Part shown: piece after piece, positions 1 to 41,649 of the stretch
How the letters are laid out: each line of letters opens with the position of its first letter
How positions within the stretch are numbered: the stretch's first letter is position 1
IMG/VR virus record: IMGVR_UViG_2660238349_000007
Reading direction: 5' to 3' (one strand)
Source: a virus
Lineage: Duplodnaviria; Heunggongvirae; Uroviricota; Caudoviricetes
DNA length: 41,649 bases
Program-made: the position numbers and the translations under genes
Notes under the pieces: generated by a model
Told to the model about the DNA's origin: nothing
The model's input: the letters and a program-made list of their open reading frames with translations, nothing else
The model's database searches: none

Positions 1-270
<270 letters not shown>

Positions 271-469
271 TTACCGTTAAATCATTTTAAAATCAGTAAG
301 TTGTATCGAGTTTGTATGCTTTACTGTCATTAACTTACTGTATGTTGATCCAGTGTATTTAACCTTGATAAACTCAGTCCAGCAACACAAAACCGCAACA
401 CATTGCATTTTGTCCCGTAGAAAAGACTTGTATGTGTGAGCTTGTTTTCTGCGCCTACGCAGATAAGGA

Positions 470-1873
470 TTGAGAATGCCGCGCACTGTAACACATAATC
501 CGGATAGCCCCAATAATGACGATGTTTTAGCCGCATCTGAAAAATGGGACGCCTGTAAACCCCCCTATACCAGCGCACACATGAAAATCTGTGTTGCTGC
601 CGCCAAAATCATCCTCGCTGCTTCCGGCGTGGCTCGCCGTTCCAAATACGAAAAAGAGAACTATCTCCGTATCGATTTCAGCAAAGCCGGTAAGGTTACA
701 TTTTACGCCGAGTTTCCAAAAAAGATGGGCCTCAAGGGTAAAAAGCTCGGCGAGTGGCCGGAGCTCGCTATCCAGCTGGCGCGCGAAAAAGCGCTAGGTA
801 TGGCTGACGGTGGCCTGCGGGCAGAGTCCGTACATGCAGCGCTGGAAATGTACCGGGATGACCTCAAAGCCAAAGTCGCCCGGCAGAAGCTGAGCCCGGA
901 CAGTTTCACAACCTACGGGGTGCGTATCGACCGGATTAAAGCCACGTTCGGCGAGCGCGAGGTGTTCAGCGACGTAACATACAATCGGCTGGTGGAAGTG
1001 CTGGACGAGTGGATCGCCACTCGCTCGAACAATAACGCCCTGGAGTTGTTTGCCGAGCTCCGTCGGTTCTGGAAGTTCTGCGCACCTACTCTTTGCAATG
1101 GCCGCAATGTTGCCGCCAGTCTGCCAGATGATTATGTTTCCTCCCGCGTACAGAAACCCACCCCCACACGGCTTTTTACCGATATTGAATCAATCGCCCG
1201 ACTCTGGCTCAATGTTGCTGCCTGCACCTCTGTACACCAGAAGAATGCTGTTCGCTTCATGATCATCACTGGTGTTCGTCCGATTAATGTCCATAACCTG
1301 CGCTGGGATTACGTTCACGAGGAGGCTGGTGAAATTGTTTATCCGGAAGGGGTTATCGGCATGCGAGGGGCTATGAAAACACAAAAGGCTTTCCGCCTGC
1401 CGATAACGCCTGAGATCCGGCGGATTATCGACGAGCAGAAAGCCTGGCGTGATTCAGTTCCTGAGTGCAACAGGGATTATGTATTTTTGCAGCCACGTGA
1501 TCCAATGCAGCCATTTTCAAAACGATCACTGGATAAGCTGGTGAAAACATACAGCCCGGACGGGGCTGTAAAAGGAATAAAACATGATGGGACTGTTAAA
1601 GGGAAAGACGGTGCATTTAATACGATGTGCCGTAAATTCCTTAAGAGCAATGTTATTGCCTTGATGAAGGAAAGAGGCTATTCCCGCTCAGACCGAAGGG
1701 AAATCAGCCTCCTTTGCCTTCACCACTCCAGCAAGTCAGATGACCCGATGGCAGAACATTACGACTTTTCTGATGAGATTTTACAGGAAGAGATTGCGTT
1801 GAAGCGCGAAGCTTTCGAGGCTCACGAGCGGAGCATACTTGCGCAGGTGGCATTGCTACGGCGGCGAGGTTAA
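470..1873 (+). CDS. int: Tyrosine-type phage integrase
   Basis: 467-aa ORF with AAGGA RBS 8 nt upstream; C-terminal catalytic region with conserved R, H and HY tyrosine (…LCLHHSSK…AEHYDFSD); sits at the prophage edge. Confidence 0.8.
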   Translation: MRMPRTVTHNPDSPNNDDVLAASEKWDACKPPYTSAHMKICVAAAKIILAASGVARRSKYEKENYLRIDFSKAGKVTFYAEFPKKMGLKGKKLGEWPELAIQLAREKALGMADGGLRAESVHAALEMYRDDLKAKVARQKLSPDSFTTYGVRIDRIKATFGEREVFSDVTYNRLVEVLDEWIATRSNNNALELFAELRRFWKFCAPTLCNGRNVAASLPDDYVSSRVQKPTPTRLFTDIESIARLWLNVAACTSVHQKNAVRFMIITGVRPINVHNLRWDYVHEEAGEIVYPEGVIGMRGAMKTQKAFRLPITPEIRRIIDEQKAWRDSVPECNRDYVFLQPRDPMQPFSKRSLDKLVKTYSPDGAVKGIKHDGTVKGKDGAFNTMCRKFLKSNVIALMKERGYSRSDRREISLLCLHHSSKSDDPMAEHYDFSDEILQEEIALKREAFEAHERSILAQVALLRRRG

Positions 1874-2070
1874 TACTGGCTGCGACATTTTTGAATAAAA
1901 GCGTCGACATTTCGGCGCTCATAACGAACTACTTTTGCACTGAAACGAATTGGTGCCAGGATAGCCCGATGACGATGCTTAATATTCCACTCACATAGCG
2001 TTTTCTGTGTAATACCTAACTTTTGGCATACTTCATCCGGGGTGAGTAAATCGTCGGGTTTCTCGCTCAT
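1870..2070 (-). CDS. xis: Excisionase / AlpA-family HTH DNA-binding protein
   Basis: 66-aa ORF beside int with an AlpA-like helix-turn-helix (LLTPDEVCQKLGITQKTLCEW); start overlaps the stop of the upstream helicase gene. Confidence 0.6.
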   Translation of the reverse strand: MSEKPDDLLTPDEVCQKLGITQKTLCEWNIKHRHRAILAPIRFSAKVVRYERRNVDAFIQKCRSQY

Positions 2071-3458
2071 GCTATACCTCTCTTTTTCATGGCATCGAGC
2101 AGGATGTCCTGCACTGTTCGTTTTGAGTTGCGCCGCTCCATCACCATTTCGTCCATAGTGTCGGCAGCAATAATGTGGTGAATAAATACCGGACGATTGT
2201 GTCCGGCCTGTATCTGTCTGGTTGGGCCGATACGTTCAATAATTTGCTGATACTGCTCCAGGTCCCACCAATGTGAGAAAAATACCAGTATGTTTCCGCC
2301 GTCCTGCATGTTCAGACCGTGGCCCGCGCTGGCTGGGTGTGCAAAGAGAACAGGAATCTTTCCGGAATTCCAGTCACGTAGTGTCTGTGGATCCTGGTCG
2401 AGGTGACGACCGCGAGGAAATGCTTTAAGCAAGCGTTCAAGATCGTGTTTCCAGTGATAAGCAACCAGCACAGGTGCGCCAGCTGCTTCGGTCAGTATGC
2501 TGTCCAGCGCCTGTAGTTTGGTGTCATGCAGTTCTGACCAACTTCCGGTGTCATCTGTGTATACTGCGCCGCTGGCGATTTGCAGACACTTCAGTGTCTT
2601 TGCCGCGGCGTTCGGTGCTTCTATGCCTTCGCCATTCAGCTCGAGGAACATTTCCTTTTCCATTTCACGATACTGCTGACGGGCCTTCGGCGGCATATCC
2701 ACGCGGATTACGTTATGGATGGGGTCTTTGATATCGAACCAGTCGGTCGCATCCAGCGAGAGGGTCACATCGGCTAACGCTCGCTGTATTTCACCCTGTG
2801 AGTGAGCAAAAGGCTCCAGTTTGGTCCAGCTCTGCCCCGGAAACTGTATCGATTTGAACCAGCGTGAGGTAAACGCGCCGTAAGTGCGCCCGAGACGTTG
2901 CCCCAGGTCCACAAACCACGATTGTCCCCACAAATCTACCAGGCCGTTCGGTGCTGGCGTACCGGTGAGATTTATCCAGCGCCGGACATACTTGTGCGCC
3001 ACTTTGCCCAGCGCCGCCGCGCGCTTACCACCACCTCGCAGCCGGAAGGATTTTAGCCGGGTGCTTTCATCCGGAATGACAGTACCGAACGGCCATCGTT
3101 CTCCCAATTCTTCAACCAGCCAGACAAGGTTATCGTAGTTGATGGTGAACACGCTTGCGTTGCTGTTCGCCAGCGCCGTAGAGCGCGCTTTGACATTACC
3201 AACAATCGGCTGTACCTCGATATTGCGCAGATGCTTCCATTTCAGCGCTTCATCCGGCCATGTGCTTGCTGCAACGCGTAGCGGCGCGAGGACCAGTGCG
3301 GGGCGTGTTTCTGCCCCTGCCATAAAGAGATCTTCCAGCGTAGTGAGCGTTGCCACGGTTTTACCCATCCCCATCCCTGCCCAGATGTTGCCGCGCAGGG
3401 TCTCGATTTGATGATTGATGATGAGATCTTGGTAGGGACGTGGTTTAAAAGTTATCAT
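2067..3458 (-). CDS. SNF2-family (DEAD/DEAH-like) helicase
   Basis: 463-aa ORF with Walker A GMGKT, a DEST box (VIPDESTRLK) and LTGTPAPN motif III. Confidence 0.8.
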   Translation of the reverse strand: MITFKPRPYQDLIINHQIETLRGNIWAGMGMGKTVATLTTLEDLFMAGAETRPALVLAPLRVAASTWPDEALKWKHLRNIEVQPIVGNVKARSTALANSNASVFTINYDNLVWLVEELGERWPFGTVIPDESTRLKSFRLRGGGKRAAALGKVAHKYVRRWINLTGTPAPNGLVDLWGQSWFVDLGQRLGRTYGAFTSRWFKSIQFPGQSWTKLEPFAHSQGEIQRALADVTLSLDATDWFDIKDPIHNVIRVDMPPKARQQYREMEKEMFLELNGEGIEAPNAAAKTLKCLQIASGAVYTDDTGSWSELHDTKLQALDSILTEAAGAPVLVAYHWKHDLERLLKAFPRGRHLDQDPQTLRDWNSGKIPVLFAHPASAGHGLNMQDGGNILVFFSHWWDLEQYQQIIERIGPTRQIQAGHNRPVFIHHIIAADTMDEMVMERRNSKRTVQDILLDAMKKRGIA

Positions 3459-3481
3459 GAAGAAAATCCCTGATTAGAAAG

Positions 3482-4084
3482 GTGCTCTTGAACATCATGA
3501 ATGTAAAAGATTTATCAATTACAACGGTTCTCTTGGCCGCCCTTTATTTTATGGCTTTTTCTTTTTACAAAGGATACAGCTCATTTTATGGATTCCCTGT
3601 AAGTTTTATTTCTATTGGGATTGAGGAAATAGTTAAGTTTTCTGTTATTGCATTAGGACTTTTGTGCACCTTAGTCGCTTTGCTGCATATTGATACTGAA
3701 GAGAAGAATATTCCATGGGGGGTGTATTTATTTTTCTTCATTTTGGCCTCTTTGCTTTCATACTGGACAATGTATTTATATGGCGGTAGCTCATACCTTT
3801 ATGAAAAATCCATAAGGGATGTGGCTACCCAAGCAATACTATTGGGATTTATTAGCCCTATCAGTGTCAGGGCAGTATCTGTTTTTATTAGGAATGAATT
3901 TAGAATAAAAAACAAAACTCATGGGGTTATGTTTTTTATATCCATAGCAATGCTTCCTTCAGTCCTTGGGTGGGCATGGGCATACTTATCAGATGAGCCT
4001 CTTTTTTATTCTAAAAAATATGATGCTTATATTATCGAAAGCTATAACGGAAAATTTGTCTTGGGGAACTGTAAAAAAAAATAG
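3482..4084 (+). CDS. Hypothetical polytopic membrane protein (AT-rich moron, opposite strand to the surrounding operon)
   Basis: 200-aa ORF with four to five hydrophobic segments; visibly AT-rich; start uncertain (TTG 3482 or ATG 3497). Confidence 0.5.
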   Translation: MLLNIMNVKDLSITTVLLAALYFMAFSFYKGYSSFYGFPVSFISIGIEEIVKFSVIALGLLCTLVALLHIDTEEKNIPWGVYLFFFILASLLSYWTMYLYGGSSYLYEKSIRDVATQAILLGFISPISVRAVSVFIRNEFRIKNKTHGVMFFISIAMLPSVLGWAWAYLSDEPLFYSKKYDAYIIESYNGKFVLGNCKKK

Positions 4085-4213
4085 CTCTGAATTTATGAGT
4101 GTCGAAGGAATTGAGGGGAAATTAATTCCTGTAAGCATAAAAGAAACACAACAACTAAAAGTATGTTTTTTAAAAGCTTCTAAGCTCAAGAAAAATCGCT
4201 CAGAATGATTGTC

Positions 4214-4483
4214 TCACAATATCCCCTCTAAATTTTTGCTATCCAGTACTACCACGGTAAAGCCCAGCTTTCGCAGACGTTCATGCTCGCGCAACTGGTC
4301 AGGCCGTGGTGGTTTGCCGGGGGATTTACATTCAACGAAAACGATACGACCACCGGGTAGCAGGACAATGCGATCCGGTACCGAGCGGTGACCGGGAGAT
4401 ACAAACTTAAAGGCCACTCCGCCAGCTTTTTTCACTTCAGCGACGAGGTGCTTTTCGATAAGGCTTTCACGTTCATAGGCCAT
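4214..4483 (-). CDS. VRR-NUC domain nuclease
   Basis: ORF matching the VRR-NUC pattern (PD…VECK…, basic C-terminus) as recalled; start trimmed to the ATG at 4481-4483, just after the upstream stop. Confidence 0.65.
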   Translation of the reverse strand: MAYERESLIEKHLVAEVKKAGGVAFKFVSPGHRSVPDRIVLLPGGRIVFVECKSPGKPPRPDQLREHERLRKLGFTVVVLDSKNLEGIL

Positions 4484-4772
4484 CTGAATCCCACTCTTCA
4501 AAAAGCACATTCAATTCCAGTTTCTCTGCCAACGCGTTTTCTGCACGTGCGCCGGCAGAGTACTCCCACTCTTTGAGCATATAAATCGTATCGGCACAGC
4601 GAAGCATTGCGAGGCAGATGTCCATGTACTGAGCCTGTGTCAAACCATCGGGTAAAGTTGCGGGGTTAAGCACAATATATCCCTTGTCCGTTAGCCTCTT
4701 TGCTGCGGAATGAAAAGCCGGGCGGTTAAATTGCTCGTAACCGCTCATCGGCCCGGCAACGTAAACGATCAT
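4473..4772 (-). CDS. Nucleoside 2-deoxyribosyltransferase-like protein (DUF4406/DUF1937-like)
   Basis: 99-aa ORF beginning MIVYVAGPMSG, a pattern typical of this fold; commonly found beside phage DNA polymerases. Confidence 0.45.
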   Translation of the reverse strand: MIVYVAGPMSGYEQFNRPAFHSAAKRLTDKGYIVLNPATLPDGLTQAQYMDICLAMLRCADTIYMLKEWEYSAGARAENALAEKLELNVLFEEWDSDGL

Positions 4773-4984
4773 TCTTCGACCACCTTACGCTTTTCACGCA
4801 TATTCTGCATCAGGCAAAAATCAGATCTGCGTTCACTCCATTCCTGATTCAATTCGTGATGTGATTCGCGGTTGGCTTTTGCCCAGACCTTCGCTGCCCG
4901 GTCATATTCGCCGGATTGTTCAAGTCGCAAAGCCTCCCTTGCGGCCCTGTAATAAAGTGGATTGTCCCGGTATTTAAATGACAT
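4769..4984 (-). CDS. Small hypothetical protein, possibly a PerC-like regulator
   Basis: 71-aa ORF translationally coupled to neighbours; the YYRAAREALRLEQSGEYDRAAKVW stretch resembles PerC/Pch-like proteins from memory only. Confidence 0.3.
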   Translation of the reverse strand: MSFKYRDNPLYYRAAREALRLEQSGEYDRAAKVWAKANRESHHELNQEWSERRSDFCLMQNMREKRKVVEE

Positions 4985-4989
4985 AGGAG

Positions 4990-7053
4990 TTAATCCTTAC
5001 GGTAGTGGTACGCCTCAAAACCGCCAGCGTTCAGTGGGATATCGGGTGCCCATTCGGGGTTAGTGGAGAGAAGCGCGGAAAGCGCTTTATCGTTGAAATC
5101 TTCTGTGTCAGGTGCTTCGGTGATCACCTCGTCGTGTACCGTCAACACAATGCTGTAACCGGCATCTTCGATAAGCGGCATGTTTCCGGCCAGAACGTCG
5201 CGGGCGGCTGCCTGGGTGACGTTCTCCACCAGCTTTCCGCCGTAGGTTTTGAGTCGTTGCCATTTACGCGAATAAGAGTTAACACCCATGTAGGTGATAT
5301 TTCCTTTTTCGATAACCGGAGACGGGTAGCATACAGCGCGTCCGGATGGTAGCTGTATGCGCAGCCACGCGCCATCACGTCGGATTTTAAGATAGCCGCA
5401 ATACAATGTTTTTTGCGGTGTGGCGATTGCTGTGCGGACGGTGCGCTCCAGTTCGTACCAGAAATCGCAGGTCGCCGGGTGCGCCCTGCGCCAGAGACGT
5501 TTAAGTGAGTCGCAGGCGATAAATACCCGTTCAGAAAGCCCGTAGGTTGACTTGCGTTTAACCGATTCGTCGTACCAGCTTTTCGCCTCGCGGATAACAT
5601 CGCGGGGAATGTTTGGTAGTGCGGCGTTCGCCAGCTCGTCGAGATCGAGACCGTAAACCAGTGCAAAAGTGATGAAGGCCGACACACCACCACCATAACC
5701 CAGACCGAGTTCCATGACTTTACCGATCTGACGCATGTGTTTATCAACATCATCTGGTGCAATATCGAAAGCTTTTGCATACGCCAGTTTATATAAGTCC
5801 GGACCCGTTCCGGCGTCGTACTCTCTGAATGCATTCAGTTTCCATTCTTCTCCCGCCAGCCATGCCAGCATACGGCCTTCAATGTTCGACAAGTCACTTA
5901 CCACCAGCTTTTTGCCTGTTGGCGCGATAATGCAGCCACGTAACGCTGAACTGGTTAGTTCCATGATATTGTCAAACAGCAGGTCTGCACATCCGGCTTT
6001 CAGTGCTTCGATGCCTTCGTCTATTTGTTCCTGTTTTAGTGAAGGGCGGGGAAGGTTCTGGGGCTGGAATAGCCGTCCGGCCCAACGACCGGTACGTGAC
6101 GCCCCGCAGAACTGTAGCGTACCGCGTAAGCGCCCGTCGTGGCTTACGCCTTTCATCAGTGCCTTGTATTTACTGGTGCTGGTAGTACTGGCCTGCAGGC
6201 GGATAGCCAGCAGTTCTTTCACGGCAGATGGTAAATCGGGGTCGGCAATACGACGTTCCAGAGTACTGCGTTGCATGTCTGGTAGCTCCACACCGTAGGA
6301 TTCAACAATGTGCTTAATCAACGCGTCTCGTTGTGTGGCTGCCTGCACTTCGCCATCAGTCATTTCCTGTGTACGCTTTGCTAGGCGCTTTTGTTCCTGG
6401 TCTACCGCTTCGATCGCAGCGCGTGCGAGTTGCATGTCCATGCAGACGCCCCGGTCATTGATCTGCTGATCACGATGCCAGAGCGCCAGTTCTGTCCCCT
6501 GATAATTCCACTTCGGCAGACGTTTATAGACTTCGCGCATTGCCTCGATATCCAGTCCGGCGTAAGCAACAAAGCGCCGCCATTCTTCCGGGTGGGTTTT
6601 ACTGGTGGCCCGACGCAGTTTGCTGTTTTTCGGGCGTGGCTTACAGAACAGCTGGATCAGCGCTTTACCTTCTTTGTCCTTCGCTTTGTCTTGCGGGACG
6701 CCTAGTACTTCGCAGAGTTCCCCCAGAGACCCCGGGAGACCGTGCGCCAGCGCCTGCACCATCGTGTCGCGCCAACGTTCGACTGGCGGTGCCAGTCGCG
6801 GCATTGCATAACGCAGAACGGTGCGGTCGAAGTGAGAGTTATGGAAATAAAGCAGGGTTTCAGGGTCTGCGATTGCTTCGTATAAGCCGTGTGGAATACC
6901 ACCACCGGCAGTGATATCCCACACGTTTACTGGCCCGTCGTTGATAGCCCATGCGAAAAGCATCACTTCAACGCCTTCGGCATACGCATGGGTACCGTTG
7001 TTGATCGGAATGTCACAATAGGTTTCCAGGTCGCCCCATAGTATATTGGACAT
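4990..7053 (-). CDS. Family-A DNA polymerase with N-terminal 3'-5' exonuclease domain
   Basis: 687-aa ORF; N-terminal exonuclease-like region (WGDLETY…) and C-terminal family-A palm motifs (…[12 protein letters not shown]…, …LTVHDEV…); GAGGA RBS. Confidence 0.88.
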
Positions 7054-7114
7054 AAAATATCCTCATATGGTATATGGTTAAATGCTAGATATCATGAATT
7101 AAAGGAGACAACTA

Positions 7115-7804
7115 ATGACTGTGGGTAATAAGAGACAGCCTAATGGATTACCTGAATATTATTGTCACCGTGGTAACGACATAAAAGATGCGATAGTTCG
7201 GGATTTTATTATTCAGCCTGTTGCACACCTGAAACTTATTACTGGACAAACTAAAACCAGTTATTCCGGTTATCCGTTAACCGATCAGTACTATTGTTTT
7301 TCATTTAAAAAACGCTCTGATGAAAATTGTACAGGGGCTTTTTTCTGTGGTAGAGATGTTGCAAAGGATTTCATTCGGCGTATCGGTTGTACAGAGCTGC
7401 CGTTATTTAATCCTATGAAATCGGATACCAGTGCAGCAATAGAACGTTCCGGTTCTGGCTCAGGTAGTTCTGGTATTACTGTCAAGCCAAATGCTGACAA
7501 AAAGCTATTTATAGACGCAGCTCGTCTGTTAATGACGCTGTGGGATTCAACAAGTAAGGGACAAACCCCACTGGCGTCGGTTCTTAATGAAGCAATTTCT
7601 GGTGGTATAGATAAACCTCCAGAAATTAGACATGTAGTGGCGGTTAATACAATGTTGGGTAACACAAAAAATACTTTAACTGGTTTGCTGGATAAAGCAA
7701 GAGCGAAGTATCCTGATGTGTTATTCAGAGATTTTGATTTCACGCCTCTTAACGAGATTGTAAAACGTTCAAAATCATATAATAAGCATCCCCCTTGTTA
7801 TTGA
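7115..7804 (+). CDS. Hypothetical two-domain Cys-rich protein (moron on opposite strand)
   Basis: 229-aa ORF with strong RBS AAAGGAGA; Cys/His-rich N-terminal half, SGSGSGSSG linker, helical C-terminal half; AT-rich compared with flanks. Confidence 0.5.
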   Translation: MTVGNKRQPNGLPEYYCHRGNDIKDAIVRDFIIQPVAHLKLITGQTKTSYSGYPLTDQYYCFSFKKRSDENCTGAFFCGRDVAKDFIRRIGCTELPLFNPMKSDTSAAIERSGSGSGSSGITVKPNADKKLFIDAARLLMTLWDSTSKGQTPLASVLNEAISGGIDKPPEIRHVVAVNTMLGNTKNTLTGLLDKARAKYPDVLFRDFDFTPLNEIVKRSKSYNKHPPCY

Positions 7805-8439
7805 GTATCAGACACTGTATTGGTAGGAAGGCCTATCATTTCATTTAATGTCTCTCGATGTACTGCTGGTGCTAAAGGGACTGGCGGTGCGTCTGTTGGA
7901 AGCAGTTCTTTAGCTTCGGGCCATACATCCAGTAATCGTTTTACTGTCCGAACTTTATTTAGAGCCGCGCTGACGTTCTGTATGATTTCGGTTTCATCAC
8001 TTTTAATTTGTGTGTAGAGAGCATCAAAGCTATAAAACTCCGTTACCAGAGGATCTTCGCCAAGTAGAGTAAATTCTGCAGGTGCTATTTTATTAATATG
8101 CTCGGGGGCTCCTGATTCATAACCTCTGTAGTTGCCATTGAAATAAATGTTTGCTCTGGCTCCAGCCAGATTGAGATATATGCAGCAATCTTTTCGAATT
8201 AAAGAACTATTGGTTTTTAATGAATCAGGGATTTTTGTTACCATGGATTCAATCTTTTTTATATTTTTTAATATTTCAGCTTCTTTCTCTACGCCCCCGA
8301 TAGCTGCAAGCCGAACACGTTCGGCCCATTCAACACGAGCAGCTCGTAGTGCTGATTTACGTTTGGGGATACCCGCTTTCTCAAGTGCGTTATTGATGAT
8401 TTGAGTTTTAAGGTGATTAGTTAATACGGGCTGTGACAT
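7798..8439 (-). CDS. Hypothetical protein
   Basis: ORF in the early-left operon; start trimmed to MSQPVL with GAGGGA RBS; no recognisable motif. Confidence 0.5.
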   Translation of the reverse strand: MSQPVLTNHLKTQIINNALEKAGIPKRKSALRAARVEWAERVRLAAIGGVEKEAEILKNIKKIESMVTKIPDSLKTNSSLIRKDCCIYLNLAGARANIYFNGNYRGYESGAPEHINKIAPAEFTLLGEDPLVTEFYSFDALYTQIKSDETEIIQNVSAALNKVRTVKRLLDVWPEAKELLPTDAPPVPLAPAVHRETLNEMIGLPTNTVSDTQ

Positions 8440-8490
8440 TATTCTTTCCCTCATGAGATACCCCAGCACGTAGCTGGGGGATGAATATTT

Positions 8491-9039
8491 TTAAATTAGT
8501 GCTTCAGCATCAGCACCTTCGCTGATATCGTCGAAATCGTCAGCGCTTGCCACTCCGCCGCCAGCGAATGCATCGCCGTCTCGCAGGAACTGGACTCCTC
8601 CGAGTGAGGCATTAATGCGTTTACCGAAATTATTGTCCTGTGCCCAGATATCGATAACGGCGTTTACATAGCACCCTGCATAGGGACGTCCATCAGCCTG
8701 AATTAGTGGCGAACGATCGCGATCAAGAACAGCTGGGCGCGCTTTGTTAGCAGCGTTCAGGAAGAAATTGCCGGGAAAGCCTTCATACTCTGCTTTTTCA
8801 TCACCATCATGCAGGCACAGATTGAGTTTTTTCTCCAGCTGGTTATAAATGGACTCCCACTTCTCCCCCCATTTTTCCTTCGCTACCTGCTTCATAGCTT
8901 TACGGATTTCTTCCAGTTGTGGGTGTTTGGGTGACATTAAAAATACTGCGGAGAAACGTGGATCGCCTTCGCCGTTTACTGTTTTAGCTTCAAACAGAGA
9001 CGGGAAGGCCAGACGAACATTGTTCAGCTTCAGTTTCAT
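8491..9039 (-). CDS. Phage SSB-like protein (DUF2815-like)
   Basis: 182-aa ORF with acidic C-terminal tail (DDFDDISEGADAEALI) typical of SSB partner-binding tails; sits beside the DUF2800-like nuclease. Confidence 0.55.
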   Translation of the reverse strand: MKLKLNNVRLAFPSLFEAKTVNGEGDPRFSAVFLMSPKHPQLEEIRKAMKQVAKEKWGEKWESIYNQLEKKLNLCLHDGDEKAEYEGFPGNFFLNAANKARPAVLDRDRSPLIQADGRPYAGCYVNAVIDIWAQDNNFGKRINASLGGVQFLRDGDAFAGGGVASADDFDDISEGADAEALI

Positions 9040-9054
9040 GGGTATTTCCTTAAA

Positions 9055-10356
9055 TCAGATGAGGTCTGCGGTTAGCGTATCGTCGGATACGTCGTCGAAA
9101 TCATTTACAGGGTTGATATTGAGTGCGGGGCGTGGGTCTGACTCGGGAACGACGGTGGGTTTACCATCAGCTCGTGTTATCAGTGCCTCGACTTTTGACC
9201 AACGGCGCGGACTGGCCTTTTTGATAAGTTTTTCGGCTTTTGTGGGACTAATAAGTTTAAAGTCGAATACTTCTTCAGTTTTGTACCTGAACTGGTCCTT
9301 CAGAAGTGCGCGAGCTGCCTCTTCATCAATCCAGGCCCGGTTACCTTGTTTTCCTGTTACCAGTTTAAACCCCGGTACCGGATGTCCGGCATTGAGTTCA
9401 TTGTGAACCCGGTCCCGTACTGCCTTTAGCCAGGATTCAATAAAGTCGGCCTGGCTATAGATCTCCGCAAGCTGCTCAATGGTTAACAGAGGTACACGTG
9501 CACTGGCATTGGTGATTATTTCGCTGACAGGCTTTGTCAGATCTTCAAAATCGCTGGCCGCTGTTTGTAAATGCTGCATTTTCTGGGCAGTGCAAATAGC
9601 TTTTGCTTTACAGAAGCGGCACTGTTTTTCTCCAGGTATGAAGTTTTCCAGCGGTAGTGTCTCAATGCCTTCGCATTCAGCAATATTGAGAACAAGGATC
9701 GCACTGGTTGCGGCCTCCTGTGCCCGTTCACCGAAAGACTGAAGTTCCTGTACGGTTAACGACCATTCTGAAACGTGGTTGAGCCTTGGCTGGTGAATAA
9801 ATAATCTTACAGTCTCAAAGTCATACAGCATGCTGAATTGTTCGAGCGCACCCAGAGCATACAGTTGTAGTTGCTCATTTTGTTCTGCATCAATGCGGAC
9901 GCCTTTGCCATATTTCAGGTCGTGGATTTGTAATTCGTTACCCGCGATGATTATGCCGTCGGCAGTTCCGAAAGATTCTTCCACACCCGTTATATGTGAG
10001 AAATCAACACGTTGTTCAACCAATAGTTCATTATTCTGTGCAAGAGTCCAGACCGTATCAACATACCGGCCAACGGCTTCGACCATTTCATCATCCACCT
10101 GTGGGCCAGATGTATCATCAGGATTTTCGCGAAGGGGGTATGAGCCGAGAAACATAGAAACATTGCATCCGGCGTAGTGTTCCGGATGGCTTTGCCTGTT
10201 TCGTAGAACTTTTTCAGCAAGCGCGTGCGCTGCAGTGCCCTCGATTGCAAAAGTTGTTTCTTTATCCGGTTGTGTAGCCTCCAGCGCCAGACTTCCTGGG
10301 CAGCGCATCCATCGATGCGCTGATGATGGAGAAAGTTGTGCATGAACGTCTGGCAT
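9055..10356 (-). CDS. PD-(D/E)XK / Cas4-like nuclease (DUF2800-like)
   Basis: 433-aa ORF; N-terminal [14 protein letters not shown] and a C-terminal Cys cluster (CRFC…C) match the RecB/Cas4-type nuclease pattern. Confidence 0.65.
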
Positions 10357-10358
10357 GA

Positions 10359-11261
10359 TTAACCCTCCAGTGCTTTTTCAGCCAGGGTGATTACTTCAGC
10401 GAGATTTTCATCCGTTACTTCACCAAGTTTCCTGGCTCCCTGTTTTTCCAGAATTGCAATAGCTTCTGCCCGGTAACCCCCTTTTGCTAACTGGAGGATC
10501 AACCCTTCAGCTTGTTTGCGTAGTGCCGCGAAATCAATTGTATGGTCATCTTTGGCGTCATTATTCTGGCTGGAATTTGCTGCGTCTCTGCGTGCAAATT
10601 CTTCCTGCAGCTGAAGGTACTCAACACGGTTGATCTCGATATGGCCTTTTTTCAGCATCTCGTTCAACTTGCGTAAGGTGTGGAGTTCACTGGCTGCTGT
10701 GCCGGATACATTTTTGACGTAAAACGGCCCCGTGCGTTCTCCATCTTTGTTACTGGCCTTTTTCGGCTTAACTTCATCACGCCCATCCGCAGGTGCATCA
10801 AGTAGCTGCTCGGCAAAAGCACGCCGCTCGCCGATGGTTGGCAGGTCGTCCCAGAACTTAAGGATGTTACGGGACAGGTCCAGGAGAGCTGGTTTAAGCA
10901 GCGCCCTGGCTCGTTTGACGCCCTGCAATGCGCTGTCGAGAGCATCAATCTGAACTACTCGTTTATCGCCTTCAGCATCACGGTAGGCAACAGCACGTTG
11001 CAGCATGTCTTCTGTGATAGGGGTGGCTACCGGGTAGAAACCAGCCAGTGCGATAACGTCGCTGAACTCCAGATCATCCAGTGTCATTGCCGCTGACATA
11101 TTTTCAGTTTCAGTTGCTGTATCCCGACATTCCTGCACTCGTGAAATCGTGTCAGGATGCATAACAATACCTGATGCCATTGTGCGGATAAGACGTTCAA
11201 GCAGCGCATTATGTTGTGCCAGAAGTTGATTATTAAGTTCGAGACTGGTTTCTAAACTCAT
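10359..11261 (-). CDS. Hypothetical early protein
   Basis: 300-aa ORF, codon usage consistent with neighbours; translationally coupled to the upstream small ORF (ATGA overlap). Confidence 0.5.
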
Positions 11262-11407
11262 ACTGTGGTCCTCGCTACAAGGAGAATGAAAGTGATGATC
11301 AGACCGAGCGCAGTGGCAACGGCCAGACCGGTCATCAAATCGAAGTTTTTACGGCGATAACGGAGAACATCGCGCCCCGTCAGTCGATAGAGGTGTTCAG
11401 GTTTCAT
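11258..11407 (-). CDS. Small single-pass membrane protein (49 aa, absent from the ORF track)
   Basis: Manual translation: [49 protein letters not shown]; hydrophobic C-terminal helix; stop overlaps the downstream start. Confidence 0.35.
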   Translation of the reverse strand: MKPEHLYRLTGRDVLRYRRKNFDLMTGLAVATALGLIITFILLVARTTV

Positions 11408-11523
11408 CGGTTGTATTCCTTTTTTCATATCGGGGAGCGCGCTGTTGCGAGTGCGCTTTCAGACATAAAAAAGCCCGTCACTTGCGGCGGGCAAAGACTA
11501 CACACAGCAATTACATGGATGAT

Positions 11524-11718
11524 TCAGTTGGTATTGTGCGTACGTGGTACCACAAGGTTGAAGCGGACACGCCAGTGCGTTGCAATGGTATGCAGGAAAG
11601 CACCACATCCAGGGCAGTGCTCATAACATTCGTTGATTTGGTATCGTTTTGGCTTTGGTGTCTGAAGCTGTGTTTGGCAAGCAGGGCATTCACCTTTGAG
11701 CGGTTTATACGTTTTCAC
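11524..11718 (-). CDS. Small zinc-ribbon protein
   Basis: 64-aa ORF with GTG start and AGGAA RBS; CPAC…(20 aa)…CPGC four-Cys motif. Confidence 0.4.
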   Translation of the reverse strand: MKTYKPLKGECPACQTQLQTPKPKRYQINECYEHCPGCGAFLHTIATHWRVRFNLVVPRTHNTN

Positions 11719-12040
11719 GCCGTTTCCTCATTCAGTTCACTTTGGTGGTTCGGCAGCTTCGACTTGTATCAGTAGACAGTGCTTCGCCGCACCCCAAAGG
11801 GAACTTACTGACCCGTATTGCCGACATCCTGTCCCGCCACGGTCCCGACGCATGGTTTAGAGTCGCGCCGTTCGACTTGTGGCTAAAGATACAATTTGAG
11901 TTGTATTGTGTAAACCACAAATGTGGTATTTTGTGGGGTGTGAATACTACTTTATTGATATTTAAGTGAATTTAATTTGTAAGACTTTACAAATGGGGTA
12001 AGGGAGGCTGTTACGCCTCCCGATATTTACGGTGGGAATA

Positions 12041-12664
12041 CTAACGTTTACGGCGGTAAATACGGTGTTCGATCATTACACCTATGATCTGTAAGTTCAT
12101 ATCTGCACTACGAAAAATAGGGTAATCAGGATTTAGGGGGATTAATTCAAAGTCGTCGATGCCGATTCCTAATGGACGGTATTTTTTAAATGTAGCTTCG
12201 TGACCGTCGTTTTTGGCGACAACAAACTCCCCTGGTGCAGGACATAGATCAGGATCGATGATAACAATGTCTCCTTCTTTAAACTCTGGTTGCATGCTGT
12301 CGCCATCGATACGTAATGCGAAGCATGTTTCTGGAATGTCAGAGTCTGCCAAAATATATTCAAATTCCCCTGTCAGATCTGTTATGTCTCTTGCTTCTGT
12401 AAGCTCTCCTGCCTGAACGTAACTTAATATAGGTATGCGTCTGGTACTTATCTCCGCGAGAGGCATAATATTTTTACCGTTCAGTAGCCAGTCTGGGCTA
12501 CATTTCAAGGCCTTAGCCAGATCCAGAAGATTGCGTGGCTTTCTGGTTCGTCCACTTTCGATGGATTCTATGGATTGTTGGCTAACCCCTGCAGAATTCG
12601 CTACTTCCACTTGAGTCATTCCTAATTCCAAACGACGTGCTTTAAAACGGGCTGCGAGAGACAT
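12041..12664 (-). CDS. cI: CI-like repressor (HTH-XRE plus S24 LexA-like peptidase domain)
   Basis: N-terminal HTH (LGMTQVEVANSAGVSQQSIESIESG); C-terminal autocleavage domain with catalytic Ser/Lys context (GDSMQPEF…KKY); start trimmed to MSLAARF. Confidence 0.85.
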   Translation of the reverse strand: MSLAARFKARRLELGMTQVEVANSAGVSQQSIESIESGRTRKPRNLLDLAKALKCSPDWLLNGKNIMPLAEISTRRIPILSYVQAGELTEARDITDLTGEFEYILADSDIPETCFALRIDGDSMQPEFKEGDIVIIDPDLCPAPGEFVVAKNDGHEATFKKYRPLGIGIDDFELIPLNPDYPIFRSADMNLQIIGVMIEHRIYRRKR

Positions 12665-12784
12665 GGGATTAGTCCTTCTGGGTTGTATTAATGTGTATCT
12701 CCACATTAAAAACAATTTTTGTTGTATTTGACAAACCTCGTTTGTTGTTGCTAAATACCACTAAAATTGTATGAGGTGAAAGCA
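12665..12784. promoter_or_regulatory. Divergent immunity control region (PRM/PR-like) with operator palindromes
   Basis: Intergenic between divergent cI and cro; perfect palindrome TTAATGTG-tatctc-CACATTAA at 12688-12709; repeated GTTGTATT; TTGACA at 12728-12733. Confidence 0.5.
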
Positions 12785-12997
12785 ATGACCTTAGCGACCC
12801 GAGTAAAAGAACGACGTAAAGAACTCAAAATGACGCAAGTTACGTTGGCTGAGCTCACAGGAGTGAGCCAGCAGGCAATAAACAGAATTGAAAGTGGTGT
12901 TATTGCTCGGCCACGTTATCTTCTTGAAATGTCTATAGCATTGGATTGCGACCCTAATTGGCTGTTGTATGGCTCACAAAACGATAAAAAGGCTTAA
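12785..12997 (+). CDS. cro: Cro-like HTH-XRE regulator
   Basis: 70-aa HTH protein (MTQVTLAELTGVSQQAINRIESG) divergent from cI; GAGGTG RBS 6 nt upstream of ATG 12785. Confidence 0.65.
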   Translation: MTLATRVKERRKELKMTQVTLAELTGVSQQAINRIESGVIARPRYLLEMSIALDCDPNWLLYGSQNDKKA

Positions 12998-13000
12998 CCC

Positions 13001-15193
13001 ATGTCCGATAGCAAACCATGGGGAGCTACGCCTGATGAGTGGTTTCATTTCGACCTGGTATTGGGGAGAACTGATCATCTTCTGCCAGTTGTATGTAACC
13101 CCGGTGCGACCATATCCCCTGATAGTAAACTGAAAGCGTTGGGTAAGACGCCGAGTCGCTATAACCGGGACCGCCAGGTCACCGGTATTGCTCAATGGAC
13201 CGGGCATGTTGTTACTGAGCATGATTTTGCCCGCTGGTCGAATGAACCGGATTATGGCATCTGCGTGCGTACAGGCCATGGCTGGCTGGCGCTGGACTGT
13301 GATAGCGAAGATGAAGACATTCAGGCAGATATTCGTAAAACGCTTGTGCAACTTCTGGGTGAGTTGCCGCCACGACGCTGGCGAGCAAACAGTAATAAGT
13401 GTCTGTATCTGCTGGCCGTTGATGGTGATTTCCGTAAGCGTATCCATCGCCTGGCGGGGGATATGGGCATTATCGAGTTGCTGGCGAACGGGCAGCAGTT
13501 CGTTGCCTGCGGTACGCACAGCAGCGGCGCGCGTATTGAATGGGACGGCGGTTTGCCGGATGAACCTCCGGCTATTACTGGTGAGCAGCTTGAAACGCTG
13601 TGGCAGCGCCTGGCTGAACAACTCCCTGTGTCGGTAACCACCGAAGCGGGCAACACGAAGATGCGCGACCGATCAGCATTCACGCCCGGCGCGACGGATG
13701 ATACAGCTGAATATCTTGATGCCAATGGCTGGACGCTGCTGGATGGTGCAAATGGTGAACGATATATCCGCTGTCCGTTTGAAGACGGCCACAGTAGCGG
13801 GGGCGATCCAACAAGCACAGTTTATTTTCCTGCGGGAACCGCGGGCTTTGAGCAGGGGCATTTTAAATGCCTGCATGCCAGTTGTGCGCATCGTGATGAC
13901 GGAGATTTCCTTAATGCCATCGGGATCCGCAACGACGATTTCGAAGATCTGACCAGCACCGAAGTGGCGGAACCTTTACCGCTGCCTGCTTTCGAGCGTG
14001 ATAAATGGGGGCGTATCGAGGCAACCATCAGCAACGCAGCCAAAGCAGTAGTACGCCCTGATTTTGTGGACATCGATATTCGCTTTGACCTGTTCCGCGA
14101 CGAAATCATGTTTGCCCCGGCAGGATCCGGACAATGGCGGGCATTCACCGATGCGGATTATGCGCGCCTGCGCATCACGATGGAAAAGCGGGGATTTAAA
14201 CCTGTTGGCCGTGAACTTATTCGCGATGTGGTGTTACTTGCAGCCGATGAACAACCATTCGATTCAGCGATCGCCTGGCTGAACGGACTGGAGTGGGATG
14301 GGGTGCCGCGCATCGAATGTTTCTACCATACGCACTTCGGTACCGCCGACACGCCTTATACCCGTGCGGTGTCTATGTACATGTGGACCGCGTTGGCGGG
14401 GCGAGTACTGGAGCCAGGCATCAAAGCGGATATGGTGCCGATCCTCGTTGGTCCGCAGGGCTGCGGTAAGTCTTCCGGAGTGGAGGCACTGAGCCCTGAT
14501 CCTGCGTTTTTTACTGAAATCTCTTTTGCCGAAAAAGACGATGATCTCGCTCGAAAAATGCGTGGTCGGCTGGTGGCAGAGATTGGTGAACTGCGCGGAC
14601 TTAATACCAAAGAGCTGGAGTCAATCAAAGCGTTTGTGACGCGTACTCACGAAAACTGGATCCCGAAATACCGGGAGTTCGCCACCCAGTTTCCTCGTCG
14701 CCTGGTGTTCGTTGGTACCACCAATGAGGACGAATTCCTTGCGGACAAGACTGGTAACCGTCGCTGGCTCCCCGTGGAAGTGTCGAAAGTCGACGTGAAA
14801 GCGATAAAAAGAGATCTCCTTTTACTTTGGGCTGAGGCTCGTGAGGTGTTTCAGCGTCTGGGGGGTATCCAGTTCCGTGAGGCTGAACAACTGGCAGCGA
14901 GTGTCCATGAACAGTACACCATCAAGGATGCTTGGCTTGAAACGGTAGAGAAATGGCTCGACACGCCAGACCTGATGACTAATGAACTTCCGCGAAATTG
15001 CGAATTTTTACGCGCAAGTGATGTTTTGCGTGATGCGATTGGGCTAAATCCTGACCGCATCGGAAAACGCGAAGAAATGCGAATTAGTAATGTTTTGCAA
15101 AATTGCGGGTATAAGCGTGCCCAAAGGCGAATTGGGGGGAAAATGACTCGAATTTTTGAGGCGGTGTCCCAACCTGTACCAGCCTCAAAATAG
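13001..15193 (+). CDS. Primase-helicase (primase/polymerase N-domain plus D5/VirE-type P-loop NTPase)
   Basis: 730-aa ORF; Walker A GPQGCGKSS, Walker B-like RLVFVGTTNE; N-terminal acidic primase-like motifs (LALDCDSEDED). Confidence 0.75.
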   Translation: MSDSKPWGATPDEWFHFDLVLGRTDHLLPVVCNPGATISPDSKLKALGKTPSRYNRDRQVTGIAQWTGHVVTEHDFARWSNEPDYGICVRTGHGWLALDCDSEDEDIQADIRKTLVQLLGELPPRRWRANSNKCLYLLAVDGDFRKRIHRLAGDMGIIELLANGQQFVACGTHSSGARIEWDGGLPDEPPAITGEQLETLWQRLAEQLPVSVTTEAGNTKMRDRSAFTPGATDDTAEYLDANGWTLLDGANGERYIRCPFEDGHSSGGDPTSTVYFPAGTAGFEQGHFKCLHASCAHRDDGDFLNAIGIRNDDFEDLTSTEVAEPLPLPAFERDKWGRIEATISNAAKAVVRPDFVDIDIRFDLFRDEIMFAPAGSGQWRAFTDADYARLRITMEKRGFKPVGRELIRDVVLLAADEQPFDSAIAWLNGLEWDGVPRIECFYHTHFGTADTPYTRAVSMYMWTALAGRVLEPGIKADMVPILVGPQGCGKSSGVEALSPDPAFFTEISFAEKDDDLARKMRGRLVAEIGELRGLNTKELESIKAFVTRTHENWIPKYREFATQFPRRLVFVGTTNEDEFLADKTGNRRWLPVEVSKVDVKAIKRDLLLLWAEAREVFQRLGGIQFREAEQLAASVHEQYTIKDAWLETVEKWLDTPDLMTNELPRNCEFLRASDVLRDAIGLNPDRIGKREEMRISNVLQNCGYKRAQRRIGGKMTRIFEAVSQPVPASK

Positions 15194-15346
15194 AGGTTGG
15201 TACATTTTAACTAATTGAATTTAAAGGTCAGTACCAACTGTACCATCTGTACCAACCTAATTACTAAGAACCCCATATATATGTATAAGTCGCTTGGGGA
15301 AAAGGTTTGAAAAGAGCTGGTACAGGTGGGTACAGGTTGGTACAGG
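15172..15346. repeat. Iteron array (TGGTACAG motif, inverted and direct copies); candidate replication origin
   Basis: TGTACCA at 15175, 15230, 15239, 15248 (about 9-bp spacing) and GGTACAG at 15319, 15329, 15339 (10-bp spacing), flanking an AT-rich core with CCCCATATATATG. Confidence 0.55.
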
Positions 15347-15474
15347 CCGAACAAGGAATTTTTTGCACATAACAGCGTGTAATAAGCGAATCGGAACTGC
15401 GTTATCCACACCCACGGATAAACAGACGTGGTTCTCAGAAAATTTTTTCGTAGCAAAACGTAGAGGTCAGAGCT

Positions 15475-15897
15475 ATGCGTAATATTCAACAGGTTTTAGA
15501 GCGCTGGGGTGGCTGGGCAGCGAGTGAAGGTGGTAGCGTCTACTTTCCTCCTGTTGCAGCCGGGTTTAAGAATCTGCTACCCGCGACGCAGTCTGGAAGG
15601 CTGAAATGCAGTGACAATGACGGTCTTATCATCAACTCCGCTATGAGCTGCCTGAAGAAAAAAGATCCGTATCTGTGCACGCTCCTTGAGTGGCATTACG
15701 TCCAGGCCATGCCCGTGCGGGCGATGGGTGAGAAGCTCGGCGTATCTCACACCCACGTTCTGAAGAGGCTTCAGGCGGCAGAGGGATTTATTGACGGTTG
15801 CTTAGCCATGCTGGATGTGGTGCTCGAAATGGATCAGTCGGTTCAGTCAAAGCCTCAGGCTATCAGGACTTTGCGTAGGAGCTGCTCGGCGGCATAA
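15475..15897 (+). CDS. Q: Late-gene antiterminator Q-like protein
   Basis: 140-aa ORF resembling Q/QuuD-type antiterminators as recalled (MR.IQ.VLERWG.WAA…, Cys pairs); sits upstream of the lysis cassette. Confidence 0.6.
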   Translation: MRNIQQVLERWGGWAASEGGSVYFPPVAAGFKNLLPATQSGRLKCSDNDGLIINSAMSCLKKKDPYLCTLLEWHYVQAMPVRAMGEKLGVSHTHVLKRLQAAEGFIDGCLAMLDVVLEMDQSVQSKPQAIRTLRRSCSAA

Positions 15898-15928
15898 TAT
15901 CCAGCAATCAATCACGTAAGGGAACCAG

Positions 15929-16270
15929 ATGGCTCTGATCAGCGTTCGCAACAGATTTGAAAGCTTCATGGAACAGAGGTACCCAGACCTGTCGTTGCAG
16001 GTCAAAGGTAATATTAGCGCATCAATGAAGGCTCAACTTGGCATCAGGATTGAACGAGAATTGTACAGTGAAGATGTTACTTACTGTGATTCAGCAGTTC
16101 AGTTGATGTGGACACTCTTTCAGGCAGGTGTTCTGGCCGAACGAAGAGCTACCAGCGTTACGCTTCCTGCGCTGAAGGCAAAGCCGGATAGCTTCTACGA
16201 TGCGGGTTATAACGAAGGTATTCAGGACTGTCGTAAACATCTGACGGCATCAGGCATCAAGGTAAGATAA
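15929..16270 (+). CDS. Hypothetical protein
   Basis: 113-aa ORF with AAGGGA RBS between Q and the late-promoter/terminator region. Confidence 0.45.
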   Translation: MALISVRNRFESFMEQRYPDLSLQVKGNISASMKAQLGIRIERELYSEDVTYCDSAVQLMWTLFQAGVLAERRATSVTLPALKAKPDSFYDAGYNEGIQDCRKHLTASGIKVR

Positions 16271-16337
16271 AAAATAGTTGTGGAATTCCAAAAAGCCGAT
16301 TAGCCTGATATCCGTTGAAAACAGTTCATCACGAAGA

Positions 16338-16361
16338 GGCTTCCGCAAGGGGGCCTTTTTT
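16338..16361 (+). terminator. Candidate intrinsic terminator (GNRA-type loop plus T6)
   Basis: GGCTTCC-gcaa-GGGGGCC stem-loop (two G-U pairs) followed by TTTTTT. Confidence 0.4.
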
Positions 16362-16589
16362 ATTGCCCCATTCTGGGGAAAAGTTAATAAAACAGGGCTT
16401 TCGCTGCGAAAAAACGCTATGCAGTTTTTGCCCTTTTTTATGCACCTTTTATTCACTCGAATTTCGTCATTCTGGACCACTTAAGTTGATTAAATAGGCC
16501 TTTCATCGCAAATCTATTGCGAGCGGTGATCGTGTGGTTCCTATAACGTACATTATGTTAAATAACTTCCTTTTTTAACAAATTTAACA

Positions 16590-16614
16590 AGGTTCGCTAT
16601 GGCGAACTTTTTTT
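16590..16614 (+). terminator. Intrinsic terminator, tR'-like, ahead of the lysis genes
   Basis: GTTCGC-tatg-GCGAAC perfect hairpin followed by TTTTTTT. Confidence 0.6.
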
Positions 16615-16715
16615 GTATTCAGGGCCCACCGAAGGACGGCTCATAACCCAATCCTACGGGCGTATACGCAGGGCCCGCCTTTCAACAACACCCCGTAATG
16701 GCGGAGGTGGGAAGT

Positions 16716-17057
16716 ATGAAAATGCACAATGCTCCTCATTCCTGGCCTGACTTACTGGAACTCTTACAAAGTTGGTGGCGTGGAGATACGCCGTTGGGCG
16801 CAGTGGTTATGTCAATTGTTATGGCTGGCTTGCGCATTGCCTATTTTGGCGGTGGCGGCGGCTGGAAACGAAAAACGCTTGAGATTTTGCTCTGTGGTGC
16901 TCTGACGCTGACCTTTGCATCCGCTCTTGAGTATGTTGGATGGCCTAAATCTCTTTCTGTTGCCATTGGTGGTGGTGTTGGGCTGATCGGTGTCGATGCT
17001 ATTCGTGGGGCTGCAATGCGAGTAATCGGTAACAAGTTTGGTGGCTCTAAGGAGTAA
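16716..17057 (+). CDS. Holin, class I with three transmembrane segments and dual Met-Lys-Met start
   Basis: Three hydrophobic segments; GGAGGTG RBS 7 nt upstream; MKM dual-start motif as in lambda S107/S105; the track start at 16698 is probably untranslated. Confidence 0.7.
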   Translation: MKMHNAPHSWPDLLELLQSWWRGDTPLGAVVMSIVMAGLRIAYFGGGGGWKRKTLEILLCGALTLTFASALEYVGWPKSLSVAIGGGVGLIGVDAIRGAAMRVIGNKFGGSKE

Positions 17058-17060
17058 TTC

Positions 17061-17537
17061 ATGCAGACACTAAATTCCCAACGTAAAGCTTTCCTGGATA
17101 TGGTGGCATGGTCAGAAGGAACGGATAACGGGCGACAACCGACACGTAATCACGGTTATGACGTTATCGTCGGAGGTGAGTTGTTCACTGATTACTCCGA
17201 TCACCCTCGCAAACTTGTCACGCTAAACCCGAAGCTTAAATCAACAGCTGCAGGCCGGTATCAACTTCTTTCACGCTGGTGGGATGCCTACCGCAAGCAG
17301 CTTGGCCTGAAAGATTTTTCGCCAGAAAGTCAGGACGCTGTGGCGCTGCAGCAGATTAAAGAGCGTGGCGCTTTACCGATGATTGACCGTGGCGATATTC
17401 GTCAGGCAATCGACCGTTGCAGCAATATCTGGGCGTCGTTACCTGGTGCAGGTTACGGTCAGTATGAACATAAAATCGGTGACCTGATTTCCAGGTTTAA
17501 AGATGCTGGTGGGGTGGTAAATGAAGCTGACTTATAA
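17061..17537 (+). CDS. R: Endolysin, lambda R-type lytic transglycosylase
   Basis: 158-aa protein nearly collinear with lambda R as recalled (QRKAFLDMLAWSEGTDNGRQ…NHGYDVIVGGELFTDYSDHPR…). Confidence 0.9.
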   Translation: MQTLNSQRKAFLDMVAWSEGTDNGRQPTRNHGYDVIVGGELFTDYSDHPRKLVTLNPKLKSTAAGRYQLLSRWWDAYRKQLGLKDFSPESQDAVALQQIKERGALPMIDRGDIRQAIDRCSNIWASLPGAGYGQYEHKIGDLISRFKDAGGVVNEADL

Positions 17538-18045
17538 GATTGTCATCGCGGCATTTTTCTTCTCTGCCTTTGGGGCGCTCGTCTGGTCTGCAAACCATTA
17601 CCACAGCAAGTATCGGGCAGAAAAGTTGCGGGCTGATAAAGCGGAAGGTGAAGCTGAATATCAAGGGAAAGTGATAGCTAATCAGGCATTAAACTTCAAT
17701 CGCTTTAACCAGATAGCAGAAAACGCAAGCCGATTAAATTCTCTGGTCGACATCGGTCACGAGAAGACAGTCATCAAATACCGTGAGGTTCTGCTCCGTG
17801 AAAAGAACTGTGATTTCCCTGTTCCTGTTGATATTGCTGTCGGGGTGCTCAACTACGCGAACCGTTTACGTGCCAGCGCATTGCACGCCGATTCCGGGGA
17901 CATTGACTCAGCCGGTGATCGTGCCACTACCACCAGAACGTTGACATATTGCCAGGCTGTTCTGTGGATTAACCCACTGTTGGCAGCCATCGAGAAGGCG
18001 AATAACCAGTTGGCTGGTGTCCGACAAGTAGAACAGTCCCGGTAA
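17521..18045 (+). CDS. Rz: i-spanin (Rz-like)
   Basis: 174-aa ORF after the endolysin with N-terminal TM anchor (IVIAAFFFSAFGALVW) and a helical periplasmic domain. Confidence 0.7.
   Translation: MKLTYKIVIAAFFFSAFGALVWSANHYHSKYRAEKLRADKAEGEAEYQGKVIANQALNFNRFNQIAENASRLNSLVDIGHEKTVIKYREVLLREKNCDFPVPVDIAVGVLNYANRLRASALHADSGDIDSAGDRATTTRTLTYCQAVLWINPLLAAIEKANNQLAGVRQVEQSR
17798..17944 (+). CDS. Rz1: o-spanin (Rz1-like lipoprotein) embedded in the +1 frame of Rz
   Basis: Manual translation from GTG 17798 (GAGG 9 nt upstream): MKRTVISLFLLILLSGCSTTRTVYVPAHCTPIPGTLTQPVIVPLPPER; lipobox LLSGC and Pro-rich mature part. Confidence 0.65.
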   Translation: MKRTVISLFLLILLSGCSTTRTVYVPAHCTPIPGTLTQPVIVPLPPER

Positions 18046-18106
18046 TAGCATTACAGAAGCTCTTCCAGGAGGGGCTTCGATAATGACCTGATAACTGGAA
18101 AATAAA

Positions 18107-18679
18107 ATGACTAAGAAGCTGAAAGCAAAACACGAGGTGTTTTGTCGCGAGTTTCTTGTCGATCTGAATGCTACACAAGCAGCTATTCGCGCAGGCTACG
18201 CCTCCAGGCGAGCACATGTTACGGGGGCTGAACTATACGGTAAACCTGAGATACGCGCCCGCATCAACGAGCTAAAGCAGGAGCGTATTGATCAACTGGG
18301 CATTGATGCGAATTATGTGCTGATGCGACTGGTTGAGATCGACAGGCTCGATGTGGCTGACATCCTGGAGGACGATTTAAGTATTAAGCCTCTGTCTGCG
18401 TGGCCGGAATCGTGGCGTCGGTACCTGAGTGGATTTAACCTCGCTGAAATGTTTGAGGGGCGAGGAGATGACAGAGAAATGGTCGGGATCCTTAAAAAGA
18501 TTAAGTGGCCTGATAAGGTTAAAAACCTTGAGTTGCTTGGGCGTCATGTTTCTGTTCAGGCGTTTAAAGACAACGTCAAAAATGAAGTGACTGGCGCTGA
18601 TGGAGGACCAGTCAGAACAGAAATTACCAACTTAACGCCGGAGCAGGCTGCAGAGGCGTATAGAAAAATGATGGGCTAA
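18107..18679 (+). CDS. Terminase small subunit
   Basis: 190-aa ORF upstream of the large terminase; N-terminal motif ([22 protein letters not shown]) typical of P27-family small terminases. Confidence 0.7.
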
Positions 18680-18681
18680 GT

Positions 18682-20304
18682 ATGCCGTTACCATTCCCCT
18701 TCGATTTTAAACATCCTGATTACCAGATGGTTTTTGAATGGCGGATGGAACGCCTACAGCGCATTCGCCAGAATCCTGAAATATTGCCTGCACTAAAACA
18801 GTTTTACCGAACCAATCCGGCTCAGTTCATCATCGACTGGGGCATGACAACGGACCCGCGTAATATTGATTATGGCCTGCCGGTGACCATTCCGTTTTTA
18901 CTCTTCCCTAAGCAGGAGGAGTGGATCCACTGGATTATGGAACGCTGGAGCAATCGGGAGAATGGTATTACCGAAAAATCCCGTGAAATGGGACTCAGTT
19001 GGACCGCGATCGGACTGGCATGTTCGCTTTGTCTCTTCAACAAAGAAATGGTTATCGGTTTCGGCTCCCGTAAAGAGGAATACGTCGACAGCACCGGTGA
19101 CCCGAAAGCATTGTTCTGGAAGGTGCGCAAGTTCGTGGAAACACTGCCTGTAGAGTTTCGCGGTTCGTGGAGCGAGAAGAAGCACGCGCCATATATGCGT
19201 GTTGAGTTTCCTGAAACTGGTGCCGTTATCAAAGGCGAGGCTGGCGATAATATTGGTCGTGGTGACCGTACCACGCTTTATCTGGTTGATGAGGCTGCAT
19301 TCCTTCAGCGTCCTCTGCTGATTGATGCGGCGTTGTCACAAACGACGCGTTGCCGTATCGACCTGAGTTCAGTTAACGGCATGGCGAACCCGTTCGCTCA
19401 GAAGCGTCATGGCGGGAAGATACCGGTATTCACATTCCACTGGCGGGATGATCCTCGCAAGGATGAAGAGTGGTATCGCAGGGAATGCGAGAAAATCGAT
19501 AATCCGGTGGTGGTGGCACAGGAACTTGATCTGAACTACAGCGCATCAGCGGAAGGCGTCCTGATTCCATCCGAATGGGTACAGGCTGCCGTTGATGCGC
19601 ATATCAAACTGGGTATCCAGCCAACAGGCAAACGACTTGGCGCGATGGATGTCGCCGACGAAGGCAGGGACAAAAATGCCTTTTCCACCCGTCATGGCTT
19701 CCTCCTGGAAAATGTGCGGGAATGGTCCGGTGTGGGCAGCGACATTTATCAGTCCGTCGAGAAGGTTTTCGGCTTTTGCGAACAGGATAACCTCGAAGAG
19801 TTTCGCTTTGACGAGGACGGGCTGGGCGCTGGCGTTCGCGGCGATGCACGCGCTATCAACGAACTGCGTAACGCTGTGCGTCGACCGTCAATACTCGCCA
19901 CACCGTTTCGAGGTAGTGGCGCGGTATTTGATCCGGATGATGAAGCTGTTCGCGGGGACAACGGGCAAGCCGCACGTCTGAACAAGGACTTCTTCGCTAA
20001 CGCCAAAGCCCAGAGCTGGTGGCGGTTACGTAAACTTTTTCAGAATACCTGGCGCGCCGTGGTTGAAGGTATGGCTTACAACCCGGACGAAATCATCTCA
20101 ATCAGCAGTAGCATGGCACTCAAAGATAAACTCATCATCGAGCTTTCGCAGCCGACCTATTCCATTAATGGTGTGGGAAAAATCGTTATTGATAAACAGC
20201 CTGATGGAACCCGATCGCCAAACCTTGCCGACTCGGTGATGATCAACTATGCCCCAATGAATTCAGCCCTGAACATCTGGGAGCTGCTAGGGAGACAGGC
20301 CTGA
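18682..20304 (+). CDS. Terminase large subunit
   Basis: 540-aa ORF with Walker B-like LYLVDEAAF and a C-terminal nuclease-like region; position between TerS and portal. Confidence 0.8.
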
Positions 20305-21770
20305 TGGCACGAAACAAACAAGCCCTGCGGCGAACTGCGCAGGCCACAGCTGATGGTTATGAGAATTTTATTGCCCGCGTAGGGATGCAGACACCTAACC
20401 AGCACTCAGCATCCACCTACCGGGCTAATTTCACCAGTCGTAACCGCATGCTGGTGGAATGGTCCTATCGTTCATCCTGGATCATCGGCGAAGCAGTCGA
20501 TGCTATCCCGGATGATATGACCCGCAAAGGCATTCGCATCACTTCGGAAATTGATGCAAAAGATCGTGGCATTCTCGAATCACAACTGGATGAGTTGCAA
20601 ATCTGGGATGCGCTGAATGACGTGCTGAAATGGTCGCGCCTCTACGGCGGCGCGGTGGGTTTCATCATGATTGAGGGGCAGGCACCAATGACCCCGCTGC
20701 GACCCGAAACCATCGGTAAGGGCAAGTTTAAGGGGATTCTCCCGCTCGACCGCTGGATGATTGCCCCGGTACTGACCCGCCGCATTAAAGATATGGGGCC
20801 GGACCTGGGTAAACCTGAGTTTTATGATGTGGTGACCACAGCAACGGGAATTCCTGCCTGGCGCATTCATCACAGTCGCCTGATTCGCTTTGATGGCGTC
20901 ACGCTGCCATTTCAGCAGAAGATGACCGAGAACGAATGGGGAATGTCGGTTGTAGAGCGTATCTGGGATCGTCTTACCGCGTTCGACAGCGCTACTGTCG
21001 GTGCGGCGCAGCTGGTCTACAAGGCGCATTTGCGTACCTACAGCGTGGAGAAGCTACGCGAGCTTATCGCACTTGGTGGTCCTGCGTATGAAGCGTTGCT
21101 GAAGAATATTGACCTGATTCGACAGTTCCAGAGCAATGAAGGTATGACGCTCATGGACTCGCGGGATAAGTTTGAAACCCATCAGTACAGCTTCAGTGGT
21201 CTGGATGACATCCTTTCACAGTTTGCAGAACAGATTAGTGGCGCTGTTGGTATCCCACTGGTGCGGTTGTTCGGACAGTCCCCGAAGGGATTTTCTACTG
21301 GCGATGCAGACCTTGCCAACTATTACGACCGGGTAAGTTCGTTGCAGGAGAGGCGTTTACGTCTTCCGGTGCGGCGGATACTGGACATCATGCATCGTTC
21401 GGAACTTGGCAAGCCGCTCCCGGATGATTTCACATTTGAGTTTAACCCGCTCTGGCAAATGTCTGATGTCGATCGTTCAACGGTGGCATTAAATACCACC
21501 AACGCAATCAGTACAGCGCTGGGTGATGGTCTGATGACACTGAAAGCTGCTATGACTGATTTGCGCGAAAATTCTGACGTAACCGGCATAGGGGCATCCA
21601 TTACCGACGAGGACATCGAGAATGCCGAAGATGAAGCGCCGCCCGGCATCGGCGAACCTGATGACGAACCGCAGGAACCGTCAGGCGGAAATCCGCTATC
21701 GAACCAGCCTACGCAGGATAGCGCGGGCGGTCGGGGACATCGTAAATGGTCGCTACGATGGTTCAAATGA
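20304..21770 (+). CDS. Portal protein
   Basis: 488-aa ORF directly after TerL with an acidic C-terminal tail; call is by position and size. Confidence 0.7.
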   Translation: MARNKQALRRTAQATADGYENFIARVGMQTPNQHSASTYRANFTSRNRMLVEWSYRSSWIIGEAVDAIPDDMTRKGIRITSEIDAKDRGILESQLDELQIWDALNDVLKWSRLYGGAVGFIMIEGQAPMTPLRPETIGKGKFKGILPLDRWMIAPVLTRRIKDMGPDLGKPEFYDVVTTATGIPAWRIHHSRLIRFDGVTLPFQQKMTENEWGMSVVERIWDRLTAFDSATVGAAQLVYKAHLRTYSVEKLRELIALGGPAYEALLKNIDLIRQFQSNEGMTLMDSRDKFETHQYSFSGLDDILSQFAEQISGAVGIPLVRLFGQSPKGFSTGDADLANYYDRVSSLQERRLRLPVRRILDIMHRSELGKPLPDDFTFEFNPLWQMSDVDRSTVALNTTNAISTALGDGLMTLKAAMTDLRENSDVTGIGASITDEDIENAEDEAPPGIGEPDDEPQEPSGGNPLSNQPTQDSAGGRGHRKWSLRWFK

Positions 21771-22395
21771 CAGTATCACGGAAATTATTGAGGCGCTGGA
21801 ACGCTACAGTGAAATCATAACCCCCTGGGCGACAAAGGTCGCGGAAAACTTTACCGCCGACATTGTGCGCAAGAATGATGAGCAGTGGCGTAAACACAGC
21901 AAAACCATCAGCCGTGAGCTACGCAATCTGGTAAACAGTGCCCCTCCAGGGCAGGTGATGAAATCCATCGTTGCTGAACAGGTTAAGTACATCAAATCGC
22001 TACCCCTCGAGGCGGCTGACAGGGTGTACGACATCCAGAATCGGGCGATTGATGCTGTTGTGACCGGTGGGAGAGCGGAACATTTTGCTAAAGAAATAGC
22101 CGCATCGGGTGATATAGCAAAGTCCAGAGCTGACCTGATTGCCCGTACTGAACTTGGACGTGCAACCGGCGCGCTGGATCAGGCGCGTGCGCTGTCAATT
22201 GGTTCGAATGGTTATATCTGGCGTACAGCCGAAGATGGTGACGTCAGGCATTCTCATCGGGAAATGGAAGGTAAATTTGTCGAATGGGGCAAACCTCCAA
22301 CGCTTGATGGCATGACCGGTCACGCTGGCGAGCTCCCGAATTGTCGCTGTTATAAAGAAATCGTTTTTCCCACCTCCCATTCTTATCCCGCCTGA
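21622..22395 (+). CDS. Head morphogenesis protein (Mu F / SPP1 gp7-like)
   Basis: ORF after portal with C-terminal HSH…CRC motif typical of MuF-like minor head proteins; 5' end overlaps the portal ORF in another frame, true start uncertain. Confidence 0.6.
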   Translation: MPKMKRRPASANLMTNRRNRQAEIRYRTSLRRIARAVGDIVNGRYDGSNDSITEIIEALERYSEIITPWATKVAENFTADIVRKNDEQWRKHSKTISRELRNLVNSAPPGQVMKSIVAEQVKYIKSLPLEAADRVYDIQNRAIDAVVTGGRAEHFAKEIAASGDIAKSRADLIARTELGRATGALDQARALSIGSNGYIWRTAEDGDVRHSHREMEGKFVEWGKPPTLDGMTGHAGELPNCRCYKEIVFPTSHSYPA

Positions 22396-22409
22396 ATCGC
22401 AGGTAACAC

Positions 22410-23630
22410 ATGAAATATTTTTTCAATACCCGGCTGGGGGAAACCCGCTATCAGCTGGCTGACGGCTCGTTGCTGTGCAAAGACGTGCCGATAGGACGAA
22501 CAGGTAAGCAGCTCTATGGTGCTGATGACCTGCCAAAACTGAAACCCGATAAGTTCGGTGAAATAGTCGTCACGCGTTCTCCTGAGCAGGTATTCCATCC
22601 CGCCACGCTTGCCTCATTCGAAGGAATGAGTATCACGGTGTTGCATCCCGAGGATGAAAACGGGGATGTGCGGCTGGTGAATCCAGAGAACTGGAAAGAG
22701 CTCGCGGTCGGGCATCTTCAGAATGTCCGGCGCGGGGCGGGTGTGCAGTCTGATTTGATGCTGGCTGACCTTATCGTCAAAGACGAAAACGCCATTCAGC
22801 TGATCGAAGATGGCCTGCGCGAAGTGTCGTGTGGCTATGACGCGGAATATAAACAGGCTGAGCCGGGTAAGGCTCAGCAGGTCGATATTACCGGAAACCA
22901 TGTGGCTCTTGTCTCTAAAGGCAGAGCCGGAAATCGTTGTGCAATTGGAGACAGAGACACAATGGCAAATCAAAAGAAAAGCTGGTGGACCCGCATGCGC
23001 ACGGCCATCAAAACGGGTGACGCTGACACCATGAACGAACTGGTGGAGTCGGCTCCCGCATCGGTTACAGGAGATGAGGGGGATTTGCCGCAGGGCGTTA
23101 ATCTCAACATCAACCTGTCCCCGCAGCAACCGCTACCGGACAAAGCACCAGAGATGGGCGGAGGTCCAACCGGCGACAGTGATGATGACCTCAAAACATT
23201 ACTGAAAGCCCTGCTGGCTAAGCTGGAAGGAAATGCGACGGGCGATAACGACAATAAGCCTGACGATAATCCGACCGGTGACGGCGAGGACGATGAAGAG
23301 GAAACCACGATTACTGGTGACTCAGCCTGGCGTGCCGAAGTTATCGTTCCGGGTATCGATCTGAGCCGTAAGATGAAACCGACCGCGTTCAAACGCGAGG
23401 TTCTGGCTTCTGCTGACAAAACGCTGGTTCGCCAGATAGTCGGTGATGCGGATATCCGCAAATTACCGAAACAATCGGTCGACATGGCGTTTAATGCCGT
23501 GTCTGAGATTGCCAAAGGGCGAAACACCCGCGCCACCACCGGCGATGCACAGCGCCCAAACATGGGCATGACCAGTATCGCTTCCCTGAACAAACAAAAC
23601 GCTGAATTCTGGGCAAACCGTAAAGGGTAA
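22410..23630 (+). CDS. Putative head scaffolding / prohead maturation protein
   Basis: 406-aa ORF between the morphogenesis protein and major capsid; long acidic low-complexity middle region (GDSDDD…DGEDDEEE) typical of scaffolds. Confidence 0.5.
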   Translation: MKYFFNTRLGETRYQLADGSLLCKDVPIGRTGKQLYGADDLPKLKPDKFGEIVVTRSPEQVFHPATLASFEGMSITVLHPEDENGDVRLVNPENWKELAVGHLQNVRRGAGVQSDLMLADLIVKDENAIQLIEDGLREVSCGYDAEYKQAEPGKAQQVDITGNHVALVSKGRAGNRCAIGDRDTMANQKKSWWTRMRTAIKTGDADTMNELVESAPASVTGDEGDLPQGVNLNINLSPQQPLPDKAPEMGGGPTGDSDDDLKTLLKALLAKLEGNATGDNDNKPDDNPTGDGEDDEEETTITGDSAWRAEVIVPGIDLSRKMKPTAFKREVLASADKTLVRQIVGDADIRKLPKQSVDMAFNAVSEIAKGRNTRATTGDAQRPNMGMTSIASLNKQNAEFWANRKG

Positions 23631-23633
23631 AAA

Positions 23634-24140
23634 ATGAATAATGTATTTCTGTACCGGATGCCTGTTGGCATTGCCGGGGCCGTCTCTCGCCCGCAGGACT
23701 TAACCGTCGAACCGGTGGTCCTTAAATCCGATAACGCCTTCGCTGCCTATGGGCTGGCTGGTAAATACGATGATGACGGTTTTTTCGTACCGCTGGCAGA
23801 TGGTGATACCGCAGACAAGGTGAAGGGGATCTACGTGCGCCCTTATCCGACCACTTCGCAGCCGGACATGGTTCGCCAGGTGGGGAGTGGCAAGAACTTC
23901 CCGGGCGACGCCATGAAGCGTGGCTACGTGACCGTTAATCTCGGTTCTGATTTTGATGCCAGCACCATCAAAAAAGGCGACCCGGTATACGTTGTCGTCT
24001 CCACTGATGAATCCATCAAAGTGCCGCTGGGTGGATTCATGTCCACGTCAGTCAGTGGCAAAAATGTGGTGCTGACCAACGCTGAATTCACAGGTGCCGG
24101 TGATGCTGACGGCAATGCAGAAATTTCCTGGAAGATTTAA
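23634..24140 (+). CDS. Putative head decoration / structural protein
   Basis: 168-aa ORF immediately upstream of the major capsid gene; call by position only. Confidence 0.4.
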   Translation: MNNVFLYRMPVGIAGAVSRPQDLTVEPVVLKSDNAFAAYGLAGKYDDDGFFVPLADGDTADKVKGIYVRPYPTTSQPDMVRQVGSGKNFPGDAMKRGYVTVNLGSDFDASTIKKGDPVYVVVSTDESIKVPLGGFMSTSVSGKNVVLTNAEFTGAGDADGNAEISWKI

Positions 24141-24151
24141 GGAACAGACGA

Positions 24152-25093
24152 ATGATTACTTTTGATCAGGCAACCGTTGACAGCTCTGGTGCCTTTCTCA
24201 TCGGGGAGCTGGAGCGACTCGACCAGACGCTGAACCTGCCACTGGTGGGGTACACCTGGACCCGCGATATTCAGTTGCGTGAAGATGTCTCCATCGCAGA
24301 TGACATTTCCAGCTGGACGAATACCAGCTTCGCCGCTGCGGGTACTGGCGCAAATCCGAATGGGAAAAACTGGGTAGGCAAAGACTCAACCGCTATTGCT
24401 GGCGTGAACGTGGATATCGGCAAATCCGGTAACCCGCTGAACCTGTGGGGGATGGAACTTGGCTGGACGGTCATAGAATTGCAGGCTGCTCAGCAGGTCG
24501 GCCGCCCGATTGATACGCAGAAGTATGACGGTATGCAACTGAAATGGCAGATGGATAACGATGAACAGGTATATGTTGGCGATTCAGCATTAAACCTGAA
24601 AGGCCTTGTTACCCTGGACGGCGTGCCTGTCAACAACGCTGCCAAAACGTGGGCAACCTCAACACCGGACGAAATCCGCGCGAGCATTAACCAGGTACTG
24701 TCTGATGCGTGGGCCGCTTCCGGTTACTCTGTGGTTCCGCGTGATTTGCTGATCCCGCCTGAGCAGTTTGCTCTGTTGTCCAGCATCATCGTTTCATCTG
24801 CGGGTAACCAGTCCCTGTTGACGTACCTTCAGACCAACACCATCAGCTATCACCAGAACGGTGTTCCGCTGAATATCCGCGCGGTTAAATGGCTGAAAGG
24901 CCGTGGTGTGGGGAATAAGGATCGCATGGTTGCGTACACCAACGATAAAAAATACGTCCGCTACCCGCTGGTTCCGCTTCAGAGCGTGCCGGTGCAGTAT
25001 CGCGGTCTGTATCAGATCGTCACTTACTACGGCAAGCTGGGTGCAGTCGAGCCAGTGTACAAAGAAACCCTTTCGTACGTTGATGGCATTTAA
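24152..25093 (+). CDS. Major capsid protein
   Basis: 313-aa ORF in the expected position and size for a major capsid protein; GC and codon usage consistent with the late operon. Confidence 0.7.
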   Translation: MITFDQATVDSSGAFLIGELERLDQTLNLPLVGYTWTRDIQLREDVSIADDISSWTNTSFAAAGTGANPNGKNWVGKDSTAIAGVNVDIGKSGNPLNLWGMELGWTVIELQAAQQVGRPIDTQKYDGMQLKWQMDNDEQVYVGDSALNLKGLVTLDGVPVNNAAKTWATSTPDEIRASINQVLSDAWAASGYSVVPRDLLIPPEQFALLSSIIVSSAGNQSLLTYLQTNTISYHQNGVPLNIRAVKWLKGRGVGNKDRMVAYTNDKKYVRYPLVPLQSVPVQYRGLYQIVTYYGKLGAVEPVYKETLSYVDGI

Positions 25094-25134
25094 CAGCCAT
25101 ATGGCCCCCTGGCGGGGCCATTAAGGATGACCCG

Positions 25135-25356
25135 ATGGCAAAAAATAATGCAGTAATACACGTACATACCCCGTTTGTGCTCACGCTTCCCGACGGTTCG
25201 CGGCGCGAGTTTGTTAAAGGCCGTCATGCTGTGGAGGAAGACGTTGCCACGCACTGGTTCACTCGTGCGCACGCGGAAGTATCCGTTGGCAAAGCCACAG
25301 ACGCGCGTAACGAGGTAAAAAATGCCAAAGAATCAAAGTCTGCCAGCGGTAAGTGA
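25135..25356 (+). CDS. Small hypothetical head-region protein
   Basis: 73-aa ORF with AAGGATGA RBS. Confidence 0.35.
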
Positions 25357-25729
25357 TTTTCGCCGCGACTTCCCGCAGTTTGCTGACCCTGCCAAATATC
25401 CCGAAGCGCAAATCCAGTTTCGTCTGAATCTGGCCGATGAACTGCTGAGTGAAAACGTCACCGGCAAAAAGTTGTTTCCGTACTTTGCCGGATTGTTCGT
25501 TGCGCACTACATGACGCTCTGGGCGGCAGACAGCAGAGCGATGCTGGCTGGTGGTCCGGGCGGTTCAACCAATGGTGTTCAGTCCTCAAAGTCCGTTGAC
25601 AAGGTAAGCGTCAGCTATGACACCAGCGCGACGCTGAATCCTGATGCAGGTTTCTGGAATAACACCCGATATGGCGCTGAATTTTATCAGTTGATCACGA
25701 TGTTCGGTGCAGGCGGTCGCCAGCTATGA
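25322..25729 (+). CDS. Putative head-tail connector / adaptor protein
   Basis: 135-aa ORF in the neck gene block between capsid and sheath. Confidence 0.4.
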
Positions 25730-26280
25730 GTTTCAAAAGCGGTGTAACAACGAGGGTGGATAACGCTAAGGCCATTCTGGATGCGCTCAGGTCGTTAACC
25801 AAAAAAGATGTGCTGGTCGGCATCCCTTCGGAAGACAGCGAGCGGGATGATGTTCCGTTTGGTAATGCGGGCATCGGTTACCTCAACGAATACGGCTCAC
25901 CAGAGCAGAACATCCCGCCACGACCTCATCTGGTCCCCGGCGTTAAATCGGCAGAAGAGCAGACGGTGCCGCAGCTCAAAACCGCGGCGCAGGCTGCTCT
26001 TGATGGTAATGCTGCGGGAGCAGAACGCGCACTCAACCGTGCCGGAACGCTGGCCGCTAATGGCGTCAGGCGTTACATGACTATTACCGGCTTTACGCCG
26101 CTTGCTGACAGCACTGTTGAAGCCCGGGCTCGTCGGGGGCGCAAGGGGGCAACACTGGAACTTGCCCGGCGTGTTGCTGGCGAATCTCCCGGAACCGATC
26201 TGGCGAAACCATTAATTGACACCGGGCAATATCGCAGAGCTATTACCCATGTAGTGAGGGATAAAGATGCCGACTCTTGA
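25726..26280 (+). CDS. Putative head completion / neck protein
   Basis: 184-aa ORF translationally coupled to neighbours. Confidence 0.4.
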
Positions 26281-26656
26281 TGTAACAGATGTGCTTTTTG
26301 ACCCCGATTTTTGCGACTTCAATTTGTGGGTAACACGCCGAGTGCAAACGGTGGATGAGGACGGGATCGGCAGCGACAGTGAAGTTGAAAAGCAGTTTGC
26401 CGGAGTCGTAACTGTTGATCGCTCTCTGGAAAACCGCCGTATGCAGGCAGGGCAGGTAATCAGTGGTGCAATTCTGATTGTGACGACTGAGCGACTGACG
26501 CAGGGACAGACTGGCCGTGATGCCGATATCGTGACGTATCAGGGCCGTGATTATCGTGTGACCTTCGTCGACCCGTATACAGCTTATGGGGCCGGATTCG
26601 TTCAGGCGCATTGTGAGTTGATGCCGTTTGATGGGGGAACTCCGGTTGAGCAATAA
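26267..26656 (+). CDS. Putative neck / tail completion protein
   Basis: 129-aa ORF with RBS; position only. Confidence 0.4.
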   Translation: MPTLDVTDVLFDPDFCDFNLWVTRRVQTVDEDGIGSDSEVEKQFAGVVTVDRSLENRRMQAGQVISGAILIVTTERLTQGQTGRDADIVTYQGRDYRVTFVDPYTAYGAGFVQAHCELMPFDGGTPVEQ

Positions 26657-27194
26657 CACCAGTACAGAGCGCGGATGGTTAATACCAACCAGTGGCGATC
26701 CGGATTATGACGAAGCGCTCGACAGGCTTTTAAGCCAGTGGATGCGTAACGTTTCCGGTCTGTCTGCCGGGATGGTTCGTCCGCGCTGGCAGAAAGAGCA
26801 ACCGCCACTGCTACCGGCTGAAACGAACTGGTGTGCGTTTGGGGTTATCGGATGGTCAGGTGATGACAGTCCGGCATTCACCAGACAGACCGATGATGGC
26901 TCTCAGCTCTGGCGGCATGAAACGATTGAGTGTATGGCTTCGTTTTATGGTCCGGCGGGGATGGTGTATGCGTCCCGGTTTCGTGACGGTATATCTGTAC
27001 CGCAGAACAACGCAGCACTGAATGCGCTGGGGCTGTCTCTTGGCGATTACACAGGTCTGACTCCCTTCCCTGAACTTATTAATCAGCAATGGGTCCGCCG
27101 CTACGATATGACGGTGCGTCTGCGCCGGAAGGTTGTGCGCGAGTACGGTATTAAATCGCTGGTGGAAGCACCAGTCATCTTTTTCGGAGATTAA
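26631..27194 (+). CDS. Putative tail completion / sheath stabiliser protein
   Basis: About 187-aa ORF immediately upstream of the sheath gene; start ambiguous (TTG 26628 or ATG 26631). Confidence 0.4.
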   Translation: MGELRLSNNTSTERGWLIPTSGDPDYDEALDRLLSQWMRNVSGLSAGMVRPRWQKEQPPLLPAETNWCAFGVIGWSGDDSPAFTRQTDDGSQLWRHETIECMASFYGPAGMVYASRFRDGISVPQNNAALNALGLSLGDYTGLTPFPELINQQWVRRYDMTVRLRRKVVREYGIKSLVEAPVIFFGD

Positions 27195-27197
27195 GCT

Positions 27198-28343
27198 ATG
27201 GCACAGGGCTTGCCTGTATCAAACGTTGTTAATGTTGATGTGATCATGTCGCCGCGTGCAGCATCAGGGCGAAATTTTGGTGCATTACTCATTCTCGGCC
27301 CGTCCACAATCATTCCGGTAAGTGAGCGCATTCGCCGTTATTCTGCCGCGGAAGATATTGGAAAAGATTTTGGCGTGGAATCACCAGAATATAAGGCTGC
27401 GCAGGTGTTTTTCTCACAATCACCGAAGCCTCAGGAGGTTTTTGTTGGTCGTTGGGTGAAAACGAAGGGAGACAGCGAACAGGCCACGCCTGAGACGCTG
27501 GAGCAGGCTGTGAATGCCATGCTTGATTATACTTCATGGTATGGGCTGGGGATTGCAGACGATGCAGATATTCCGGATGCAGACTGGCTGAAAGTGGCTG
27601 CGGCGATCGAATCCTCTTCTGTAAGCCGTATTCTGGCGATTACGACAAGCGATGAGAAATGCCTGCAGACTGCATCCAGCGATGATTTGGCATCAAAACT
27701 GAAAACCGCCGGATATTCACGCAGTTTTATTCAGTATTCATCGGGTAATAAATACGCTGCGTTATCTGCATTTGGCCGGGCATTCACGGTTAATTTTAAT
27801 GGCAGTAATACCGCGATTACGCTCAAGTTTAAGCAGGAGCCGGGTGTCGGGTATGAAACACTGACAGTCAGCCAGGCATCGGCACTTGATGCAAAAAACT
27901 GCAATGTATTCGTGTACTACCAGAATGATACAGCTATCCTCCAGCAGGGAGTGATGACCAACGGTGATTTCTTTGATGAACGCCACGGCCTGGACTGGTT
28001 ACAGAATTATGTGCAGACCAACCTCTATAACCTGCTTTATACCAGCACCACGAAAGTTCCCCAGACTGAAGCCGGTATTACCCGACTGTTATCAAGTGTT
28101 GAAAAATCACTGGATCAGGCCGTTCAGAATGGACTGATTGCTCCGGGCGTATGGAACGGGGGCGACCTTGGCCAGTTGTCATCAGGTGACACGCTGCCCA
28201 AAGGTTATTACGTATACGCCCAGCCGCTGGATGAACAGGCACAATCAGAACGTGAAGCCCGTAAGGCTCCGGTGATTCAGGCTGCAATAAAACTTGCAGG
28301 CGCGGTTCATTACGCTGACGTACAGATTAACGTTGTTCGCTAA
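27198..28343 (+). CDS. Tail sheath protein
   Basis: 381-aa ORF directly upstream of the tube gene; size and position typical of a contractile sheath. Confidence 0.65.
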
Positions 28344-28353
28344 GGGGAAGTGA

Positions 28354-28794
28354 ATGTCTACCTATTCTTTTATGGATGTCACTGCGACGCTGACCGGGCC
28401 GACCGGTTCGATTGACCTCGGGTACGGTTCGGCAAGTTCTGAAGAGGGGATTGTGGTTGCGATGGGCGGTCCTAAAAACACCATGACCATCGGTGCTGAT
28501 GGCGAAGTGATGCACAGTCTCCATGCAGATAAAAGCGGGACGATTACCGTTAACCTTCTGAAGACATCACCGACAAATAAAAAATTGTCGCTGGCGTATA
28601 ACGCACAGAGCCAGTCTTCTGCCACATGGGGGAATAACGTTATCGTGATCCGCAACAAGGTCAGCGGCGACATCATCACGGCACGCAGTGTTGCGTTCCA
28701 GAAACAACCGGATAACGCCAACGCTAAAACCGGTAATACGATGCCGTGGGTGTTTGACTGCGGCAAGATTGACCAGGTTCTCGGGGAGTTTTAA
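28354..28794 (+). CDS. Tail tube protein
   Basis: 146-aa ORF between sheath and chaperone. Confidence 0.6.
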   Translation: MSTYSFMDVTATLTGPTGSIDLGYGSASSEEGIVVAMGGPKNTMTIGADGEVMHSLHADKSGTITVNLLKTSPTNKKLSLAYNAQSQSSATWGNNVIVIRNKVSGDIITARSVAFQKQPDNANAKTGNTMPWVFDCGKIDQVLGEF

Positions 28795-28797
28795 TAC

Positions 28798-29250
28798 ATG
28801 GAATTCGAAATCAAAGGCGTGAAATATCGCGTGGCAAAACTCAGCGTTTTTGACCAGCTGAAAGTGACCCGCAAACTTCTGCCGGTGCTGGCAGGAATGA
28901 TGTCAGATTTCGGGAGCATTCGCTCCCGTTTGCCTGCTGATGGCAAAATCGACACCGTGAAATTCGAGCAGTTAAAACCGGTGTTTGAAACCATGCTCCC
29001 GCGTATCGCTGAGGAACTGTCTTCCCTGACCGAAGATGACACCGATGCGATTATTCATCCCTGTCTTGCGGTGGTATCGCGGCGTCATATGGACGGATGG
29101 GTTCCGGTATTTACCCGGGGCGAACTGATGTTTGATGATATTGACTTGCTGGTCATGCTGCAGCTGGTGGCGCGGGTGGTCGCCGATTCGCTGGGAAATT
29201 TTTTGCCTACACCCCTTACCAGCACGACGCAGAGCCTGCAACAGGGCTGA
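28798..29250 (+). CDS. Tail assembly chaperone (G-like)
   Basis: 150-aa ORF immediately upstream of the tape measure gene; carries a slippery site near its 3' end. Confidence 0.6.
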   Translation: MEFEIKGVKYRVAKLSVFDQLKVTRKLLPVLAGMMSDFGSIRSRLPADGKIDTVKFEQLKPVFETMLPRIAEELSSLTEDDTDAIIHPCLAVVSRRHMDGWVPVFTRGELMFDDIDLLVMLQLVARVVADSLGNFLPTPLTSTTQSLQQG

Positions 29251-29438
29251 CGTTTAACAGCCTGCCGGACGGGCTGTCCTACCTTCTCAATCCGGTTGAC
29301 GCCGGGTTAATTCCTTATACAGCACTTAAAGATGGCTCTGTCGATTTGTACGATATTGCTCTTTTGAATGACCATCTGGCGGTAAAAGCGGATAACCAGC
29401 GGCGCATTGAGAAATGGAGAGAGGATAATGAACGCTGA
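29193..29438 (+). other. Programmed -1 frameshift site and GT-like chaperone extension
   Basis: Tandem slippery heptamers G_GGA_AAT (29193-29199) and A_AAT_TTT (29196-29202); -1 frame is open from 29145 to a TGA at 29436-29438, adding about 78 aa. Confidence 0.5.
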
Positions 29439-31416
29439 AACTATTAAAGATTTCCTCGTCTCGCTTGGCTTCAGTGTGGATGATGCAGGAGCGAAAAAGT
29501 TCGGTTCTGTCCTCGCCGGTACAACTGCAAATGTCATCAAAATGGGGCTGGCCGTTGAAGGAGCCGCGCTGTCCGTGGTGGCCTTCACGGCTAAGATCGC
29601 CTCCGGTCTGGATAATCTTTACTGGGCGTCACAGCGCACTGGAGCGACAGTCCAGGGAATTCAGTCTATTGGCTATGCGGTTTCGCAGGTTGGCGGCAGC
29701 GTGGACGCTGCGCGATCTTCTCTGGAAAGCCTCTCCCGGTTTATTCGCAACAATCCCGGTGCAGAAGGCTTTCTGAATCGCCTGGGCGTACAGACCCGTG
29801 ATGCCAGCGGTAACATGCGTGACATGGCCGCTATCTTTACGGGCGTTGGACAGAAACTCAGTAGCATGCCGTATTACCGGGCTAACCAGTATGCGCAGAT
29901 GCTGGGTATTGACGAAAATACCCTTATGGCGATGCGTCGGGGTGTGGGTGGTTTCTCCGGGCAGTACAGCGCAATGGCGAAAGCTATCGGCTTCAATGCT
30001 GACGAGGCGGCCAGAAGCTCCAACAAATTTATGACCTCCCTGCGTGAGTTTAGCGCGATGGCAGGCATGGCCCGTGACAAAATCGGCTCTAATCTTGCGG
30101 GTGGACTTGCGGGTTCGCTGGACACCCTGCGCCGCCATATCCTGGACAACTTCCCTCGTATCGAGCAGACCCTGACGAAAGCCATAAAAGGCATTCTGGC
30201 GCTCGGGGATATTATCGGGCGGCTGTTCTTCAGACTGATTGAGGGGACATCAGGCCTTATCACCTGGTGGCAATCGCTGGATAAGCAAACGCGGGAGTTG
30301 ATCTCGCTGTTTGGCGCACTGACGATTGCGCTGCGCATTCTGAACAGTACGTTCTGGATGTCGCCGGTTGGCCTCATTACCGCGCTGGCGGCGGGGATTG
30401 CCCTCCTGTGGGAGGACTATCAGACCTGGAAGGAAGGCGGCGACAGCCTGATTGACTGGGGCAAGTGGAAACCGGAGGTCGATGCCGCGCTGAAGATGGT
30501 TCGTGACCTTAAAACGACCGTTAACGATCTGGCGAAAGCGCTGGCGAAACTACTCAATATTGACCCCAAATCATGGTCCCTGAAGTGGGATTTCAGCAAC
30601 TTCATCGACCAGATGGGCGAATTCAGCAAAATGCTGAACATGATCGCCGACCTGCTCAACGCTATCAAAGATGGACGCTGGGCTGATGCCGTCAGCATCG
30701 GCAAACAGATACTTAATCAGGGCAGCGAAAATCCGTCAGCGATGCCGATGGTTACAGACAGCGCTAACAGTACTGCCGACTGGATTAAAGAGCACTGGGG
30801 ATTCGATCCCCGCAGCGTGGGCCGGACGGTACGCGGCTGGTTTGGTGATGATGAGCCGGAACAACATGCACAGGCTACGAAACGAGGAGAACGGAATAAC
30901 AATCCGGGAAACCTTAATTTTGCTGGTCAGGCAGGGGCTTCTCTTGAACGCCCGGGCGGGCGATTTGCCAGATTTGAAACTGCCTTTGATGGATTACGGG
31001 CTCTTGCTCGTCAGTTAATGCTGTACGCCGGACGGGGAATAAACAGTGTGGAGAAAATTATCTCTACCTGGGCACCTGCGTCTGATAATAACAACACAAC
31101 TGCGTATATCAGGGCTGTATCGCAACGACTGGGAGTGGATCCCCGGGCTGCCCTGAATATGAGCGATCCGCAAACCATGTCAGCATTGATGAGCAGCATT
31201 ATCCAGCATGAAAATGGAAGAAATATCTATTCTCGAGAGCTGATTAATAAGGCTGCCGTGGCGGGAATTAGTGGCAAAATGACAGAGGTTAACCAGCAAA
31301 ATACTTACCACATTTACGGTGGCGGAGATCCGCACGCTGTCGGTAATGAGGTTGCACGTCGGCAACAGTCTGCAAATGCTCAGGTCATGCGAAGTAATCA
31401 GGTGAGGGTGGGTTAG
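29428..31416 (+). CDS. Tail tape measure protein
   Basis: About 662-aa ORF after the chaperone; Ala/Gly-rich helical N-terminal region and hydrophobic central segments; GGAGAGAGG RBS before ATG 29428. Confidence 0.8.
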   Translation: MNAETIKDFLVSLGFSVDDAGAKKFGSVLAGTTANVIKMGLAVEGAALSVVAFTAKIASGLDNLYWASQRTGATVQGIQSIGYAVSQVGGSVDAARSSLESLSRFIRNNPGAEGFLNRLGVQTRDASGNMRDMAAIFTGVGQKLSSMPYYRANQYAQMLGIDENTLMAMRRGVGGFSGQYSAMAKAIGFNADEAARSSNKFMTSLREFSAMAGMARDKIGSNLAGGLAGSLDTLRRHILDNFPRIEQTLTKAIKGILALGDIIGRLFFRLIEGTSGLITWWQSLDKQTRELISLFGALTIALRILNSTFWMSPVGLITALAAGIALLWEDYQTWKEGGDSLIDWGKWKPEVDAALKMVRDLKTTVNDLAKALAKLLNIDPKSWSLKWDFSNFIDQMGEFSKMLNMIADLLNAIKDGRWADAVSIGKQILNQGSENPSAMPMVTDSANSTADWIKEHWGFDPRSVGRTVRGWFGDDEPEQHAQATKRGERNNNPGNLNFAGQAGASLERPGGRFARFETAFDGLRALARQLMLYAGRGINSVEKIISTWAPASDNNNTTAYIRAVSQRLGVDPRAALNMSDPQTMSALMSSIIQHENGRNIYSRELINKAAVAGISGKMTEVNQQNTYHIYGGGDPHAVGNEVARRQQSANAQVMRSNQVRVG

Positions 31417-32003
31417 TGGATATTCTCTCTACACTTTTTCATCAGCAGAGCAGAAAAATAGGAATGATTGTTCCCAGTGTTGTTATTTCAGAGAAGCATA
31501 CAGATATGCTTGAAATAACAGAGCATCCGGTAGAGGTTGGGGCCGCTGTCGCTGATCATGCCTATAAAAAACCGTCAGAAGTGGTGATGGAGGTTGGTTT
31601 CGCCGGTGGCGGCGCATTGCTGGATTTTGCCAGTAATCTGACGGCTACCAGCCTGCTCGGCCTGAGTCCTCAGCAGACGTATCAGGAGCTACTGGATCTG
31701 CAGGAAAGCCGTATCCCCTTCGATGTGGTAACCGGTAAACGACTGTACAGCAACATGTTGATCCGGGCGTTGGAAGTGACGACGGACAAGACAACCGAAA
31801 ACGTCCTGTCCGCCGTCCTCACCCTGAGGGAGGTCATTATCTCCCGGACACAGCAGATTACCGTCGCGGATAAAACCAACATGAAGGAAGGGGCCAGCAC
31901 GTCGGCGGTACAGAACAGCGGCAACAAAACCACAAAGCCTCCAGATACTTCACTGCTGAAAAGCATCACGGGTAACGTGGCGTCATTACTGGGGGGCGGC
32001 TAA
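31416..32003 (+). CDS. Putative tail / baseplate protein
   Basis: 195-aa ORF translationally coupled to the tape measure gene. Confidence 0.4.
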   Translation: MDILSTLFHQQSRKIGMIVPSVVISEKHTDMLEITEHPVEVGAAVADHAYKKPSEVVMEVGFAGGGALLDFASNLTATSLLGLSPQQTYQELLDLQESRIPFDVVTGKRLYSNMLIRALEVTTDKTTENVLSAVLTLREVIISRTQQITVADKTNMKEGASTSAVQNSGNKTTKPPDTSLLKSITGNVASLLGGG

Positions 32004-32305
32004 TGACAATTCAGGAAATTCCGCTGACAGCGGACAACCAGCAGTTCAGCATCGTCCTGGGGGGGGGCACCTGGCGGATTAGCATCATATGGCGCGATCT
32101 GTACTGGATTATGGACCTGCAGAACGACAGAGGGGAGCCGGTAATCTCCGGTATTCCTCTTGTCACTGGTGCTGACCTGCTGGCGCAGTACGCCTGTATG
32201 GAGCTTGGTTTTAAGCTGGTGGTGGTCTGTGATGACAACACACAGGATTACCCCACAAAAACTGACCTGGGCGGTCGCAGCCATTTACTGGTATCAACGG
32301 AGTAA
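32003..32305 (+). CDS. Putative tail protein (contains a G9 homopolymer tract)
   Basis: 100-aa ORF; nine consecutive G at 32058-32066 encode GGG. Confidence 0.4.
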   Translation: MTIQEIPLTADNQQFSIVLGGGTWRISIIWRDLYWIMDLQNDRGEPVISGIPLVTGADLLAQYACMELGFKLVVVCDDNTQDYPTKTDLGGRSHLLVSTE

Positions 32306-32307
32306 GC

Positions 32308-33369
32308 ATGTCACAGAACTGGATGAGACATTTCGAGCTGCAGCTTGTGGACGGGAACGGTCAGGGAATTGAGCTAAGTGATTTCAAAGTCACCTTTACG
32401 ATCGACTGGTTCAACATCAGCAGCGCGTCCCGGGTAGGGACTATCAAAATTTATAACCTCTCGGCAGATACTGTGAACCGAATTACCGGGCAGGAGTTTT
32501 CGAAAGTGCGTCTGATTGCGGGTTACGACGGTATCGCGCCGGAGGTGTCAGCAAGCGACGTAGGGACCGTGCGGGAAGTTGACGCGGCGGACGTGGGCCA
32601 GAGAGATGGCCGCAACTACGGACTGATTTTCAGCGGTGAAATTCGCTACTCGGTCACAGGAAAAGACAGTCCGGTTGATACCTACGTCCTGATTCAGGCA
32701 GCAGATACTGATCTGGCTTTTGCCACCAGTATAACCTCACAGACGCTGGCTGCCGGTTACACGGTCGCTGATGTGAACCGTGCGCTGATGAAAGACTTCG
32801 AAGCCAAAGGCGCGACCGAAGGCCTGACGCCTGAAATGCCTGCTACTGTATTCCCCCGGGGGCGGGTACTCTTTGGCATGACGCGGCATCTAATGGATAA
32901 CGTAGCCGGACAATGTGGCGCAACATGGCAATTCGTGGACGGTCAGCGCCAGATGGTGGCGAATAACGAATATGTTCACGAAGCGATTGTGCTCAACAGC
33001 GCTACCGGGCTTATTGGCATGCCGCAGCAGACTATCGGTAACGGCGTAAACGTCCGCGCGCTTATTAATCCGAACATCCGGGTTAACGGGCTCATTCAGC
33101 TGGATCAGGCTTCCGTCTATCGTACCGCGTTGTCGAACAACGATATTGCGATGGTTGGTGGTCAGATCACCGACCAGAACACGGACGGAAATATCACGCT
33201 CAGCGGCACCACATCGCAGCCTGCCAGCATCGCAACGGATGGCGTTTATATTGTGCGCGGGATTATGTACACTGGCGACACAAGGGGCCAGGCGTGGTAC
33301 ATGGATATGATGTGCGAAGCGCGTGGCGCGGCGGATCTGTATACGCAATCGGCTTTGCAAAGGGGATGA
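32308..33369 (+). CDS. Putative baseplate hub / late-control-D-like tail protein
   Basis: 353-aa ORF in the baseplate block; call by position and size. Confidence 0.45.
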   Translation: MSQNWMRHFELQLVDGNGQGIELSDFKVTFTIDWFNISSASRVGTIKIYNLSADTVNRITGQEFSKVRLIAGYDGIAPEVSASDVGTVREVDAADVGQRDGRNYGLIFSGEIRYSVTGKDSPVDTYVLIQAADTDLAFATSITSQTLAAGYTVADVNRALMKDFEAKGATEGLTPEMPATVFPRGRVLFGMTRHLMDNVAGQCGATWQFVDGQRQMVANNEYVHEAIVLNSATGLIGMPQQTIGNGVNVRALINPNIRVNGLIQLDQASVYRTALSNNDIAMVGGQITDQNTDGNITLSGTTSQPASIATDGVYIVRGIMYTGDTRGQAWYMDMMCEARGAADLYTQSALQRG

Positions 33370-33372
33370 GCA

Positions 33373-33717
33373 ATGAGGGGTATTATTTTTCTGTTAGCTG
33401 CCTTTTCTGCGTGCAGCGCGTGGGCGGATGGCTTCACGGTTAAATGCGGTGGCTACACTATGGTTGCAAACCAGGGCGAGTTATCGACTATCAACGGTGA
33501 AAGAGTTACCTCTCAAAAAATCACCGAACTGGGTACCAATGGTTTGAAAGTAGACATGGGGCTTATGCCTGCCAAAGACGGTAACAACTACGGCTTTGAA
33601 TACATTCGTCGCCCTGGTACCGAAACGCGATTCCTGAATGTCCAGCTTCTGCAGAACAGCATGGATGCGCCGAAAATCATCGGATCTTTCCCTTGTAAAA
33701 AAGTGGCTGGGCGATGA
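33373..33717 (+). CDS. Secreted or lipoprotein-like small protein (moron in tail module)
   Basis: 114-aa ORF with N-terminal signal peptide MRGIIFLLAAFSACSAWA (lipobox-like FSAC or AxA cleavage site). Confidence 0.5.
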   Translation: MRGIIFLLAAFSACSAWADGFTVKCGGYTMVANQGELSTINGERVTSQKITELGTNGLKVDMGLMPAKDGNNYGFEYIRRPGTETRFLNVQLLQNSMDAPKIIGSFPCKKVAGR

Positions 33718-33720
33718 TTT

Positions 33721-33880
33721 TTGACGTCCATAATATTATGGATGAACTGTTGCCAATTGCGCTAAATTTAACAAAATAATACTGGTTAACGCATTTTTTG
33801 AACCATCTGTACACAGTAGTTGTCTATACTTTACCTTAAAGGTAAACTCTGCGCTCCACTGATGTTCACTATGGGAGGGG
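33721..33880 (+). promoter_or_regulatory. AT-rich promoter/operator region of the moron cassette
   Basis: TTGACG at 33721-33726; perfect 16-bp palindrome TCCATAATATTATGGA at 33727-33742; second palindrome TTTACCTT-a-AAGGTAAA at 33830-33846. Confidence 0.45.
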
Positions 33881-33882
33881 AT

Positions 33883-34122
33883 ATGAGGAAAATCGTTAAT
33901 CGTTACTTAGCCGCTGCCGGTAGTGTTATGGACATTATGCCGACTACAGATTACTGGCAATATGCTGCTTCTGGATCTGATTGTCGGGCAATAAGAAGTG
34001 ATGTTAAAGTCATTGCAAGTGACATGAACAGAGTTATCAGGTATGAGTTCAAAACCCCGCAAGCAGGCGGCCGTTCTCAAAAAGCATCAGGAAAACAAAG
34101 CGTCGCAAAAAGCCGTTCCTGA
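33883..34122 (+). CDS. Small hypothetical protein
   Basis: About 80-aa ORF with strong RBS GGGAGGGG before ATG 33883; 3' end overlaps the next ORF by 80 nt in another frame. Confidence 0.35.
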   Translation: MRKIVNRYLAAAGSVMDIMPTTDYWQYAASGSDCRAIRSDVKVIASDMNRVIRYEFKTPQAGGRSQKASGKQSVAKSRS

Positions 34123-34615
34123 TTCGGATGGTATCGACGAAGATATTGATTCCTCGGAATATGATGAGTCTCAGGAAGTAGTGGAAAAGCTGTCTGCAGT
34201 TGCCAACCTTGATCCTGAGCTAAAATCGAAGTTAACACCTGAACTTCTTGAGAGAGTTTCTAAGAACCCGAAGGTTATTGCCATGTTTCAGCAGGAGTCT
34301 TTTCAGGGACCACTCCCACCTCCTGCTATGCTCTTACAATATAATCAAATATTACCCGGCGGCGCTGAGAGAATTTTCAGGCTAACCGAAAAAGAGCAAG
34401 AGCATAGGCATAAGACGCAAAGTGATGCATTACTTGGTGCGGTTTCACGCGACAAACGTGGGCAATGGATGGGATTTTGCATTGCAATGGTAGTGCTTAT
34501 AATGGCTGCGTTTTTTGCTAATCGCGGTAACACTTGGTTCGCAGGTACTCTTGCTACTTTAGATCTCGTAGGATTAACTACAGTGTTTGTTTATGGTAGG
34601 AAGAAACCTAAATAA
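34043..34615 (+). CDS. DUF2335-like membrane protein
   Basis: 190-aa ORF with charged N-terminal region, conserved-looking LLQYNQILPGGAERIFRLTEKEQEHRH stretch and two C-terminal TM helices; family assignment from memory. Confidence 0.5.
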   Translation: MSSKPRKQAAVLKKHQENKASQKAVPDSDGIDEDIDSSEYDESQEVVEKLSAVANLDPELKSKLTPELLERVSKNPKVIAMFQQESFQGPLPPPAMLLQYNQILPGGAERIFRLTEKEQEHRHKTQSDALLGAVSRDKRGQWMGFCIAMVVLIMAAFFANRGNTWFAGTLATLDLVGLTTVFVYGRKKPK

Positions 34616-34630
34616 TCCATACATCCTTTC

Positions 34631-34654
34631 AAACCCGCTTCGGCGGGTTTTTTG
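34631..34654 (+). terminator. Intrinsic terminator ending the moron cassette
   Basis: CCCGC-ttcg-GCGGG hairpin followed by TTTTTT. Confidence 0.7.
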
Positions 34655-34672
34655 CTTTCTGGAGCCTACTAA

Positions 34673-35425
34673 ATGGCCGTATCTGACCAGACCCGCAGCG
34701 GCGACCTTGCCGAAACATTCAAATCTGAACGGGAAACAACAAAGAACCAGATCCGTGTCGCCTTGCCTGGCATTATTCAGTCATTCGCTCCTGATGCGGT
34801 GACGGCGGTTGTACAGCCTGCTATCCGTTACGTTGAAATTGATAACGACGGCAACCGCATTACCAAAAATTACCCATTGCTGGTGGATGTGCCAGTGGTA
34901 TTCCCGCGTGGCGGAGGCTGTACGCTAACGTTTCCAGTTAAAGCCGGTGATGAATGTTTGGTGATTTTTGCCGATCGTTGTATTGATTTCTGGTGGCAGA
35001 GTGGCGGGATACAGGAGCCGGTCGATGACAGAATGCATGATTTATCGGATGCGTTTTGTATTGTCGGTCCCCAGTCGCAGGCAAGGAAGATTAGCGGTAT
35101 TAATACCAGTGCCACACAGTTGCGTAGTGATGACGGCAGCACCTATTTTGAGCTTAATCCTGATACCAGGAAAATTAAAATTGTCGCTCCGGGGGGCCTT
35201 GATGTGGTTGCCCCTCTGGCTGATTTTTCTGAGAAAGTAACCATTCATGGCCTGTTAACCTGGATGGGAGGCATGGTGGGGTCTGTTGTTTCTGGTGTGG
35301 CTTCAAAAATCACTGGTGCTGTTGAGTTTTTGGGTAGCGTGAAGGCTAACGGCAAGCCAATCGATGATACGCACACTCATGGTGGTGTTCAGCGCGGTGG
35401 AAGCAATACCGACGGAGTAAACTGA
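34673..35425 (+). CDS. Baseplate spike protein (P2 gpV-like)
   Basis: 250-aa ORF with C-terminal THTHGG…GG motif resembling the gpV apex. Confidence 0.7.
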   Translation: MAVSDQTRSGDLAETFKSERETTKNQIRVALPGIIQSFAPDAVTAVVQPAIRYVEIDNDGNRITKNYPLLVDVPVVFPRGGGCTLTFPVKAGDECLVIFADRCIDFWWQSGGIQEPVDDRMHDLSDAFCIVGPQSQARKISGINTSATQLRSDDGSTYFELNPDTRKIKIVAPGGLDVVAPLADFSEKVTIHGLLTWMGGMVGSVVSGVASKITGAVEFLGSVKANGKPIDDTHTHGGVQRGGSNTDGVN

Positions 35426-35778
35426 TGCGATACAGACGTGAAGACGCCGATGGCGATTACACCTTTGGCAGCGGTGATGACACCTGGCTGATTAACTCAC
35501 CGGAGGCCGTGGCGCAGGCGGTAAAAACGCGATTCGAATTGTGGTATGGGCAATGGTTTCTCGACACCACTGAGGGGACTCCGTGGATCCAGTCCGTACT
35601 CGGTAAGCAGAAGCCGGAAACCTACAACCTGGCGATCCGTAAGCGCATTCTGGAAACGCAGGGCGTTAAATCAATCCTCTCTTTCAATACGACGGTGGAT
35701 ACCACGACCCGACGTGTCATGTTTTCCGCTGAAATCGACACTCTCTATGGAATAACGACTGTTACATCGGAGGCGTAA
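35425..35778 (+). CDS. Baseplate wedge protein (gpW/gp25-like)
   Basis: 117-aa ORF coupled between spike and J-like genes. Confidence 0.5.
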   Translation: MRYRREDADGDYTFGSGDDTWLINSPEAVAQAVKTRFELWYGQWFLDTTEGTPWIQSVLGKQKPETYNLAIRKRILETQGVKSILSFNTTVDTTTRRVMFSAEIDTLYGITTVTSEA

Positions 35779-36977
35779 TGGCTCTGAACCTTGATTCTCT
35801 CGGTTTATCTGCAAAGGTAACCGCGGAGGGGATCAGTGCGCCTGATTATCAGACGATACTCAGCACCCTGATTAGCTATTTTCAGCAGATTTATGGCAGT
35901 GATGCCTACCTCGAACCGGACAGCAAAGACGGCCAGATGGTGGCTCTGATGGCGCTGGCGATTCATGATGCCAATAATATGGCGATAACTGTCTACAACT
36001 GTTTTTCACCGGCAACCGGCTATGGGGCTGCACTGACCAGTAACGTGAAAATAAATGGTATTTCACGTAAAGGCGCGACGAACTCTACGGTTGATTTGCT
36101 TCTTACAGGAACTGCCGGAACAACCATCATTAATGGCAGCGTGAAAGACAGTAATAATGTGATATGGCGTTTGCCTGCTTCAGTGGTGGTCGGCGTGGAT
36201 GGTACAGTGATGGTGACCGCAACATGTTCCGTCAGTGGTGCAGTGGCGGCGCTGGCTGGAACTATCACTGAAATTAATACGCCAACCCGTGGCTGGGTTT
36301 CGGTAACTAATCCTGCTGCGGCTACTGTGGGCACTCCGGCAGAAACTGACGCTGAGTTACGTATCCGCCAGTCGCAAAGTGTTGCGTTGCCATCATTAAC
36401 CCCATTTGAAGCACTGGATGGTGCTGTTTCTAATGTTATCGGTGTAACCCGCCACAAACTCTATGAAAACGATACTGGTTCGGAGGACGGTAACGGATTA
36501 CCGCCACACTCTGTTGCTGTAATTGTGGATGGCGGTGATGTGACGGATATTGCTCAGGCTATCAGAGGGAATAAAGGCCAGGGGACAGCCACTCACGGTA
36601 CAACATCCGTTACGGTTCCGGATAAATACGGCAATCCCCATGTAATCAAATTCTCGCGTTCCAGTGATGTGCCTGTTTATGCCCGGATTAAATTAAAAGT
36701 TTTTACGGGTTATACCTCACAGATAGGACAGCAGATCCAGCAGGCTATTTCCGACTATATCAATAGTCTGACGATTGGTGATTCGGTCCTTTTGAGTCGC
36801 ATTTACTCACCGGCGAATCTTGGCGTGGTGAGTGGCGGGAATGCACGCTATTACGATATTCAGGAACTGACGATTGGGAAATCCCCGGGGGCTTTGTCGT
36901 CATCAAACATTGATATCAGATACAACGAATCTGCGTCCTGTACCCCGGAAAATATCGTTATAACGGTGGAGTCATGA
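35778..36977 (+). CDS. Baseplate protein J-like
   Basis: 399-aa ORF in canonical V-W-J-I order. Confidence 0.65.
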   Translation: MALNLDSLGLSAKVTAEGISAPDYQTILSTLISYFQQIYGSDAYLEPDSKDGQMVALMALAIHDANNMAITVYNCFSPATGYGAALTSNVKINGISRKGATNSTVDLLLTGTAGTTIINGSVKDSNNVIWRLPASVVVGVDGTVMVTATCSVSGAVAALAGTITEINTPTRGWVSVTNPAAATVGTPAETDAELRIRQSQSVALPSLTPFEALDGAVSNVIGVTRHKLYENDTGSEDGNGLPPHSVAVIVDGGDVTDIAQAIRGNKGQGTATHGTTSVTVPDKYGNPHVIKFSRSSDVPVYARIKLKVFTGYTSQIGQQIQQAISDYINSLTIGDSVLLSRIYSPANLGVVSGGNARYYDIQELTIGKSPGALSSSNIDIRYNESASCTPENIVITVES

Positions 36978-37654
36978 GCAAATACACCGAACTAATCACG
37001 AACTACCACGCCACCAAACCTAAATTTCTTGCACATGTTGATCTGATGACCCGGCCGCTTATTGATGTTGCGGCTGCCACCAGAGGGCTGATTACTGTAT
37101 TTGATATTGACTCTGCGGTTGGTGTGCAACTTGACATTCTTGGATTGTGGATCGGACGTAGCCGTGTTGTCAGCCAGCCTATCTCAGGTGTCTATTTCCG
37201 CTGGGATACCGACGGGCTTGGATATGATCAGGGGGTATGGCAGGGGCCATATGATCCTGATTCAGGATACATGTATCTCAGCGATGAAACTTATCGTGTC
37301 ATTCTTAAAGCGAAGATTGCGATTAATAACTGGGACGGACGGAATGATTCGCTTCCGGCAATCCTTGACGCTGCAACAGCAGGATCCGGACTGCGAATGC
37401 AGATTGTCGATAACCAGGACATGACGATATCGGTCTGGGTCTTTCCTGATACTGATATTTCAGATGTATCGCGTGAGTTAATTGCTGCAATTAAACAGGG
37501 ATATCTCACAGTAAAAGCCGCCGGGGTGTGGGCGGGTGGCATTGAAACACCTTCGGTGGAAACCCCATCGGAAGGTTCAAAATTTTTTGGTTTTGATATG
37601 GATAACGAATTTATCAGTGGTTTTGATCTAGGGGCATGGGGAGTATTACTCTGA
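36974..37654 (+). CDS. Tail protein I-like
   Basis: 226-aa ORF between J-like and tail fibre genes; stop overlaps the tail fibre start (TGATG). Confidence 0.55.
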
Positions 37655-38325
37655 TGGCAAAAAATGACTTTAAAGCATTCGCAACGGGTAAAAATGCCAA
37701 TGTTATGTCGCAGGAGGAATGGGAAGCGTTGCCTGCGCTTTTATCTGGATTTACAGCAGGGAAAGCCTCCAGTGCGCAAGTCAATAAGGTTATTCGGCAG
37801 GCCAGCTTTATTGCTGCAGCTCTGGCCCAGTTTGTAAGTGATAAAACGCAACGGGATGTGCTTGATAATGGTGATCTGCCCGGTTTTGTTGAATTGCTGG
37901 GATCGGGGTTTGCTGTTGAATACCTGAGCCGCAAGAATCCGTTTGGTGATATCAAATCGGATGGCACGGTGAAAACGGCTCTCGAAAACCTTGGTTTGGG
38001 AGAAGCGGCAAAACGAAATGTGGGAACAGGGGAAAATCAGATACCTGATATGTCATCATATGCATCAGGTTCAGGCTGGCGAAAAATGCCAGATGGTTCA
38101 ATTGAACAGTGGGGACGAATTAGTTTTCCTGGTGAACACGGGCCTGTATCCGCCAATGTTTCATTCCCAATTCCATTTACACAGACACCGGGCATTGTAA
38201 TTGTGTGCGATGGTGGTTTCGGGGGCGGGAATATGTGGGGGGCGACCAACTGGAGCACTACCGGCTTCATAGCTCACTGCAATTATGGTCTTGAAGGTGG
38301 TGCGTTTTTCGCTAAGGGCTGGTAA
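37654..38325 (+). CDS. Tail fibre protein (constant N-terminus plus variable C-terminus in current orientation)
   Basis: 224-aa ORF followed by a Tfa gene; the recombination site at 37986-38005 lies inside it and encodes NLGLGE. Confidence 0.65.
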
Positions 38326-38768
38326 TGATGAAATATCTGTACGTAAACAACCTGGCATATCCTTACGAACTTCAGTCTCTTTATGTTGAAAAAGGTGAAT
38401 GGCCTGAAGAAAAAGGTGTTGATATAGACGAAGTAATTTTCAGGGAATATTTCTATGATACACCACCAGAAGGAAAATACAGATGTGTCGGAGAGGATGG
38501 ACTGCCTGCATGGGCAGATATTCCTCCACCAACACGTGAAGAACAAATTGCATCAGCCGAAACTAAAAAGCAGCAATTGATTAACCAGGCCAACGAATAC
38601 ATCAACAGTAAACAATGGCCAGGTAAAGCATCAATTGGTCGTCTGAAAGGTGAGGAACTGGCGCAATATAATTTGTGGCTGGATTATCTGGACGCACTGG
38701 AACTGGTCGATACTTCCGGTGCGCCAGATATTGAATGGCCTACGCCTCCGGCAGTTCAGGCCAGATGA
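38325..38768 (+). CDS. Tail fibre assembly protein (Tfa/U-like)
   Basis: 147-aa ORF with C-terminal Tfa signature (…LWLDYLDALELVDTSGAPDIEWPTPP). Confidence 0.7.
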   Translation: MMKYLYVNNLAYPYELQSLYVEKGEWPEEKGVDIDEVIFREYFYDTPPEGKYRCVGEDGLPAWADIPPPTREEQIASAETKKQQLINQANEYINSKQWPGKASIGRLKGEELAQYNLWLDYLDALELVDTSGAPDIEWPTPPAVQAR

Positions 38769-39342
38769 CGTCCGGCGCTGTGCTGGTATCTGTTGCCGTC
38801 ACCGCGTCAATGTAATCCAGCACAGCGTTAAGTCGGGTGTTTTCTGGCTGCGTCAGCTTCCGCCCAGCCTGTAATTTCAGTTGAATCAGACTGATGGAAG
38901 CCATTGCAGCATCAATCAGCGACTGGCGCTGTGCTTCTGCCGCTTCTACTGCGGCGCTATGCTGTGCCTCGGTATCGGTCACCCATTTCTCACCATCCCA
39001 TTTATCGTATGGCGTTAATGGGGCGATAGTGGTTGTATTTTCGGGGTAATCACCCGGAGTTGTGATTTCTTTGGCGTCTCCCGTTTCGGTGTTATAGACG
39101 ATTTCTCCGCGATGGTCTGGCACATATTCCCATGAGTTTAAATCCGCAGAGCGGCAGATGGCATAACCAGCTTTATATGTTCCTGGTGCATCTAAACAGG
39201 AACATGCCGGAATACCGACACCAACAGCAAGATATTCAGTTGATGTGGAAATATATTCTCGTGTTTCACCATTATAATTATAGACAGTAATATCCCCCGC
39301 CTTCGTGGCAATAAACTCGCTATTTAATACGGCATTATCCAT
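38740..39342 (-). CDS. Alternative tail fibre assembly protein (U'-like)
   Basis: 200-aa ORF with the same C-terminal signature (…LNAVLDYIDAVTATDTSTAPDVIWPELP), inverted relative to the other Tfa. Confidence 0.7.
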   Translation of the reverse strand: MDNAVLNSEFIATKAGDITVYNYNGETREYISTSTEYLAVGVGIPACSCLDAPGTYKAGYAICRSADLNSWEYVPDHRGEIVYNTETGDAKEITTPGDYPENTTTIAPLTPYDKWDGEKWVTDTEAQHSAAVEAAEAQRQSLIDAAMASISLIQLKLQAGRKLTQPENTRLNAVLDYIDAVTATDTSTAPDVIWPELPEA

Positions 39343-39855
39343 TATGCAGCCCTCACGATGTAATTAAATGAAAGGTTACGAGGGCGCATTGATATCCATG
39401 CCCCGGTAAAATTATCCTCCGCTGTCCTTTGAGTACCCGTTATGGAGTTATCTGCTGATGCAGGAACATAATCGCTATTATTTCCTGCTTTAGGATTAGC
39501 TGGGTTTCCAACAGTTATAACAGAATCAGCAGTAGCAAAAGCGATACCTACTTTGACATTAGTATTCAGATCGTAACCGTAATAATCCTGCAAAGCTGTA
39601 CGAATAAATGTTGCAGCCTGACCACTTAGCAATGAACGCCCCGTATCAATCCCTCTAGAATCATCCCAGCCACGAATAAACTCACCACGTAAATCAGGCA
39701 ATTTATTTGTCGGGTAAGCCTTTGCCAGTTCCGGGTATTCTTCAGCAGAAAAAGCTGCTCCGTTGCATTTCAGCCAGCCTGTTGGAGGTGTCTCTGAAGG
39801 CCACGGAACAGGTGCACCAACAGGTAATGCTGAACCTTCTCCCAAACCAACGTTT
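39342..39855 (-). CDS. Alternative tail fibre C-terminal segment (Sv'-like), promoterless in this orientation
   Basis: Minus-strand ORF whose 5' end is the right inversion site; reading frame across the site (NVGLGEG) matches the left site (NLGLGEA). Confidence 0.55.
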
Positions 39856-39917
39856 AAGAAAATGCAGAGATTACGGCTAACTGGCATCATCCCCGGTTTT
39901 TATTCAGGGGATCCATC

Positions 39918-40313
39918 ATGCTTATTGGCTATGTCCGCGTATCAACAAATGACCAGAATACAGAATTGCAGCGTAACGCGCTGGAGTGCGCAGGATGTGA
40001 ACTGATTTTTGAAGATAAAATCAGCGGAACAAAATCAGCCAGACCGGGATTGAAAAAACTGCTCAGAACGCTATCAGAAGGAGATACGCTGGTTGTCTGG
40101 AAGCTGGACAGACTGGGGCGCAGTGTGCGGCATCTTGTCGTGCTGGTGGAGGAGTTGCGCGAACAAGGTGTTAATTTTAGTAGTTATGTTATTACAGGTG
40201 GGGGATTTCTCCCCCTTATGCAGATTTTCTCGTTAACTATTGGCGAAGTGGCCATATTTTTCTGTTTTTTAAAAAACTATCTTCAACTATATAACTGCAA
40301 CAATGTTCACTAA
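39918..40313 (+). pseudogene. Truncated serine DNA invertase (Gin/Hin/Pin family)
   Basis: First ~87 aa match the invertase catalytic domain (MLIGYVRVSTNDQNTELQRNAL…LVVWKLDRLGRS…GVNF); downstream sequence diverges into AT-rich unrelated sequence with no HTH domain. Confidence 0.7.
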
Positions 40314-41082
40314 GGCCATAAAAACTAATTATTCCATATTTATGAGAAGCTATATCAGACAGTTCTGCTAATACTGTGGCAAGCCAACGAGCGATGCTAA
40401 GAGAATAGAATCTTCCCCACTTTTGAACAATGGTATTTTGTCCAGTACGGATGGAGGCTGATATAAGGTCTTGCATAATGTTGGTACTTTCATTCATATA
40501 CATGACCGTTGTATACGGTGAAAGAGTGGCATTGATAAACCTAGCATTTTCTTCAACACGTCTTTGTTCAACTGTATAATAATAATGTTTTTCAAGGATA
40601 CTCTCGGCTACTTCTCCCCACCATTTATTAATAGGTTCATTATTGGTTAAATTGGGGCTGCTTAATGAGGAGAAATTTGCGTAACGTCCCCGTCGGGCAT
40701 CAGCAAAGGAATCTAAACATTCAAGTATTTTGTAGGTAATTTTATGTGTAGGACGTGAATATCTCAGAGATAGTTGCATTTTTTTAGAAATACTATCAAC
40801 CTCGTTGGTTAATTCAATGAGCTTGTGTCCAAATTTTCTTACAATATTCTCGTCAGGCATTTTTCCTTTGTGTTCAATGGCATAGTGTGCAACAAGTATT
40901 AGTTTAGCAAGTCTCTCAAAACCTACAGAAAGCCCAAAAAATGCTGTGTAATATTCACCTATTTTGTCTGCATAATTGGCTTTACCTATGGCTGTTGCCC
41001 CAGAACCAATGAGCTGTGTTACTAAAGATGCTTCTCGGCCCAGAGCGTGCCATGCTGGAATATCCCAGGGATTTTTATTCAC
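40237..41082 (-). CDS. Hypothetical cargo protein, AT-rich (candidate accessory or defence gene)
   Basis: 281-aa ORF in AT-rich DNA replacing the 3' part of the invertase gene; no motif I can assign. Confidence 0.5.
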   Translation of the reverse strand: MNKNPWDIPAWHALGREASLVTQLIGSGATAIGKANYADKIGEYYTAFFGLSVGFERLAKLILVAHYAIEHKGKMPDENIVRKFGHKLIELTNEVDSISKKMQLSLRYSRPTHKITYKILECLDSFADARRGRYANFSSLSSPNLTNNEPINKWWGEVAESILEKHYYYTVEQRRVEENARFINATLSPYTTVMYMNESTNIMQDLISASIRTGQNTIVQKWGRFYSLSIARWLATVLAELSDIASHKYGIISFYGLSEHCCSYIVEDSFLKNRKIWPLRQ

Positions 41083-41210
41083 TTTATTATTTTCCTTTGC
41101 TCATAAATTTAAATTGTTTGAGTATCTCATAAAATATAAGGAGGTGGTTAAGGTTGTTGATCGCATATAATAGCTATTGAAAGTCAAGAACTCGGTTTTA
41201 TGTTCTACCA

Positions 41211-41249
41211 CTAATTAATATATTGTGAGTCTGACAATATATTAATTAG
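41211..41249. repeat. Perfect 16-bp inverted repeat with 7-bp spacer
   Basis: CTAATTAATATATTGT-gagtctg-ACAATATATTAATTAG in the intergenic region between the two cargo ORFs. Confidence 0.6.
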
Positions 41250-41382
41250 TATGATCAAACCAGCCATCAACTGATTCCTTGTATCTTTCAGAGTCTCCAG
41301 AACAAAAGCCTTAACGAATTCCTTATTTGTGAGTGCATTACAAAAAGCCATTGTTGCAGGGAACGAGTATAAAACTCGCCAG

Positions 41383-41649
41383 CTACTGGAGCAGGCTACC
41401 TGATTGTCGATCGATTCCTGCGTCCATATAGTCGATGGTCTTCTGGAGCTCTTCGATTAGGGCAACAGCTTTTGCTCGAGAAATACATATTAGTTGATCC
41501 GGAAATTCTTGTAAGGGCCAGTTTGGTATACAGGCCATGTTATCAGTGAAGGATGCAGACAAGTAAACTTCATTGGTAACCAGAGAATAGCTTACCTCAA
41601 AATTGGTGAGTTCCGGCAAACTGCTAACGTTTGACTCTTTTCTGCGCAT
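41383..41649 (-). CDS. Hypothetical protein, possibly truncated by the window edge
   Basis: 88-aa ORF whose ATG coincides with the last 3 bases of the window; AT-rich. Confidence 0.3.
   Translation of the reverse strand: MRRKESNVSSLPELTNFEVSYSLVTNEVYLSASFTDNMACIPNWPLQEFPDQLICISRAKAVALIEELQKTIDYMDAGIDRQSGSLLQ

Follow-up and report, generated by a model that had tools for sequence, protein, structure and literature searches.

Early region of an Escherichia coli prophage with a known replication-recombination core, exchangeable cargo and a candidate origin

The window, a stretch of 41,649 nucleotides (IMG/VR record IMGVR_UViG_2660238349_000007), is an Escherichia coli prophage that adjoins the host gene yfhL and is 100% identical to strain MS20658; a literature search on its closest relatives found no paper. 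The preliminary description had named eight protein families between positions 2067 and 15193. Profile searches upheld every assignment and, because each named family is present where it was placed, that observation is confirmed. This region also includes a CI/Cro immunity pair, and an Nmad5-family gene that had been overlooked (Table 1). The suggestion that the phage carries its own replication proteins instead of lambda O/P agrees with the annotation, which contains no O/P-type initiator or loader anywhere in the prophage. That part of the earlier interpretation stands, while the unusual self-sufficiency and a functional link between a DUF4406 protein and the polymerase are not supported.

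Table 1. Genes and features of the prophage early region and its flanks (positions in the window).
Feature	Coordinates	Strand	Evidence
Host yfhL	1–261		
Tyrosine integrase, left prophage end next to yfhL	470–1873 (PGAP start 476)	+	Phage_integrase 4e-07; PGAP 'tyrosine-type recombinase/integrase'
Small HTH protein, excisionase-like, last gene of leftward early operon	1870–2070	-	HTH_17 1.3e-05; PGAP helix-turn-helix regulator
SNF2-family helicase/translocase, core	2067–3458	-	SNF2-rel_dom 1.5e-11 and Helicase_C
Opposite-strand low-GC membrane-protein ORF, slot 1	3482–4208	+	No family match
VRR-NUC nuclease (PD...ExK), core	4214–4510 (upper end also given as 4483)	-	PHROG 93; PGAP name; weak Pfam match
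DUF4406, 99-aa minimal NDT/DNPH1-fold member, accessory, slot 2	4473–4772	-	DUF4406 9e-34
ANR-family small transcriptional regulator	4769–4984	-	NF033650 70.2 bits (cut-off 32)
Family A DNA polymerase with 3'-5' proofreading domain, without 5' nuclease domain	4990–7053	-	DNA_pol_A 5e-14
Opposite-strand 229-aa ORF, moron-like cargo, slot 3	7115–7804	+	GC about 0.40; no family match
Nmad5-family protein, accessory, slot 3	7798–8439	-	1.7e-54
T7 gp2.5-type SSB/annealing protein (DUF2815, Enc34 ORF6 family)	8491–9039	-	Enc34_ssDNA-bd 2.4e-44
DUF2800 Cas4-like PD-(D/E)XK nuclease	9055–10356	-	DUF2800 6e-110; PDDEXK_1 2e-10
Conserved 300-aa protein of unknown function, first large leftward-operon gene	10359–11261	-	phrog_6784 1.5e-179
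Small ORF (49–56 aa) of unknown function, head of leftward operon	11258–11428	-	phrog_11981 1.4e-36; PGAP CDS
CI-type repressor (HTH and S24 LexA-like autopeptidase)	12041–12664	-	Peptidase_S24 2e-21; HTH_3 1e-12
Cro-type HTH protein, first gene of rightward operon	12785–12997	+	HTH_3 2e-14
Primase-helicase fusion, position of lambda O/P, right after cro	13001–15193	+	Prim-Pol 1.9e-10 (scored on N-terminal 324 aa); VapE-like 2.3e-60
Candidate replication origin, iterons around AT-rich stretches	15165–15346	.	At least 6 copies of (A)GGTTGGTACA, both orientations
Q-family late antiterminator, marks end of early region	15475–15897	+	Phage_antitermQ 5e-42

The core of the leftward operon consists of a DUF2800 nuclease, a gp2.5-type SSB, a family A polymerase, an ANR regulator, a VRR-NUC nuclease and an SNF2 helicase. 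The translated polymerase contains the Exo I, II and III motifs, motif A (DLSNIEGR), motif B and motif C (VHDE), and its matches to Pol I structures in the PDB cover the motif A–B region only. The SSB, whose Enc34_ssDNA-bd family has been described in structure and function (PMC5686142), has an acidic C-terminal tail. A similar acidic tail ends the DUF2800 nuclease, which also contains four cysteines (C19...C246-x2-C249-x5-C255). The VRR-NUC protein, probably a junction or branch resolvase, was assigned by PHROG 93 ('endonuclease', 1.6e-32) and its PGAP name, with a weak Pfam VRR_NUC match under the cut-off (1e-3).

The same genes occur in the same order, as determined by tblastn, in four phages, namely vB_EcoM-611R5 (core identity 93–99% except ANR), Yersinia phage YeP4 (59–74%), the virulent Dhillonvirus jat (32–53%) and, as a partial set, Staphylococcus phage 47 (29–33%). 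Amino acid identity to 611R5 is 98.7% for the polymerase, 96.5% for the SNF2 protein (73% to YeP4, 53% to jat), 93% for VRR-NUC (73% to YeP4) and 99% for the 300-aa protein (71% to YeP4 over its C-terminal 58 aa); the ANR regulator is kept in YeP4 at 64%. This set is already known in the literature as the 'duf2800-gp2.5-polA module', the context of which has likewise been noted in phages of Gram-negative bacteria (PMC8093625), and as the Enc34-type module of primase, transcription factor, polymerase, VRR-NUC, helicase and hypothetical proteins (PMC5686142). Homologues of the polymerase were found in 1,726 phage records, including the temperate Staphylococcus Triavirus 47 and Streptococcus Javan prophages, and the allele itself in 158 of 5,426 complete E. 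coli genomes. Because the module is published and this widespread, it is not the 'unusually self-sufficient' one of the preliminary description.

The rightward primase-helicase joins an AEP Prim-Pol domain with a Cys/His cluster (approximately residues 1–320) to a VapE-type P-loop helicase domain; it matches PHROG primase and helicase families as well as a VapE-like protein deposited in the PDB as six chains (7pds, 8e-34). Within the last codons of its gene begins an iteron array of 6 copies in 180 bp. The whole window contains 7 copies versus 1.96 expected, a count reached in none of 100 shuffles. The homologous genes of 611R5 and YeP4 are followed downstream by the same architecture, but with other iterons (AGGTGACGG and AGGTTGTCTA, respectively). 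In 611R5, the Prim-Pol half is kept at 62% identity and both the helicase half (DUF5906 type) and the iterons are unrelated, while YeP4 has a full-length primase-helicase of 73% identity and related iterons with AGGTTG in common. The array directly 3' of the primase-helicase gene is thus a candidate origin that co-varies with the helicase domain, and it is this element that is new here.

Between the core genes lie three variable slots that hold swappable cargo, here DUF4406, Nmad5 and two opposite-strand ORFs; blastn alignment to 611R5 breaks exactly at positions 3448–4235, 4484–4772 and 7054–8490. The contents of slots 1 and 3 differ in 611R5, and its slot between polymerase and VRR-NUC encodes a TIR-domain protein (PADLOC PDC-S35, 1e-108; Pfam CAP12-PCTIR_TIR, 3e-31) in the place of DUF4406. 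The slot 1 ORF, which had no match in Pfam, PHROG or PADLOC, is frameshifted in the window by an A9 tract (4065–4073) and intact in MS20658 (236 aa, A8). The 229-aa ORF of slot 3 had no match in Pfam, PHROG, PADLOC or NCBIfam. Four ORFs of the region lack a family match, and an unrecognised enzyme could be among them. The Nmad5 protein is a helical bundle with a small beta sheet, with no recognisable catalytic site and a fold that is not enzyme-like. Taken together, this is very probably the early region of a temperate E. coli myovirus prophage with lambdoid regulation, and it has two layers, a conserved, already described replication-recombination core and variable-slot cargo.

The DUF4406 gene overlaps its neighbours by 11 and 4 nt. 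An AF2 model of its product (pLDDT 90.7) retrieved NDT, DNPH1, MilB and BcmB structures with Foldseek (TMq 0.65–0.78). For the preliminary description, a lack of conserved catalytic residues in this deoxyribosyltransferase-like protein would have counted against its reading; S72-x-G74-A75-x2-E78 is in fact invariant across close and distant homologues, and Tyr4 shows complete or nearly complete conservation in two residue-level alignments. We take the motif Ser to occupy the position of DNPH1 Ser98, where NDTs have Asp, an equivalence based on motif and topology and not on residue-level superposition. Conservation does not extend to the third catalytic residue: at position 53 this protein has Cys and actinophage homologues have Asp or Ser, and D51 varies. 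Unlike NDTs, in whose dimers the C-terminal third completes the active site, DUF4406 is without this third, and therefore might be inactive or depend on a partner. Given the fold and the retained S-x-G-x3-E nucleophile motif, we infer that this minimal NDT-superfamily member is most likely active as an N-glycosidase on (deoxy)nucleoside 5'-monophosphates. In mycobacteriophage HokkenD, DUF4406 is fused to a MazG-like pyrophosphohydrolase, an arrangement that parallels the characterised fusion DmtZ-DutZ, where an NDT-family dNMP hydrolase is supplied by a dNTP pyrophosphatase (PMC12884076); together with fold and motif, this points to a protein that is probably catalytic and monophosphate-directed. 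Such an enzyme would serve as a nucleotide-pool or counter-defence accessory.

A specific counter-defence role, in which the N-glycosidase breaks down an immune signal or substrate derived from nucleotides, or rebalances pools that host defences attack, and the polymerase/VRR-NUC slot is a defence/anti-defence hotspot, is unlikely. The TIR-domain candidate defence protein in the same slot of 611R5 speaks for it, as do several TIR-domain chains among the weaker Foldseek matches (e.g., plant NLR RPP1) and the patchy, mobile and dispensable nature of the gene. TIR NADases likewise cleave an N-glycosidic bond. Moreover, mutations that allow escape from the Tmn defence system map to Nmad5, the adjacent accessory family (PMC11846954). 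However, DUF4406 has no PADLOC match or experimental link to defence, its 99 aa include no obvious extra binding domain, and the MazG fusion suggests ordinary (d)NMP metabolism and not signal degradation.

From the position of DUF4406 beside a dedicated polymerase, the preliminary description had raised nucleotide salvage or base modification as a possibility. 611R5, YeP4, jat and phage 47 have no DUF4406 gene; 611R5 and YeP4, both of which possess the core, also lack Nmad5, an equally optional variable-slot gene. Among complete E. coli genomes, the DUF4406 allele is present in 72 versus 158 for the polymerase allele, i.e., in 72 of the 158 polymerase carriers only. Its homologues occur in 639 phage records, among them those of O/P-type Rac-SA53 and phiKO2, and clustering at 50% gives 17,860 representatives for the family; lambdoid Rac-SA53 encodes a 64% identical homologue downstream of the O/P-type genes ydaU/ydaV. 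DUF4406 is thus most likely an optional passenger, neither a polymerase partner nor a DNA-modification enzyme. That DUF4406, perhaps with Nmad5, cooperates with the polymerase to give virion DNA a modified or non-canonical base, or to make the precursor of one, is extremely improbable, despite the retained nucleophile motif, the overlap of the DUF4406 frame with adjacent replication-operon genes, the occurrence of Nmad5 within the thymidine-hypermodification cassette of M6-like phages (PMC9476957), and the precedent of NDT-family DmtZ, an enzyme of Z-genome phages that hydrolyses dAMP and joins the Z base to deoxyribose 5-phosphate (PMC12884076). The DmtZ study reports no Pfam match for this enzyme (PMC12884076), which hence belongs to a different family from DUF4406. 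The nearly identical polymerase of 611R5 functions in a sibling genome without DUF4406 and Nmad5, homologues of both accessory proteins occur in ordinary O/P-type lambdoid phages (Rac-SA53, mEp235, HK542, SPN3UB, Stx phages), and the polymerase scored 17.9 bits against the DpoZ model (cut-off 500). The PGAP names of all prophage genes include no hydroxymethylase, 5-hmdU kinase, aGPT-Pplase, DpdA or glycosyltransferase, and no PurZ or DatZ/MazZ/DutZ. Because both accessory genes are optional, the Nmad5 fold is not enzyme-like and no partner enzymes are annotated, base modification by the prophage is unlikely and virion DNA is expected to be canonical. Pool manipulation that alters DNA composition is possible, since the DUF4406 active site is plausible and DmtZ aids non-canonical base synthesis.

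The rightward operon encodes Cro and then the primase-helicase. We propose that this protein recognises the iteron-flanked AT-rich origin directly 3' of the gene that encodes it, loads as a hexamer with no need of a host loader, and makes primers. The leftward operon encodes the Cas4-like exonuclease, the SSB/annealase and the proofreading polymerase, which would extend these primers, as well as the small ANR-type regulator; the VRR-NUC branch nuclease and SNF2 translocase may process forks and junctions. By analogy with T7, we assume that the polymerase serves bulk replication and not repair or recombination. The nuclease and SSB pair sits in place of the lambda Red genes, whose role it probably takes. 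It is quite unlikely that the whole polymerase/DUF2800/SSB/VRR-NUC/SNF2 set is a lambda-Red-like recombination-repair module, with bulk replication by host Pol III recruited by the primase-helicase, even though the set occupies the leftward-operon place of exo/bet/gam, the primase-helicase and origin cassette is swapped independently of it, and the gp2.5 family is counted among the single-strand annealing proteins (PMC8093625). Against this, primase-helicase and polymerase core are found together in every relative examined, the polymerase retains a full set of motifs for both proofreading and polymerisation, and the module contains no separate bacterial-type ssb gene (PMC8093625). The preferred reading of the set as a replication module is also that of the Enc34 authors, to whose 'putative transcription factor' the ANR regulator corresponds (PMC5686142).

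Profile searches confirmed every replication family that the preliminary description had named for region 2067-15193, each at its assigned place, and added an Nmad5 gene, an ANR-family regulator, two opposite-strand ORFs without family match and two conserved unknown ORFs, the last two standing at the head of the leftward operon (see table). The leftward genes are ordered DUF2800-SSB-(slot)-PolA-ANR-(slot)-VRR-NUC-(slot)-SNF2, the slots being variable gaps between core genes. The absence of lambda O/P-type genes, also claimed in that description, held as well: between cro and Q lies only the Prim-Pol/VapE gene, with neither an O-type initiator nor a P-/DnaC-type loader downstream of cro/cII, the position at which O/P-type genes are visible in mEp235, SPN3UB and Rac-SA53.

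Replication genes of the region and small genes lying among them, with strand and supporting matches
Feature	Position	Strand	Evidence
SNF2 helicase	2067-3458	-	SNF2-rel_dom 1.5e-11; Helicase_C
VRR-NUC	4214-4483	-	weak Pfam match; PHROG 93 at 1.6e-32; PGAP name
DUF4406	4473-4772	-	9e-34
ANR-family regulator, 71 aa	4769-4984	-	70 bits vs cut-off 32; between polymerase and DUF4406
Family A polymerase	4990-7053	-	DNA_pol_A 5e-14
Nmad5 ('putative nucleotide modification protein')	7798-8439	-	1.7e-54
Enc34/gp2.5-type SSB	8491-9039	-	Enc34_ssDNA-bd 2.4e-44
DUF2800 / PD-(D/E)XK nuclease	9055-10356	-	DUF2800 5.9e-110, full length; PDDEXK_1 2.2e-10
Primase-helicase	13001-15193	+	Prim-Pol 1.9e-10 (N-terminal 324 aa); VapE 2.3e-60; VapE part vs PDB 7pds 8e-34

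The translated polymerase contains Exo I (DLE), Exo II (NSHFD), Exo III (YAGLD), motif A (DLSNIEGR), motif B and motif C (VHDE), and the DUF2800 nuclease a four-cysteine Cas4-like pattern. No bacterial-type ssb separate from the Enc34-type SSB is annotated in the prophage. The C-terminal tail of this SSB is acidic (...ADDFDDISEGADAEALI) and, read as ...DDFDDISEGADAEALI, resembles the acidic C-terminal tail of the DUF2800 nuclease; the counterparts in the temperate Staphylococcus phage 47 also end alike (...EDDFDELDTDDEDFL and ...EDDFDKL, with DDFD in common). Such similar tails on both proteins, here and in phage 47, suggest a shared docking site or partner, and by analogy with the T7 gp2.5 tail the two proteins may dock on one partner. 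The pattern shared by the two tails can be written as xxDFDD[IV]S......[DA]LI (C-terminal codons at 9055-9105 and 8491-8541). The ANR protein is kept in Yersinia phage YeP4 (64%) and partly in Escherichia phage vB_EcoM-611R5 (611R5), and for that reason probably corresponds to the presumed transcription factor listed for modules of the Enc34 type. Members of the ANR family are small proteins that counteract AraC-type activators.

The suggestion that this module is unusually self-sufficient for a lambda-style temperate phage was not borne out, as the module is common and published, temperate phages included. A 'duf2800-gp2.5-polA module' was described in phages of Firmicutes, and most phages that infect Gram-negative hosts show this context too (PMC8093625), and the Enc34 replication module comprises a primase, a presumed transcription factor, a polymerase, a VRR-NUC protein, a helicase and four hypothetical proteins (PMC5686142). 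The gene set of the window corresponds to the composition of the Enc34 module and has the features of the duf2800-gp2.5-polA type, namely a DUF2800 nuclease, an acidic-tailed SSB, a colinear PolA followed by VRR-NUC and SNF2, and a primase nearby. Homologues of the polymerase were found by tblastn in 1,726 phage records, with carriers among virulent Dhillon-, Jersey-, Kaguna- and Chiviruses, the temperate phage 47 and Streptococcus Javan prophages; its allele occurs in 158 of 5,426 complete E. coli genomes. The gene order is common to the annotated regions of Dhillonvirus jat and phage 47, and the order through VRR-NUC and SNF2 was also seen in jat, YeP4 and 611R5. In local tblastn searches, protein identities to the core were 93-99% for the core genes of 611R5 except ANR, 59-74% for YeP4 (SNF2, VRR-NUC, ANR, PolA, SSB, DUF2800 and primase-helicase) and 32-53% for jat, while the core of phage 47 was found in part. 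DNA identity to 611R5 is 96-99% over most core genes. The module is thus a common, published route to replication without O/P-type initiators, and it changes little for the question that the preliminary description had posed.

Over its first 20 kb, the window matches the E. coli MS20658 chromosome at 100% identity except for one base, and the element is a prophage of ~40 kb inserted between yfhL and yfhH. Its regulatory frame is lambda-like, with int/xis (an integrase and an excisionase-like HTH protein), divergent CI (S24) and Cro, a Q antiterminator and a lysis cassette of lambda-family holin, endolysin and Rz-like gene. The structural genes are of myovirus type and not lambda-like (DUF3383, DUF3277, baseplate J, and an invertase remnant among the tail-fibre genes). 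The Escherichia phages vB_EcoM-611R5, 689R2 and 606R2 are related (97.5% identity across 51% of the region); for these, a literature search found no paper. No RNA genes were detected in the window with Rfam at gathering threshold and ARAGORN, and a promoter and terminator scan of 11200-13100 performed no better than on shuffles. The ~610 bp from the end of cI to the first leftward early gene (11428-12041) carry no annotated gene and presumably hold OL/PL; the counterpart in 611R5 contains two opposite-strand ORFs. At the right prophage end (~39900-41100), a truncated DNA invertase gene lies beside duplicated tail-fibre and tail-fibre-assembly genes, possibly as the remnant of a host-range switch, and an 845-bp hypothetical gene occupies the part of the window with the lowest GC content (0.386).

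A candidate origin was mapped at the 3' end of the primase-helicase gene (15165-15346), where GGTTGGTACA occurs six times in both orientations, allowing up to one mismatch, with the copies flanking AT-rich stretches. The whole window contains seven copies compared to 1.96 expected, a number reached in 0 of 100 shuffles. Different repeats stand at the homologous positions directly after the primase-helicase genes of YeP4 (~nine copies of AGGTTGTCTA; L013 4295-4480 in the YeP4 record) and 611R5 (~nine copies of AGGTGACGG; L005 14093-14356 in the 611R5 record), such that the iteron architecture is common to all three. Compared with the primase-helicase of the window, the YeP4 protein has 73% identity along its entire length, and the 611R5 protein is similar in the Prim-Pol half alone (62% over 324 aa) and has an unrelated helicase half of DUF5906 type. 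Judged from these sequences, the co-variation of the repeats with the helicase half favours the array as the cognate origin and the C-terminal half of the protein as the carrier of origin specificity; array and helicase half would then form a candidate origin whose specificity cassette can be swapped. The combination of primase and P-loop helicase in one polypeptide, beside iterons flanking AT-rich DNA, is like that of VapE/VirE-type self-loading primase-helicases (PDB 7pds), with phage P4 alpha and SaPI Rep as further self-loading analogues; here, the primase domain is of AEP/Prim-Pol type, and the protein would bind the origin and load itself. Replication would draw on both operons: the rightward operon would express Cro and then the Prim-Pol/VapE protein, with the candidate origin at the 3' end of its gene, and the leftward operon would supply polymerase, SSB, Cas4-like exonuclease, VRR-NUC and SNF2. 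Judging from where they lie and which families they belong to, this exonuclease and the annealing SSB of gp2.5 type probably take the place of lambda Red as well. The mapped candidate origin offers a handle on origin specificity in a family of primase-helicases that occurs widely among phages and other mobile elements.

The gaps between the core replication genes behave as cargo or defence hotspots. In 611R5, the slot adjoining the DUF4406 position encodes a 253-aa TIR-domain protein (L005 3105-3866, minus strand, corresponding to window 4773-4990) that matches PADLOC PDC-S35 (1e-108) and CAP12-PCTIR_TIR of CAP12/Pycsar type (3e-31). A second 611R5 protein (1458-2375) has a weak TIR match. PADLOC gave no match for the two opposite-strand ORFs, DUF4406, Nmad5, orf300 or ANR of the window. 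The first opposite-strand ORF (3482-4208, plus strand) has a low GC content and encodes a predicted membrane protein without family match; its poly-A tract at 4065-4073 has nine residues (A9) where MS20658 has eight (A8), and the extra base shortens the product from 236 to 200 aa, which could be phase variation or a homopolymer error of sequencing or assembly. The second (7115-7804, plus strand, 229 aa, GC ~0.40), between polymerase and Nmad5, was matched by none of Pfam, PHROGs, PADLOC and NCBIfam and resembles a prophage-expressed moron; 611R5 has a different opposite-strand ORF (209 aa) at the same place.

The gene for DUF4406, the 99-aa protein described as deoxyribosyltransferase-like, coincides at 4484-4772 exactly with one of the three breaks in the alignment to 611R5. 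It was absent from YeP4, jat and phage 47 in local tblastn searches, and its allele is present in 72 E. coli genomes compared to 158 with the polymerase. Homologues occur in 639 phage records and include rac19 of Rac-SA53 (64% identity), which follows the O/P-type genes ydaU and ydaV in a nin-like region, as well as phiKO2 gp58 and hundreds of actinophage proteins. The family as a whole has 17,860 representatives at 50% clustering (E ≤1e-3).

An AF2 model built on a 46-sequence alignment (pLDDT 90.7, pTM 0.83) has the flavodoxin-like alpha/beta fold of the NDT superfamily, and its best PDB matches in Foldseek are nucleoside 2'-deoxyribosyltransferases, DNPH1, MilB and BcmB (probability 1.00, TMq 0.65-0.78, 16-22% identity). 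Among the 46 enterobacterial homologues, S72, A75 and E78 are invariant and Y4 and G74 at least 90% conserved; all of these residues are invariant in homologues down to 35% identity, from actinophages, and the S, G, A and E of the motif also in 40 further DUF4406 representatives. A lack of conserved catalytic residues would have counted against the idea in the preliminary description; S72-x-G74-A75-x2-E78 is instead kept, with E78 within helix 73-84 of the model. As in the NDT superfamily, the sequence would place a Tyr at the end of strand 1 and an S-x-G-x3-E motif with its Glu at the position of the covalent nucleophile. Its spacing equals that of S98-x-G100-x3-E104 in the DNPH1 sequence, which is consistent with Y24, D80 and E104 as numbered in publications. 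As in monophosphate hydrolases, Ser and not Asp would precede the Glu; since 5'-OH-binding NDTs have Asp there, this fits a 5'-monophosphate substrate. Phmmer and profile searches of the PDB returned nothing relevant, hhalign of the DUF4406 alignment against a human DNPH1 sequence gave a probability of 0.2, and a BLOSUM45 local alignment was meaningless. With sequence alignments to solved structures failing, the equivalence of Y4 and E78 to DNPH1 Y24 and E104, which we infer, rests on fold, the order and topology of secondary structure elements, and the motif.

The third residue of the catalytic triad, expected to be an Asp (Asn in DmtZ) ~24-26 residues before the Glu, does not appear to be conserved among the DUF4406 homologues. 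D51, which lies 27 residues before E78, is kept in enterobacterial homologues only, actinophage members having Arg or Ser instead. At position 53, 25 residues ahead of E78, homologues have Cys, Asp or Ser, and the protein of the window has Cys53; the general acid Asp of NDT superfamily enzymes thus does not appear to be conserved. DUF4406 ends 21 residues after the Glu and is shorter than DNPH1, MilB, BcmB and the NDTs (99 aa versus ~130-160); the Foldseek targets have 119-158 aa, and TMt is only 0.45-0.66. Unlike the NDTs, it lacks the C-terminal third, the segment that completes the active site of the neighbouring subunit. From its conserved residues, DUF4406 is probably catalytic.

The one informative fusion is gp159 of Mycobacteriophage HokkenD, in which DUF4406 (8e-22) is joined to a MazG-like PRA-PH pyrophosphohydrolase; Pfam domains in the 40 longest close representatives were otherwise uninformative (DUF551 once, DUF7768 three times). 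This fusion parallels the characterised DmtZ-DutZ pair or fusion of Z-genome phages, where the dNMP hydrolase/transferase, of the NDT family, is supplied by a dNTP pyrophosphatase (PMC12884076). DmtZ of Ghobes and Wayne is, like DUF4406, a phage-encoded NDT-superfamily protein that is either free-standing or joined to a pyrophosphatase-type domain. It matched no Pfam model according to its authors (PMC12884076) and therefore belongs to a different family; it has ~145 aa and always occurs with PurZ0, DutZ and DpoZ, none of which is present in the window. The DUF4406 family has no known function; its conserved S-x-G-A-x2-E site and the MazG fusion point to (d)NMPs as candidate substrates, and a role in the nucleotide pool or in counter-defence is plausible. 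It is a more speculative proposal, and one we consider rather doubtful, that DUF4406 represents an uncharacterised, minimal (~95-aa) class of NDT-superfamily N-glycosidases serving thousands of phages as a swappable counter-defence or pool-editing accessory, here in the slot that holds the TIR (PDC-S35) protein in the sibling. If true, the slot would be a hotspot that swaps two kinds of N-glycosidase-fold proteins with opposed parts in the phage-host conflict.

Nmad5 belongs to the thymidine-hypermodification cassette of M6 and SN1 (PMC9476957); in the window it stands alone, without the enzymes of that cassette. Its homologues occur in 154 phage records at unrelated positions: in mEp235 the gene lies between N/Nun and cIII, in SPN3UB it follows O/DnaC, in ZRG1 it stands between terminase and portal, and Stx phages have it too. 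Both 611R5 and YeP4 lack it, and 58 E. coli genomes carry it (26 of the 58 at ≥95% identity). Its AF2 model (pLDDT 85) is a helical bundle with a small sheet and has no enzyme-like fold, and its alignment contains no invariant His, Cys or Asp, the most conserved parts being WPEAKELLP and the C-terminal LNxMIGLP. The sole experimental lead is that single substitutions in Dhillonvirus nmad5 give escape from Tmn defence and deletion does not (PMC11846954). We read Nmad5 as a further mobile accessory gene and not as evidence for modified DNA.

Base modification, which the preliminary description had raised as a possibility, is highly improbable in this phage given the lack of partner enzymes, the dispensability of both suggestive genes and the near-identical polymerase of a sibling that has neither gene. 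Of the Z-genome system, which comprises PurZ/PurZ0, a dATP/dGTP pyrophosphatase (DatZ/MazZ/DutZ) and DpoZ, the window lacks PurZ, DutZ and DpoZ, and the prophage annotation lists neither a PurA-like nor a dUTPase-like gene. Enzymes of thymidine hypermodification (dUMP hydroxymethylase, 5-hmdU DNA kinase and aGPT-Pplase) are neither annotated in the prophage nor matched among the ORFs of the region. A polymerase specialised for a modified base was rejected on its score against NCBIfam phage_DpoZ_1 (17.9 bits, cut-off 500) and on the 98.7% identical polymerase of 611R5, which occurs without DUF4406 and Nmad5. Both genes are mobile, dispensable cargo that is also found in ordinary lambdoid phages, and neither should be taken to mark a modified genome.

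Among known systems, 611R5, 689R2, 606R2 and YeP4-6 resemble the window in prophage type, core and the iteron array downstream of the primase-helicase gene and differ in having neither DUF4406 nor Nmad5; 611R5 further differs in its TIR-domain PDC-S35 protein, another immunity region, a DUF5906-type helicase half and other iterons. In protein families and gene order, the module is the same as the Enc34/'Nazgul-like', Chi-, Jersey-, Kaguna- and Dhillonvirus, Triavirus and Javan modules. Unlike Enc34-type modules, it is set in a lambda-type frame of int/xis, CI/Cro, Q and lysis genes together with myovirus structural genes, is divided between two divergent early operons, and is interrupted by three cargo slots.

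What the first reader, a model, noticed from the sequence alone, without database searches (positions are those of the whole stretch)
3482..4084. AT-rich polytopic membrane protein gene on the opposite strand between helicase and VRR-NUC genes
The ORF is markedly more AT-rich than its flanks and is transcribed against the early operon, indicating horizontal acquisition. Lysogen-expressed membrane proteins in this position often act in superinfection exclusion or abortive infection. The downstream 130 bp before the VRR-NUC gene is also AT-rich and may carry its terminator.
Basis: partly seen in the sequence, partly recalled or inferred. Interest (0 to 1): 0.55.

Follow-up and report, generated by a model that had tools for sequence, protein, structure and literature searches.

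The report
Frameshift-truncated prophage membrane cargo gene
The AT-rich opposite-strand ORF is a real accessory gene of an E. coli prophage, from a rare uncharacterised family of five-helix membrane proteins, but this copy is cut short by one extra A in a poly-A run, so the supposed downstream terminator region is really the out-of-frame end of the gene.

Summary
An ORF (true start ATG 3497, stop 4084, + strand) lies between the SNF2 helicase and VRR-NUC genes, which are both on the - strand. It is the most AT-rich stretch of the window (GC 0.34, z = -3.4).

The gene is longer than the ORF. An A9 run (4073-4081) shifts the frame. Strains with A8 encode a 236-aa protein ending at TGA 4206-4208, 5 nt from the VRR-NUC stop. 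So the "AT-rich 130 bp downstream" is coding sequence, not a terminator.

A8 to A9 arose on at least three SNP backgrounds. Eleven of 21 complete E. coli genomes carrying the gene have a truncated copy.

The protein has five TM helices (predicted N-in) and a roughly 70-aa predicted periplasmic C-terminal domain. The only invariant residues of the family are two cysteines, and the truncation removes the second.

The family is rare (37 clusters among 1.8 billion representatives) and matches no Pfam, PHROG, PADLOC, NCBIfam, PDB or BFVD entry. Four of the five distant members checked lie in prophages, one of them in the P2 S-V moron site; the fifth lies in a genomic island.

The helicase/VRR-NUC slot is hypervariable, and other prophages carry TIR-like or PDC-S42 genes there. 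A role in superinfection exclusion or defence is plausible but untested, and this copy is probably impaired.

The parts
3429..3458 (+). Promoter-like site TTGGTA-18 nt-TATCAT. It is embedded in the first codons of the divergent helicase gene and would fire into the cargo gene.
   Evidence: Consensus scan, (9/12 matches; the number of sites in the region is not above shuffles). The two hexamers are conserved with 18-nt spacing in loci that carry the membrane gene (window, L001, L003, L007, L011), and the -10 differs in loci with other cargo. Weak, inferred only.
3497..4084 (+). Truncated ORF of the membrane protein gene as it stands in the window: 195 codons plus TAG. It encodes TM1-TM5 and the first half of the C-terminal domain, ending ...GNC(192)KKK*.
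   Evidence: The exact 195-aa sequence occurs on 77 public contigs (P0021).
3907..3912 (+). Second, shorter A run (A6). It is A7 in strain A34, giving an additional frameshift there.
4073..4081 (+). A9 homopolymer run that causes the frameshift. The intact allele has A8.
   Evidence: Alignment. A8 and A9 alleles occur on three SNP backgrounds. The run is absent from the more distant homologues examined (A5-A6).
4080..4208 (+). Out-of-frame 3' end of the gene, corresponding to residues N195-E236 of the intact protein plus TGA. It encodes two beta strands, the C-terminal helix, the KETQQLKxCFL motif and invariant Cys223.
   Evidence: pN is much lower than pS in this segment among homologues.
2067..3458 (-). 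SNF2-family helicase gene. It forms the left border of the cargo slot. Its start codon lies 38 nt from the cargo gene's ATG.
4214..4483 (-). VRR-NUC / PD-(D/E)XK nuclease gene. It forms the right border of the slot. Its stop codon lies 5 nt from the intact cargo gene's stop, so the two genes converge.

Best explanation
This is a non-essential accessory ('moron-type') gene of an E. coli prophage integrated next to yfhL. The prophage has an APSE/BPP-1-like replication module. The gene sits in a hypervariable cargo slot between the helicase and VRR-NUC genes, on the opposite strand to the replication operon.

Its intact form is a 236-aa inner-membrane protein. It has five TM helices, a predicted N-in/C-out topology, and a roughly 70-aa periplasmic beta/alpha domain that is probably held by a Cys192-Cys223 disulfide.

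In this window, a +1 slip in an A8 run (now A9, 4073-4081) truncates it after residue 195. That removes half of the periplasmic domain and Cys223. This copy is most likely a loss-of-function or attenuated allele produced at a mutational hot spot.

Most likely function of the intact protein (inferred, not shown): a lysogen-expressed envelope protein that interferes with infection by other phages at the periplasm/inner-membrane step. That would make it a form of superinfection exclusion or another envelope-acting anti-phage effect.

Shown here: gene structure, the frameshift, family conservation, synteny, and variability of the slot. Inferred: topology, the disulfide, the promoter, expression from the lysogen, and the anti-phage role.
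For: Frameshift.
- A9 versus A8 is the only difference from FDAARGOS_144 over 1101 nt.
- PGAP annotates a 711-nt ORF in the A8 strains.
- Full-length homologues at 48-77% identity are 234-246 aa and conserve the C-terminal KETQQLKxCFL motif.
- pN is much lower than pS in residues 196-236.

Recurrence.
- A8 to A9 occurs on three SNP backgrounds.
- The truncated alleles are seen on 77 and 434 contigs, the intact allele on 453.

Protein.
- Five TM helices plus a beta/alpha C-terminal domain.
- Across 33 family members at 15-77% identity, the only invariant columns are C192 and C223.
- K+R density is 0.16-0.20 in the N-terminus, loop 2 and loop 4, and 0.01-0.07 in loops 1 and 3. Every member has exactly two Cys in its last 60 residues.

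Accessory and cargo nature.
- The gene is present in 21 of 151 related E. coli prophages.
- The slot otherwise holds a TIR-like protein, DUF6338, Rha+Arc, Dcm, or PDC-S42 (PADLOC E = 6e-40), and P42+Ant in APSE-1.
- Distant homologues sit in the same slot (L024), in the S-V moron site of a P2-like prophage (the site is described in PMC6823313 and PMC3091744), and near the integrase of a third prophage type.
- The gene diverges much faster than its flanks. The helicase is 93-94% identical where the membrane protein is 49-66%, and 79% where it is about 20%.
- 9A runs are known to be hypermutable and slippage-prone (PMC1088944).
Against: - Guilt by location is weak. The same slot also carries regulators (Rha, Arc, Ant) and a methyltransferase.
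- The promoter prediction is not above chance, and no terminator was found.
- Half of the natural copies are truncated. This could mean the gene is dispensable or costly rather than useful, or that the TM part alone is the active moiety.
- One distant member (P0035) lies in a genomic island next to a YafO toxin-antitoxin pair, not in an obvious prophage.
Confidence: 0.55

Rival explanations
1. The A8/A9 run is a functional switch, not damage. One possibility is heritable phase variation that turns a costly envelope protein on and off in the lysogen population. The other is transcriptional or +1 ribosomal slippage at A9-TAG that makes both a TM-only 195-aa form and a full-length 236-aa form from one allele.
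For: - The same +1 change recurs on three backgrounds, and both states are common.
- A second A run also varies (A6/A7).
- 9A runs cause transcriptional slippage in many bacteria (PMC1088944).
- An interrupted tssM1 gene is rescued at 20-25% by slippage on an A11 run, and both of its isoforms are needed (PMC4256274).
- The 0-frame stop lies immediately after the run.
- The 125 nt after the run are identical in the four sequences aligned, and across all nine alleles only two positions there vary (4110 and 4195), so no decay is evident in the A9 lineages.
Against: - The run is not conserved. Salmonella, Enterobacter, BFo2 and metagenome homologues have A5-A6 at this site because of R/S/N codons. 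Slippage is therefore not a family feature.
- A9 lineages appear clonally stable, for example ten EHEC O26/O111-type complete genomes.
- A8/A9 is short for a classical contingency locus.
- Restoring the frame from A9 needs -1 or +2 nt in the mRNA. No efficiency data exist for this sequence.
- So few differences in 125 nt are uninformative, because only about one SNP would be expected there.
Confidence: 0.12
2. It is a lysogenic-conversion or phage-lifecycle membrane protein unrelated to phage defence. Examples would be a protein that modifies or senses the envelope for the benefit of the host, or one that acts in the phage's own DNA entry, replication anchoring or lysis timing.
For: - It is a membrane protein with a periplasmic domain.
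- It has kept the same position inside a replication/recombination operon across genera.
- It is under purifying selection.
- The slot also carries non-defence cargo such as Rha, Arc, Ant and Dcm.
Against: - It is dispensable for the phage. 130 of 151 related E. coli prophages lack it, as does the inducible phage vB_EcoM-606R2.
- It is on the opposite strand to the lytic operon.
- No enzyme-like domain is present.
- None was found in 50,697 sequenced phage genomes.
- It also occurs in unrelated prophage backbones at moron sites.
Confidence: 0.2
3. It is an abortive-infection or toxic membrane effector, for example a pore or depolarising protein like RexB or the TM effectors of defence systems. 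It would be triggered during infection and kill the cell. Its toxicity would explain the recurrent inactivation.
For: - It is a multi-pass membrane protein in a slot that alternates with TIR-type effector genes.
- Independent truncations recur, which is compatible with a fitness cost.
Against: - There is no associated sensor gene in the slot, which holds a single gene flanked directly by the helicase and VRR-NUC genes.
- The most conserved part is a small periplasmic two-Cys domain rather than the TM bundle.
- There is no similarity to any PADLOC effector model.
Confidence: 0.1

Closest known systems
Phage 'morons' / prophage accessory cargo slots (for example the P2 orf30, Z/fun and TO regions, and HK97-type morons)
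   Same: - It is present or absent among otherwise collinear prophages.
- Its base composition deviates strongly (GC 0.34 against about 0.54).
- It has its own orientation against the surrounding operon.
- It has a putative promoter of its own.
- One distant family member sits in the classical P2 S-V (orf30) moron site (PMC6823313, PMC3091744).
   Different: - No relative with an empty slot was seen; the slot always holds some cargo.
- No terminator was found, and the intact gene ends 5 nt from the convergent VRR-NUC stop.
- The gene is an old occupant of the slot across genera rather than a recent insertion.
Membrane superinfection-exclusion proteins (P22 SieA, T4 Imm, HK97 gp15)
   Same: It is a small prophage-encoded inner-membrane protein, dispensable for the phage and located in an accessory position. 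A predicted periplasm-facing domain could meet incoming phage DNA or ejection proteins.
   Different: - There is no sequence relation (hhalign against P22 SieA, probability 0.2%).
- The architecture differs: five TM helices plus a two-Cys beta/alpha domain.
- Exclusion activity has not been tested.
Defence hotspots in prophages and satellites (PADLOC candidate systems PDC-S42 and PDC-S35; TIR effectors)
   Same: The same slot carries PDC-S42 or a TIR-like gene in sister prophages. A neighbouring slot carries PDC-S35/TIR.
   Different: The gene matches no PADLOC model. It is not known as a defence gene.
Genes interrupted at poly-A runs and rescued by transcriptional slippage (C. rodentium tssM1, Shigella mxiE, IS-element 9A sites)
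   Same: It has a homopolymer A run followed directly by a stop, with the conserved C-terminal domain encoded in another frame (PMC4256274, PMC1088944).
   Different: - The run is 9 nt, not 11.
- It is not conserved among homologues.
- Intact A8 alleles coexist.
- Rescue would need -1 or +2 nt, and no expression data exist.

Membership tests
Unnamed 5-TM / two-Cys prophage membrane protein family (37 clusters; alignments A3, A4) | Conserved N-terminal motif (LYF.A..F..G...F.G.P..FI) and five hydrophobic helices over a length of about 230-265 aa | tested here: met
   The window ORF 3497-4081 is 100% identical to residues 1-194 of the intact E. coli allele. It has five TM helices.
Unnamed 5-TM / two-Cys prophage membrane protein family (37 clusters; alignments A3, A4) | Two invariant cysteines (C192, C223) in the C-terminal domain | tested here: not met
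   C192 is in frame. C223 is encoded only out of frame (within 4080-4208) because of the A9 run. The DNA is a member of the family; the encoded product is a truncated one.
Moron (independent accessory transcription unit in a phage genome) | Present in some and absent from other closely related phages at the same position | tested here: met
   21 of 151 E. coli prophages carry it. The others carry different cargo between the same helicase and VRR-NUC genes.
Moron (independent accessory transcription unit in a phage genome) | Base composition distinct from the surrounding phage genes | tested here: met
   GC is 0.34 against 0.50-0.54 and GC3 is 0.33 against 0.49-0.58. The same holds in all relatives.
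Moron (independent accessory transcription unit in a phage genome) | Own promoter and terminator | tested here: inconclusive
   There is a promoter-like site at 3429-3458, but the count is not above shuffles. No terminator was found between the gene and VRR-NUC.
Moron (independent accessory transcription unit in a phage genome) | Expressed from the repressed prophage | not testable with these tools
   No transcript data are available.
Superinfection exclusion proteins (SieA type) | Homology to a characterised Sie protein | tested here: not met
   hhalign of A4 against P22 SieA gives probability 0.2%. There are no PHROG or Pfam hits.
Superinfection exclusion proteins (SieA type) | Blocks infection or DNA entry of superinfecting phage when expressed | not testable with these tools
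   This needs plating and DNA-injection assays.
Known anti-phage defence systems (PADLOC-DB v2) | Match to a defence-protein model | tested here: not met
   No family matched at E <= 0.01.
Programmed frameshift / transcriptional-slippage gene | Slippery run conserved among homologues, with the two-frame organisation preserved | tested here: not met
   Homologues have A5-A6 at the site and a single continuous ORF.
Phase-variable (contingency) locus | Length-polymorphic homopolymer inside the ORF that toggles the reading frame | tested here: met
   A8 and A9 alleles occur on three otherwise identical or near-identical backgrounds.
Phase-variable (contingency) locus | Reversible high-frequency switching within a clonal population | not testable with these tools
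   This needs deep sequencing of single-colony cultures. The clonal stability of A9 in EHEC-type genomes argues for low rates.

The most novel reading that the evidence does not exclude
The gene founds an undescribed family of prophage-encoded inner-membrane anti-phage (exclusion) proteins with a disulfide-bonded periplasmic domain. In the E. coli lineage its activity is toggled or split into two isoforms by slippage at the A8/A9 run. That would make it a phase-variable or slippage-tuned prophage defence.
Probability: 0.1. Interest if true: 0.65.

Novelty: new member of a known kind. Interest (0 to 1): 0.35.

Why it matters
If the intact protein does exclude phages, it would add a new, structurally unrecognised family to the small set of envelope-acting superinfection-exclusion proteins. 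It is compact: five TM helices plus a two-Cys periplasmic domain. It would also mark the helicase/VRR-NUC slot of APSE/BPP-1-like prophages as a defence-cargo hotspot worth mining, since TIR-like, PDC-S42 and DUF6338 genes sit there too.

There is a practical annotation point. The 195-aa 'hypothetical protein' found in many E. coli genomes, including EHEC O26/O111 lineages, is a frameshift allele of a 236-aa gene. Any experiment should use the A8 form.

As it stands, this is an ordinary prophage accessory gene of unknown function, probably inactivated in this window.

Tried and rejected
- Family libraries: Pfam, PHROGs, PADLOC and NCBIfam scans of the truncated ORF, the C-terminal fragment, the intact protein and all 33 family members gave no credible family.
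- Phage genomes: blastn and tblastn of three family members against 50,697 phage genomes gave no match.
- Specific comparisons: hhalign against P22 SieA and against the DUF6338 protein that occupies the same slot in another strain showed no relation.
- Collection scans: the genome-contig scan with alignment A3 confirmed no relative. Alignment A4 was too divergent for pattern scans.
- Second homologue search: the search with profile A4 gave no informative names.
- Literature: searches for the protein accessions, the related phage name and the PDC names found nothing.
- Terminator or RNA element in 4085-4213: rejected.
- Recent horizontal insertion as the cause of the AT-richness: rejected, because low GC and the syntenic position are conserved across genera.
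- One-off sequencing error as the cause of A9: considered unlikely, because the exact truncated protein occurs on 77 contigs and a second truncated allele on 434.

Full report
**1. What is there**

The window is an E. coli prophage integrated beside yfhL (ferredoxin-like gene, 1-261, - strand). Its gene order is as follows:
- integrase (470-1873, +) and an AlpA/excisionase-like gene (1870-2070, -);
- SNF2 helicase (2067-3458, -);
- the ORF in question (+ strand);
- VRR-NUC nuclease (4214-4483/4510, -), DUF4406 (4473-4772, -) and an ANR-family regulator (4769-4984, -);
- family-A DNA polymerase (4990-7053, -);
- further left-reading replication and recombination genes: Nmad5, an Enc34-type ssDNA-binding protein and a DUF2800 PD-(D/E)XK exonuclease;
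- a CI-like repressor (12041-12715, -), a VapE-type primase and structural genes.

The helicase is 96.5% identical to that of the inducible phages vB_EcoM-606R2, -689R2 and -611R5. It is about 73% identical to Hamiltonella APSE phages and about 66% identical to Bordetella BPP-1.

**2.

The ORF 3482-4084 exists on the + strand, opposite to both neighbours.

The stretch 3497-4208 has GC 0.34 and is the lowest 712-nt stretch in the window (z = -3.4). Its GC3 of 0.33, against 0.49-0.58 in the flanking genes, shows a real compositional difference.

The start is most likely ATG 3497. PGAP uses it in every annotated relative, and all but one of the aligned full-length homologues begin MN(V/L/I)K (P0011 has a 10-residue N-terminal extension).

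**3. The ORF is a frameshift-truncated allele**

Right before the stop there is a run of nine A (4073-4081, then TAG 4082-4084).

Strain FDAARGOS_144 is identical to the window at the other 1100 positions of 3300-4400 but has eight A. Its ORF runs to TGA (window 4206-4208) and encodes 236 aa. That stop lies only 5 nt from the convergent VRR-NUC stop.

No terminator-like hairpin, Rfam family or unusual folding is found there.

The 236-aa form is ancestral:
- Homologues at 48-77% identity are 234-246 aa and conserve the C-terminal KETQQLKxCFL motif.
- pN is far below pS in residues 196-236, as in the rest of the gene.

**4. The A run is a recurrent mutational hot spot, not a conserved recoding site**

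Among 21 complete E. coli genomes with the gene, 10 are intact and 11 truncated. Eight of these were checked directly; the rest were inferred from match length (1100 against 1101 nt) and annotation.

A8 and A9 pairs occur on three SNP backgrounds:
- the window against FDAARGOS_144;
- 97-3250 and O111:H11 8D against MLI108K3;
- A34, which also has A7 instead of A6 at 3907-3912.

In the 15-billion-protein collection:
- the window's exact 195-aa product is on 77 contigs;
- the EHEC-type truncated product is on 434 contigs;
- the intact product is on 453 contigs.

A9 is therefore a real, inherited allele rather than a one-off assembly error.

More distant homologues from Salmonella, Enterobacter, a thrips symbiont and metagenomes have only A5-A6 at this site. 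The run is thus a lineage-specific by-product (CKKN instead of CRKN/CSKN) and not a conserved slippery signal.

Published work shows that 9A runs are both hypermutable and prone to transcriptional slippage (PMC1088944). An A11-interrupted tssM1 gene is rescued at 20-25% by such slippage (PMC4256274). Some full-length product from the A9 allele therefore cannot be excluded. It remains a minority hypothesis.

**5. The protein**

Hydropathy analysis gives five hydrophobic segments.

An AlphaFold2 model built on 14 homologues (pLDDT 83.9, pTM 0.83) gives helices 8-31, 42-63, 74-95, 106-132 and 140-164. A small beta sheet (170-211) and a C-terminal helix (214-235) follow.

A profile search of 1.84 billion cluster representatives finds only 37 proteins, nearly all 228-265 aa and matched end to end. 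In an alignment of 33 of them (15-77% identity), the only invariant columns are Cys192 and Cys223.

Across the family, K+R density is high in the N-terminus, loop 2 and loop 4 (0.16-0.20). It is very low in loops 1 and 3 (0.01-0.07). Every member has exactly two Cys in its last 60 residues.

By the positive-inside rule this gives an N-in/C-out topology with a periplasmic C-terminal domain. The two invariant cysteines are best explained as a disulfide. Both the topology and the disulfide are inferences.

The window's allele ends three residues after Cys192. It loses two strands, the helix and Cys223, so it most likely cannot form this domain.

**6. Relation to known families**

Sources name the protein only as 'hypothetical protein' or 'membrane protein'. 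No member is present in 50,697 sequenced phage genomes. It does occur in IMG/VR prophage contigs.

**7. Genomic context across relatives**

The gene sits in exactly the same place, between helicase and VRR-NUC on the opposite strand, in several prophages:
- Salmonella (L007);
- the thrips symbiont BFo2 (L011);
- gut-metagenome contigs (L008-L010, L017-L020);
- a member only about 20% identical (P0041, L024).

Its GC is 0.29-0.39 in every context, against 0.46-0.54 for the surrounding loci. Low GC is therefore a stable property of the family and not a sign of recent arrival.

The gene diverges much faster than its flanks. The helicase is 93-94% identical where the membrane protein is 49-66%, and 79% where it is about 20%. 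This means either rapid evolution or cassette exchange among family members. Both are typical of conflict genes, but neither is proof.

Other distant members lie in three settings:
- the S-V (orf30) site of a P2-like prophage, a textbook moron site (PMC6823313, PMC3091744);
- the integrase-proximal early region of a third prophage type;
- an island next to a YafO toxin-antitoxin pair.

**8. The slot is hypervariable**

In E. coli prophages with the same integrase, helicase and nuclease, the slot instead carries one of the following:
- a 305-aa protein with a weak TIR match (PADLOC E = 1e-6);
- a DUF6338 protein plus a 47-aa ORF;
- Rha plus Arc-family regulators;
- a 106-aa ORF plus a cytosine methyltransferase;
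- a three-gene set whose first gene matches the PADLOC candidate PDC-S42 (E = 6e-40).

APSE-1 has a regulator and Ant there. A neighbouring slot between ANR and the polymerase carries a TIR protein (PDC-S35, E = 1e-108) in several strains.

The location therefore fits accessory and defence cargo, though not exclusively.

**9. Transcription (inferred)**

Only 38 nt separate the helicase ATG from the cargo ATG. Any promoter must therefore lie inside the helicase 5' end.

A TTGGTA-18-TATCAT site at 3429-3458 is present and conserved where the gene is present. Such matches are not more frequent here than in shuffled sequence.

The - strand operon must read antisense through the gene to reach the helicase. 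Lytic transcription would then be expected to oppose the gene's expression. This matches a lysogen-expressed gene but is untested.

**10. Verdict**

Three points need correction:
- The gene is an old, alternative occupant of a variable slot, not a recent insertion.
- The downstream AT-rich segment is its own 3' end.
- This particular copy is truncated at a hypermutable A run and is probably impaired.

The most likely function of the intact protein is envelope-level interference with incoming phages (probability about 0.4-0.5). The rivals are a non-defence conversion or lifecycle role, an abortive-infection effector, and a functional A8/A9 switch.

This is a new, uncharacterised member of a well-known kind of element and is of modest interest.

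Noticed in passing
window 7000-8500 (ORF 7115-7804 +; Nmad5 gene 7798-8469 -): This is a second AT-rich island (GC 0.39-0.41). It contains another opposite-strand ORF (229 aa, soluble, with no Pfam, PHROG, PADLOC or NCBIfam hit) just past the DNA polymerase gene. In related prophages the same position holds unrelated + strand genes, several with a TM helix (L008, L009, L011, L013, L029). It looks like a second variable cargo slot.
   Followed up: partly
L004 3372-4133, L026 3324-4085, L028 4198-4959, L013 2875-3636 (between the ANR regulator and DNA polymerase genes; the equivalent position in the window is about 4984-4990): Sister prophages, including the inducible phage vB_EcoM-606R2, carry a 253-aa TIR-domain protein that matches the PADLOC candidate PDC-S35 (E = 1e-108). 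It sits in a slot that is empty in this window, where ANR and the polymerase are 5 nt apart.
   Followed up: partly
L029 1819-3492 (helicase/VRR-NUC slot of E. coli MS20659): This is a three-gene + strand cassette. Its first gene matches the PADLOC candidate PDC-S42 (E = 6e-40) and weakly matches DUF7946. The other two genes (82 and 176 aa) have no family.
   Followed up: partly
L004 about 1663-1724 (between the helicase and the TIR-like gene in strain Rb-50): A GC-rich hairpin followed by a T run (AAAAGGCC-AATTT-AGGCCTTTTGTTGTTTT) sits in the short spacer. It looks like an intrinsic terminator or attenuator inside the operon. It is absent from the window's version of the slot.
   Followed up: no
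L016 (IMGVR_UViG_2563366853_000010), whole locus: An IMG/VR viral contig has integrase, helicase, VRR-NUC and polymerase proteins 100% identical to those of the window, at the same coordinates. It is probably the same prophage sequence as the window.
   Followed up: no
L004 3129-3307 and L028 3956-4134: The ANR-family regulator gene is annotated as frameshifted in several sister prophages. This is another small early gene with recurrent frame disruption.
   Followed up: no

Follow-up and report, generated by a model that had tools for sequence, protein, structure and literature searches.

What is the role of a gene that is read against the early operon of a temperate phage, lies among replication genes and encodes a protein annotated as hypothetical? 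This question is raised by an open reading frame at 7115-7804 (+) of a viral DNA of 41,649 nucleotides (IMG/VR record IMGVR_UViG_2660238349_000007; hereafter the window, meaning this whole stretch). Here we show that the reading frame is a real gene, that it is mobile cargo of a prophage, in a slot whose content is polymorphic, and that its product belongs to a family without assigned function. We further propose, at slightly less than an even chance, that it is a lysogen-expressed moron encoding a stand-alone, non-enzymatic anti-phage factor that would protect against superinfection.

Results

A plus-strand gene in the early operon of an Escherichia coli prophage

The window represents an E. 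coli prophage and shares 99.9% identity over 29 kb with the FDAARGOS_144 prophage, the integration site of which lies beside yfhL. Its left arm is the early operon, which is encoded on the minus strand and in which, from left to right, genes for an SNF2-related protein, a VRR-NUC protein, a DUF4406 protein and an ANR regulator are followed by those for a family A DNA polymerase (4990-7053), an Nmad5-family protein (7798-8439), a DUF2815/Enc34-type ssDNA-binding protein (8491-9039; PF10991, E 2.4e-44) and a DUF2800 nuclease of the PD-(D/E)XK type. Beyond the operon lie a LexA-like repressor, a VapE primase and the late genes, and a search of Rfam found no RNA family within the window.

An earlier note on this DNA, made from its sequence, had described 7115-7804 as the only plus-strand gene in this operon, a claim that is contradicted by a second AT-rich open reading frame on the plus strand (3497-4084, GC about 0.35), which encodes a multi-pass membrane protein. 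The coding sequence itself is as that note had it: it begins with ATG, encodes 229 amino acids on the strand opposite to the operon and has a strong ribosome-binding site of its own (AAGGAG, 7102-7107) 7 nt ahead of the start codon. Its product is identical to WP_000215799.1, which carries the annotation 'hypothetical protein'. The gene is also AT-rich as claimed, with a GC of 0.38-0.41 (0.39 for the gene as a whole) where the polymerase gene has about 0.55; however, the low-GC island spans about 7050-8450 and takes in the convergent Nmad5 gene, too.

The reading frame is a real gene that evolves under purifying selection. At full length it matches 17 close clusters with 57-73% identity, and a profile built from these close homologues and searched against 1.84 billion representatives retrieved 430 clusters (298 of them at E <= 1e-10), counted at 50% identity. 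Moreover, among the copies from Dickeya, Enterobacter and a small chromosomal island, for which synonymous sites are unsaturated, dN/dS amounts to 0.13-0.16. Together, the close clusters, the profile matches and the dN/dS values rule out a chance open reading frame. When the E. coli copy is compared with these orthologues, synonymous sites are saturated and dN is only 0.19-0.36.

The gene occupies a swappable cargo slot

We used blastn against five related prophages and phages to locate the borders of the region that carries the gene. Homology with these relatives stops at 7045-7053, at the polymerase start codon, and is back at 8490-8493, at the DUF2815 stop codon, which delimits a replaceable cargo slot at 7054-8490 (GC 0.38-0.44) between two minus-strand backbone genes. 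The polymerase is about 98% identical in the closely related prophages and phages whose slot contents differ. There are at least five alternative occupants, mostly opposite-strand genes: a plus-strand gene for a 209-aa membrane protein in phage vB_EcoM-689R2, plus-strand genes for a 199-aa or a 166-aa protein in other strains, a plus-strand gene for an 89-aa protein together with Nmad5 in another variant, and a minus-strand gene for a BRO-N protein in yet another strain. In the comparison with UPEC 26-1, homology ends at 7080 and Nmad5 is common to both, and relative to the variant with the 89-aa protein and Nmad5, homology is back from 7825, which indicates that the gene forms a sub-cassette of its own (about 7081-7824), independent of Nmad5. 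The other cargo slot of a sister phage holds a TIR-like PDC-S35 candidate defence gene.

The prophage backbone is present in 158 of 5426 complete E. coli genomes, and 26 of these 158 carry the gene, in all 26 cases in this slot and with at least 99.3% identity. In a divergent prophage, where the protein is 57% identical and the polymerase is about 66% identical at the nucleotide level, the gene has kept the same position. In addition, the solitary chromosomal copies in Dickeya, Enterobacter and the small island share the span corresponding to about 7020-7890 of the window, which comprises about 30 bp of the polymerase 5' end, the gene and 60-90 bp after its stop codon; as a cassette of roughly this extent, the gene has moved to non-phage chromosomal sites. 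We conclude that the gene is mobile cargo and that the prophage slot is polymorphic.

Given its location inside the replication module, and beside the polymerase in the divergent prophage as well, the gene could be thought to encode a replication accessory that works with the DNA polymerase, the Enc34-type ssDNA-binding protein and the DUF2800 nuclease. We regard such a role as nearly excluded, since 132 of the 158 E. coli prophages whose replication module is near-identical lack the gene. It also differs from that module in strand and base composition, and most family members reside in non-phage contexts with no polymerase nearby.

The convergent minus-strand neighbour at 7798-8439 had been described as a 223-aa hypothetical gene. 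The convergence was correctly seen, the 3' ends of the two genes overlapping by 7 bp, but the neighbour is an Nmad5-family gene (PF18757, E 1.5e-54; phrog_1965) whose product has 213 amino acids from the ATG at 8439 and reaches 223 only with a translation start at GTG 8469. Nmad5 is missing from most related prophages. A functional link between the two genes was considered and rejected: in the divergent prophage (L009), DUF2303 replaces Nmad5 behind the homologue of our gene, and UPEC 26-1 pairs Nmad5 with a different plus-strand gene. Nmad5 is variable cargo of the same slot and no fixed partner.

A conserved upstream region travels with the gene

The segment at 7030-7114 (+), which ends with the ribosome-binding site, is conserved and travels with the gene, and it probably comprises a promoter/operator and leader. 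Its first part (7030-7053) overlaps the first codons of the divergently oriented polymerase gene. Over 7030-7100, the copies from Dickeya, Enterobacter, the island and the divergent prophage retain 65-75% identity despite saturated synonymous sites, and further upstream of 7030 identity in the three non-prophage copies amounts to only 29-43%. This pattern suggests that 7030-7100 acts as a promoter/operator that moves with the gene, and a consensus scan of the upstream region gave no sigma-70 promoter match. On the downstream side, a pattern scan marked a terminator-like hairpin with a T-rich tail at 7821-7848 (+), 17 nt past the stop codon and within the 3' end of Nmad5. The RNA fold of the hairpin (7821-7838) is weak (-9.1 kcal/mol, z -0.67) and its function as a terminator is doubtful.

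The gene may nevertheless be framed by a promoter and a terminator of its own. In the absence of a consensus promoter and a convincing terminator, its expression in the lysogen is something that we infer. The designation as a moron is well founded in two respects, namely presence or absence between genes that are otherwise conserved and contiguous (breaks at 7053 and 8491; 26 of 158 genomes) and a base composition that deviates from its surroundings (GC 0.39 against about 0.55); as to transcription signals of its own, a 70-bp upstream segment that is conserved across unrelated insertion sites stands beside the missing sigma-70 consensus and the weak hairpin.

The protein belongs to a broadly distributed, uncharacterised family

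Precomputed annotation assigns the full-length protein to the Pfam family PF27729 (PF27729.1, 'UCP028583'), which is uncharacterised, and makes the same assignment for all listed homologues except one (P0227). The PF27729 model was not part of the Pfam copy used for hmmscan, and the direct hmmscan gave no match. The statement in the earlier note that the protein resembles no family must be amended in form, as the family is catalogued, and stands in substance, as the family is wholly uncharacterised; with no function assigned to it, membership explains nothing about mechanism. Nearly all family matches have 200-230 amino acids and align from end to end. They come from Proteobacteria and Bacillota, including Gamma- and Betaproteobacteria, Bacillales, Staphylococcus and gut Firmicutes, all are called hypothetical, and they have in common the arrangement in two domains and the motifs CRG, PVAHxKL, LTDxYYCF, FxCG, LPLFNPL and VNT. 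The enterobacterial subgroup is set apart from the rest by a 14-residue N-terminal extension, by a Tyr at position 50, where other members have Cys or Asp, and by a tail that reads ...KHPPCY and elsewhere ...SxF(G).

Searches of Pfam, PHROGs, PADLOC, NCBIfam and the PDB (phmmer and profile) returned no annotated relative of the protein. PADLOC-DB v2.0.0 contained no significant match, the best being IetA (E 0.032, 12 bits), the family was not found in the DefensePredictor supplements, and a literature search for PF27729, UCP028583 and WP_000215799 yielded no mention of the family, with '028583' leading to unrelated papers only.

The distribution of the family also bears on which partner in the lysogen may benefit from the gene. 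No homologue was detected by tblastn in 50,697 phage records, PHROGs has no entry for the family, and IMG/VR represents it by prophage copies only. This near-absence from phage isolates fits a gene that benefits the host or the lysogen better than it fits phage counter-defence. An anti-defence protein, which would shield its mobile element by binding and neutralising a component of host defence, would be consistent with carriage by prophages, plasmids, an ICE and integron cassettes and with a small, non-enzymatic protein of the binding type, as many anti-defence proteins are. Furthermore, on a Pectobacterium plasmid the family gene is adjoined by a gene with a zincin-like metallopeptidase domain, which we presume, by analogy, might be ArdC-like. 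However, the lack of the gene in phage isolates speaks against counter-immunity, as does an orientation that opposes the early lytic operon instead of placing the gene within it, and family genes often lie inside chromosomal defence islands beside intact systems. We therefore consider it improbable, and after a role in replication it is the least probable of the readings that we weighed.

Predicted structure and conserved residues

Based on an alignment of 50 sequences, AlphaFold2 produced a confident two-domain model (pLDDT 86.5, pTM 0.82). In this model, residues 15-104 (7157-7426) form an alpha-beta3-alpha N-terminal domain with a helix at 21-30, strands at 31-40, 58-66 and 73-79 and a second helix at 80-90, and the invariant LPLFNP motif is predicted to be a short edge strand. 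A low-complexity linker rich in Gly, Ser and Asn follows (residues 105-124, 7427-7486); it includes the sequence SGSGSGSSG and is predicted to be disordered at 105-118, where pLDDT falls below 50. The loop from P100 to N126, a G-, N- and S-rich segment that holds the linker, differs in length among family members, from 16 to 47 residues. Residues 125-229 (7487-7801) make up the C-terminal domain, modelled as a bundle of five to six helices (127-223) with a conserved aromatic C-terminus. Thus, the flexible linker and the helical C-terminal half that had been read from the sequence reappear in the model as two folded domains with a disordered stretch between them. A Foldseek search of the PDB, which had been suggested along with structure prediction as a check, revealed no significant structural relative (best E 0.79).

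An analysis of 242 members showed invariant residues of mainly aromatic or structural character (Y59, Y60, F62, G79, F98, P100, N178 and F209), and the first six of these, which are most of the invariant residues, lie in the N-terminal domain. C17, H38, C78 and C61 are conserved in 91%, 82%, 86% and 38% of members, respectively, and C17, H38 and C78 have each been lost independently, in 9-18% of members. Position 50 is occupied by C (45%), D (37%) or Y (8%) and covaries with position 61 (C or I/V/L). The family conservation analysis contains no CxxC or CxxH knuckles. The missing knuckles and the independent losses of C17, H38 and C78 argue against a classical zinc finger, and against a strict catalytic dyad as well, so that the zinc binding once considered possible for the Cys/His-rich N-terminal half is not borne out by conservation. 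Both domains are basic (pI 8.6-9.3), with family median pI values of 8.6 and 8.8, and the E. coli protein has a pI of 9.2. No catalytic family was found with Pfam, NCBIfam, PADLOC, the sequence search of the PDB or the structure search. We believe that the aromatic and structural invariants, the independent losses of C17, H38 and C78, the basic domains and the lack of a catalytic family all speak for a non-enzymatic mechanism.

Two further ideas about the N-terminal domain were considered. A BRO-N/pRha-like domain had been suspected from a 'G.F.CG..AA..FL' motif and from the BRO-N gene that occupies the same slot elsewhere. It was rejected, as Pfam matched no BRO-N, KilA-N or pRha domain in the protein and hhalign of the family profile against one BRO-N and one pRha/ANT protein, a weak test with a single target sequence each, gave probabilities below 1%. 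It is also unlikely that LPLFNPL serves as a free docking peptide of the sliding-clamp type, as the model would make it an edge strand of the N-terminal domain. Further systems to which the protein was compared were small zinc-finger folds (PARP-1 zf-PARP, TFIIH p44, C1 and RING) and DUF151 (TM0160, PDB 1sj5).

Family members recur beside unrelated defence systems

We next consider the neighbourhoods in which members of the family are found. In three Paenibacillaceae, the family gene directly follows qatD of a QatABCD system (KAP ATPase, QatB, QueC-like and TatD), and in one of these a STAND-TPR protein comes next. In B. cereus it is flanked by Gabija (GajA, GajB) and a STAND NTPase of 1908 amino acids, and in a Neisseriaceae genome by CBASS Cap2 (E 3.6e-134) upstream and an MkoC-like helicase downstream. 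A SIR2 gene converges on it both in Dickeya and on the Pectobacterium plasmid, which also carries ToxN. On a metagenomic contig it lies within a type I R-M locus, behind HigB and an HTH-M78 protein; in a gut Firmicute it is near a PARIS-like pair of AAA_15 and DUF4435 genes; in Hafnia it adjoins a HEPN protein; and at two further loci, in Billgrantia and in a Methylotenera MAG, it adjoins a NucC-like nuclease and PDC-M14A. The copy in Paenibacillus tyrfis is flanked by a DEAD-HIRAN helicase and a PLD protein, and in Enterobacter LmuB is found at a distance of 5 kb. Other members are cargo of mobile elements: one cassette of the Vibrio cholerae superintegron encodes a 201-aa member and is accompanied by TA, acetyltransferase and TIR/SEFIR cassettes, another member lies in the interval from gpS to baseplate J of a P2-like Xanthomonas prophage, one is carried by a Bacillus ICE, and further copies reside on plasmids.

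In an informal count, made with no genome-wide background, defence genes, known or candidate, lay no more than a few genes away in about 13 of 25 independent contexts. A PADLOC scan of 105 pooled neighbours was dominated by redundant GajA models and does not lend itself to a locus-by-locus reading. The E. coli prophage copy is surrounded most closely by replication genes and Nmad5 and has no defence gene as an immediate neighbour.

The remaining half of the contexts, roughly, has no recognisable defence neighbour, which would be expected if the protein were some other mobile-element fitness factor without a role in immunity, such as a modulator of the nucleoid or of transcription or a protein that serves maintenance or the stress response, and if its association with defence islands reflected the general pile-up of accessory genes at mobile-element hotspots. 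The basic nature of the protein would suit such a function, as would the staphylococcal plasmid copies, which sit among toxin-antitoxin and IS elements and, in S. aureus, are often truncated to the N-terminal domain (113 aa). The variety of bona fide defence systems adjacent to the gene across phyla is, however, hard to obtain by chance alone. We judge a fitness factor of this kind to be unlikely, if the most plausible of the rivals to a defence role.

The arrangement of the genes raises another possibility. In five unrelated contexts (Qat, Gabija, CBASS, HTH-M78/HigB and the DEAD-HIRAN helicase), the family gene comes last, following a defence operon or a gene of defence type on the same strand and at a distance of 8-200 bp, and at the Paenibacillaceae Qat loci a shared block with 81-87% identity stops exactly at the end of the family gene, so that Qat and UCP028583 move as a single block. 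These observations, together with the basic, two-domain nature of the protein, are compatible with a promiscuous accessory or regulatory add-on to defence operons, which would not be an effector but would modulate, sense for or protect them, and which in the prophage would regulate neighbouring cargo or host defences. On the other hand, no partner gene is constant across contexts: a search for one was unsuccessful, with the upstream genes of ~340 aa at two loci proving unrelated and no neighbour, Nmad5 included, being constant. Co-occurrence with qatA-D is confined to the three related Paenibacillaceae loci and is not a consistent trait of the family, and the abstracts of four QatABCD studies give a four-component system. 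Many copies are solitary and have their own conserved upstream region, and no HTH or other DNA-binding family was detected in the protein. We hold such an add-on to be less plausible than the fitness factor and somewhat more plausible than an anti-defence protein.

Discussion

First, our analysis suggests that the gene at 7115-7804 is best explained by a defence function. The genomic context of the family lends indirect support to a role in phage resistance, and it is on balance, at just under an even chance, that we rank this reading ahead of all four rivals discussed above. With a little less confidence still, we propose that PF27729 as a whole may be an unrecognised single-gene anti-phage family, broadly distributed in Proteobacteria and Bacillota, non-enzymatic and with a fold that has no solved relative. 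Such a family would move among prophage slots, integron cassettes, plasmids and defence islands and would at times join Qat, Gabija or CBASS loci as their fifth gene.

Under this defence hypothesis, the E. coli gene would be an independently transcribed accessory cassette in a polymorphic slot of a temperate prophage, and its product would be a soluble, basic, two-domain protein made in the lysogen. The aromatic, basic N-terminal domain would bind the nucleic acid or a replication protein of the invader without catalysis, and the flexible linker would tether the helical C-terminal domain for self-association or for binding of a partner. We put forward as a proposal that the gene is expressed in the lysogen, that it serves defence and that the protein binds in this mode, and the putative binding mechanism is drawn from charge, conservation pattern and the lack of catalytic motifs.

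Second, the gene can be compared with known systems. Defence hotspots are a feature of prophages and their satellites, with the old/tin-type cargo of P2 as an example. Like prophage morons and the occupants of such hotspots, the gene described here stands alone, is rich in AT, has an orientation of its own and lies in a slot that near-identical prophages fill differently, and the family is also represented in the cargo site of a P2-like prophage. In contrast to established prophage defence cargo, the protein is without sequence or structural similarity to catalogued defence proteins and is known here from sequence alone. A second parallel is offered by sedentary chromosomal integrons, many cassettes of which are reported in a preprint to encode defence systems (bioRxiv 10.1101/2024.07.02.601686). 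The V. cholerae superintegron member is likewise a cassette, whereas the E. coli copy is borne by a prophage and not by an integron. Finally, with respect to QatABCD, the family gene follows qatD directly in three Paenibacillaceae genomes, as the fifth in a block that is mobilised together, a setting that differs from the four components named in the study abstracts, and most family members, the E. coli one included, have no Qat genes nearby.

Third, the gene is a functionally unassigned case of a familiar feature, namely prophage moron or defence-island cargo, and as such it is a reasonable candidate for experimental follow-up and not a surprise in itself. Even if the protein should turn out to be regulatory or to act in anti-defence, its repeated placement behind unrelated defence operons, at their 3' end, merits an explanation. 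If the defence role is true, about 430 clusters that current defence catalogues have overlooked would gain a function, and a small, non-enzymatic protein with a new fold would join the immune effectors or sensors. The slot between the polymerase and DUF2815 would then be a hotspot to mine, with at least five other uncharacterised genes found there. Moreover, pathogens are among the bacteria that carry the family, including E. coli isolates that are clinical or named as Shiga-toxin-producing (STEC), Vibrio cholerae, Staphylococcus aureus and Xanthomonas oryzae.

UCP028583 genes beside defence genes

Members of the UCP028583 family recur next to defence genes of several kinds. In three Paenibacillaceae genomes (L026, L027 and L031, at about 5140-10640), QatABCD and a UCP028583 gene together make up a 5.5-kb block that is 81-87% identical; the end of the UCP028583 gene forms the right boundary of this block, and the downstream flanks are unlike one another among the three genomes. 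Within the Pectobacteriaceae, a SIR2-family gene lies convergent to, and immediately downstream of, a family member both on a Dickeya chromosome (1056 aa; L004 7399-10569) and on the Pectobacterium plasmid pPA21A (509 aa; L039 6914-8443). These are two different SIR2-family genes; their convergence with UCP028583 could have arisen by chance inside defence islands, or the two may be paired repeatedly across this family of bacteria. Finally, at a metagenomic type I restriction-modification locus (L006 3660-5098), a HigB-like toxin gene and a gene for a 372-aa, ImmA/IrrE-like fusion of HTH_3 and M78 are followed, after an 8-bp gap, by a UCP028583 member. This arrangement looks operon-like and is similar to peptidase-regulated defence modules.

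The family also includes short forms. Many copies on S. aureus plasmids (matches H135-H143; cluster of P0210) are only 113 or 85 aa long and contain the N-terminal domain alone, and full-length 211-aa versions occur beside them among the S. aureus plasmid matches; the short forms may be pseudogenes or a stand-alone form of the N-terminal domain. Separately, the coding region for the C-terminal domain of the gene studied here (7115-7804, plus strand) contains a near-perfect 16-nt inverted repeat (7594-7627, 88% complementary, 2-nt spacer).

Variable cargo of the prophage family

Other E. coli strains carry at least five different genes in the slot between the DNA polymerase A and DUF2815 genes (window 7054-8490). 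Four of these occupants lie on the plus strand and encode proteins of 199 aa (L016 781-1380), 166 aa (L017 776-1276) and 89 aa (L002 2111-2380) and a 209-aa membrane protein (L001 4601-5230), and another encodes a BRO-N protein (L018 824-1726). PADLOC returned no match at E < 0.01 for the four plus-strand occupants, and a Pfam scan of two of them found none. The Nmad5 gene (7798-8439, minus strand), which lies in one low-GC island with the gene studied here, is likewise variable cargo: most related prophages lack it, and in UPEC 26-1 it carries a frameshift. According to one paper, phages escape Tmn defence through a point mutation in a Dhillonvirus nmad5 gene, and nmad5 was apparently toxic on attempted cloning (PMC11846954).

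Flanked by the SNF2 and VRR-NUC genes, a second opposite-strand gene interrupts the minus-strand operon. It is an AT-rich ORF (3497-4084, plus strand, GC about 0.35) for a multi-pass membrane protein. Its 236-aa homologue in E. coli FDAARGOS_144 (WP_021580418.1) has an annotated extent corresponding to window 3497-4207 and reads ...GNCKKNSSEF..., whereas the ORF in the window stops at 4084 after ...GNCKKK. The sole gap of the 29-kb window alignment presumably falls in this gene (3497-4207), and this gap could be a genuine frameshift or come from an error in sequencing.

In the sister phage vB_EcoM-689R2 (ON470582.1), a slot left of the polymerase gene is occupied by a gene for a TIR-like protein (L001 1665-2426) with a match to the PADLOC candidate system PDC-S35 (E 1.3e-108). 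This suggests that the prophage family has two or more cargo hotspots bearing defence-type genes.

What the first reader, a model, noticed from the sequence alone, without database searches (positions are those of the whole stretch)
15172..15346. Iteron array immediately downstream of the primase-helicase gene: candidate replication origin
The heptamer GGTACAG or its complement occurs at least seven times in 175 bp. Four inverted copies are spaced about 9 bp apart and three direct copies 10 bp apart, flanking an AT-rich segment with a CCCCATATATATG element. Helical-phase iterons beside an AT-rich region next to an initiator gene are the classic architecture of phage and plasmid origins.
Basis: partly seen in the sequence, partly recalled or inferred. 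Interest (0 to 1): 0.55.

Follow-up and report, generated by a model that had tools for sequence, protein, structure and literature searches.

The report
Phage replication origin beside its initiator
The repeat cluster just after the primase-helicase gene of this E. coli prophage is almost certainly the phage's replication origin, of the kind already known from staphylococcal pathogenicity islands; across relatives, the repeat sequence and the last few amino acids of the initiator change together.

Summary
GGTACAG occurs exactly six times in 15174-15345, three per strand, plus two one-mismatch copies and one degenerate copy (P about 3e-15). The full unit is about AGGTTGGTACAG.

More than 90 relatives, from Enterobacteria to Burkholderiales, keep the same layout right after the homologous gene:
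- one or two repeats over the stop codon plus an inverted partner
- an AT-rich stretch
- three repeats 9 bp apart
- a conserved (AT)n/GGGAAAGGTT core
- three inverted repeats 10 bp apart

The repeat word differs between relatives in about 14 classes. It tracks residues 714-720 of the protein, which form a strand of the predicted C-terminal winged helix. Prophages 99-100% identical in Rep residues 1-700, CI, Cro and Q differ only in a roughly 243-bp cassette (15143-15385) holding those codons and the array.

The helicase domain is homologous to SaPI1 Rep1 (E 8e-34). SaPI origins have the same position and layout.

Verdict: a SaPI/PICI-type Rep-ori replicon in a complete temperate myovirus, a new member of a known kind. 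Interest is moderate.

The parts
13001..15193 (+). Rep gene: 730-aa PrimPol-type primase, VapE (SF3-like) helicase and C-terminal winged helix
   Evidence: Pfam VapE-like_dom E 2.3e-60 at residues 427-639. PHROG DNA primase at residues 5-317 and DNA helicase at 281-712. PF09250 Prim-Pol is recorded for relatives. Residues 393-657 match PDB 7PDS_A (SaPI1 Rep1) at E 8.2e-34. DxD at residues 100-102 and Walker A at 484-491.
15140..15160 (+). Codons K714-E720 (KMTRIFE): strand beta-3 of the predicted wing, the inferred specificity determinant
   Evidence: The AlphaFold2 model gives helices at residues 641-653, 672-680 and 689-701, and strands at 704-711 and 714-721, with pLDDT 80-92 over this part. 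These residues co-vary with the repeat word.
15143..15385 (.). Specificity cassette of about 243 bp (last 16-17 Rep codons plus the whole array), exchanged between otherwise near-identical prophages
   Evidence: Window versus L032: 97-100% identity over 13001-15145, 70-80% over 15146-15385, 99% over 15386-16600. Breakpoints were located.
15165..15185 (-). Degenerate iteron TGTCCCAAC plus iteron CTGTACCAGCCT, inside the last Rep codons
   Evidence: Relatives carry one or two copies at the same place.
15194..15205 (+). Iteron AGGTTGGTACAT, the inverted partner of 15174-15185; together they form a palindrome spanning the stop codon
   Evidence: As RNA the hairpin folds at -20.5 kcal/mol, z -5.2, and it scores as terminator-like. 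The T-run is not conserved in relatives.
15205..15227 (.). AT-rich segment 1 (TTTTAACTAATTGAATTTAAAGG), the least stable duplex in the region
   Evidence: 25-mers in 15200-15229 are in the top 0.1-0.6% least stable of the window. The sequence is partly conserved in relatives.
15228..15258 (-). Left iteron triplet, 9-bp spacing: CAGTACCAA, CTGTACCAT, CTGTACCAACCT
   Evidence: The 9-bp spacing is conserved across relatives.
15259..15314 (.). Central conserved core: AATTACTAAGAACCCC-(AT)n-TATAAGTCG..GGGGAAAAGGTTTGAAAAG. Likely melting region plus a conserved GGGAAAGGTT element of unknown partner.
   Evidence: Conserved in all enterobacterial iteron classes. GGGAAAGGTT is also present in the Burkholderiales loci L010 and L018. 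Low stability at 15260-15289.
15315..15345 (+). Right iteron triplet, 10-bp spacing: AGCTGGTACAG, GTGGGTACAG, GTTGGTACAG
   Evidence: The 10-bp spacing is conserved across relatives.
15355..15367 (.). Conserved right flank GGAATTTTTTGCA, role unknown
   Evidence: GTAATTT(T/A)TTGCA is kept in nearly all relatives, including Burkholderiales L010, whatever gene lies downstream.

Best explanation
Positions 15165-15367 are the phage's replication origin, recognised by the protein encoded immediately upstream.

**The protein.** It is one polypeptide with three parts: a PrimPol-type primase, a VapE/SF3-type self-loading helicase, and a C-terminal winged helix.

**Proposed mechanism**, by analogy with SaPI Rep:
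1. The winged helix binds the roughly 10-12-bp iterons (AGGTTGGTACAG).
2. The invariant recognition helix probably reads the shared AGGT/ACC part of the iteron.
3. The wing (strands beta-2 and beta-3, residues about 704-721) reads the variable part.
4. The two opposed triplets load hexamers facing each other across the (AT)n core.
5. The duplex melts there or in the AT-rich stretch at 15205-15227.
6. The helicase encircles single strands, the N-terminal primase makes the first primers, and the phage's own PolA-type polymerase can extend them.

**Shown versus inferred.** Shown here: the repeats are real, the layout is conserved, the repeats co-vary only with the Rep tail, and the helicase is homologous to SaPI1 Rep1. 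Inferred: binding, melting site, bidirectional loading and priming.
For: - **Enrichment.** Six exact heptamers in 172 bp against 0.011 expected.
- **Conserved architecture, changing word.** The same layout sits right after the homologous gene in Yersinia phage YeP4, in 20 of the 25 genome loci (those holding the gene's 3' end and its downstream DNA), and in about 90 IMG/VR loci. At least 14 different repeat words occur.
- **One-to-one wing/word mapping.**
  - MTRIF: TGTACCAAC
  - MTRIW: TGTACCCAC
  - KMRIF: TGTCCCAAC
  - KQRIW: TGTCCCTACC
  - KCKVW: TGGAACCACC
  - QQRIF: TAGACAACC
  - QQRVW and QIRVW: TAGACCACC
  - SQRVY: TGTAACAACC
  - V.KVW: TGTAACCACC
  - LMKVW: TGTTACCAC
  - GCKVW: TGCAACCAC
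  - NYKLW: CGCTACCACC

- **Aromatic/base rule.** In all 14 enterobacterial classes, F or Y pairs with A, and W pairs with C or T, at the base 5' of the terminal ACC. This includes four matched pairs that share the other half of the iteron.
- **Natural swap.** A cassette of about 243 bp (15143-15385) is replaced between prophages that are 97-100% identical on both sides.
- **Decoupling from other regulators.** L033 and L034 are 99-100% identical in CI, Cro, Q and Rep residues 1-700.
- **Homology.** Rep residues 393-657 match SaPI1 Rep1 (7PDS) at E 8.2e-34. SaPI and PICI origins lie immediately 3' of rep, with two opposed iteron sets around an AT-rich centre, and a C-terminal winged helix sets specificity (PMC9371898; PMC6092414).
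- **Predicted fold.** The C-terminus is predicted as helix-helix-helix followed by two strands, a winged-helix topology. Fold hits are almost all winged helices, with 7pds_A at rank 6 of 48,164.
- **Duplex stability.** Two stability minima lie between the iteron groups.
- **No competing cluster.** There are no iterons inside rep, and no second cluster anywhere in the window.
Against: - **No experiment.** Nothing shows binding or replication for this phage family, and I found no paper on it.
- **Linkage as an alternative.** The wing codons lie only about 5-25 bp from the first iteron. Part of the covariation could reflect physical linkage within a mobile cassette rather than recognition, and the classes are not phylogenetically independent.
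- **Wing strand not sufficient alone.** VQRVW goes with GTAAC or GTTAC, depending on a beta-2 residue.
- **Uninformative skew.** GC skew shows no switch at the site. In a phage whose skew follows transcription this says little either way.
Confidence: 0.85

Rival explanations
1. The repeats do bind Rep, but they act mainly as a regulatory element. Rep would autoregulate its own gene, or gate transcription running from rep into the Q antiterminator gene, helped by the stop-codon palindrome acting as a terminator. The true origin would lie elsewhere.
For: The palindrome at 15175-15204 scores as terminator-like (12-bp stem, then TTTTAACT) and folds strongly as RNA (-20.5 kcal/mol, z -5.2). Q lies directly downstream.
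Against: The T-run after the palindrome is missing in several relatives (L032, L004), while the palindrome itself always consists of iterons. A regulatory role does not explain the opposed triplets around a conserved (AT)n core, which match validated SaPI and PICI origins. The window holds no other iteron cluster that could be the real origin. A dual role cannot be excluded.
Confidence: 0.08
2. The repeats are operators for CI, Cro or Q (the alternative the first reader named).
For: The array lies in the early regulatory region, between rep and Q.
Against: L033 and L034 have CI, Cro and Q 99-100% identical to the window but different repeats. L046 has the window's repeats, but its CI is 26% and its Q 43% identical, with no Cro match. 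The cI-cro intergenic region (12716-12766) holds TTTGTTGT-type repeats and no GGTACAG.
Confidence: 0.01
3. The array is a packaging (pac/cos) or partition (centromere-like) site bound by terminase small subunit or a ParB-like protein.
For: Short phased repeats also occur in such sites (general knowledge, not tested here).
Against: The terminase genes start about 3 kb away (TerL at 18682-20304), and I did not see any partition gene. The repeats co-vary with the Rep tail inside a 243-bp cassette that includes no other gene.
Confidence: 0.02
4. The repeats are chance or neutral, with no function.
For: None found.
Against: P is about 3e-15 for the cluster. Number, orientation and spacing are conserved across hosts from E. 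coli to Burkholderiales, while the word itself changes in all copies at once.
Confidence: 0.005

Closest known systems
SaPI Rep-ori replicons of Staphylococcus aureus pathogenicity islands (SaPI1 Rep1, PDB 7PDS; SaPI5 PriRep5, a primase-Rep fusion)
   Same: The helicase domain is homologous (E 8.2e-34 to 7PDS_A). In both, the origin lies immediately 3' of rep, short iterons form two opposed sets around an AT-rich centre, and a C-terminal winged helix gives specificity. Primase is fused to Rep as in SaPI5 (PMC9371898).
   Different: The host is a Gram-negative bacterium. The element is a complete temperate myovirus, not a satellite. The iterons are longer (about 10-12 bp against 5-6). An extra palindromic iteron pair overlaps the stop codon. 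A conserved GGGAAAGGTT core and a right flank are present. Sequence similarity of the C-terminal domain to Rep1 is not detectable; there is only weak fold similarity.
Gram-negative PICI replicon EcCICFT073 pri-rep-ori (shown to drive plasmid replication in E. coli)
   Same: Same host species and same origin position and layout: iterons in both orientations right after the stop codon, around an AT-rich stretch (PMC6092414; sequence at L108 about 10003-10240).
   Different: That Pri-Rep is a D5_N/DUF5906/Pox_D5 protein with no BLASTP similarity to the window Rep. Its iteron is CTGTCTACC. It belongs to a satellite. [quoted passage not shown]
Satellite phage P4 alpha protein with ori and crr
   Same: One polypeptide with primase, SF3 helicase and a C-terminal origin-binding domain that recognises short iterons. 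This description of alpha is from my own knowledge; PMC6092414 says only that P4 replication depends on the alpha protein and its cognate ori site.
   Different: The window Rep matches Pfam VapE, not the D5_N or Pox_D5 families. That P4 alpha itself is a D5-type helicase rests on my own knowledge and was not tested here. P4 needs two separate sites (ori and crr), whereas the window has a single cluster.
Archaeal plasmid pRN1 ORF904 (prim/pol plus SF3 helicase)
   Same: Same domain order. The minimal replicon needs 166 bp of sequence downstream; the abstract as displayed is cut off before it names the gene, and I take it to be orf904 (PMC4234260, listed).
   Different: Archaeal host. I did not compare the sequences or check for iterons.
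Lambda O/ori-lambda and iteron plasmids (RepA/pi type)
   Same: An initiator binds phased repeats next to an AT-rich region.
   Different: In lambda the iterons lie inside the O gene, and the initiator recruits host DnaB through P. Plasmid iterons are 17-22-bp direct repeats bound by non-helicase Rep proteins. Here the initiator is itself the helicase and primase, and the repeats are short and opposed. These statements about lambda and plasmids rest on established knowledge.

Membership tests
SaPI/PICI-type Rep-ori replicon | Initiator is a self-loading SF3/VapE-type helicase homologous to a SaPI Rep | tested here: met
   7PDS_A (SaPI1 Rep1) E 8.2e-34 over residues 393-657. Pfam VapE-like_dom E 2.3e-60. 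Walker A GPQGCGKS at residues 484-491.
SaPI/PICI-type Rep-ori replicon | Primase encoded next to, or fused with, Rep | tested here: met
   PHROG 1156 DNA primase E 3e-40 at residues 5-317. PF09250 Prim-Pol is recorded for close relatives. DxD motif at residues 100-102.
SaPI/PICI-type Rep-ori replicon | C-terminal winged-helix domain that recognises the iterons | tested here: inconclusive
SaPI/PICI-type Rep-ori replicon | Origin immediately 3' of the rep reading frame | tested here: met
   The first iterons overlap the last Rep codons (15165-15185) and the array ends at 15345. Relatives show the same.
SaPI/PICI-type Rep-ori replicon | At least two iterons on each side of an AT-rich centre, in opposite orientation | tested here: met
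   Three minus-strand copies (15228-15258) and three plus-strand copies (15315-15345) flank the (AT)n core.
SaPI/PICI-type Rep-ori replicon | Allelic Rep C-termini matched to cognate iterons | tested here: met
   At least 14 wing/iteron classes with one-to-one mapping. Cassette swap. Decoupling from CI, Cro and Q.
SaPI/PICI-type Rep-ori replicon | Rep plus ori suffice for autonomous replication | not testable with these tools
   Needs a plasmid maintenance assay like the one used for EcCICFT073 (PMC6092414).
PICI (phage-inducible chromosomal island) as an element | Satellite that lacks its own full set of virion and lysis genes and depends on a helper phage | tested here: not met
   The window encodes integrase, CI, Cro, Q, TerL, portal, protease, tail sheath and tape measure, plus PolA, a helicase and an exonuclease. 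YeP4 is a deposited 35-kb phage genome record. The window is a phage using a PICI-type replicon, not a PICI.
P4 alpha-type replicon | D5_N/Pox_D5-type helicase, and a two-site origin (ori plus crr) | tested here: not met
   Pfam gives VapE and only a sub-threshold DUF5906 hit. No similarity to the D5-type EcCICFT073 Pri-Rep. Only one iteron cluster in the window.
Lambda-type O/P replicon | Iterons inside the initiator gene, and a helicase-loader partner gene | tested here: not met
   No GGTACAG between 13001 and 15164. Q follows rep directly, with no P-like gene.

The most novel reading that the evidence does not exclude
The last 16-17 codons of Rep and the roughly 200-bp origin form one portable specificity cassette that recombines freely between otherwise identical prophages.

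Within it, a simple readable code links wing residues to iteron bases:
- The aromatic residue at position 719 is F or Y when the iteron reads ..A-ACC, and W when it reads ..C/T-ACC. This holds in 14 of 14 enterobacterial classes and in four matched pairs.
- Residues 715-716 and one beta-2 residue track the 5' half of the iteron.

If the code is real, it would allow orthogonal phage and plasmid replicons to be designed by rule. It would also imply diversifying selection on origin specificity, for example to avoid cross-talk between co-resident prophages or hijacking by satellites. Co-resident prophages of different classes were seen twice: L012 with L015, and L078 with L082.
Probability: 0.35. 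Interest if true: 0.6.

Novelty: new member of a known kind. Interest (0 to 1): 0.4.

Why it matters
- **Annotation.** It places the origin of a widespread but unstudied group of enterobacterial temperate myoviruses. These occur in 144 of 5,426 complete E. coli genomes, including O111, O55:H7 and ETEC strains. The origin is not annotated in any record I saw.
[quoted passage not shown] Here it is used by complete phages, which bears on how satellites and phages exchange replication modules.
- **A testable recognition map.** The natural cassette swaps and the wing-to-iteron correspondence give a ready map of how a Rep winged helix reads its iteron. The SaPI Rep1-DNA structure did not resolve this, because only single-stranded DNA in the channel was visible.
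- **Limit.** It remains a predicted origin of a known type, so the surprise for a specialist is moderate.

Tried and rejected
- **IHF site in AT-rich segment 1.** The reverse strand reads ATTCAATTAGTTA, one mismatch from WATCAANNNNTTR. Only 3 of 75 distinct origins have a perfect match, against about 1.4 expected. Not supported.
- **DnaA boxes as part of the origin.** The only two TTWTNCACA matches in the window lie at 15361-15369 and 15402-15410. The total count is not above chance. The perfect TTATCCACA box lies outside the swapped cassette and is absent from relatives with other downstream genes. I do not count it as part of the origin.
- **Stop-codon palindrome as an intrinsic terminator.** The hairpin is strong, but the T-run is not conserved. 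At best a secondary role.
- **GC-skew switch at the origin.** None seen; the skew follows transcription direction. Uninformative.
- **Known RNA families.** Nothing was found in 14900-15700 except a sub-threshold c4-a1b1 hit inside Q (E 0.22).
- **Sigma-70 promoter in the core.** Nothing passed the scan on the plus strand.
- **Orphan copies of this origin.** I looked for copies without rep, such as satellites or plasmids, in complete E. coli genomes. The matches of at least 90% identity that were listed all overlap the VapE gene, and none of the 104 matches lies on a plasmid.
- **Direct homology to the validated E. coli PICI Pri-Rep.** None.
- **Strong fold match of the C-terminal domain to the SaPI Rep or P4 alpha winged helix.** Only weak matches.
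- **Literature on this phage family's origin.** Nothing found.
Full report
**Observation**

The region was read directly. GGTACAG or its complement occurs 13 times in the window, against 2.72 +/- 1.61 in shuffles. Six exact copies fall in 15174-15345:
- minus strand: 15174, 15238, 15247
- plus strand: 15319, 15329, 15339

The Poisson chance of that cluster is about 3e-15. Allowing one mismatch to the longer word TTGGTACAG adds 15197-15205 (+) and 15229-15237 (-). A degenerate unit lies at 15165-15173.

Seven or more copies requires counting near copies. The 9-bp-spaced minus group has three members, with the fourth minus copy sitting 55 bp upstream, inside the gene's last codons.

**Anatomy**, in exact coordinates

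| Coordinates | Strand | Element |
|---|---|---|
| 15165-15185 | - | One degenerate and one good iteron, inside the last Rep codons |
| 15191-15193 | + | Stop codon |
| 15194-15205 | + | Inverted partner; with 15174-15185 it forms a 12-bp-stem palindrome |
| 15205-15227 | . | AT-rich stretch |
| 15228-15258 | - | Three iterons, 9 bp apart |
| 15259-15314 | . | Core containing CCCCATATATATG and GGGGAAAAGGTT |
| 15315-15345 | + | Three iterons, 10 bp apart |
| 15355-15367 | . | Conserved flank GGAATTTTTTGCA |

The two least stable duplex stretches of the region are 15200-15229 (top 0.1% of the window) and 15260-15289 (top about 1%).

**Context**

The window is a complete temperate myovirus prophage of E. 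coli. It is 100% identical to NZ_CP014111 and others, and 144 of 5,426 complete genomes hold a relative. It encodes:
- an integrase
- a leftward operon with a helicase, a PolA-type polymerase and an exonuclease
- an S24-type CI (12041-12715, minus strand) and Cro (12767-12997)
- the 730-aa replication protein (13001-15193)
- Q (15475-15897)
- terminase, portal, protease, tail sheath and tape measure

The replication protein has three parts:
- a PrimPol-type primase at the N-terminus: PHROG 1156, PF09250 in relatives, and a DxD motif
- a VapE helicase: Pfam E 2.3e-60, with Walker A at residues 484-491
- a C-terminal region of about 90 residues

**Comparative test**

Yersinia phage YeP4 has a primase gene 71% identical in DNA. 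It has the same layout right after its stop codon, but with the word AGGTTGTCTAG in place of AGGTTGGTACAG.

I then collected 25 loci from species genomes and about 100 distinct IMG/VR contigs. Nearly every locus with the full gene shows the same sequence of elements. The repeat word differs between loci. All copies within one locus change together. Number, orientation and spacing stay fixed.

Between the triplets, the core TTACTAAGAACCCC-(AT)n-TATAAGTCG..GGGGAAAGGTTAGAAAA is conserved regardless of the iteron word. GGGAAAGGTT survives even in Burkholderiales metagenome-assembled genomes.

**What the word tracks**

The repeat word maps one-to-one onto the residues that follow a conserved RR(I/V)xGK motif near the C-terminus:

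| Wing residues | Iteron word |
|---|---|
| (M/V)(T/V)R(I/V)F | TGTACCAAC |
| MTRIW | TGTACCCAC |
| KMRIF | TGTCCCAAC |
| KQRIW | TGTCCCTACC |
| K(C/S)K(V/L/I)W | TGGAACCACC |
| QQRIF | TAGACAACC |
| QQRVW, QIRVW | TAGACCACC |
| SQRVY | TGTAACAACC |
| V(C/S/L)KVW, VQRVW(V/L) | TGTAACCACC |
| VLKVWV | TGTATCCAC |
| LMKVW | TGTTACCAC |
| MTKAW | TG(T/A)AGCCACC |
| GCKVW | TGCAACCAC |
| NYKLW | CGCTACCACC |

- In all 14 enterobacterial classes, F or Y goes with A, and W goes with C or T, at the base 5' of the terminal ACC. Four matched pairs share the rest of the iteron.
- The wing strand alone is not the whole story. VQRVW goes with GTAAC or GTTAC, depending on a beta-2 residue (L versus S).
- These codons (15140-15160) do not overlap the iterons, so the correspondence is not a coding artefact.
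- The extreme tail after residue 721 is encoded by the iterons and varies trivially with them.

**Natural swap experiments**

- Window versus L032 is 97-100% identical over 13001-15145, 70-80% over 15146-15385, and 99% over 15386-16600. The left breakpoint is at codon 714/715.
- L033 and L034 are 99-100% identical to the window in Rep residues 1-700, CI, Cro and Q, yet carry KCKVWE and GGAACCAC iterons.
- L046 carries the window's wing and iterons, but its CI is 26% and its Q 43% identical.

The repeats therefore belong with the Rep tail and with no other regulator. The cI-cro operator region has unrelated TTTGTTGT repeats.

**Link to known systems**

- **SaPI Rep.** Residues 393-657 match PDB 7PDS chain A, SaPI1 Rep1, at E 8.2e-34. 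According to PMC9371898, SaPI Reps are self-loading helicase-initiators. A C-terminal winged helix binds 5-6-nt iterons. The origin lies immediately downstream of rep, with 6-12 iterons, an AT-rich centre and at least two iterons on each side in opposite orientation. SaPI5 has primase and Rep fused. The window fits every sequence-level feature.
- **Predicted C-terminal fold.** An AlphaFold2 model of residues 600-730 gives a winged-helix topology with pLDDT 80-92. The variable residues 714-720 form strand beta-3 of the wing. Fold searches return mostly winged-helix domains, including 7pds_A at rank 6, but with weak scores. I rate that feature as inconclusive.
- **E. coli PICI.** EcCICFT073 has a pri-rep-ori module that was shown to drive plasmid replication, and its origin has the same layout (PMC6092414; sequence). 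Its Pri-Rep is a D5-type protein unrelated in sequence to the window's. [quoted passage not shown]
- **pRN1.** The prim/pol-helicase ORF904 replicon likewise needs 166 bp of downstream sequence (PMC4234260, listed; the abstract as displayed is cut off before it names the gene).

**Mechanism proposed**

Rep's winged helix binds the iterons. The invariant helix H3 (KREEMRISNVLQNCGY) probably reads the shared AGGT/ACC part, and the wing reads the variable part. Hexamers assemble on the two opposed triplets. The (AT)n core or the AT-rich stretch at 15205-15227 melts. The helicase then encircles single strands, and the N-terminal primase starts synthesis for the phage's PolA. All of these steps are inferred from the SaPI model.

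Two things are unexplained:
- the role of the stop-codon palindrome
- the roles of the conserved GGGAAAGGTT and GTAATTTTTTGCA elements

Because those two elements are conserved across all iteron classes, a conserved part of Rep or a host factor may recognise them.

**Rivals and dead ends**

- **Terminator role for the palindrome.** It is structurally plausible in the window. The T-run is not conserved in relatives, so this is at best a secondary role.
- **IHF.** Enrichment was not supported.
- **DnaA boxes.** The two matches right of the array are not conserved with the origin.
- **Rfam.** Nothing found.
- **GC skew.** Uninformative.
- **Orphan copies.** None found in complete E. coli genomes.

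**Verdict**

This is a SaPI/PICI-type Rep-iteron origin in an enterobacterial temperate myovirus, a new member of a known kind. The most interesting by-product is the portable cassette of about 243 bp and the apparent wing-to-base code, which are directly testable.

Noticed in passing
window 15361-15369 and 15402-15410: These are the only two matches to the DnaA-box consensus TTWTNCACA in the whole 41.6-kb window. One is a perfect TTATCCACA. Both lie within 65 bp to the right of the iteron array. The total count is not above chance, and the perfect box lies outside the swapped cassette and is absent from relatives with other downstream genes.
   Followed up: partly
window 2067-3458 (-), 4990-7053 (-), 9055-10356 (-): This temperate phage carries its own helicase, PolA-type DNA polymerase and exonuclease on the leftward operon, in addition to the primase-helicase. 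Its replication apparatus therefore appears largely self-contained.
   Followed up: no
window 15161-15190; relatives: The extreme C-terminal tail of Rep (AVSQPVPASK here, EPLEPRGTT or PVEPPGTTL in others) is encoded by the iterons themselves. It varies in length from 2 to about 25 residues, and some relatives stop right after the wing. The tail looks like a by-product of the gene/origin overlap.
   Followed up: partly
L012 with L015 (Xenorhabdus yunnanensis XENO-10); L078 with L082 (IMG genome 2837389702): In each case two prophages of this family sit in one genome and carry different wing/iteron classes: GTAACAACC with GTAACCACC, and TAGACCAC with GGAACCAC. This fits selection against sharing an origin specificity. 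The identical duplicate L013/L014 in Symbiopectobacterium is a counter-example.
   Followed up: partly
window 15271-15290; L044 and L048: The (AT)n run in the core varies in length between relatives like a microsatellite. The window's copy is interrupted by a G (ATATATATGTATAAG), unlike most relatives.
   Followed up: no
L108 10003-10240 (E. coli CFT073, EcCICFT073): The region just after the D5-type pri-rep gene of this PICI shows CTGTCTACC-type iterons in both orientations. The layout matches the window even though the initiator is unrelated.
   Followed up: partly
window 15540-15580 (+): There is a weak Rfam match to c4-a1b1, the targets of the C4 antisense RNA of P1/P7-type immunity systems, inside the Q gene. 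It scores E 0.22 and 16.3 bits against a gathering score of 46.7. Probably chance.
   Followed up: no
window 12716-12766: The cI-cro intergenic region contains repeated TTTGTTGT / ACAAAC motifs that are probably the immunity operators. They are unrelated to the iterons.
   Followed up: no

What the first reader, a model, noticed from the sequence alone, without database searches (positions are those of the whole stretch)
29193..29438. Tandem -1 slippery heptamers at the 3' end of the tail assembly chaperone gene
G_GGA_AAT and A_AAT_TTT both fit the X_XXY_YYZ pattern in the chaperone frame, and the -1 frame stays open from 29145 to a stop at 29436-29438, which overlaps the tape-measure start. 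This reproduces the conserved G/GT-type frameshift of tailed phages and predicts a fusion product extended by about 78 aa.
Basis: partly seen in the sequence, partly recalled or inferred. Interest (0 to 1): 0.45.

Follow-up and report, generated by a model that had tools for sequence, protein, structure and literature searches.

The report
Tail chaperone G/GT ribosomal frameshift site
This is an ordinary but real programmed -1 ribosomal frameshift that lets an E. coli prophage make a short and a long form of its tail assembly chaperone from one gene, and it shows that the small 'DUF6889' gene annotated downstream is really the tail end of the long form.

Summary
The window is an SEN34/Brunovirus-like myovirus prophage of E. 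coli with the gene order sheath, tube, chaperone, tape measure.

- **Slippery run.** The chaperone gene (28798-29250, Pfam Phage_TAC_15) carries G_GGA_AAT_TTT_TTG at 29193-29205. This holds three overlapping in-phase heptamers.
- **The -1 frame.** It is open from 29145 to 29438 and ends 11 nt inside the tape-measure gene. It has no ATG or GTG. It matches Pfam DUF6889 (E = 1e-20).
- **Conservation.** In 57 distinct relatives, T_TTT_TTN is invariant and synonymous sites are frozen (TTT 57/57, AAT 54/54, GGA 54/57). Selection switches from frame 0 to frame -1 at the run.
- **Natural fusions.** Seven distant relatives encode the same TAC_15+DUF6889 protein as one ORF. They are colinear through the predicted junction. 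The two whose DNA was read have no slippery sequence there.
- **Stimulators.** No conserved downstream RNA structure exists. A strong anti-Shine-Dalgarno-complementary element (GGGTGGTC, 29174-29181) lies 11, 14 and 17 nt upstream and is an untested candidate stimulator.

The products are G (150 aa, 16.8 kDa) and GT (213 aa, 24.0 kDa). This is a new member of a well-known kind. Its practical value is correcting annotation.

The parts
28354..28794 (+). Tail tube gene (context: upstream neighbour of the chaperone)
   Evidence: Pfam KPP10_Orf10/DUF3277 E = 8.8e-61. RefSeq names it 'DUF3277 family protein'. The sheath gene (DUF3383, 27198-28343) precedes it.
28798..29250 (+). Gene G: tail assembly chaperone, zero-frame product of 150 aa (16.8 kDa)
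   Evidence: Pfam Phage_TAC_15 E = 6e-31. PHROG 1688 'tail assembly chaperone' E = 3.8e-65. RefSeq WP_000393962.1 'phage tail assembly chaperone'. The 14-16 residues after the slip site are highly variable in relatives.
29174..29181 (+). GGGTGGTC: internal Shine-Dalgarno-like element, candidate 5' frameshift stimulator (inferred, untested)
   Evidence: It has the strongest predicted duplex with the 16S 3' tail anywhere in the scanned 450 nt of G plus flank: -12.7 kcal/mol, rank 1 of 450 in the window and in 17 of the 36 other diverse relatives. The family mean is -10.7, against -2.4 +/- 1.6 elsewhere. About 8 site clusters this strong (15 scan windows) occur in 24 kb of the prophage. Spacers to the three heptamers are 11, 14 and 17 nt. 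The Arg codon is CGG in 47 of 57 relatives, against 18% CGG usage in the phage genes.
29193..29205 (+). Slippery run G_GGA_AAT_TTT_TTG: three overlapping in-phase X_XXY_YYZ heptamers (starts 29193, 29196, 29199)
   Evidence: In 57 unique relatives: TTT 57/57; next codon TTG 55, TTA 1, TTC 1; AAT 54/54; GGA 54/57. Neighbouring synonymous sites vary freely. T_TTT_TTN is the only heptamer present in all relatives. In L139 a -1-frame TGA abuts the T6 run. In L006, L007 and L108 a -1-frame TAG lies 3 nt before GGGAAAT.
29199..29438 (+). T segment: -1-frame extension (77-79 codons plus TGA) that forms the C-terminus of the 213-aa GT fusion
   Evidence: The frame is open from 29145 to 29438. It has no ATG or GTG; the first TTG is at 29346. 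Codon-position entropy in the -1 frame is 0.73/0.61/1.44 across 36 relatives. No start codon is conserved in relatives; the first canonical start is often at codon 55-61 of 79.
29313..29429 (+). DUF6889 domain within the T segment
   Evidence: Pfam PF21829 E = 1.2e-20, residues 39-77 of the extension. PHROG 4364 (unknown function) E = 1.9e-23. RefSeq annotates 29274-29438 as a stand-alone 54-aa 'DUF6889 family protein' whose first codon in the sequence is CTG.
29416..29430 (+). Shine-Dalgarno GGAGAGAGG plus ATG of the tape-measure gene, embedded in the end of T
   Evidence: Sequence read. The motif is conserved in all phage relatives read. The RefSeq CDS starts at 29428.
29428..31416 (+). Tape-measure protein gene (662 aa, with a C-terminal transglycosylase-like region)
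   Evidence: PHROG 2276 'tail length tape measure protein' E = 4.6e-283. Pfam PhageMin_Tail gives a weak hit. RefSeq names it 'lytic transglycosylase'.

Best explanation
This is a programmed -1 ribosomal frameshift of the lambda G/GT (P2 E/E+E') type.

**Proposed mechanism.** Most ribosomes translate gene G (28798-29250) to its stop and make the 150-aa tail assembly chaperone. A minority slip back one nucleotide on the 13-nt run G_GGA_AAT_TTT_TTG (29193-29205). They then continue in the -1 frame to TGA at 29436-29438 and make a 213-aa GT protein. Its C-terminal 77-79 residues carry the DUF6889 domain.

By analogy with lambda, both forms bind the tape-measure protein through the G part. The T part of the rarer GT form recruits the tube protein. 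Neither form ends up in the virion.

**The slip site.** The run offers three consecutive chances to slip.
- T_TTT_TTG is the core retained by every relative, and it is the annotated site in P2.
- A_AAT_TTT belongs to the class that responds best to stimulators in E. coli reporters.
- G_GGA_AAT is dispensable in some relatives.
- Slipping at the first two sites gives the junction ...GNFF|AY.... Slipping at the third gives ...GNFL|AY....

**Stimulators.** No downstream RNA structure is involved. A strong internal Shine-Dalgarno-like element 11-17 nt upstream may add stimulation.

**Shown versus inferred.** Shown here: the anatomy, the conservation, the switch of coding frame, and the existence of natural colinear fusions. 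Inferred: that slippage happens, its efficiency, which heptamer is used, the role of the SD-like element, and the tube-recruiting role of T.
For: 1. Anatomy: the order is sheath, tube, TAC, (-1 ORF), tape measure. The -1 stop overlaps the tape-measure ATG by 11 nt.
2. The -1 ORF is real coding sequence. It hits Pfam DUF6889 at E = 1.2e-20. The third codon position is the most variable in the -1 frame (0.73/0.61/1.44).
3. The -1 ORF cannot be translated on its own. It has no ATG or GTG, no start is conserved in 37 relatives, and there is no promoter-like site. Annotators disagree on its start.
4. The entropy periodicity switches at the run. It is 0.50/0.29/1.09 by zero-frame codon position in the 60 nt upstream, and 0.84/0.61/1.27 by -1-frame position in the 17 nt downstream.
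5. The slip run is frozen at synonymous sites in 57 distinct sequences from Escherichia to Photorhabdus, Erwinia and Serratia. Flanking codons vary. GGA, AAT, TTT and TTG are not the preferred codons of this phage (16%, 45%, 51% and 11% usage).
6. Stop codons in the -1 frame of relatives bound the shift window to the run itself.
7. Seven distant representatives of 191-210 aa encode TAC_15+DUF6889 in one ORF. They are colinear through the predicted junction: SLARFLAYEP and SLARFFTYAP against SLGNF[L/F]AYTP. The two whose DNA was read (P0160 and P0173; loci L150, L151, L152) use TTC CTG and TAC TTC at the junction, with no slippery heptamer. The slippery nucleotides are therefore not needed for the protein sequence.
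8. Phage P2 has the same architecture. Its annotated -1 site is GGT_T_TTT_TTG, and E+E' overlaps the start of T.
9. A relative, Klebsiella phage Mulock, already carries a joined 'tape measure chaperone frameshift product' CDS in GenBank.
Against: - There is no experimental evidence for this locus or its close relatives: no fusion protein and no reporter assay.
- In E. coli reporters each of the three heptamers alone is near background without a stimulator: 0.069%, 0.070% and 0.118% (Sharma et al. 2014, PMC4066793, Table S3).
- No conserved downstream structure was found, so the efficiency is unknown.
- The spacing of the SD-like element is ambiguous. It is 11-17 nt from the end of the paired stretch, but longer if measured from the CCUCC-core register, where the known optimum is 9-14 nt (PMC5009743).
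- The SD-like element overlaps conserved Arg-Val-Val codons, so protein-level conservation may explain part of it.
Confidence: 0.9

Rival explanations
1. DUF6889 is an independent small gene, as in RefSeq. A 54-aa protein would be initiated inside the -1 frame, at the CTG at 29274 or another non-canonical start, with no frameshift.
For: RefSeq/PGAP annotates WP_071819661.1 at 29274-29438. Many database entries are stand-alone 43-78-aa 'DUF6889 family protein' or 'NTP pyrophosphohydrolase'. PHROG 4364 is a 54-position profile.
Against: - The frame has no ATG or GTG. The only TTGs (29346, 29364) lie inside the domain.
- Start positions differ between annotators and no start is conserved. In several relatives the first canonical start is at codon 55-61 of 79.
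- Conservation of the -1 reading begins immediately after the slip run (A-R-T-P...), upstream of any candidate start.
- Natural single-ORF fusions are colinear with G+T.
- This model does not explain the frozen synonymous sites of the 13-mer.
Confidence: 0.04
2. Transcriptional slippage. RNA polymerase adds one extra U on the T6 run, and standard translation of those transcripts gives the GT protein (junction GNFFAY).
For: A T7 variant at the DNA level does give the in-frame 213-aa fusion (Logan contig L149 = P0001). This shows that one extra T is sufficient. Homopolymer slippage is a known route to such products (PMC5009743).
Against: - Productive bacterial slippage is described for runs of about 9 A or T (PMC5009743). 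Here the run is exactly 6 in every one of the 57 relatives and is never lengthened.
- Strict synonymous conservation of the non-homopolymeric GGA and AAT codons, and the correct phase of all heptamers, is what tRNA re-pairing predicts. Polymerase slippage does not predict it.
- The same T_TTT_TTG in P2 is annotated as a translational frameshift.
Confidence: 0.04
3. Chance or relic. The heptamers and the open -1 frame are fortuitous or the remains of a decayed gene, and only G is made.
For: Single in-phase heptamers are frequent (3.5 per 1000 codons). Individually these heptamers are weak in reporters.
Against: See: a Pfam-level match, purifying selection in the -1 frame, an invariant slip run across genera, and natural fusions. 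The locus occurs in 337 of 5,426 complete E. coli genomes (308 with a match covering at least 80% of the query). The run is intact in 76 of 80 close viral contigs.
Confidence: 0.01

Closest known systems
Bacteriophage P2 genes E and E+E' (-1 frameshift at T_TTT_TTG; Pfam Phage_TAC_7 + Phage_P2_GpE)
   Same: - Both are contractile-tailed temperate phages with the order sheath, tube, chaperone, tape measure.
- The slip heptamer is the same, T_TTT_TTG preceded by a Gly codon. It is read directly in AF063097, whose annotation marks the -1 site.
- The extension ends a few nt inside the tape-measure gene: 8 nt in P2 and 11 nt here.
- In both genes the strongest anti-SD-complementary site shares a GGTGGTC core and lies just upstream of the slip site.
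   Different: - There is no detectable sequence homology (hhalign probability 0.4%), and the Pfam families differ.
- P2 has a single heptamer; this locus has three overlapping ones.
- The SD-like element is 2 nt from the P2 heptamer but 11-17 nt away here.
- G is 150 aa here, against 91 aa for gpE.
Bacteriophage lambda G/GT (G_GGA_AAG), prototype of the conserved tail-chaperone frameshift (Levin 1993; Xu, Hendrix and Duda 2004, 2013, 2014, as summarised in PMC5009743)
   Same: - Two overlapping ORFs lie just upstream of the tape-measure gene.
- A -1 slip near the 3' end of G gives a minor fusion product.
- The first heptamer here (G_GGA_AAT) differs from lambda's by one base.
- The logic is the same: a fixed G:GT ratio, about 30:1 in lambda.
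   Different: - Lambda is a siphovirus and its G and T proteins are unrelated in sequence.
- Lambda's A-site codon is AAG, the most shift-prone in E. coli. G_GGA_AAT is weak (0.069% against 0.277% without a stimulator), and some relatives here have lost it.
E. coli dnaX -1 frameshift cassette (A_AAA_AAG with an upstream SD and a downstream hairpin)
   Same: Both have a heptamer in a bacterial translation system. An internal SD-like sequence lies upstream, at a distance within or near the 9-14 nt range reported for -1 stimulation.
   Different: There is no conserved downstream hairpin. The SD-like role is untested. Here the frameshift product is longer than the zero-frame product; in dnaX it is shorter.
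Klebsiella phage Mulock CPT_Mulock_014/015 (GenBank MN098327)
   Same: It is a true homologue (57% identity in G). It has the identical 13-mer GGGAAATTTTTTG and is annotated as a joined 'tape measure chaperone frameshift product'.
   Different: The frameshift exists only as a database annotation. The genome announcement does not mention it, and there is no analysis or experiment.
Single-ORF TAC_15+DUF6889 proteins of distant relatives (P0155, P0160, P0172, P0173, P0182, P0210, P0242)
   Same: The two domains occur in the same order and are colinear through the junction.
   Different: In the two whose DNA was read (P0160 and P0173), there is no frameshift and no slippery sequence at the junction. 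In one lineage (L150, L151) a separate TAC_15 gene precedes the fusion, so the short and long forms are separate genes. The tape-measure gene is not adjacent.

Membership tests
G/GT-type programmed -1 frameshift of tail assembly chaperones | Two overlapping ORFs located between the major tail/tube gene and the tape-measure gene | tested here: met
   Tube 28354-28794, G 28798-29250, -1 ORF to 29438, tape measure from 29428.
G/GT-type programmed -1 frameshift of tail assembly chaperones | A slippery X_XXY_YYZ heptamer in the phase of the upstream ORF, inside the overlap | tested here: met
   Three overlapping heptamers at 29193, 29196 and 29199. They are the only in-phase heptamers in the shift window 29145-29250.
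G/GT-type programmed -1 frameshift of tail assembly chaperones | The downstream ORF lacks its own initiation signals yet is conserved as protein | tested here: met
   No ATG or GTG. No conserved start. A -1-frame coding signature. Pfam DUF6889 E = 1.2e-20.
G/GT-type programmed -1 frameshift of tail assembly chaperones | The slip site is conserved among diverged relatives beyond what the protein sequence requires | tested here: met
   57 unique sequences: TTT 57/57, TTG 55/57, AAT 54/54, GGA 54/57. The natural fusions whose DNA was read encode the same residues with non-slippery codons.
G/GT-type programmed -1 frameshift of tail assembly chaperones | A fusion protein is made at a low, fixed ratio and is required for tail assembly | not testable with these tools
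   This needs western blot or mass spectrometry, a reporter assay, and genetics.
Phage P2 E/E+E' family (Pfam Phage_TAC_7 + Phage_P2_GpE) | Sequence homology to gpE and to the E' extension | tested here: not met
   hhalign of the 21-sequence GT profile against P2 E+E' gives probability 0.4%, E = 0.14. The Pfam families differ.
Phage P2 E/E+E' family (Pfam Phage_TAC_7 + Phage_P2_GpE) | A -1 shift at T_TTT_TTG near the end of the chaperone gene, with the extension overlapping the tape-measure start | tested here: met
   Same heptamer and same architecture. This is a resemblance in mechanism, not membership.
Pfam Phage_TAC_15 (PF21822) / DUF6889 (PF21829) | Score above the curated gathering threshold | tested here: met
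   108.0 bits against a cutoff of 22, and 73.4 bits against a cutoff of 23.9.
dnaX/IS-type stimulated -1 frameshift cassette | A conserved stem-loop or pseudoknot 5-9 nt downstream of the heptamer | tested here: not met
   Window folds give z = -0.45 and -0.87. RNAalifold on 37 relatives gives -1.17 kcal/mol with 0 covarying pairs. There is no Rfam match.
dnaX/IS-type stimulated -1 frameshift cassette | An internal Shine-Dalgarno sequence 9-14 nt upstream of the shift site | tested here: inconclusive
   GGGTGGTC at 29174-29181 scores -12.7 kcal/mol, the best site in the gene, and is conserved. Spacers are 11, 14 and 17 nt, but they are longer in the CCUCC-core register. The element overlaps conserved codons. 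Its function is untested.
Transcriptional slippage (programmed polymerase realignment) | A long homopolymer run (about 9 A or T in the bacterial cases cited in PMC5009743) | tested here: not met
   The run is exactly T6 in all 57 relatives. Literature threshold.

The most novel reading that the evidence does not exclude
The conserved 13-nt triple-overlap run plus the upstream GGGTGGTC element could form a distinct -1 frameshift cassette that needs no RNA structure. In it, anti-SD pairing holds the ribosome while it crosses three consecutive slip opportunities. This would raise the yield well above what any single weak heptamer gives, and it would produce two GT isoforms (Phe or Leu at the junction). 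The shared GGTGGTC core next to the P2 site would then point to an unrecognised 5' stimulator common to myovirus tail-chaperone frameshifts.
Probability: 0.25. Interest if true: 0.45.

Novelty: new member of a known kind. Interest (0 to 1): 0.25.

Why it matters
**Biology.** This is the textbook G/GT solution for setting the ratio of two tail-assembly chaperone forms, so it holds no surprise for a phage specialist.

**Practical value.**
- RefSeq annotates the -1 part as a separate 54-aa 'DUF6889 family protein' whose first codon is CTG. A match to this region is present in 337 of 5,426 complete E. coli genomes. Older records call it 'NTP pyrophosphohydrolase'.
- The analysis assigns a role to Pfam DUF6889 and PHROG 4364. 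They are the T (frameshift-extension) domain of Phage_TAC_15 chaperones.
- The family offers a clean natural series for studying slip-site requirements in enterobacteria. It includes members with three, two or one heptamer, and relatives with an in-frame fusion and no slippery sequence.

Tried and rejected
Single-sequence folds are not better than shuffles. RNAalifold on 37 relatives found only trivial pairs and no covariation. The long-range pairing of 29163-29177 with 29211-29223 in the window's MFE is not conserved. It would also be impossible while a ribosome sits on the run.
2. **Rfam scan of 28700-29600** at E <= 1: no match.
3. **Separate promoter or terminator for the T segment:** no promoter-like site. 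One terminator-like hairpin (29289-29308) is at chance level.
4. **Homology to P2 E+E':** none by profile comparison. No relative has a solved structure.
5. **Structure prediction of the fusion.** The second attempt (P0001 plus 44 homologues) gave mean pLDDT 48, with only the T part near 78. That is too poor for a fold search, so none was run.
6. **Literature.** No paper mentions DUF6889. The Mulock and SEN34 papers do not discuss the frameshift.
7. **NCBIfam:** no model for either part.
8. **Picking one heptamer as 'the' site.** The comparative data (T_TTT_TTN is universal) and the reporter data (A_AAU_UUU responds best to stimulators) point to different heptamers, so this stays open.
Full report
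**Check of the observation**

Reading 28500-29700 and translating shows a 150-codon ORF at 28798-29250. Its codons around the site are CTG GGA AAT TTT TTG (Leu-Gly-Asn-Phe-Leu, 29191-29205).

The -1 frame is closed by stops at 29133, 29136 and 29142. It is then open for 97 codons until TGA at 29436-29438. The tape-measure ATG is at 29428 and is preceded by GGAGAGAGG, so the overlap is 11 nt. The products would be G (150 aa, 16.8 kDa) and GT (213 aa, 24.0 kDa). About 78 residues of GT come from the -1 frame, and GT is 63 residues longer than G.

A single heptamer means little, because in-phase heptamers occur 3.5 times per 1000 codons in the window's ORFs. The triple run is a different matter. 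The only other XXXYYYZZZZZZ 12-mers in the window are TTTTTTAAAAAA at 40265 (+ strand) and at 1374 of the reverse-complement strand, and their phase was not examined. A 97-codon open -1 stretch has a probability of about 8e-4 at the local stop frequency.

**What the locus is**

The window matches E. coli chromosomes at 100% identity. A match is present in 337 of 5,426 complete genomes. It resembles Escherichia phages vB_EcoM-606R2 and similar (98%), Yersinia phage YP3 (84%), Salmonella phage SEN34 (Brunovirus, 76%) and a group of Klebsiella temperate myophages (about 71%).

The genes run as follows:
- sheath (DUF3383, 27198-28343)
- tube (KPP10_Orf10/DUF3277, 28354-28794)
- chaperone (Phage_TAC_15 E = 6e-31; phrog_1688 E = 4e-65)
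- tape measure (phrog_2276 E = 5e-283)
- Dit-like protein, plug, hub, spike and baseplate genes

The -1 extension translated alone hits Pfam DUF6889 (E = 1.2e-20) and phrog_4364, which has unknown function.

RefSeq annotates 29274-29438 as a separate 54-aa 'DUF6889 family protein'. That coordinate is a CTG codon, because the -1 frame has no ATG or GTG at all and its only TTGs lie deep inside the domain. Other annotators chose other starts or named the product 'NTP pyrophosphohydrolase'. Only Klebsiella phage Mulock carries a joined 'tape measure chaperone frameshift product' CDS. Its paper does not mention the frameshift.

**Comparative evidence**

I collected 6 phage loci, 80 near-identical viral contigs and 60 loci from species-representative genomes, spanning Enterobacter, Citrobacter, Pantoea, Erwinia, Photorhabdus, Serratia, Rahnella and others. 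They give 57 distinct sequences around the site.

- The Phe codon is TTT in 57 of 57.
- The next codon is TTG in 55, TTA in 1 and TTC in 1.
- Asn is AAT in 54 of 54.
- Gly is GGA in 54 of 57.
- Neighbouring synonymous sites vary freely. Asp is GAT 38 and GAC 19. Ser uses six codons. Ala is GCG 27 and GCC 18.
- These are not the phage's preferred codons. Usage is GGA 16%, AAT 45%, TTT 51% and TTG 11%.

The variants are informative. L099, L111 and L116 have CTC GGA, which destroys heptamer 1. L131, L139 and L140 read Gly-Gly/Asp-Phe-Leu and keep only T_TTT_TTG. L115 has T_TTT_TTA and L144 has T_TTT_TTC. T_TTT_TTN is therefore the one universal element.

Stops in the -1 frame bound the shift window. 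In L006, L007 and L108 a TAG lies 3 nt before GGGAAAT. In L139 a TGA directly abuts the T6 run, so in that locus the shift can only happen on T_TTT_TTG.

Base entropy by codon position also changes at the run. In the 60 nt upstream it is 0.50/0.29/1.09 in frame 0. In the 17 nt after the run the most variable position is the third position of frame -1 (0.84/0.61/1.27). Over 50 codons of the T region it is 0.73/0.61/1.44 in frame -1.

No start codon is conserved in the -1 frame. In several loci the first ATG, GTG or TTG is at codon 55-61 of 79, far inside the conserved part, which begins right after the run with A-R-T-P. The zero-frame tail of G after the run is short, variable and rich in Pro, Ser and Thr.

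**Natural fusions**

An exhaustive HMMER search with the 79-aa extension found 107 representatives. Most are mini-ORFs of 40-90 aa, which is what gene callers produce when the frameshift is ignored. Seven distant ones (40-50% identity) are 191-210 aa long.

All seven carry DUF6889 at the C-terminus. Six also score for Phage_TAC_15 at the N-terminus at E <= 0.01, five of them above Pfam's gathering score. They align colinearly with the in-silico GT fusion straight through the junction: SLARFLAYEP, SLARFFTYAP and NLHGYFSYTP against SLGNF(L/F)AYTP.

I read the DNA of two of them, P0160 and P0173. The junction is TTC CTG GCC in one and TAC TTC TCG in the other, and neither gene has any in-phase heptamer. 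In one lineage (L150, L151) a separate 167-aa TAC_15 gene lies just upstream, so the short and long forms are two genes.

This shows three things. G and T belong to one polypeptide. The junction is at the slippery run. The slippery nucleotides are not required by the protein, so their conservation in the window's family reflects selection for slipperiness.

A near-identical Logan contig (L149 = P0001) carries T7 instead of T6. It therefore encodes the 213-aa fusion in frame. This is either a sequencing error or a mutation.

**Stimulators**

- Folds of 29206-29300 and 29150-29330 are no better than shuffles (z = -0.45 and -0.87).
- The nearest hairpin starts about 20 nt after the run.
- RNAalifold on 37 diverse relatives gives -1.17 kcal/mol with no covarying pair.
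- Rfam has no match.

I then scanned for complementarity to the 16S 3' tail. The strongest site in the whole 450-nt scan is GGGTGGTC at 29174-29181, at -12.7 kcal/mol. It ranks first in the window and in 17 of the 36 other loci. The family mean is -10.7 kcal/mol, against -2.4 +/- 1.6 elsewhere. In Photorhabdus, where the codons differ (AGG GTG ATC, AGA GTG ATC), the complementarity persists in two of three sequence types.

About eight site clusters this strong (15 scan windows) occur in 24 kb of the prophage. The a posteriori chance of one lying within 20 nt upstream of the run is therefore roughly 1%.

The spacers are 11, 14 and 17 nt to the three heptamers. The reported range for -1 stimulation is 9-14 nt (PMC5009743). 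Measured from the CCUCC-core register, however, the distances are longer. The element also overlaps conserved Arg-Val-Val codons, although CGG is used in 47 of 57 relatives against 18% background usage.

I treat this element as a candidate stimulator only. Curiously, the strongest anti-SD site of the P2 E gene is AAGGTGGTC, 2 nt before its T_TTT_TTG. The two in-frame fusion genes have no such site upstream of the junction.

**Which heptamer**

Reporter data in E. coli (Sharma et al. 2014, PMC4066793, Table S3) are as follows.

| Heptamer | No stimulator | IS911 stimulator | IS3 pseudoknot |
|---|---|---|---|
| GGGAAAU | 0.069% | 0.112% | 1.05% |
| AAAUUUU | 0.070% | 0.355% | 11.4% |
| UUUUUUG | 0.118% | 0.247% | 0.77% |

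The middle heptamer belongs to the class that responds best to stimulators (H_HHU_UUY). The third heptamer is the universal one and is the annotated site in P2. The first is the weakest and is dispensable in nature.

Native context clearly matters. Lambda's G_GGA_AAG gives 0.277% in that reporter, but lambda makes G and GT at about 30:1, and P2's efficiency is 2-3-fold higher than lambda's (PMC5009743).

The most economical reading is that the 13-nt run gives three successive chances to slip. Slips at sites 1 and 2 give GNFF|AY and slips at site 3 give GNFL|AY, so mass spectrometry can resolve the question.

**Rivals**

- **Independent initiation of a 6-kDa DUF6889 protein.** This is contradicted by the lack of any conserved start, by conservation starting at the run, and by the natural fusions.
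- **Transcriptional slippage on T6.** This is unlikely. Productive cases use runs of about 9, the run is never longer than 6 in the family, and the non-homopolymeric codons GGA and AAT are also frozen.
- **Chance.** This is excluded by the comparative data.

**Comparison with known systems and verdict**

Functionally this is the lambda G/GT and P2 E/E+E' mechanism. It is closest to P2, which shares the myovirus gene order, the T_TTT_TTG heptamer and the overlap with the tape-measure start. It is not a sequence member of the P2 family (hhalign probability 0.4%). Its families are Phage_TAC_15 and DUF6889.

The finding is real and correctly interpreted, but it belongs to a well-known kind and is already annotated in one relative. 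What is new is modest:
- the third heptamer, which is the universal one
- the absence of a downstream structure
- the candidate upstream SD-like element
- the identification of DUF6889 and phrog_4364 as the T domain, which is mis-annotated as a stand-alone gene in RefSeq E. coli genomes carrying this prophage

Nothing here was tested experimentally.

Noticed in passing
window 29274-29438: RefSeq/PGAP annotates a stand-alone 54-aa 'DUF6889 family protein' (WP_071819661.1) at a coordinate that is a CTG codon. Older records call homologues 'NTP pyrophosphohydrolase'. These are almost certainly artefacts of not modelling the frameshift.
   Followed up: yes
L149:1895-1908 (Logan SRR23924998 contig; protein P0001): A 98%-identical relative has GGGAAATTTTTTTG (T7 instead of T6), so G and T are fused in frame as a called 213-aa gene. 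This is either a homopolymer sequencing error or a GT-only mutant prophage.
   Followed up: partly
L150:1989-3130, L151:577-1718, L152:1038-1664: Distant relatives encode TAC_15+DUF6889 as one ORF with no slippery site. In L150 and L151 a separate 167-aa TAC_15 gene precedes it. The neighbours are Dit-like, plug and spike genes rather than a tape-measure gene, so the tail-module order differs.
   Followed up: partly
L148:668-685 (phage P2, AF063097 19667-19684): The strongest anti-Shine-Dalgarno-complementary site of the P2 E gene (AAGGTGGTC, -12.8 kcal/mol) lies 2 nt before its T_TTT_TTG frameshift site. It shares the GGTGGTC core with the element at window 29174-29181, although the proteins show no detectable homology.
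   Followed up: partly
window 29428-31416: The C-terminal third of the tape-measure protein (about residues 440-650) matches transglycosylase/endolysin-type PHROGs, and RefSeq names the protein 'lytic transglycosylase'. This is a tape measure with a built-in cell-wall hydrolase region.
   Followed up: no
window 33373-34615: Three ORFs sit between the baseplate hub (32308-33369) and the spike (34673-35425). They are a 114-aa protein with a signal-peptide-like N-terminus and no Pfam hit, a 100-aa ORF with no Pfam hit, and a DUF2335 membrane protein. They look like inserted cargo (moron) genes.
   Followed up: no
L113:1815-1994; L095 and L138 (match regions): Some relatives are decayed. In L113 the T frame is cut short after 39 codons. 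In L095 and L138 the G gene itself is disrupted.
   Followed up: no
P0147 (201 aa), P0075 (212 aa), P0150 (170 aa): These database proteins join parts of this locus to unrelated or out-of-frame sequence. P0147 has a dehydrogenase-like N-terminus joined to DUF6889. P0075 has a PF06163 domain joined to the TAC. P0150 has DUF6889 read through into the tape-measure start. They are probably assembly or gene-calling chimeras.
   Followed up: no
window 29163-29177 with 29211-29223: In the window's minimum-free-energy fold, the sequence upstream of the slip run pairs with CACCCC...CCAG downstream, which places the run in a loop. The pairing is not conserved in relatives and cannot form while a ribosome is on the run.
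   Followed up: yes

What the first reader, a model, noticed from the sequence alone, without database searches (positions are those of the whole stretch)
33373..34655. Self-contained moron cassette inside the baseplate gene cluster
Between the hub-like gene and the gpV-like spike gene sit a signal-peptide or lipoprotein-like ORF, then an AT-rich promoter region with two perfect palindromes, then an 80-aa ORF and a DUF2335-like membrane protein overlapping by 80 nt, closed by a strong terminator. Two exact palindromes in the promoter imply repressor or activator control separate from late-gene expression.
Basis: partly seen in the sequence, partly recalled or inferred. Interest (0 to 1): 0.65.

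Follow-up and report, generated by a model that had tools for sequence, protein, structure and literature searches.

The report
Swappable two-gene cassette in prophage baseplate
A 0.9-kb accessory cassette (a small unannotated gene plus a DUF2335 membrane-protein gene, with its own operator-bearing upstream region) sits in a cargo hotspot between the baseplate hub and spike genes of an E. coli prophage. It is an ordinary kind of phage "moron", but the gene pair is widely conserved and has never been studied.

Summary
The moron reading is partly right, but the boundaries are wrong.

- **First ORF (33373-33717):** a backbone gene for a secreted protein, not a lipoprotein. It follows the hub gene in most relatives.
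- **Terminator (34631-34650):** also backbone. It is kept ~20 nt before the spike gene even in relatives with no cargo.
- **True indel (~33718-34627):** only 14 of 225 related E. coli prophages carry it. Relatives hold other cargo there, including PD-Lambda-1, an Mrr-like nuclease and HEPN pairs.
- **The 79-aa ORF:** real but unannotated. A homologue lies directly upstream of DUF2335 in 74 of 87 loci, in 69 of them with DUF2335 overlapping in the +1 frame. The same layout occurs in Pseudomonas and Streptococcus phages, and Xenorhabdus has the two fused.
- **Second palindrome:** TTACC-N5-GGTAA, the motif that flanks the repressor gene and most promoters in epsilon15-like phages. This prophage encodes no matching repressor.

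Function is unknown. My best guess is an inner-membrane exclusion or abortive module. Known kind, uncharacterised content, moderate interest.

The parts
32308..33369 (+). Baseplate hub gene (context; left backbone).
   Evidence: phrog_196 baseplate hub, E 4.6e-89; weak Pfam E217_GP41 match.
33373..33717 (+). ORF-A: 114-aa secreted protein. It belongs to the conserved backbone, not to the mobile cassette.
   Evidence: phrog_3443, E 1.3e-47. A homologue follows the hub gene in most of 45 loci from many Enterobacterales, including minimal hub-A-spike loci. Signal peptides are conserved; the lipobox Cys is not; two mature-protein Cys are.
33718..34627 (+). The actual variable cassette (indel): upstream control region plus ORF-B plus ORF-C.
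   Evidence: Homology to prophages with other cargo ends at 33702-33714 and resumes at 34628-34673. Only 14 of the 225 E. coli genomes with any match to this region carry it. GC 0.375-0.46 in the windows inside the cassette, against 0.50-0.56 in the hub gene upstream and 0.48-0.51 in the spike gene downstream.
33727..33742 (.). Palindrome 1, TCCATAATATTATGGA. Role unknown: a protein site, or an RNA hairpin 3' of ORF-A.
   Evidence: Perfect 8+8 palindrome, unique in the window. Folds to -9 kcal/mol as RNA but has no U-tract.
33750..33777 (+). Candidate sigma-70 promoter TTGCCA-16-CAAAAT (9 of 12 matches).
   Evidence: Consensus scan only. Not validated.
33825..33830 (+). -10-like hexamer TATACT abutting palindrome 2. 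No good -35 lies at 16-18 nt.
   Evidence: Read from the sequence. Related cassettes show the same layout of a -10-like hexamer followed by a palindrome.
33830..33846 (.). Palindrome 2. Its core, 33831-33845, is TTACC-TTAAA-GGTAA, the operator-type motif of epsilon15-like phages.
   Evidence: Perfect palindrome. The same TTACC-N5-GGTAA motif precedes B-C modules in many loci. It occurs 9-10 times per Uetakevirus genome, flanking the repressor gene and most promoters, against 0.04 expected. It occurs once in this window.
33883..34122 (+). ORF-B: 79-aa small protein, not annotated by PGAP, and the conserved partner of DUF2335.
   Evidence: phrog_26284, E 2e-12. A B-like ORF lies immediately upstream of DUF2335 in 74 of 87 loci and also in Pseudomonas phage MD8 and Streptococcus phage Javan433. 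It is fused to DUF2335 in Xenorhabdus. AlphaFold2 gives two helices at pLDDT 66.
34043..34615 (+). ORF-C: 190-aa DUF2335 protein. Variable acidic N-terminus, conserved helical domain (GPLPPP...PGGAERIF...EKEQ.HRH), C-terminal two-helix membrane hairpin.
   Evidence: PF10097, 66.6 bits; phrog_3996 'moron... membrane protein', E 1.2e-46. AlphaFold2 pLDDT 76, all-helical, with long helix 107-160 and helix 164-186. No PADLOC, NCBIfam or PDB relatives.
34631..34659 (+). Intrinsic terminator (UUCG-loop hairpin plus U-run). It is a backbone feature shared by all cargo types.
   Evidence: An equivalent hairpin lies ~20 nt before the spike ATG in 32 of 43 loci by strict criteria, with 4 more imperfect. 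These include cargo-less loci L042, L049, L051 and L053.
34673..35425 (+). Membrane-puncturing spike gene (context; right backbone).
   Evidence: Pfam spike N-terminal domain, E 2.7e-43, plus the Apex motif; PGAP annotation.
15475..15897 (+). Q-family antiterminator of the same prophage (context). It would let late transcription read through the 34631 terminator.
   Evidence: PGAP annotation of the identical E. coli FDAARGOS_144 region. The read-through role is inferred from lambdoid biology.

Best explanation
**What it is (shown).** The segment ~33718-34627 is a horizontally exchanged accessory module. It sits in a cargo hotspot of a family of Enterobacterales myovirus prophages, between a conserved secreted-protein gene (ORF-A) and a conserved backbone terminator that precedes the spike gene.

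**Contents.**
- A non-coding control region.
- A small, well-translated gene (ORF-B, strong Shine-Dalgarno).
- A DUF2335 gene (ORF-C) that starts inside ORF-B in the +1 frame without a Shine-Dalgarno of its own.

**How it works (inferred).**
- ORF-C output is probably tied to, and kept below, ORF-B output.
- B (two helices) and C work together as one membrane-associated unit. They are always adjacent and are fused in some bacteria. From the positive charges flanking its two C-terminal hydrophobic helices, C probably has its N-terminal bulk in the cytoplasm.
- The control region carries a TTACC-N5-GGTAA palindrome next to a -10-like hexamer. This is the operator-type motif of epsilon15-like phages, so the module probably came with its regulatory region from such a phage.
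- This prophage has no matching repressor, so the module is probably expressed constitutively in the lysogen, unless a co-resident or incoming epsilon15-like phage supplies the repressor.
- During lytic growth, Q-modified polymerase reads through the terminator.

**Function (inferred from context only).** An inner-membrane superinfection-exclusion or abortive-infection function.
For: **Indel and hotspot**
- cargo between ORF-A and spike ranges from 0 to ~1.75 kb in 45 loci.
- Cargo includes PD-Lambda-1 (E 2.8e-82), PDC-S42, an Mrr-like nuclease, HEPN, YafO and T5orf172.

**Cassette mobility**
- The same cassette (B and C at least 98.7% identical) sits next to ORF-A alleles 58-100% identical and spike alleles 60-100% identical.
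- Divergent B-C pairs occupy the same slot in L025, L067 and L085.

**Backbone terminator and antiterminator**
- Backbone terminator. Q antiterminator.

**B-C linkage**
- 74 of 87 loci have B upstream of C, 69 with the +1 overlap of 26-80 nt.
- The same arrangement occurs in Pseudomonas phage MD8 and Streptococcus phage Javan433.
- Fusions: Xenorhabdus P0028-P0034, L104, L106.
- GGAGG lies before B in nearly all variants. No Shine-Dalgarno is visible before C in the window or in RAH1, read by eye.

**Operator**
-. Only one site in the window.
- The prophage's own repressor region has different repeats.
- No homologue of the Uetakevirus repressor or cro in the window.

**Moron-type positions of DUF2335 elsewhere**
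- Next to the integrase in MD8, after the lysin at the genome end in Javan433, and in the tail gene region of RAH1.
- PHROG category 'moron'.
Against: - No transcript, promoter or protein data exist.
- The best sigma-70 match is only 9 of 12, and TATACT lacks a proper -35.
- In epsilon15-like phages the same motif sits at most promoters, including apparent lytic ones. There the module may be repressed in lysogens and act early in lytic growth, which is not classic moron behaviour.
- C matches no PADLOC model, is not similar to P22 SieA, and has no structural relatives in the PDB. The defence function therefore rests on guilt by association.
- Binding of the palindrome by the Uetakevirus repressor is inferred from site positions, not shown. 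I could not read the epsilon15 genome paper.
- Whether the host strain carries an epsilon15-like prophage was not checked.
Confidence: 0.5

Rival explanations
1. B-C is a lytic-cycle (early) phage function rather than a prophage-expressed moron. In its native phages it is shut off by the immunity repressor together with the antirepressor and early operons, and it acts after infection or induction. Possible roles are excluding secondary infection during lytic growth, modulating the membrane or lysis timing, or countering a host defence. In this prophage it is a passenger with an orphan operator.
For: - TTACC-N5-GGTAA sites lie before B-C, before the anti-repressor gene, on both sides of the repressor gene, and before replication and terminase operons in ZX5 and BUCT711.
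- Overexpression experiments reported that the ZX5 repressor and anti-repressor affect the lytic-lysogenic cycle (PMC9782041).
- In the window the palindrome abuts the -10-like hexamer, a repressing position.
Against: - In Pseudomonas MD8 and Streptococcus Javan433 the pair lies at att-proximal positions typical of prophage-expressed genes.
- In this prophage no cognate repressor is encoded, so it would not be silenced here.
- The module is dispensable for this phage family: absent from most relatives.
Confidence: 0.25
2. B-C is a toxin-antitoxin-like or abortive-infection pair. C is a membrane-damaging effector made in small amounts. B is an abundant small inhibitor or sensor that also sets C's translation through the overlap. 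Loss or titration of B on infection releases C and kills the cell.
For: - Small upstream gene with a strong Shine-Dalgarno, overlapping a downstream membrane-protein gene that shows no Shine-Dalgarno in the window or RAH1.
- Palindromic operator-like sites at the promoter, as in type II toxin-antitoxin operons.
- The slot holds toxin-antitoxin and defence cargo in relatives, including YafO and HEPN.
Against: - B has no recognisable DNA-binding fold: two helices, low confidence.
- Natural B-C fusions fit a stable complex better than an inhibitor that is released.
- The operator motif appears to belong to a phage repressor, not to B.
- No PADLOC, Pfam or NCBIfam toxin signature.
Confidence: 0.15
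3. The ORFs are conserved virion or assembly components of the baseplate, and the palindromes are chance or RNA-stability elements.
For: - ORF-A is conserved and translationally close-coupled to the hub gene (3-nt gap), so ORF-A behaves like a backbone gene.
- Palindrome 1 folds to a -9 kcal/mol hairpin just 3' of ORF-A.
Against: - B-C is absent from ~94% of related E. coli prophages and from nearly all relatives in other genera.
- It is replaced by unrelated cargo or by nothing.
- B-C also occurs in podoviruses and siphoviruses with unrelated tails.
- ORF-A has a cleavable signal peptide, which is hard to reconcile with cytoplasmic virion assembly.
- Two perfect palindromes in 165 nt did not occur in any of 5000 shuffles.
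Confidence: 0.05

Closest known systems
Lambdoid 'morons', e.g. the HK97 gp15 moron in the tail gene region (review 'The moron comes of age', PMC3594210; original definition recalled from Juhala/Hendrix 2000)
   Same: - Extra DNA between conserved late or tail genes, absent from close relatives.
- Lower GC than the flanks.
- Its own upstream control region, with a terminator downstream.
- A Q-antiterminated late operon around it.
- Product is a small inner-membrane protein. HK97 gp15 gives superinfection exclusion.
   Different: - The terminator here belongs to the backbone and is shared by every cargo type.
- The promoter is not canonical and is untested.
- The cargo is a two-gene overlapping module with no sequence relation to gp15.
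- Its operator-like site is of a foreign phage type.
- Expression from the prophage has not been shown.
Hotspots of anti-phage systems in P2-like phages and P4 satellites (Rousset et al. 2022, PMC9122126)
   Same: A fixed position between conserved phage genes holds many alternative cargos, including recognised defence systems (PD-Lambda-1, an Mrr-like nuclease, HEPN pairs). These are exchanged by recombination in the conserved flanks.
   Different: - A different phage family: Pam3/E217/SEN34-type baseplate.
- A different location: inside the baseplate operon, between the hub/ORF-A and the spike.
- I did not check whether those papers' hotspot catalogues already list this slot.
P22 immI/sieA region and epsilon15-like (Uetakevirus) accessory region next to the tailspike gene
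   Same: In epsilon15-like phages B-C lies beside an anti-repressor gene and other small membrane-protein genes, each preceded by a repressor-type palindrome. This resembles the P22 arrangement of sieA-mnt-arc-ant beside gene 9.
   Different: - C is not similar to P22 SieA (BLASTP E = 27).
- The operators are a different sequence and appear to be those of the main immunity repressor, not of Arc or Mnt.
Pfam DUF2335 (PF10097) / PHROG 3996
   Same: ORF-C is a clear member: 66.6 bits against a cut-off of 25; phrog_3996 E 1.2e-46.
   Different: - The family has no known function.
- The only papers in the library that give 'DUF2335' a function call it a T6SS phospholipase toxin domain. That does not fit this membrane-protein family, so I suspect a different family is meant.
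- The obligate upstream partner gene is not part of the family description as I know it.

Membership tests
Moron (independent transcription unit added to a phage genome) | Present in some and absent from other otherwise collinear relatives. | tested here: met
   - 14 of the 225 E. coli genomes with any match to the region carry it.
- Breakpoints lie at ~33702-33714 and ~34628-34673.
- 45 loci in other species carry other cargo or none.
Moron (independent transcription unit added to a phage genome) | Own promoter. | tested here: inconclusive
   - A 165-nt AT-rich spacer holds a 9-of-12 sigma-70 match and a TATACT hexamer without a good -35.
- The operator-like palindrome argues for a promoter.
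- No transcript data exist.
Moron (independent transcription unit added to a phage genome) | Own terminator. | tested here: not met
   A strong terminator follows the cassette. However, the same hairpin precedes the spike gene in relatives with other cargo or none, so it belongs to the backbone.
Moron (independent transcription unit added to a phage genome) | Base composition differs from the neighbours. | tested here: met
   GC 0.375-0.46 in the windows inside the cassette, against 0.50-0.56 in the hub gene upstream and 0.48-0.51 in the spike gene downstream.
Moron (independent transcription unit added to a phage genome) | Expressed from the repressed prophage. | not testable with these tools
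   Needs RNA-seq or reporter fusions. The heterologous operator makes this uncertain.
DUF2335 (PF10097) | Pfam HMM score above the gathering threshold. | tested here: met
   66.6 bits against 25, residues 92-141.
Known anti-phage defence systems (PADLOC-DB v2) | Match to any PADLOC protein model. | tested here: not met
   ORF-C had no PADLOC hit. ORF-A and ORF-B were members of the same scan, and none of the 17 families hit is a plausible match for them, but the output does not map hits to members. Other cargos in the slot do hit, for example PD-Lambda-1 in L035.
P22 SieA-type superinfection exclusion protein | Sequence similarity to SieA. | tested here: not met
   BLASTP E = 27. Functional analogy is not excluded.
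Type II toxin-antitoxin operon | Upstream antitoxin with a DNA-binding domain, plus a recognised toxin family. | tested here: not met
   - No Pfam or NCBIfam hits for B.
- The B model is two helices at pLDDT 66.
- C is not in a toxin family.
- Only the gene order and the palindromes resemble a toxin-antitoxin operon.
Bacterial lipoprotein (ORF-A) | Conserved lipobox Cys at the signal-peptidase II site. | tested here: not met
   The 'FSAC' Cys is present only in close alleles. Homologues have AXA-type signal-peptidase I sites followed by a conserved 'CGG(Y/F)'.
Epsilon15-like (Uetakevirus) immunity-controlled promoter | TTACC-N5-GGTAA palindrome at the promoter. | tested here: met
   Perfect site at 33831-33845 abutting TATACT. 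There are 9-10 such sites per Uetakevirus genome against 0.04 expected.
Epsilon15-like (Uetakevirus) immunity-controlled promoter | Cognate repressor encoded by the same element. | tested here: not met
   No homologue of the BUCT711 repressor or cro in the window. The window's own repressor region has different repeats. The rest of the host genome was not searched.

The most novel reading that the evidence does not exclude
ORF-B plus DUF2335 is a previously unrecognised, ancient two-component membrane module of temperate phages, found from Enterobacterales to Pseudomonas and Streptococcus. It provides superinfection exclusion or abortive defence. Its conserved +1 overlap sets the B:C ratio, or occasionally yields a fusion protein like the natural Xenorhabdus fusions. 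In this prophage its expression is wired to the immunity repressor of an unrelated phage group, giving cross-phage regulation.
Probability: 0.3. Interest if true: 0.65.

Novelty: new member of a known kind. Interest (0 to 1): 0.45.

Why it matters
It marks a so-far undescribed cargo hotspot inside the baseplate operon of a widespread family of Enterobacterales prophages. Relatives carry recognised defence genes in the same position, so the uncharacterised cargos there, including this one, are good candidates for new phage-exclusion functions.

It also shows that DUF2335, a family with no known function found in temperate phages of several phyla, nearly always comes with a small overlapping partner gene. 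NCBI's PGAP annotation skips that gene in this strain, and it has no counterpart in the large protein database I searched. That gives a concrete two-gene unit to clone and test.

The foreign immunity-type operator on an accessory gene is a small but testable example of possible regulatory cross-talk between unrelated prophages.

Tried and rejected
- **Word-indexed protein search with ORF-B:** nothing found, because the gene is rarely called. An exhaustive phmmer search found only about ten clusters of 64-76 aa proteins, plus three spurious repeat proteins.
- **DUF2335 literature:** four hits in all, none describing this membrane-protein family. The two T6SS papers call 'DUF2335' a phospholipase toxin domain and probably mean another family.
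- **Structure route:** the AlphaFold2 model of C (pLDDT 76) has no PDB match by Foldseek. BFVD returned only two significant matches, both unnamed proteins, which tells nothing about function. Profile searches of PDB sequences were empty for B, C and ORF-A.
- **B as the operator-binding protein:** considered and rejected. The motif flanks the HTH repressor gene in Uetakevirus genomes, and B shows no DNA-binding fold.
- **Host transcription factor for the palindromes:** no convincing match to the E. coli sites I could recall. Not pursued.
- **Programmed frameshift joining B to C:** the +1 relation is conserved, but I saw no recognisable slippery or shift-prone site in the 80-nt overlap (read). 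Kept only as part of the novel case.
- **Palindrome 2 as a 5'-UTR RNA hairpin:** weak as RNA (-5 kcal/mol, z = -1.5). The arms are conserved in sequence while the spacer varies, which points to a protein site.
- **The window's own CI operators:** different sequence.
- **The epsilon15 genome paper (PMC2698709):** not held.
- **P22 SieA similarity:** none.
Full report
**Where the window comes from.** The window is 100% identical to a prophage of E. coli FDAARGOS_144, integrated beside yfhL. It is a temperate myovirus with a simple Pam3/E217/SEN34-type baseplate: a Dit-like protein, plug, hub, spike, baseplate J, DUF2612 and gp53-like proteins. It also has a LexA-family repressor, a Q-family antiterminator upstream of the lysis and late genes, and an integrase.

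**Checking the observation.**
- ORF-A is 33373-33717 (114 aa). ORF-B is 33883-34122 (79 aa, with GGAGG 4-5 nt upstream). ORF-C is 34043-34615 (190 aa; DUF2335, 66.6 bits against a 25-bit cut-off). B and C overlap by 80 nt.
- The 165-nt spacer 33718-33882 has GC 0.375, against 0.50-0.56 in the flanking genes.
- It holds two perfect palindromes, TCCATAATATTATGGA (33727-33742) and TTTACCTTaAAGGTAAA (33830-33846). No dinucleotide shuffle out of 5000 produced two such palindromes. The whole 41.6-kb window has only three.
- The terminator is a UUCG-loop hairpin with a U-run at 34631-34659, -12.8 kcal/mol.

**Is it an indel, and where are its edges?** Of 5426 complete E. coli genomes, 225 match part of the region but only 14 carry the whole cassette. 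In prophages and phages with other cargo, homology stops at 33702-33714, the end of ORF-A. It resumes at 34628-34673, at the terminator or the spike start.

A hub-protein scan of one genome per species returned 45 loci from many Enterobacterales.
- Most have an ORF-A homologue directly after the hub gene.
- Seven loci are minimal hub-ORF-A-spike arrangements, and three have hub-spike only.
- The rest carry 0.3-1.75 kb of unrelated cargo between ORF-A and the spike.

ORF-A is therefore backbone. Its homologues all have cleavable signal peptides of the AXA type and two conserved Cys in the mature part.

The terminator is backbone too. A hairpin of the form AACCCGC-loop-GCGGGTT plus a T-run lies about 20 nt before the spike ATG in 32 of 43 loci by strict criteria, with four more imperfect. 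This includes loci with no cargo at all. The mobile unit is therefore about 33718-34627.

The same cassette (B and C at least 98.7% identical) is found next to ORF-A alleles 58-100% identical and spike alleles 60-100% identical. That indicates exchange by recombination in the conserved flanks.

**What else occupies the slot.** Forty-four alternative cargo proteins from these loci (47 sequences with the three window ORFs) were scanned. Hits include:
- PD-Lambda-1 (L035, E 2.8e-82);
- the candidate defence system PDC-S42 (L034);
- a membrane-anchored Mrr-like nuclease (L026);
- HEPN-containing two-gene sets, a YafO toxin, T5orf172 and a Clp protease-like protein;
- several secreted or membrane proteins of unknown function.

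The slot behaves like the defence hotspots described for P2/P4 (PMC9122126). Many of these cargos are directly coupled to ORF-A with no spacer. None has palindromes like those of the B-C cassette.

**ORF-B is a real gene and the obligate partner of DUF2335.** PGAP does not annotate it, and a word-indexed protein search found nothing. It does hit phrog_26284.
- A tblastn search found a homologue in Klebsiella phage RAH1, immediately upstream of that phage's DUF2335 gene.
- An HMM built from five such small ORFs was searched in six frames over all fetched loci. It found a B-like ORF directly upstream of DUF2335 in 74 of 87 loci.
- In 69 of those 74, the DUF2335 frame is +1 relative to B and overlaps its 3' end by 26-80 nt.
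- B is preceded by GGAGG in nearly all variants. C has no visible Shine-Dalgarno in the window or RAH1, by eye.
- More divergent loci also have B-like small ORFs: L118 and L128-L132, Pseudomonas phage MD8 next to its integrase, and Streptococcus phage Javan433 after its lysin at the genome end. In MD8 and Javan433 the ORFs overlap C in the +1 frame.
- In seven Xenorhabdus species, and in L104 and L106, the N-terminal B motif is fused in frame to the DUF2335 core.

I read this as a single functional unit whose two products act together.

The AlphaFold2 models add a little.
- C is all-helical at pLDDT 76: a variable acidic N-terminus, a helical domain carrying the conserved GPLPPP...PGGAERIF...EKEQ.HRH motifs, and a long helix that runs into a two-helix hydrophobic hairpin.
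- B is two helices at pLDDT 66.
- From the positive charges flanking the hairpin, I infer that C's N-terminal bulk faces the cytoplasm.
- Neither protein has relatives in the PDB, PADLOC or NCBIfam. C is unrelated to P22 SieA.

**The palindromes.** The second palindrome has the core TTACC-N5-GGTAA.
- The same motif, with a variable 5-nt spacer, lies next to a -10-like hexamer before B-C modules in epsilon15-like podophages and their relatives. It also lies before their anti-repressor and neighbouring small genes.
- In whole genomes there are 9 perfect sites in Klebsiella phage BUCT711 and 10 in E. coli phage ZX5, against 0.04 expected.
- These sites include pairs on both sides of the repressor gene, and sites before the replication and terminase operons.
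- Overexpression experiments reported that the ZX5 repressor and anti-repressor affect the lytic-lysogenic cycle (PMC9782041).

I infer that this is the immunity-operator motif of that phage group. Binding itself is not shown.

In the window the motif occurs once. The window's own repressor-cro spacer has different repeats, and the window encodes no homologue of the Uetakevirus repressor or cro. The cassette therefore carries what looks like an orphan foreign operator.

Other B-C cassettes carry different repeats at the same place: GTATTGA inverted in RAH1 and direct in L085, and TCAACA...TGTTGA in L025. Control regions seem to be matched to different regulators.

The first palindrome has no counterpart elsewhere in the window. 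It could be a protein site or a -9 kcal/mol RNA hairpin 3' of ORF-A. I could not assign it.

**The promoter.** It remains a prediction. TTGCCA-16-CAAAAT (33750-33777) scores 9 of 12, and TATACT (33825-33830) has no good -35.

**Most likely mechanism.**
- Shown: an accessory, exchangeable two-gene module in a cargo hotspot, with its own non-coding control region, bounded downstream by a backbone terminator, in a phage that has a Q antiterminator.
- Inferred: transcription starts in the spacer and stops at the terminator in the lysogen. Q-modified polymerase reads through during lytic growth. B is made in excess and C at a low level tied to B translation. B and C form a membrane-associated complex.
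- Inferred from context only: the complex excludes or aborts other phages.

The main rival reading is that B-C is an early lytic function. In its native phages it carries the same motif as the lytic promoters.

**Verdict.** The moron interpretation is partly supported, with corrected boundaries. This is a known kind of element carrying uncharacterised but widely conserved content. Interest is moderate.

Noticed in passing
window 33373-33717: ORF-A is a small secreted protein with a signal peptide and two conserved Cys. It is conserved between the hub and spike genes across many Enterobacterales prophages and sits 3 nt after the hub stop. A periplasm-targeted protein inside a baseplate operon is odd. 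Its role (exclusion factor, or something else) is unknown.
   Followed up: partly
window 34631-34659; L042, L049, L051, L053 upstream of the spike gene: A strong intrinsic terminator sits inside the late baseplate operon, about 20 nt before the spike gene, even in relatives with no cargo. It may insulate the tail genes from upstream transcription and serve as the right-hand recombination anchor of the hotspot.
   Followed up: partly
L004 3492-4651; also L010, L011, L017, L027, L031 and L002 (phage YP3): The commonest alternative cargo in the slot is a two-gene set: a protein of ~243-273 aa plus a protein of ~126-142 aa. One member of the cargo set matched Pfam HEPN (E 5.8e-05), but the scan does not say which, and L004's own 142-aa protein gave no Pfam hit. 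By eye the small proteins share an 'AISRAYY..YH' motif. The L004 243-aa protein has no PADLOC or Pfam match, so this is a possible uncharacterised defence pair.
   Followed up: partly
L136 (BUCT711) and L137 (ZX5), whole genomes: TTACC-N5-GGTAA occurs 9-10 times per Uetakevirus genome, at nearly every intergenic promoter region. Sites include those before the terminase and structural operons, which suggests global repression by one regulator.
   Followed up: partly
window 12685-12710: The inverted repeat TTAATGTG-tatctc-CACATTAA lies in the divergent repressor/cro spacer and is probably this prophage's own operator.
   Followed up: no
window 37478-37494: The third perfect palindrome of the window, TTAATTGCTGCAATTAA, lies inside the DUF2612 baseplate gene.
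   Followed up: no
window ~38740-40170: Opposed tail-fibre and tail-fibre-assembly genes lie next to a truncated 'recombinase family' pseudogene (PGAP annotation). This looks like a decayed Gin/Cin-type invertible host-range segment.
   Followed up: no
window ~4990-11260: The early region encodes a DNA polymerase, DUF2800, DUF2815, an Nmad5-family 'nucleotide modification' protein, VRR-NUC and SNF2 proteins (PGAP annotation). This hints at a DNA-modification or replication module.
   Followed up: no
L007 (phage RAH1) 2915-4899: In this Klebsiella siphovirus the B-C pair is part of a multi-gene accessory island between the major tail protein gene and the tape-measure gene. The island holds an anti-repressor, B-C, and a 146-aa ORF whose N-terminus (...VVLAGC...) reads by eye like a lipoprotein signal.
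   Followed up: no
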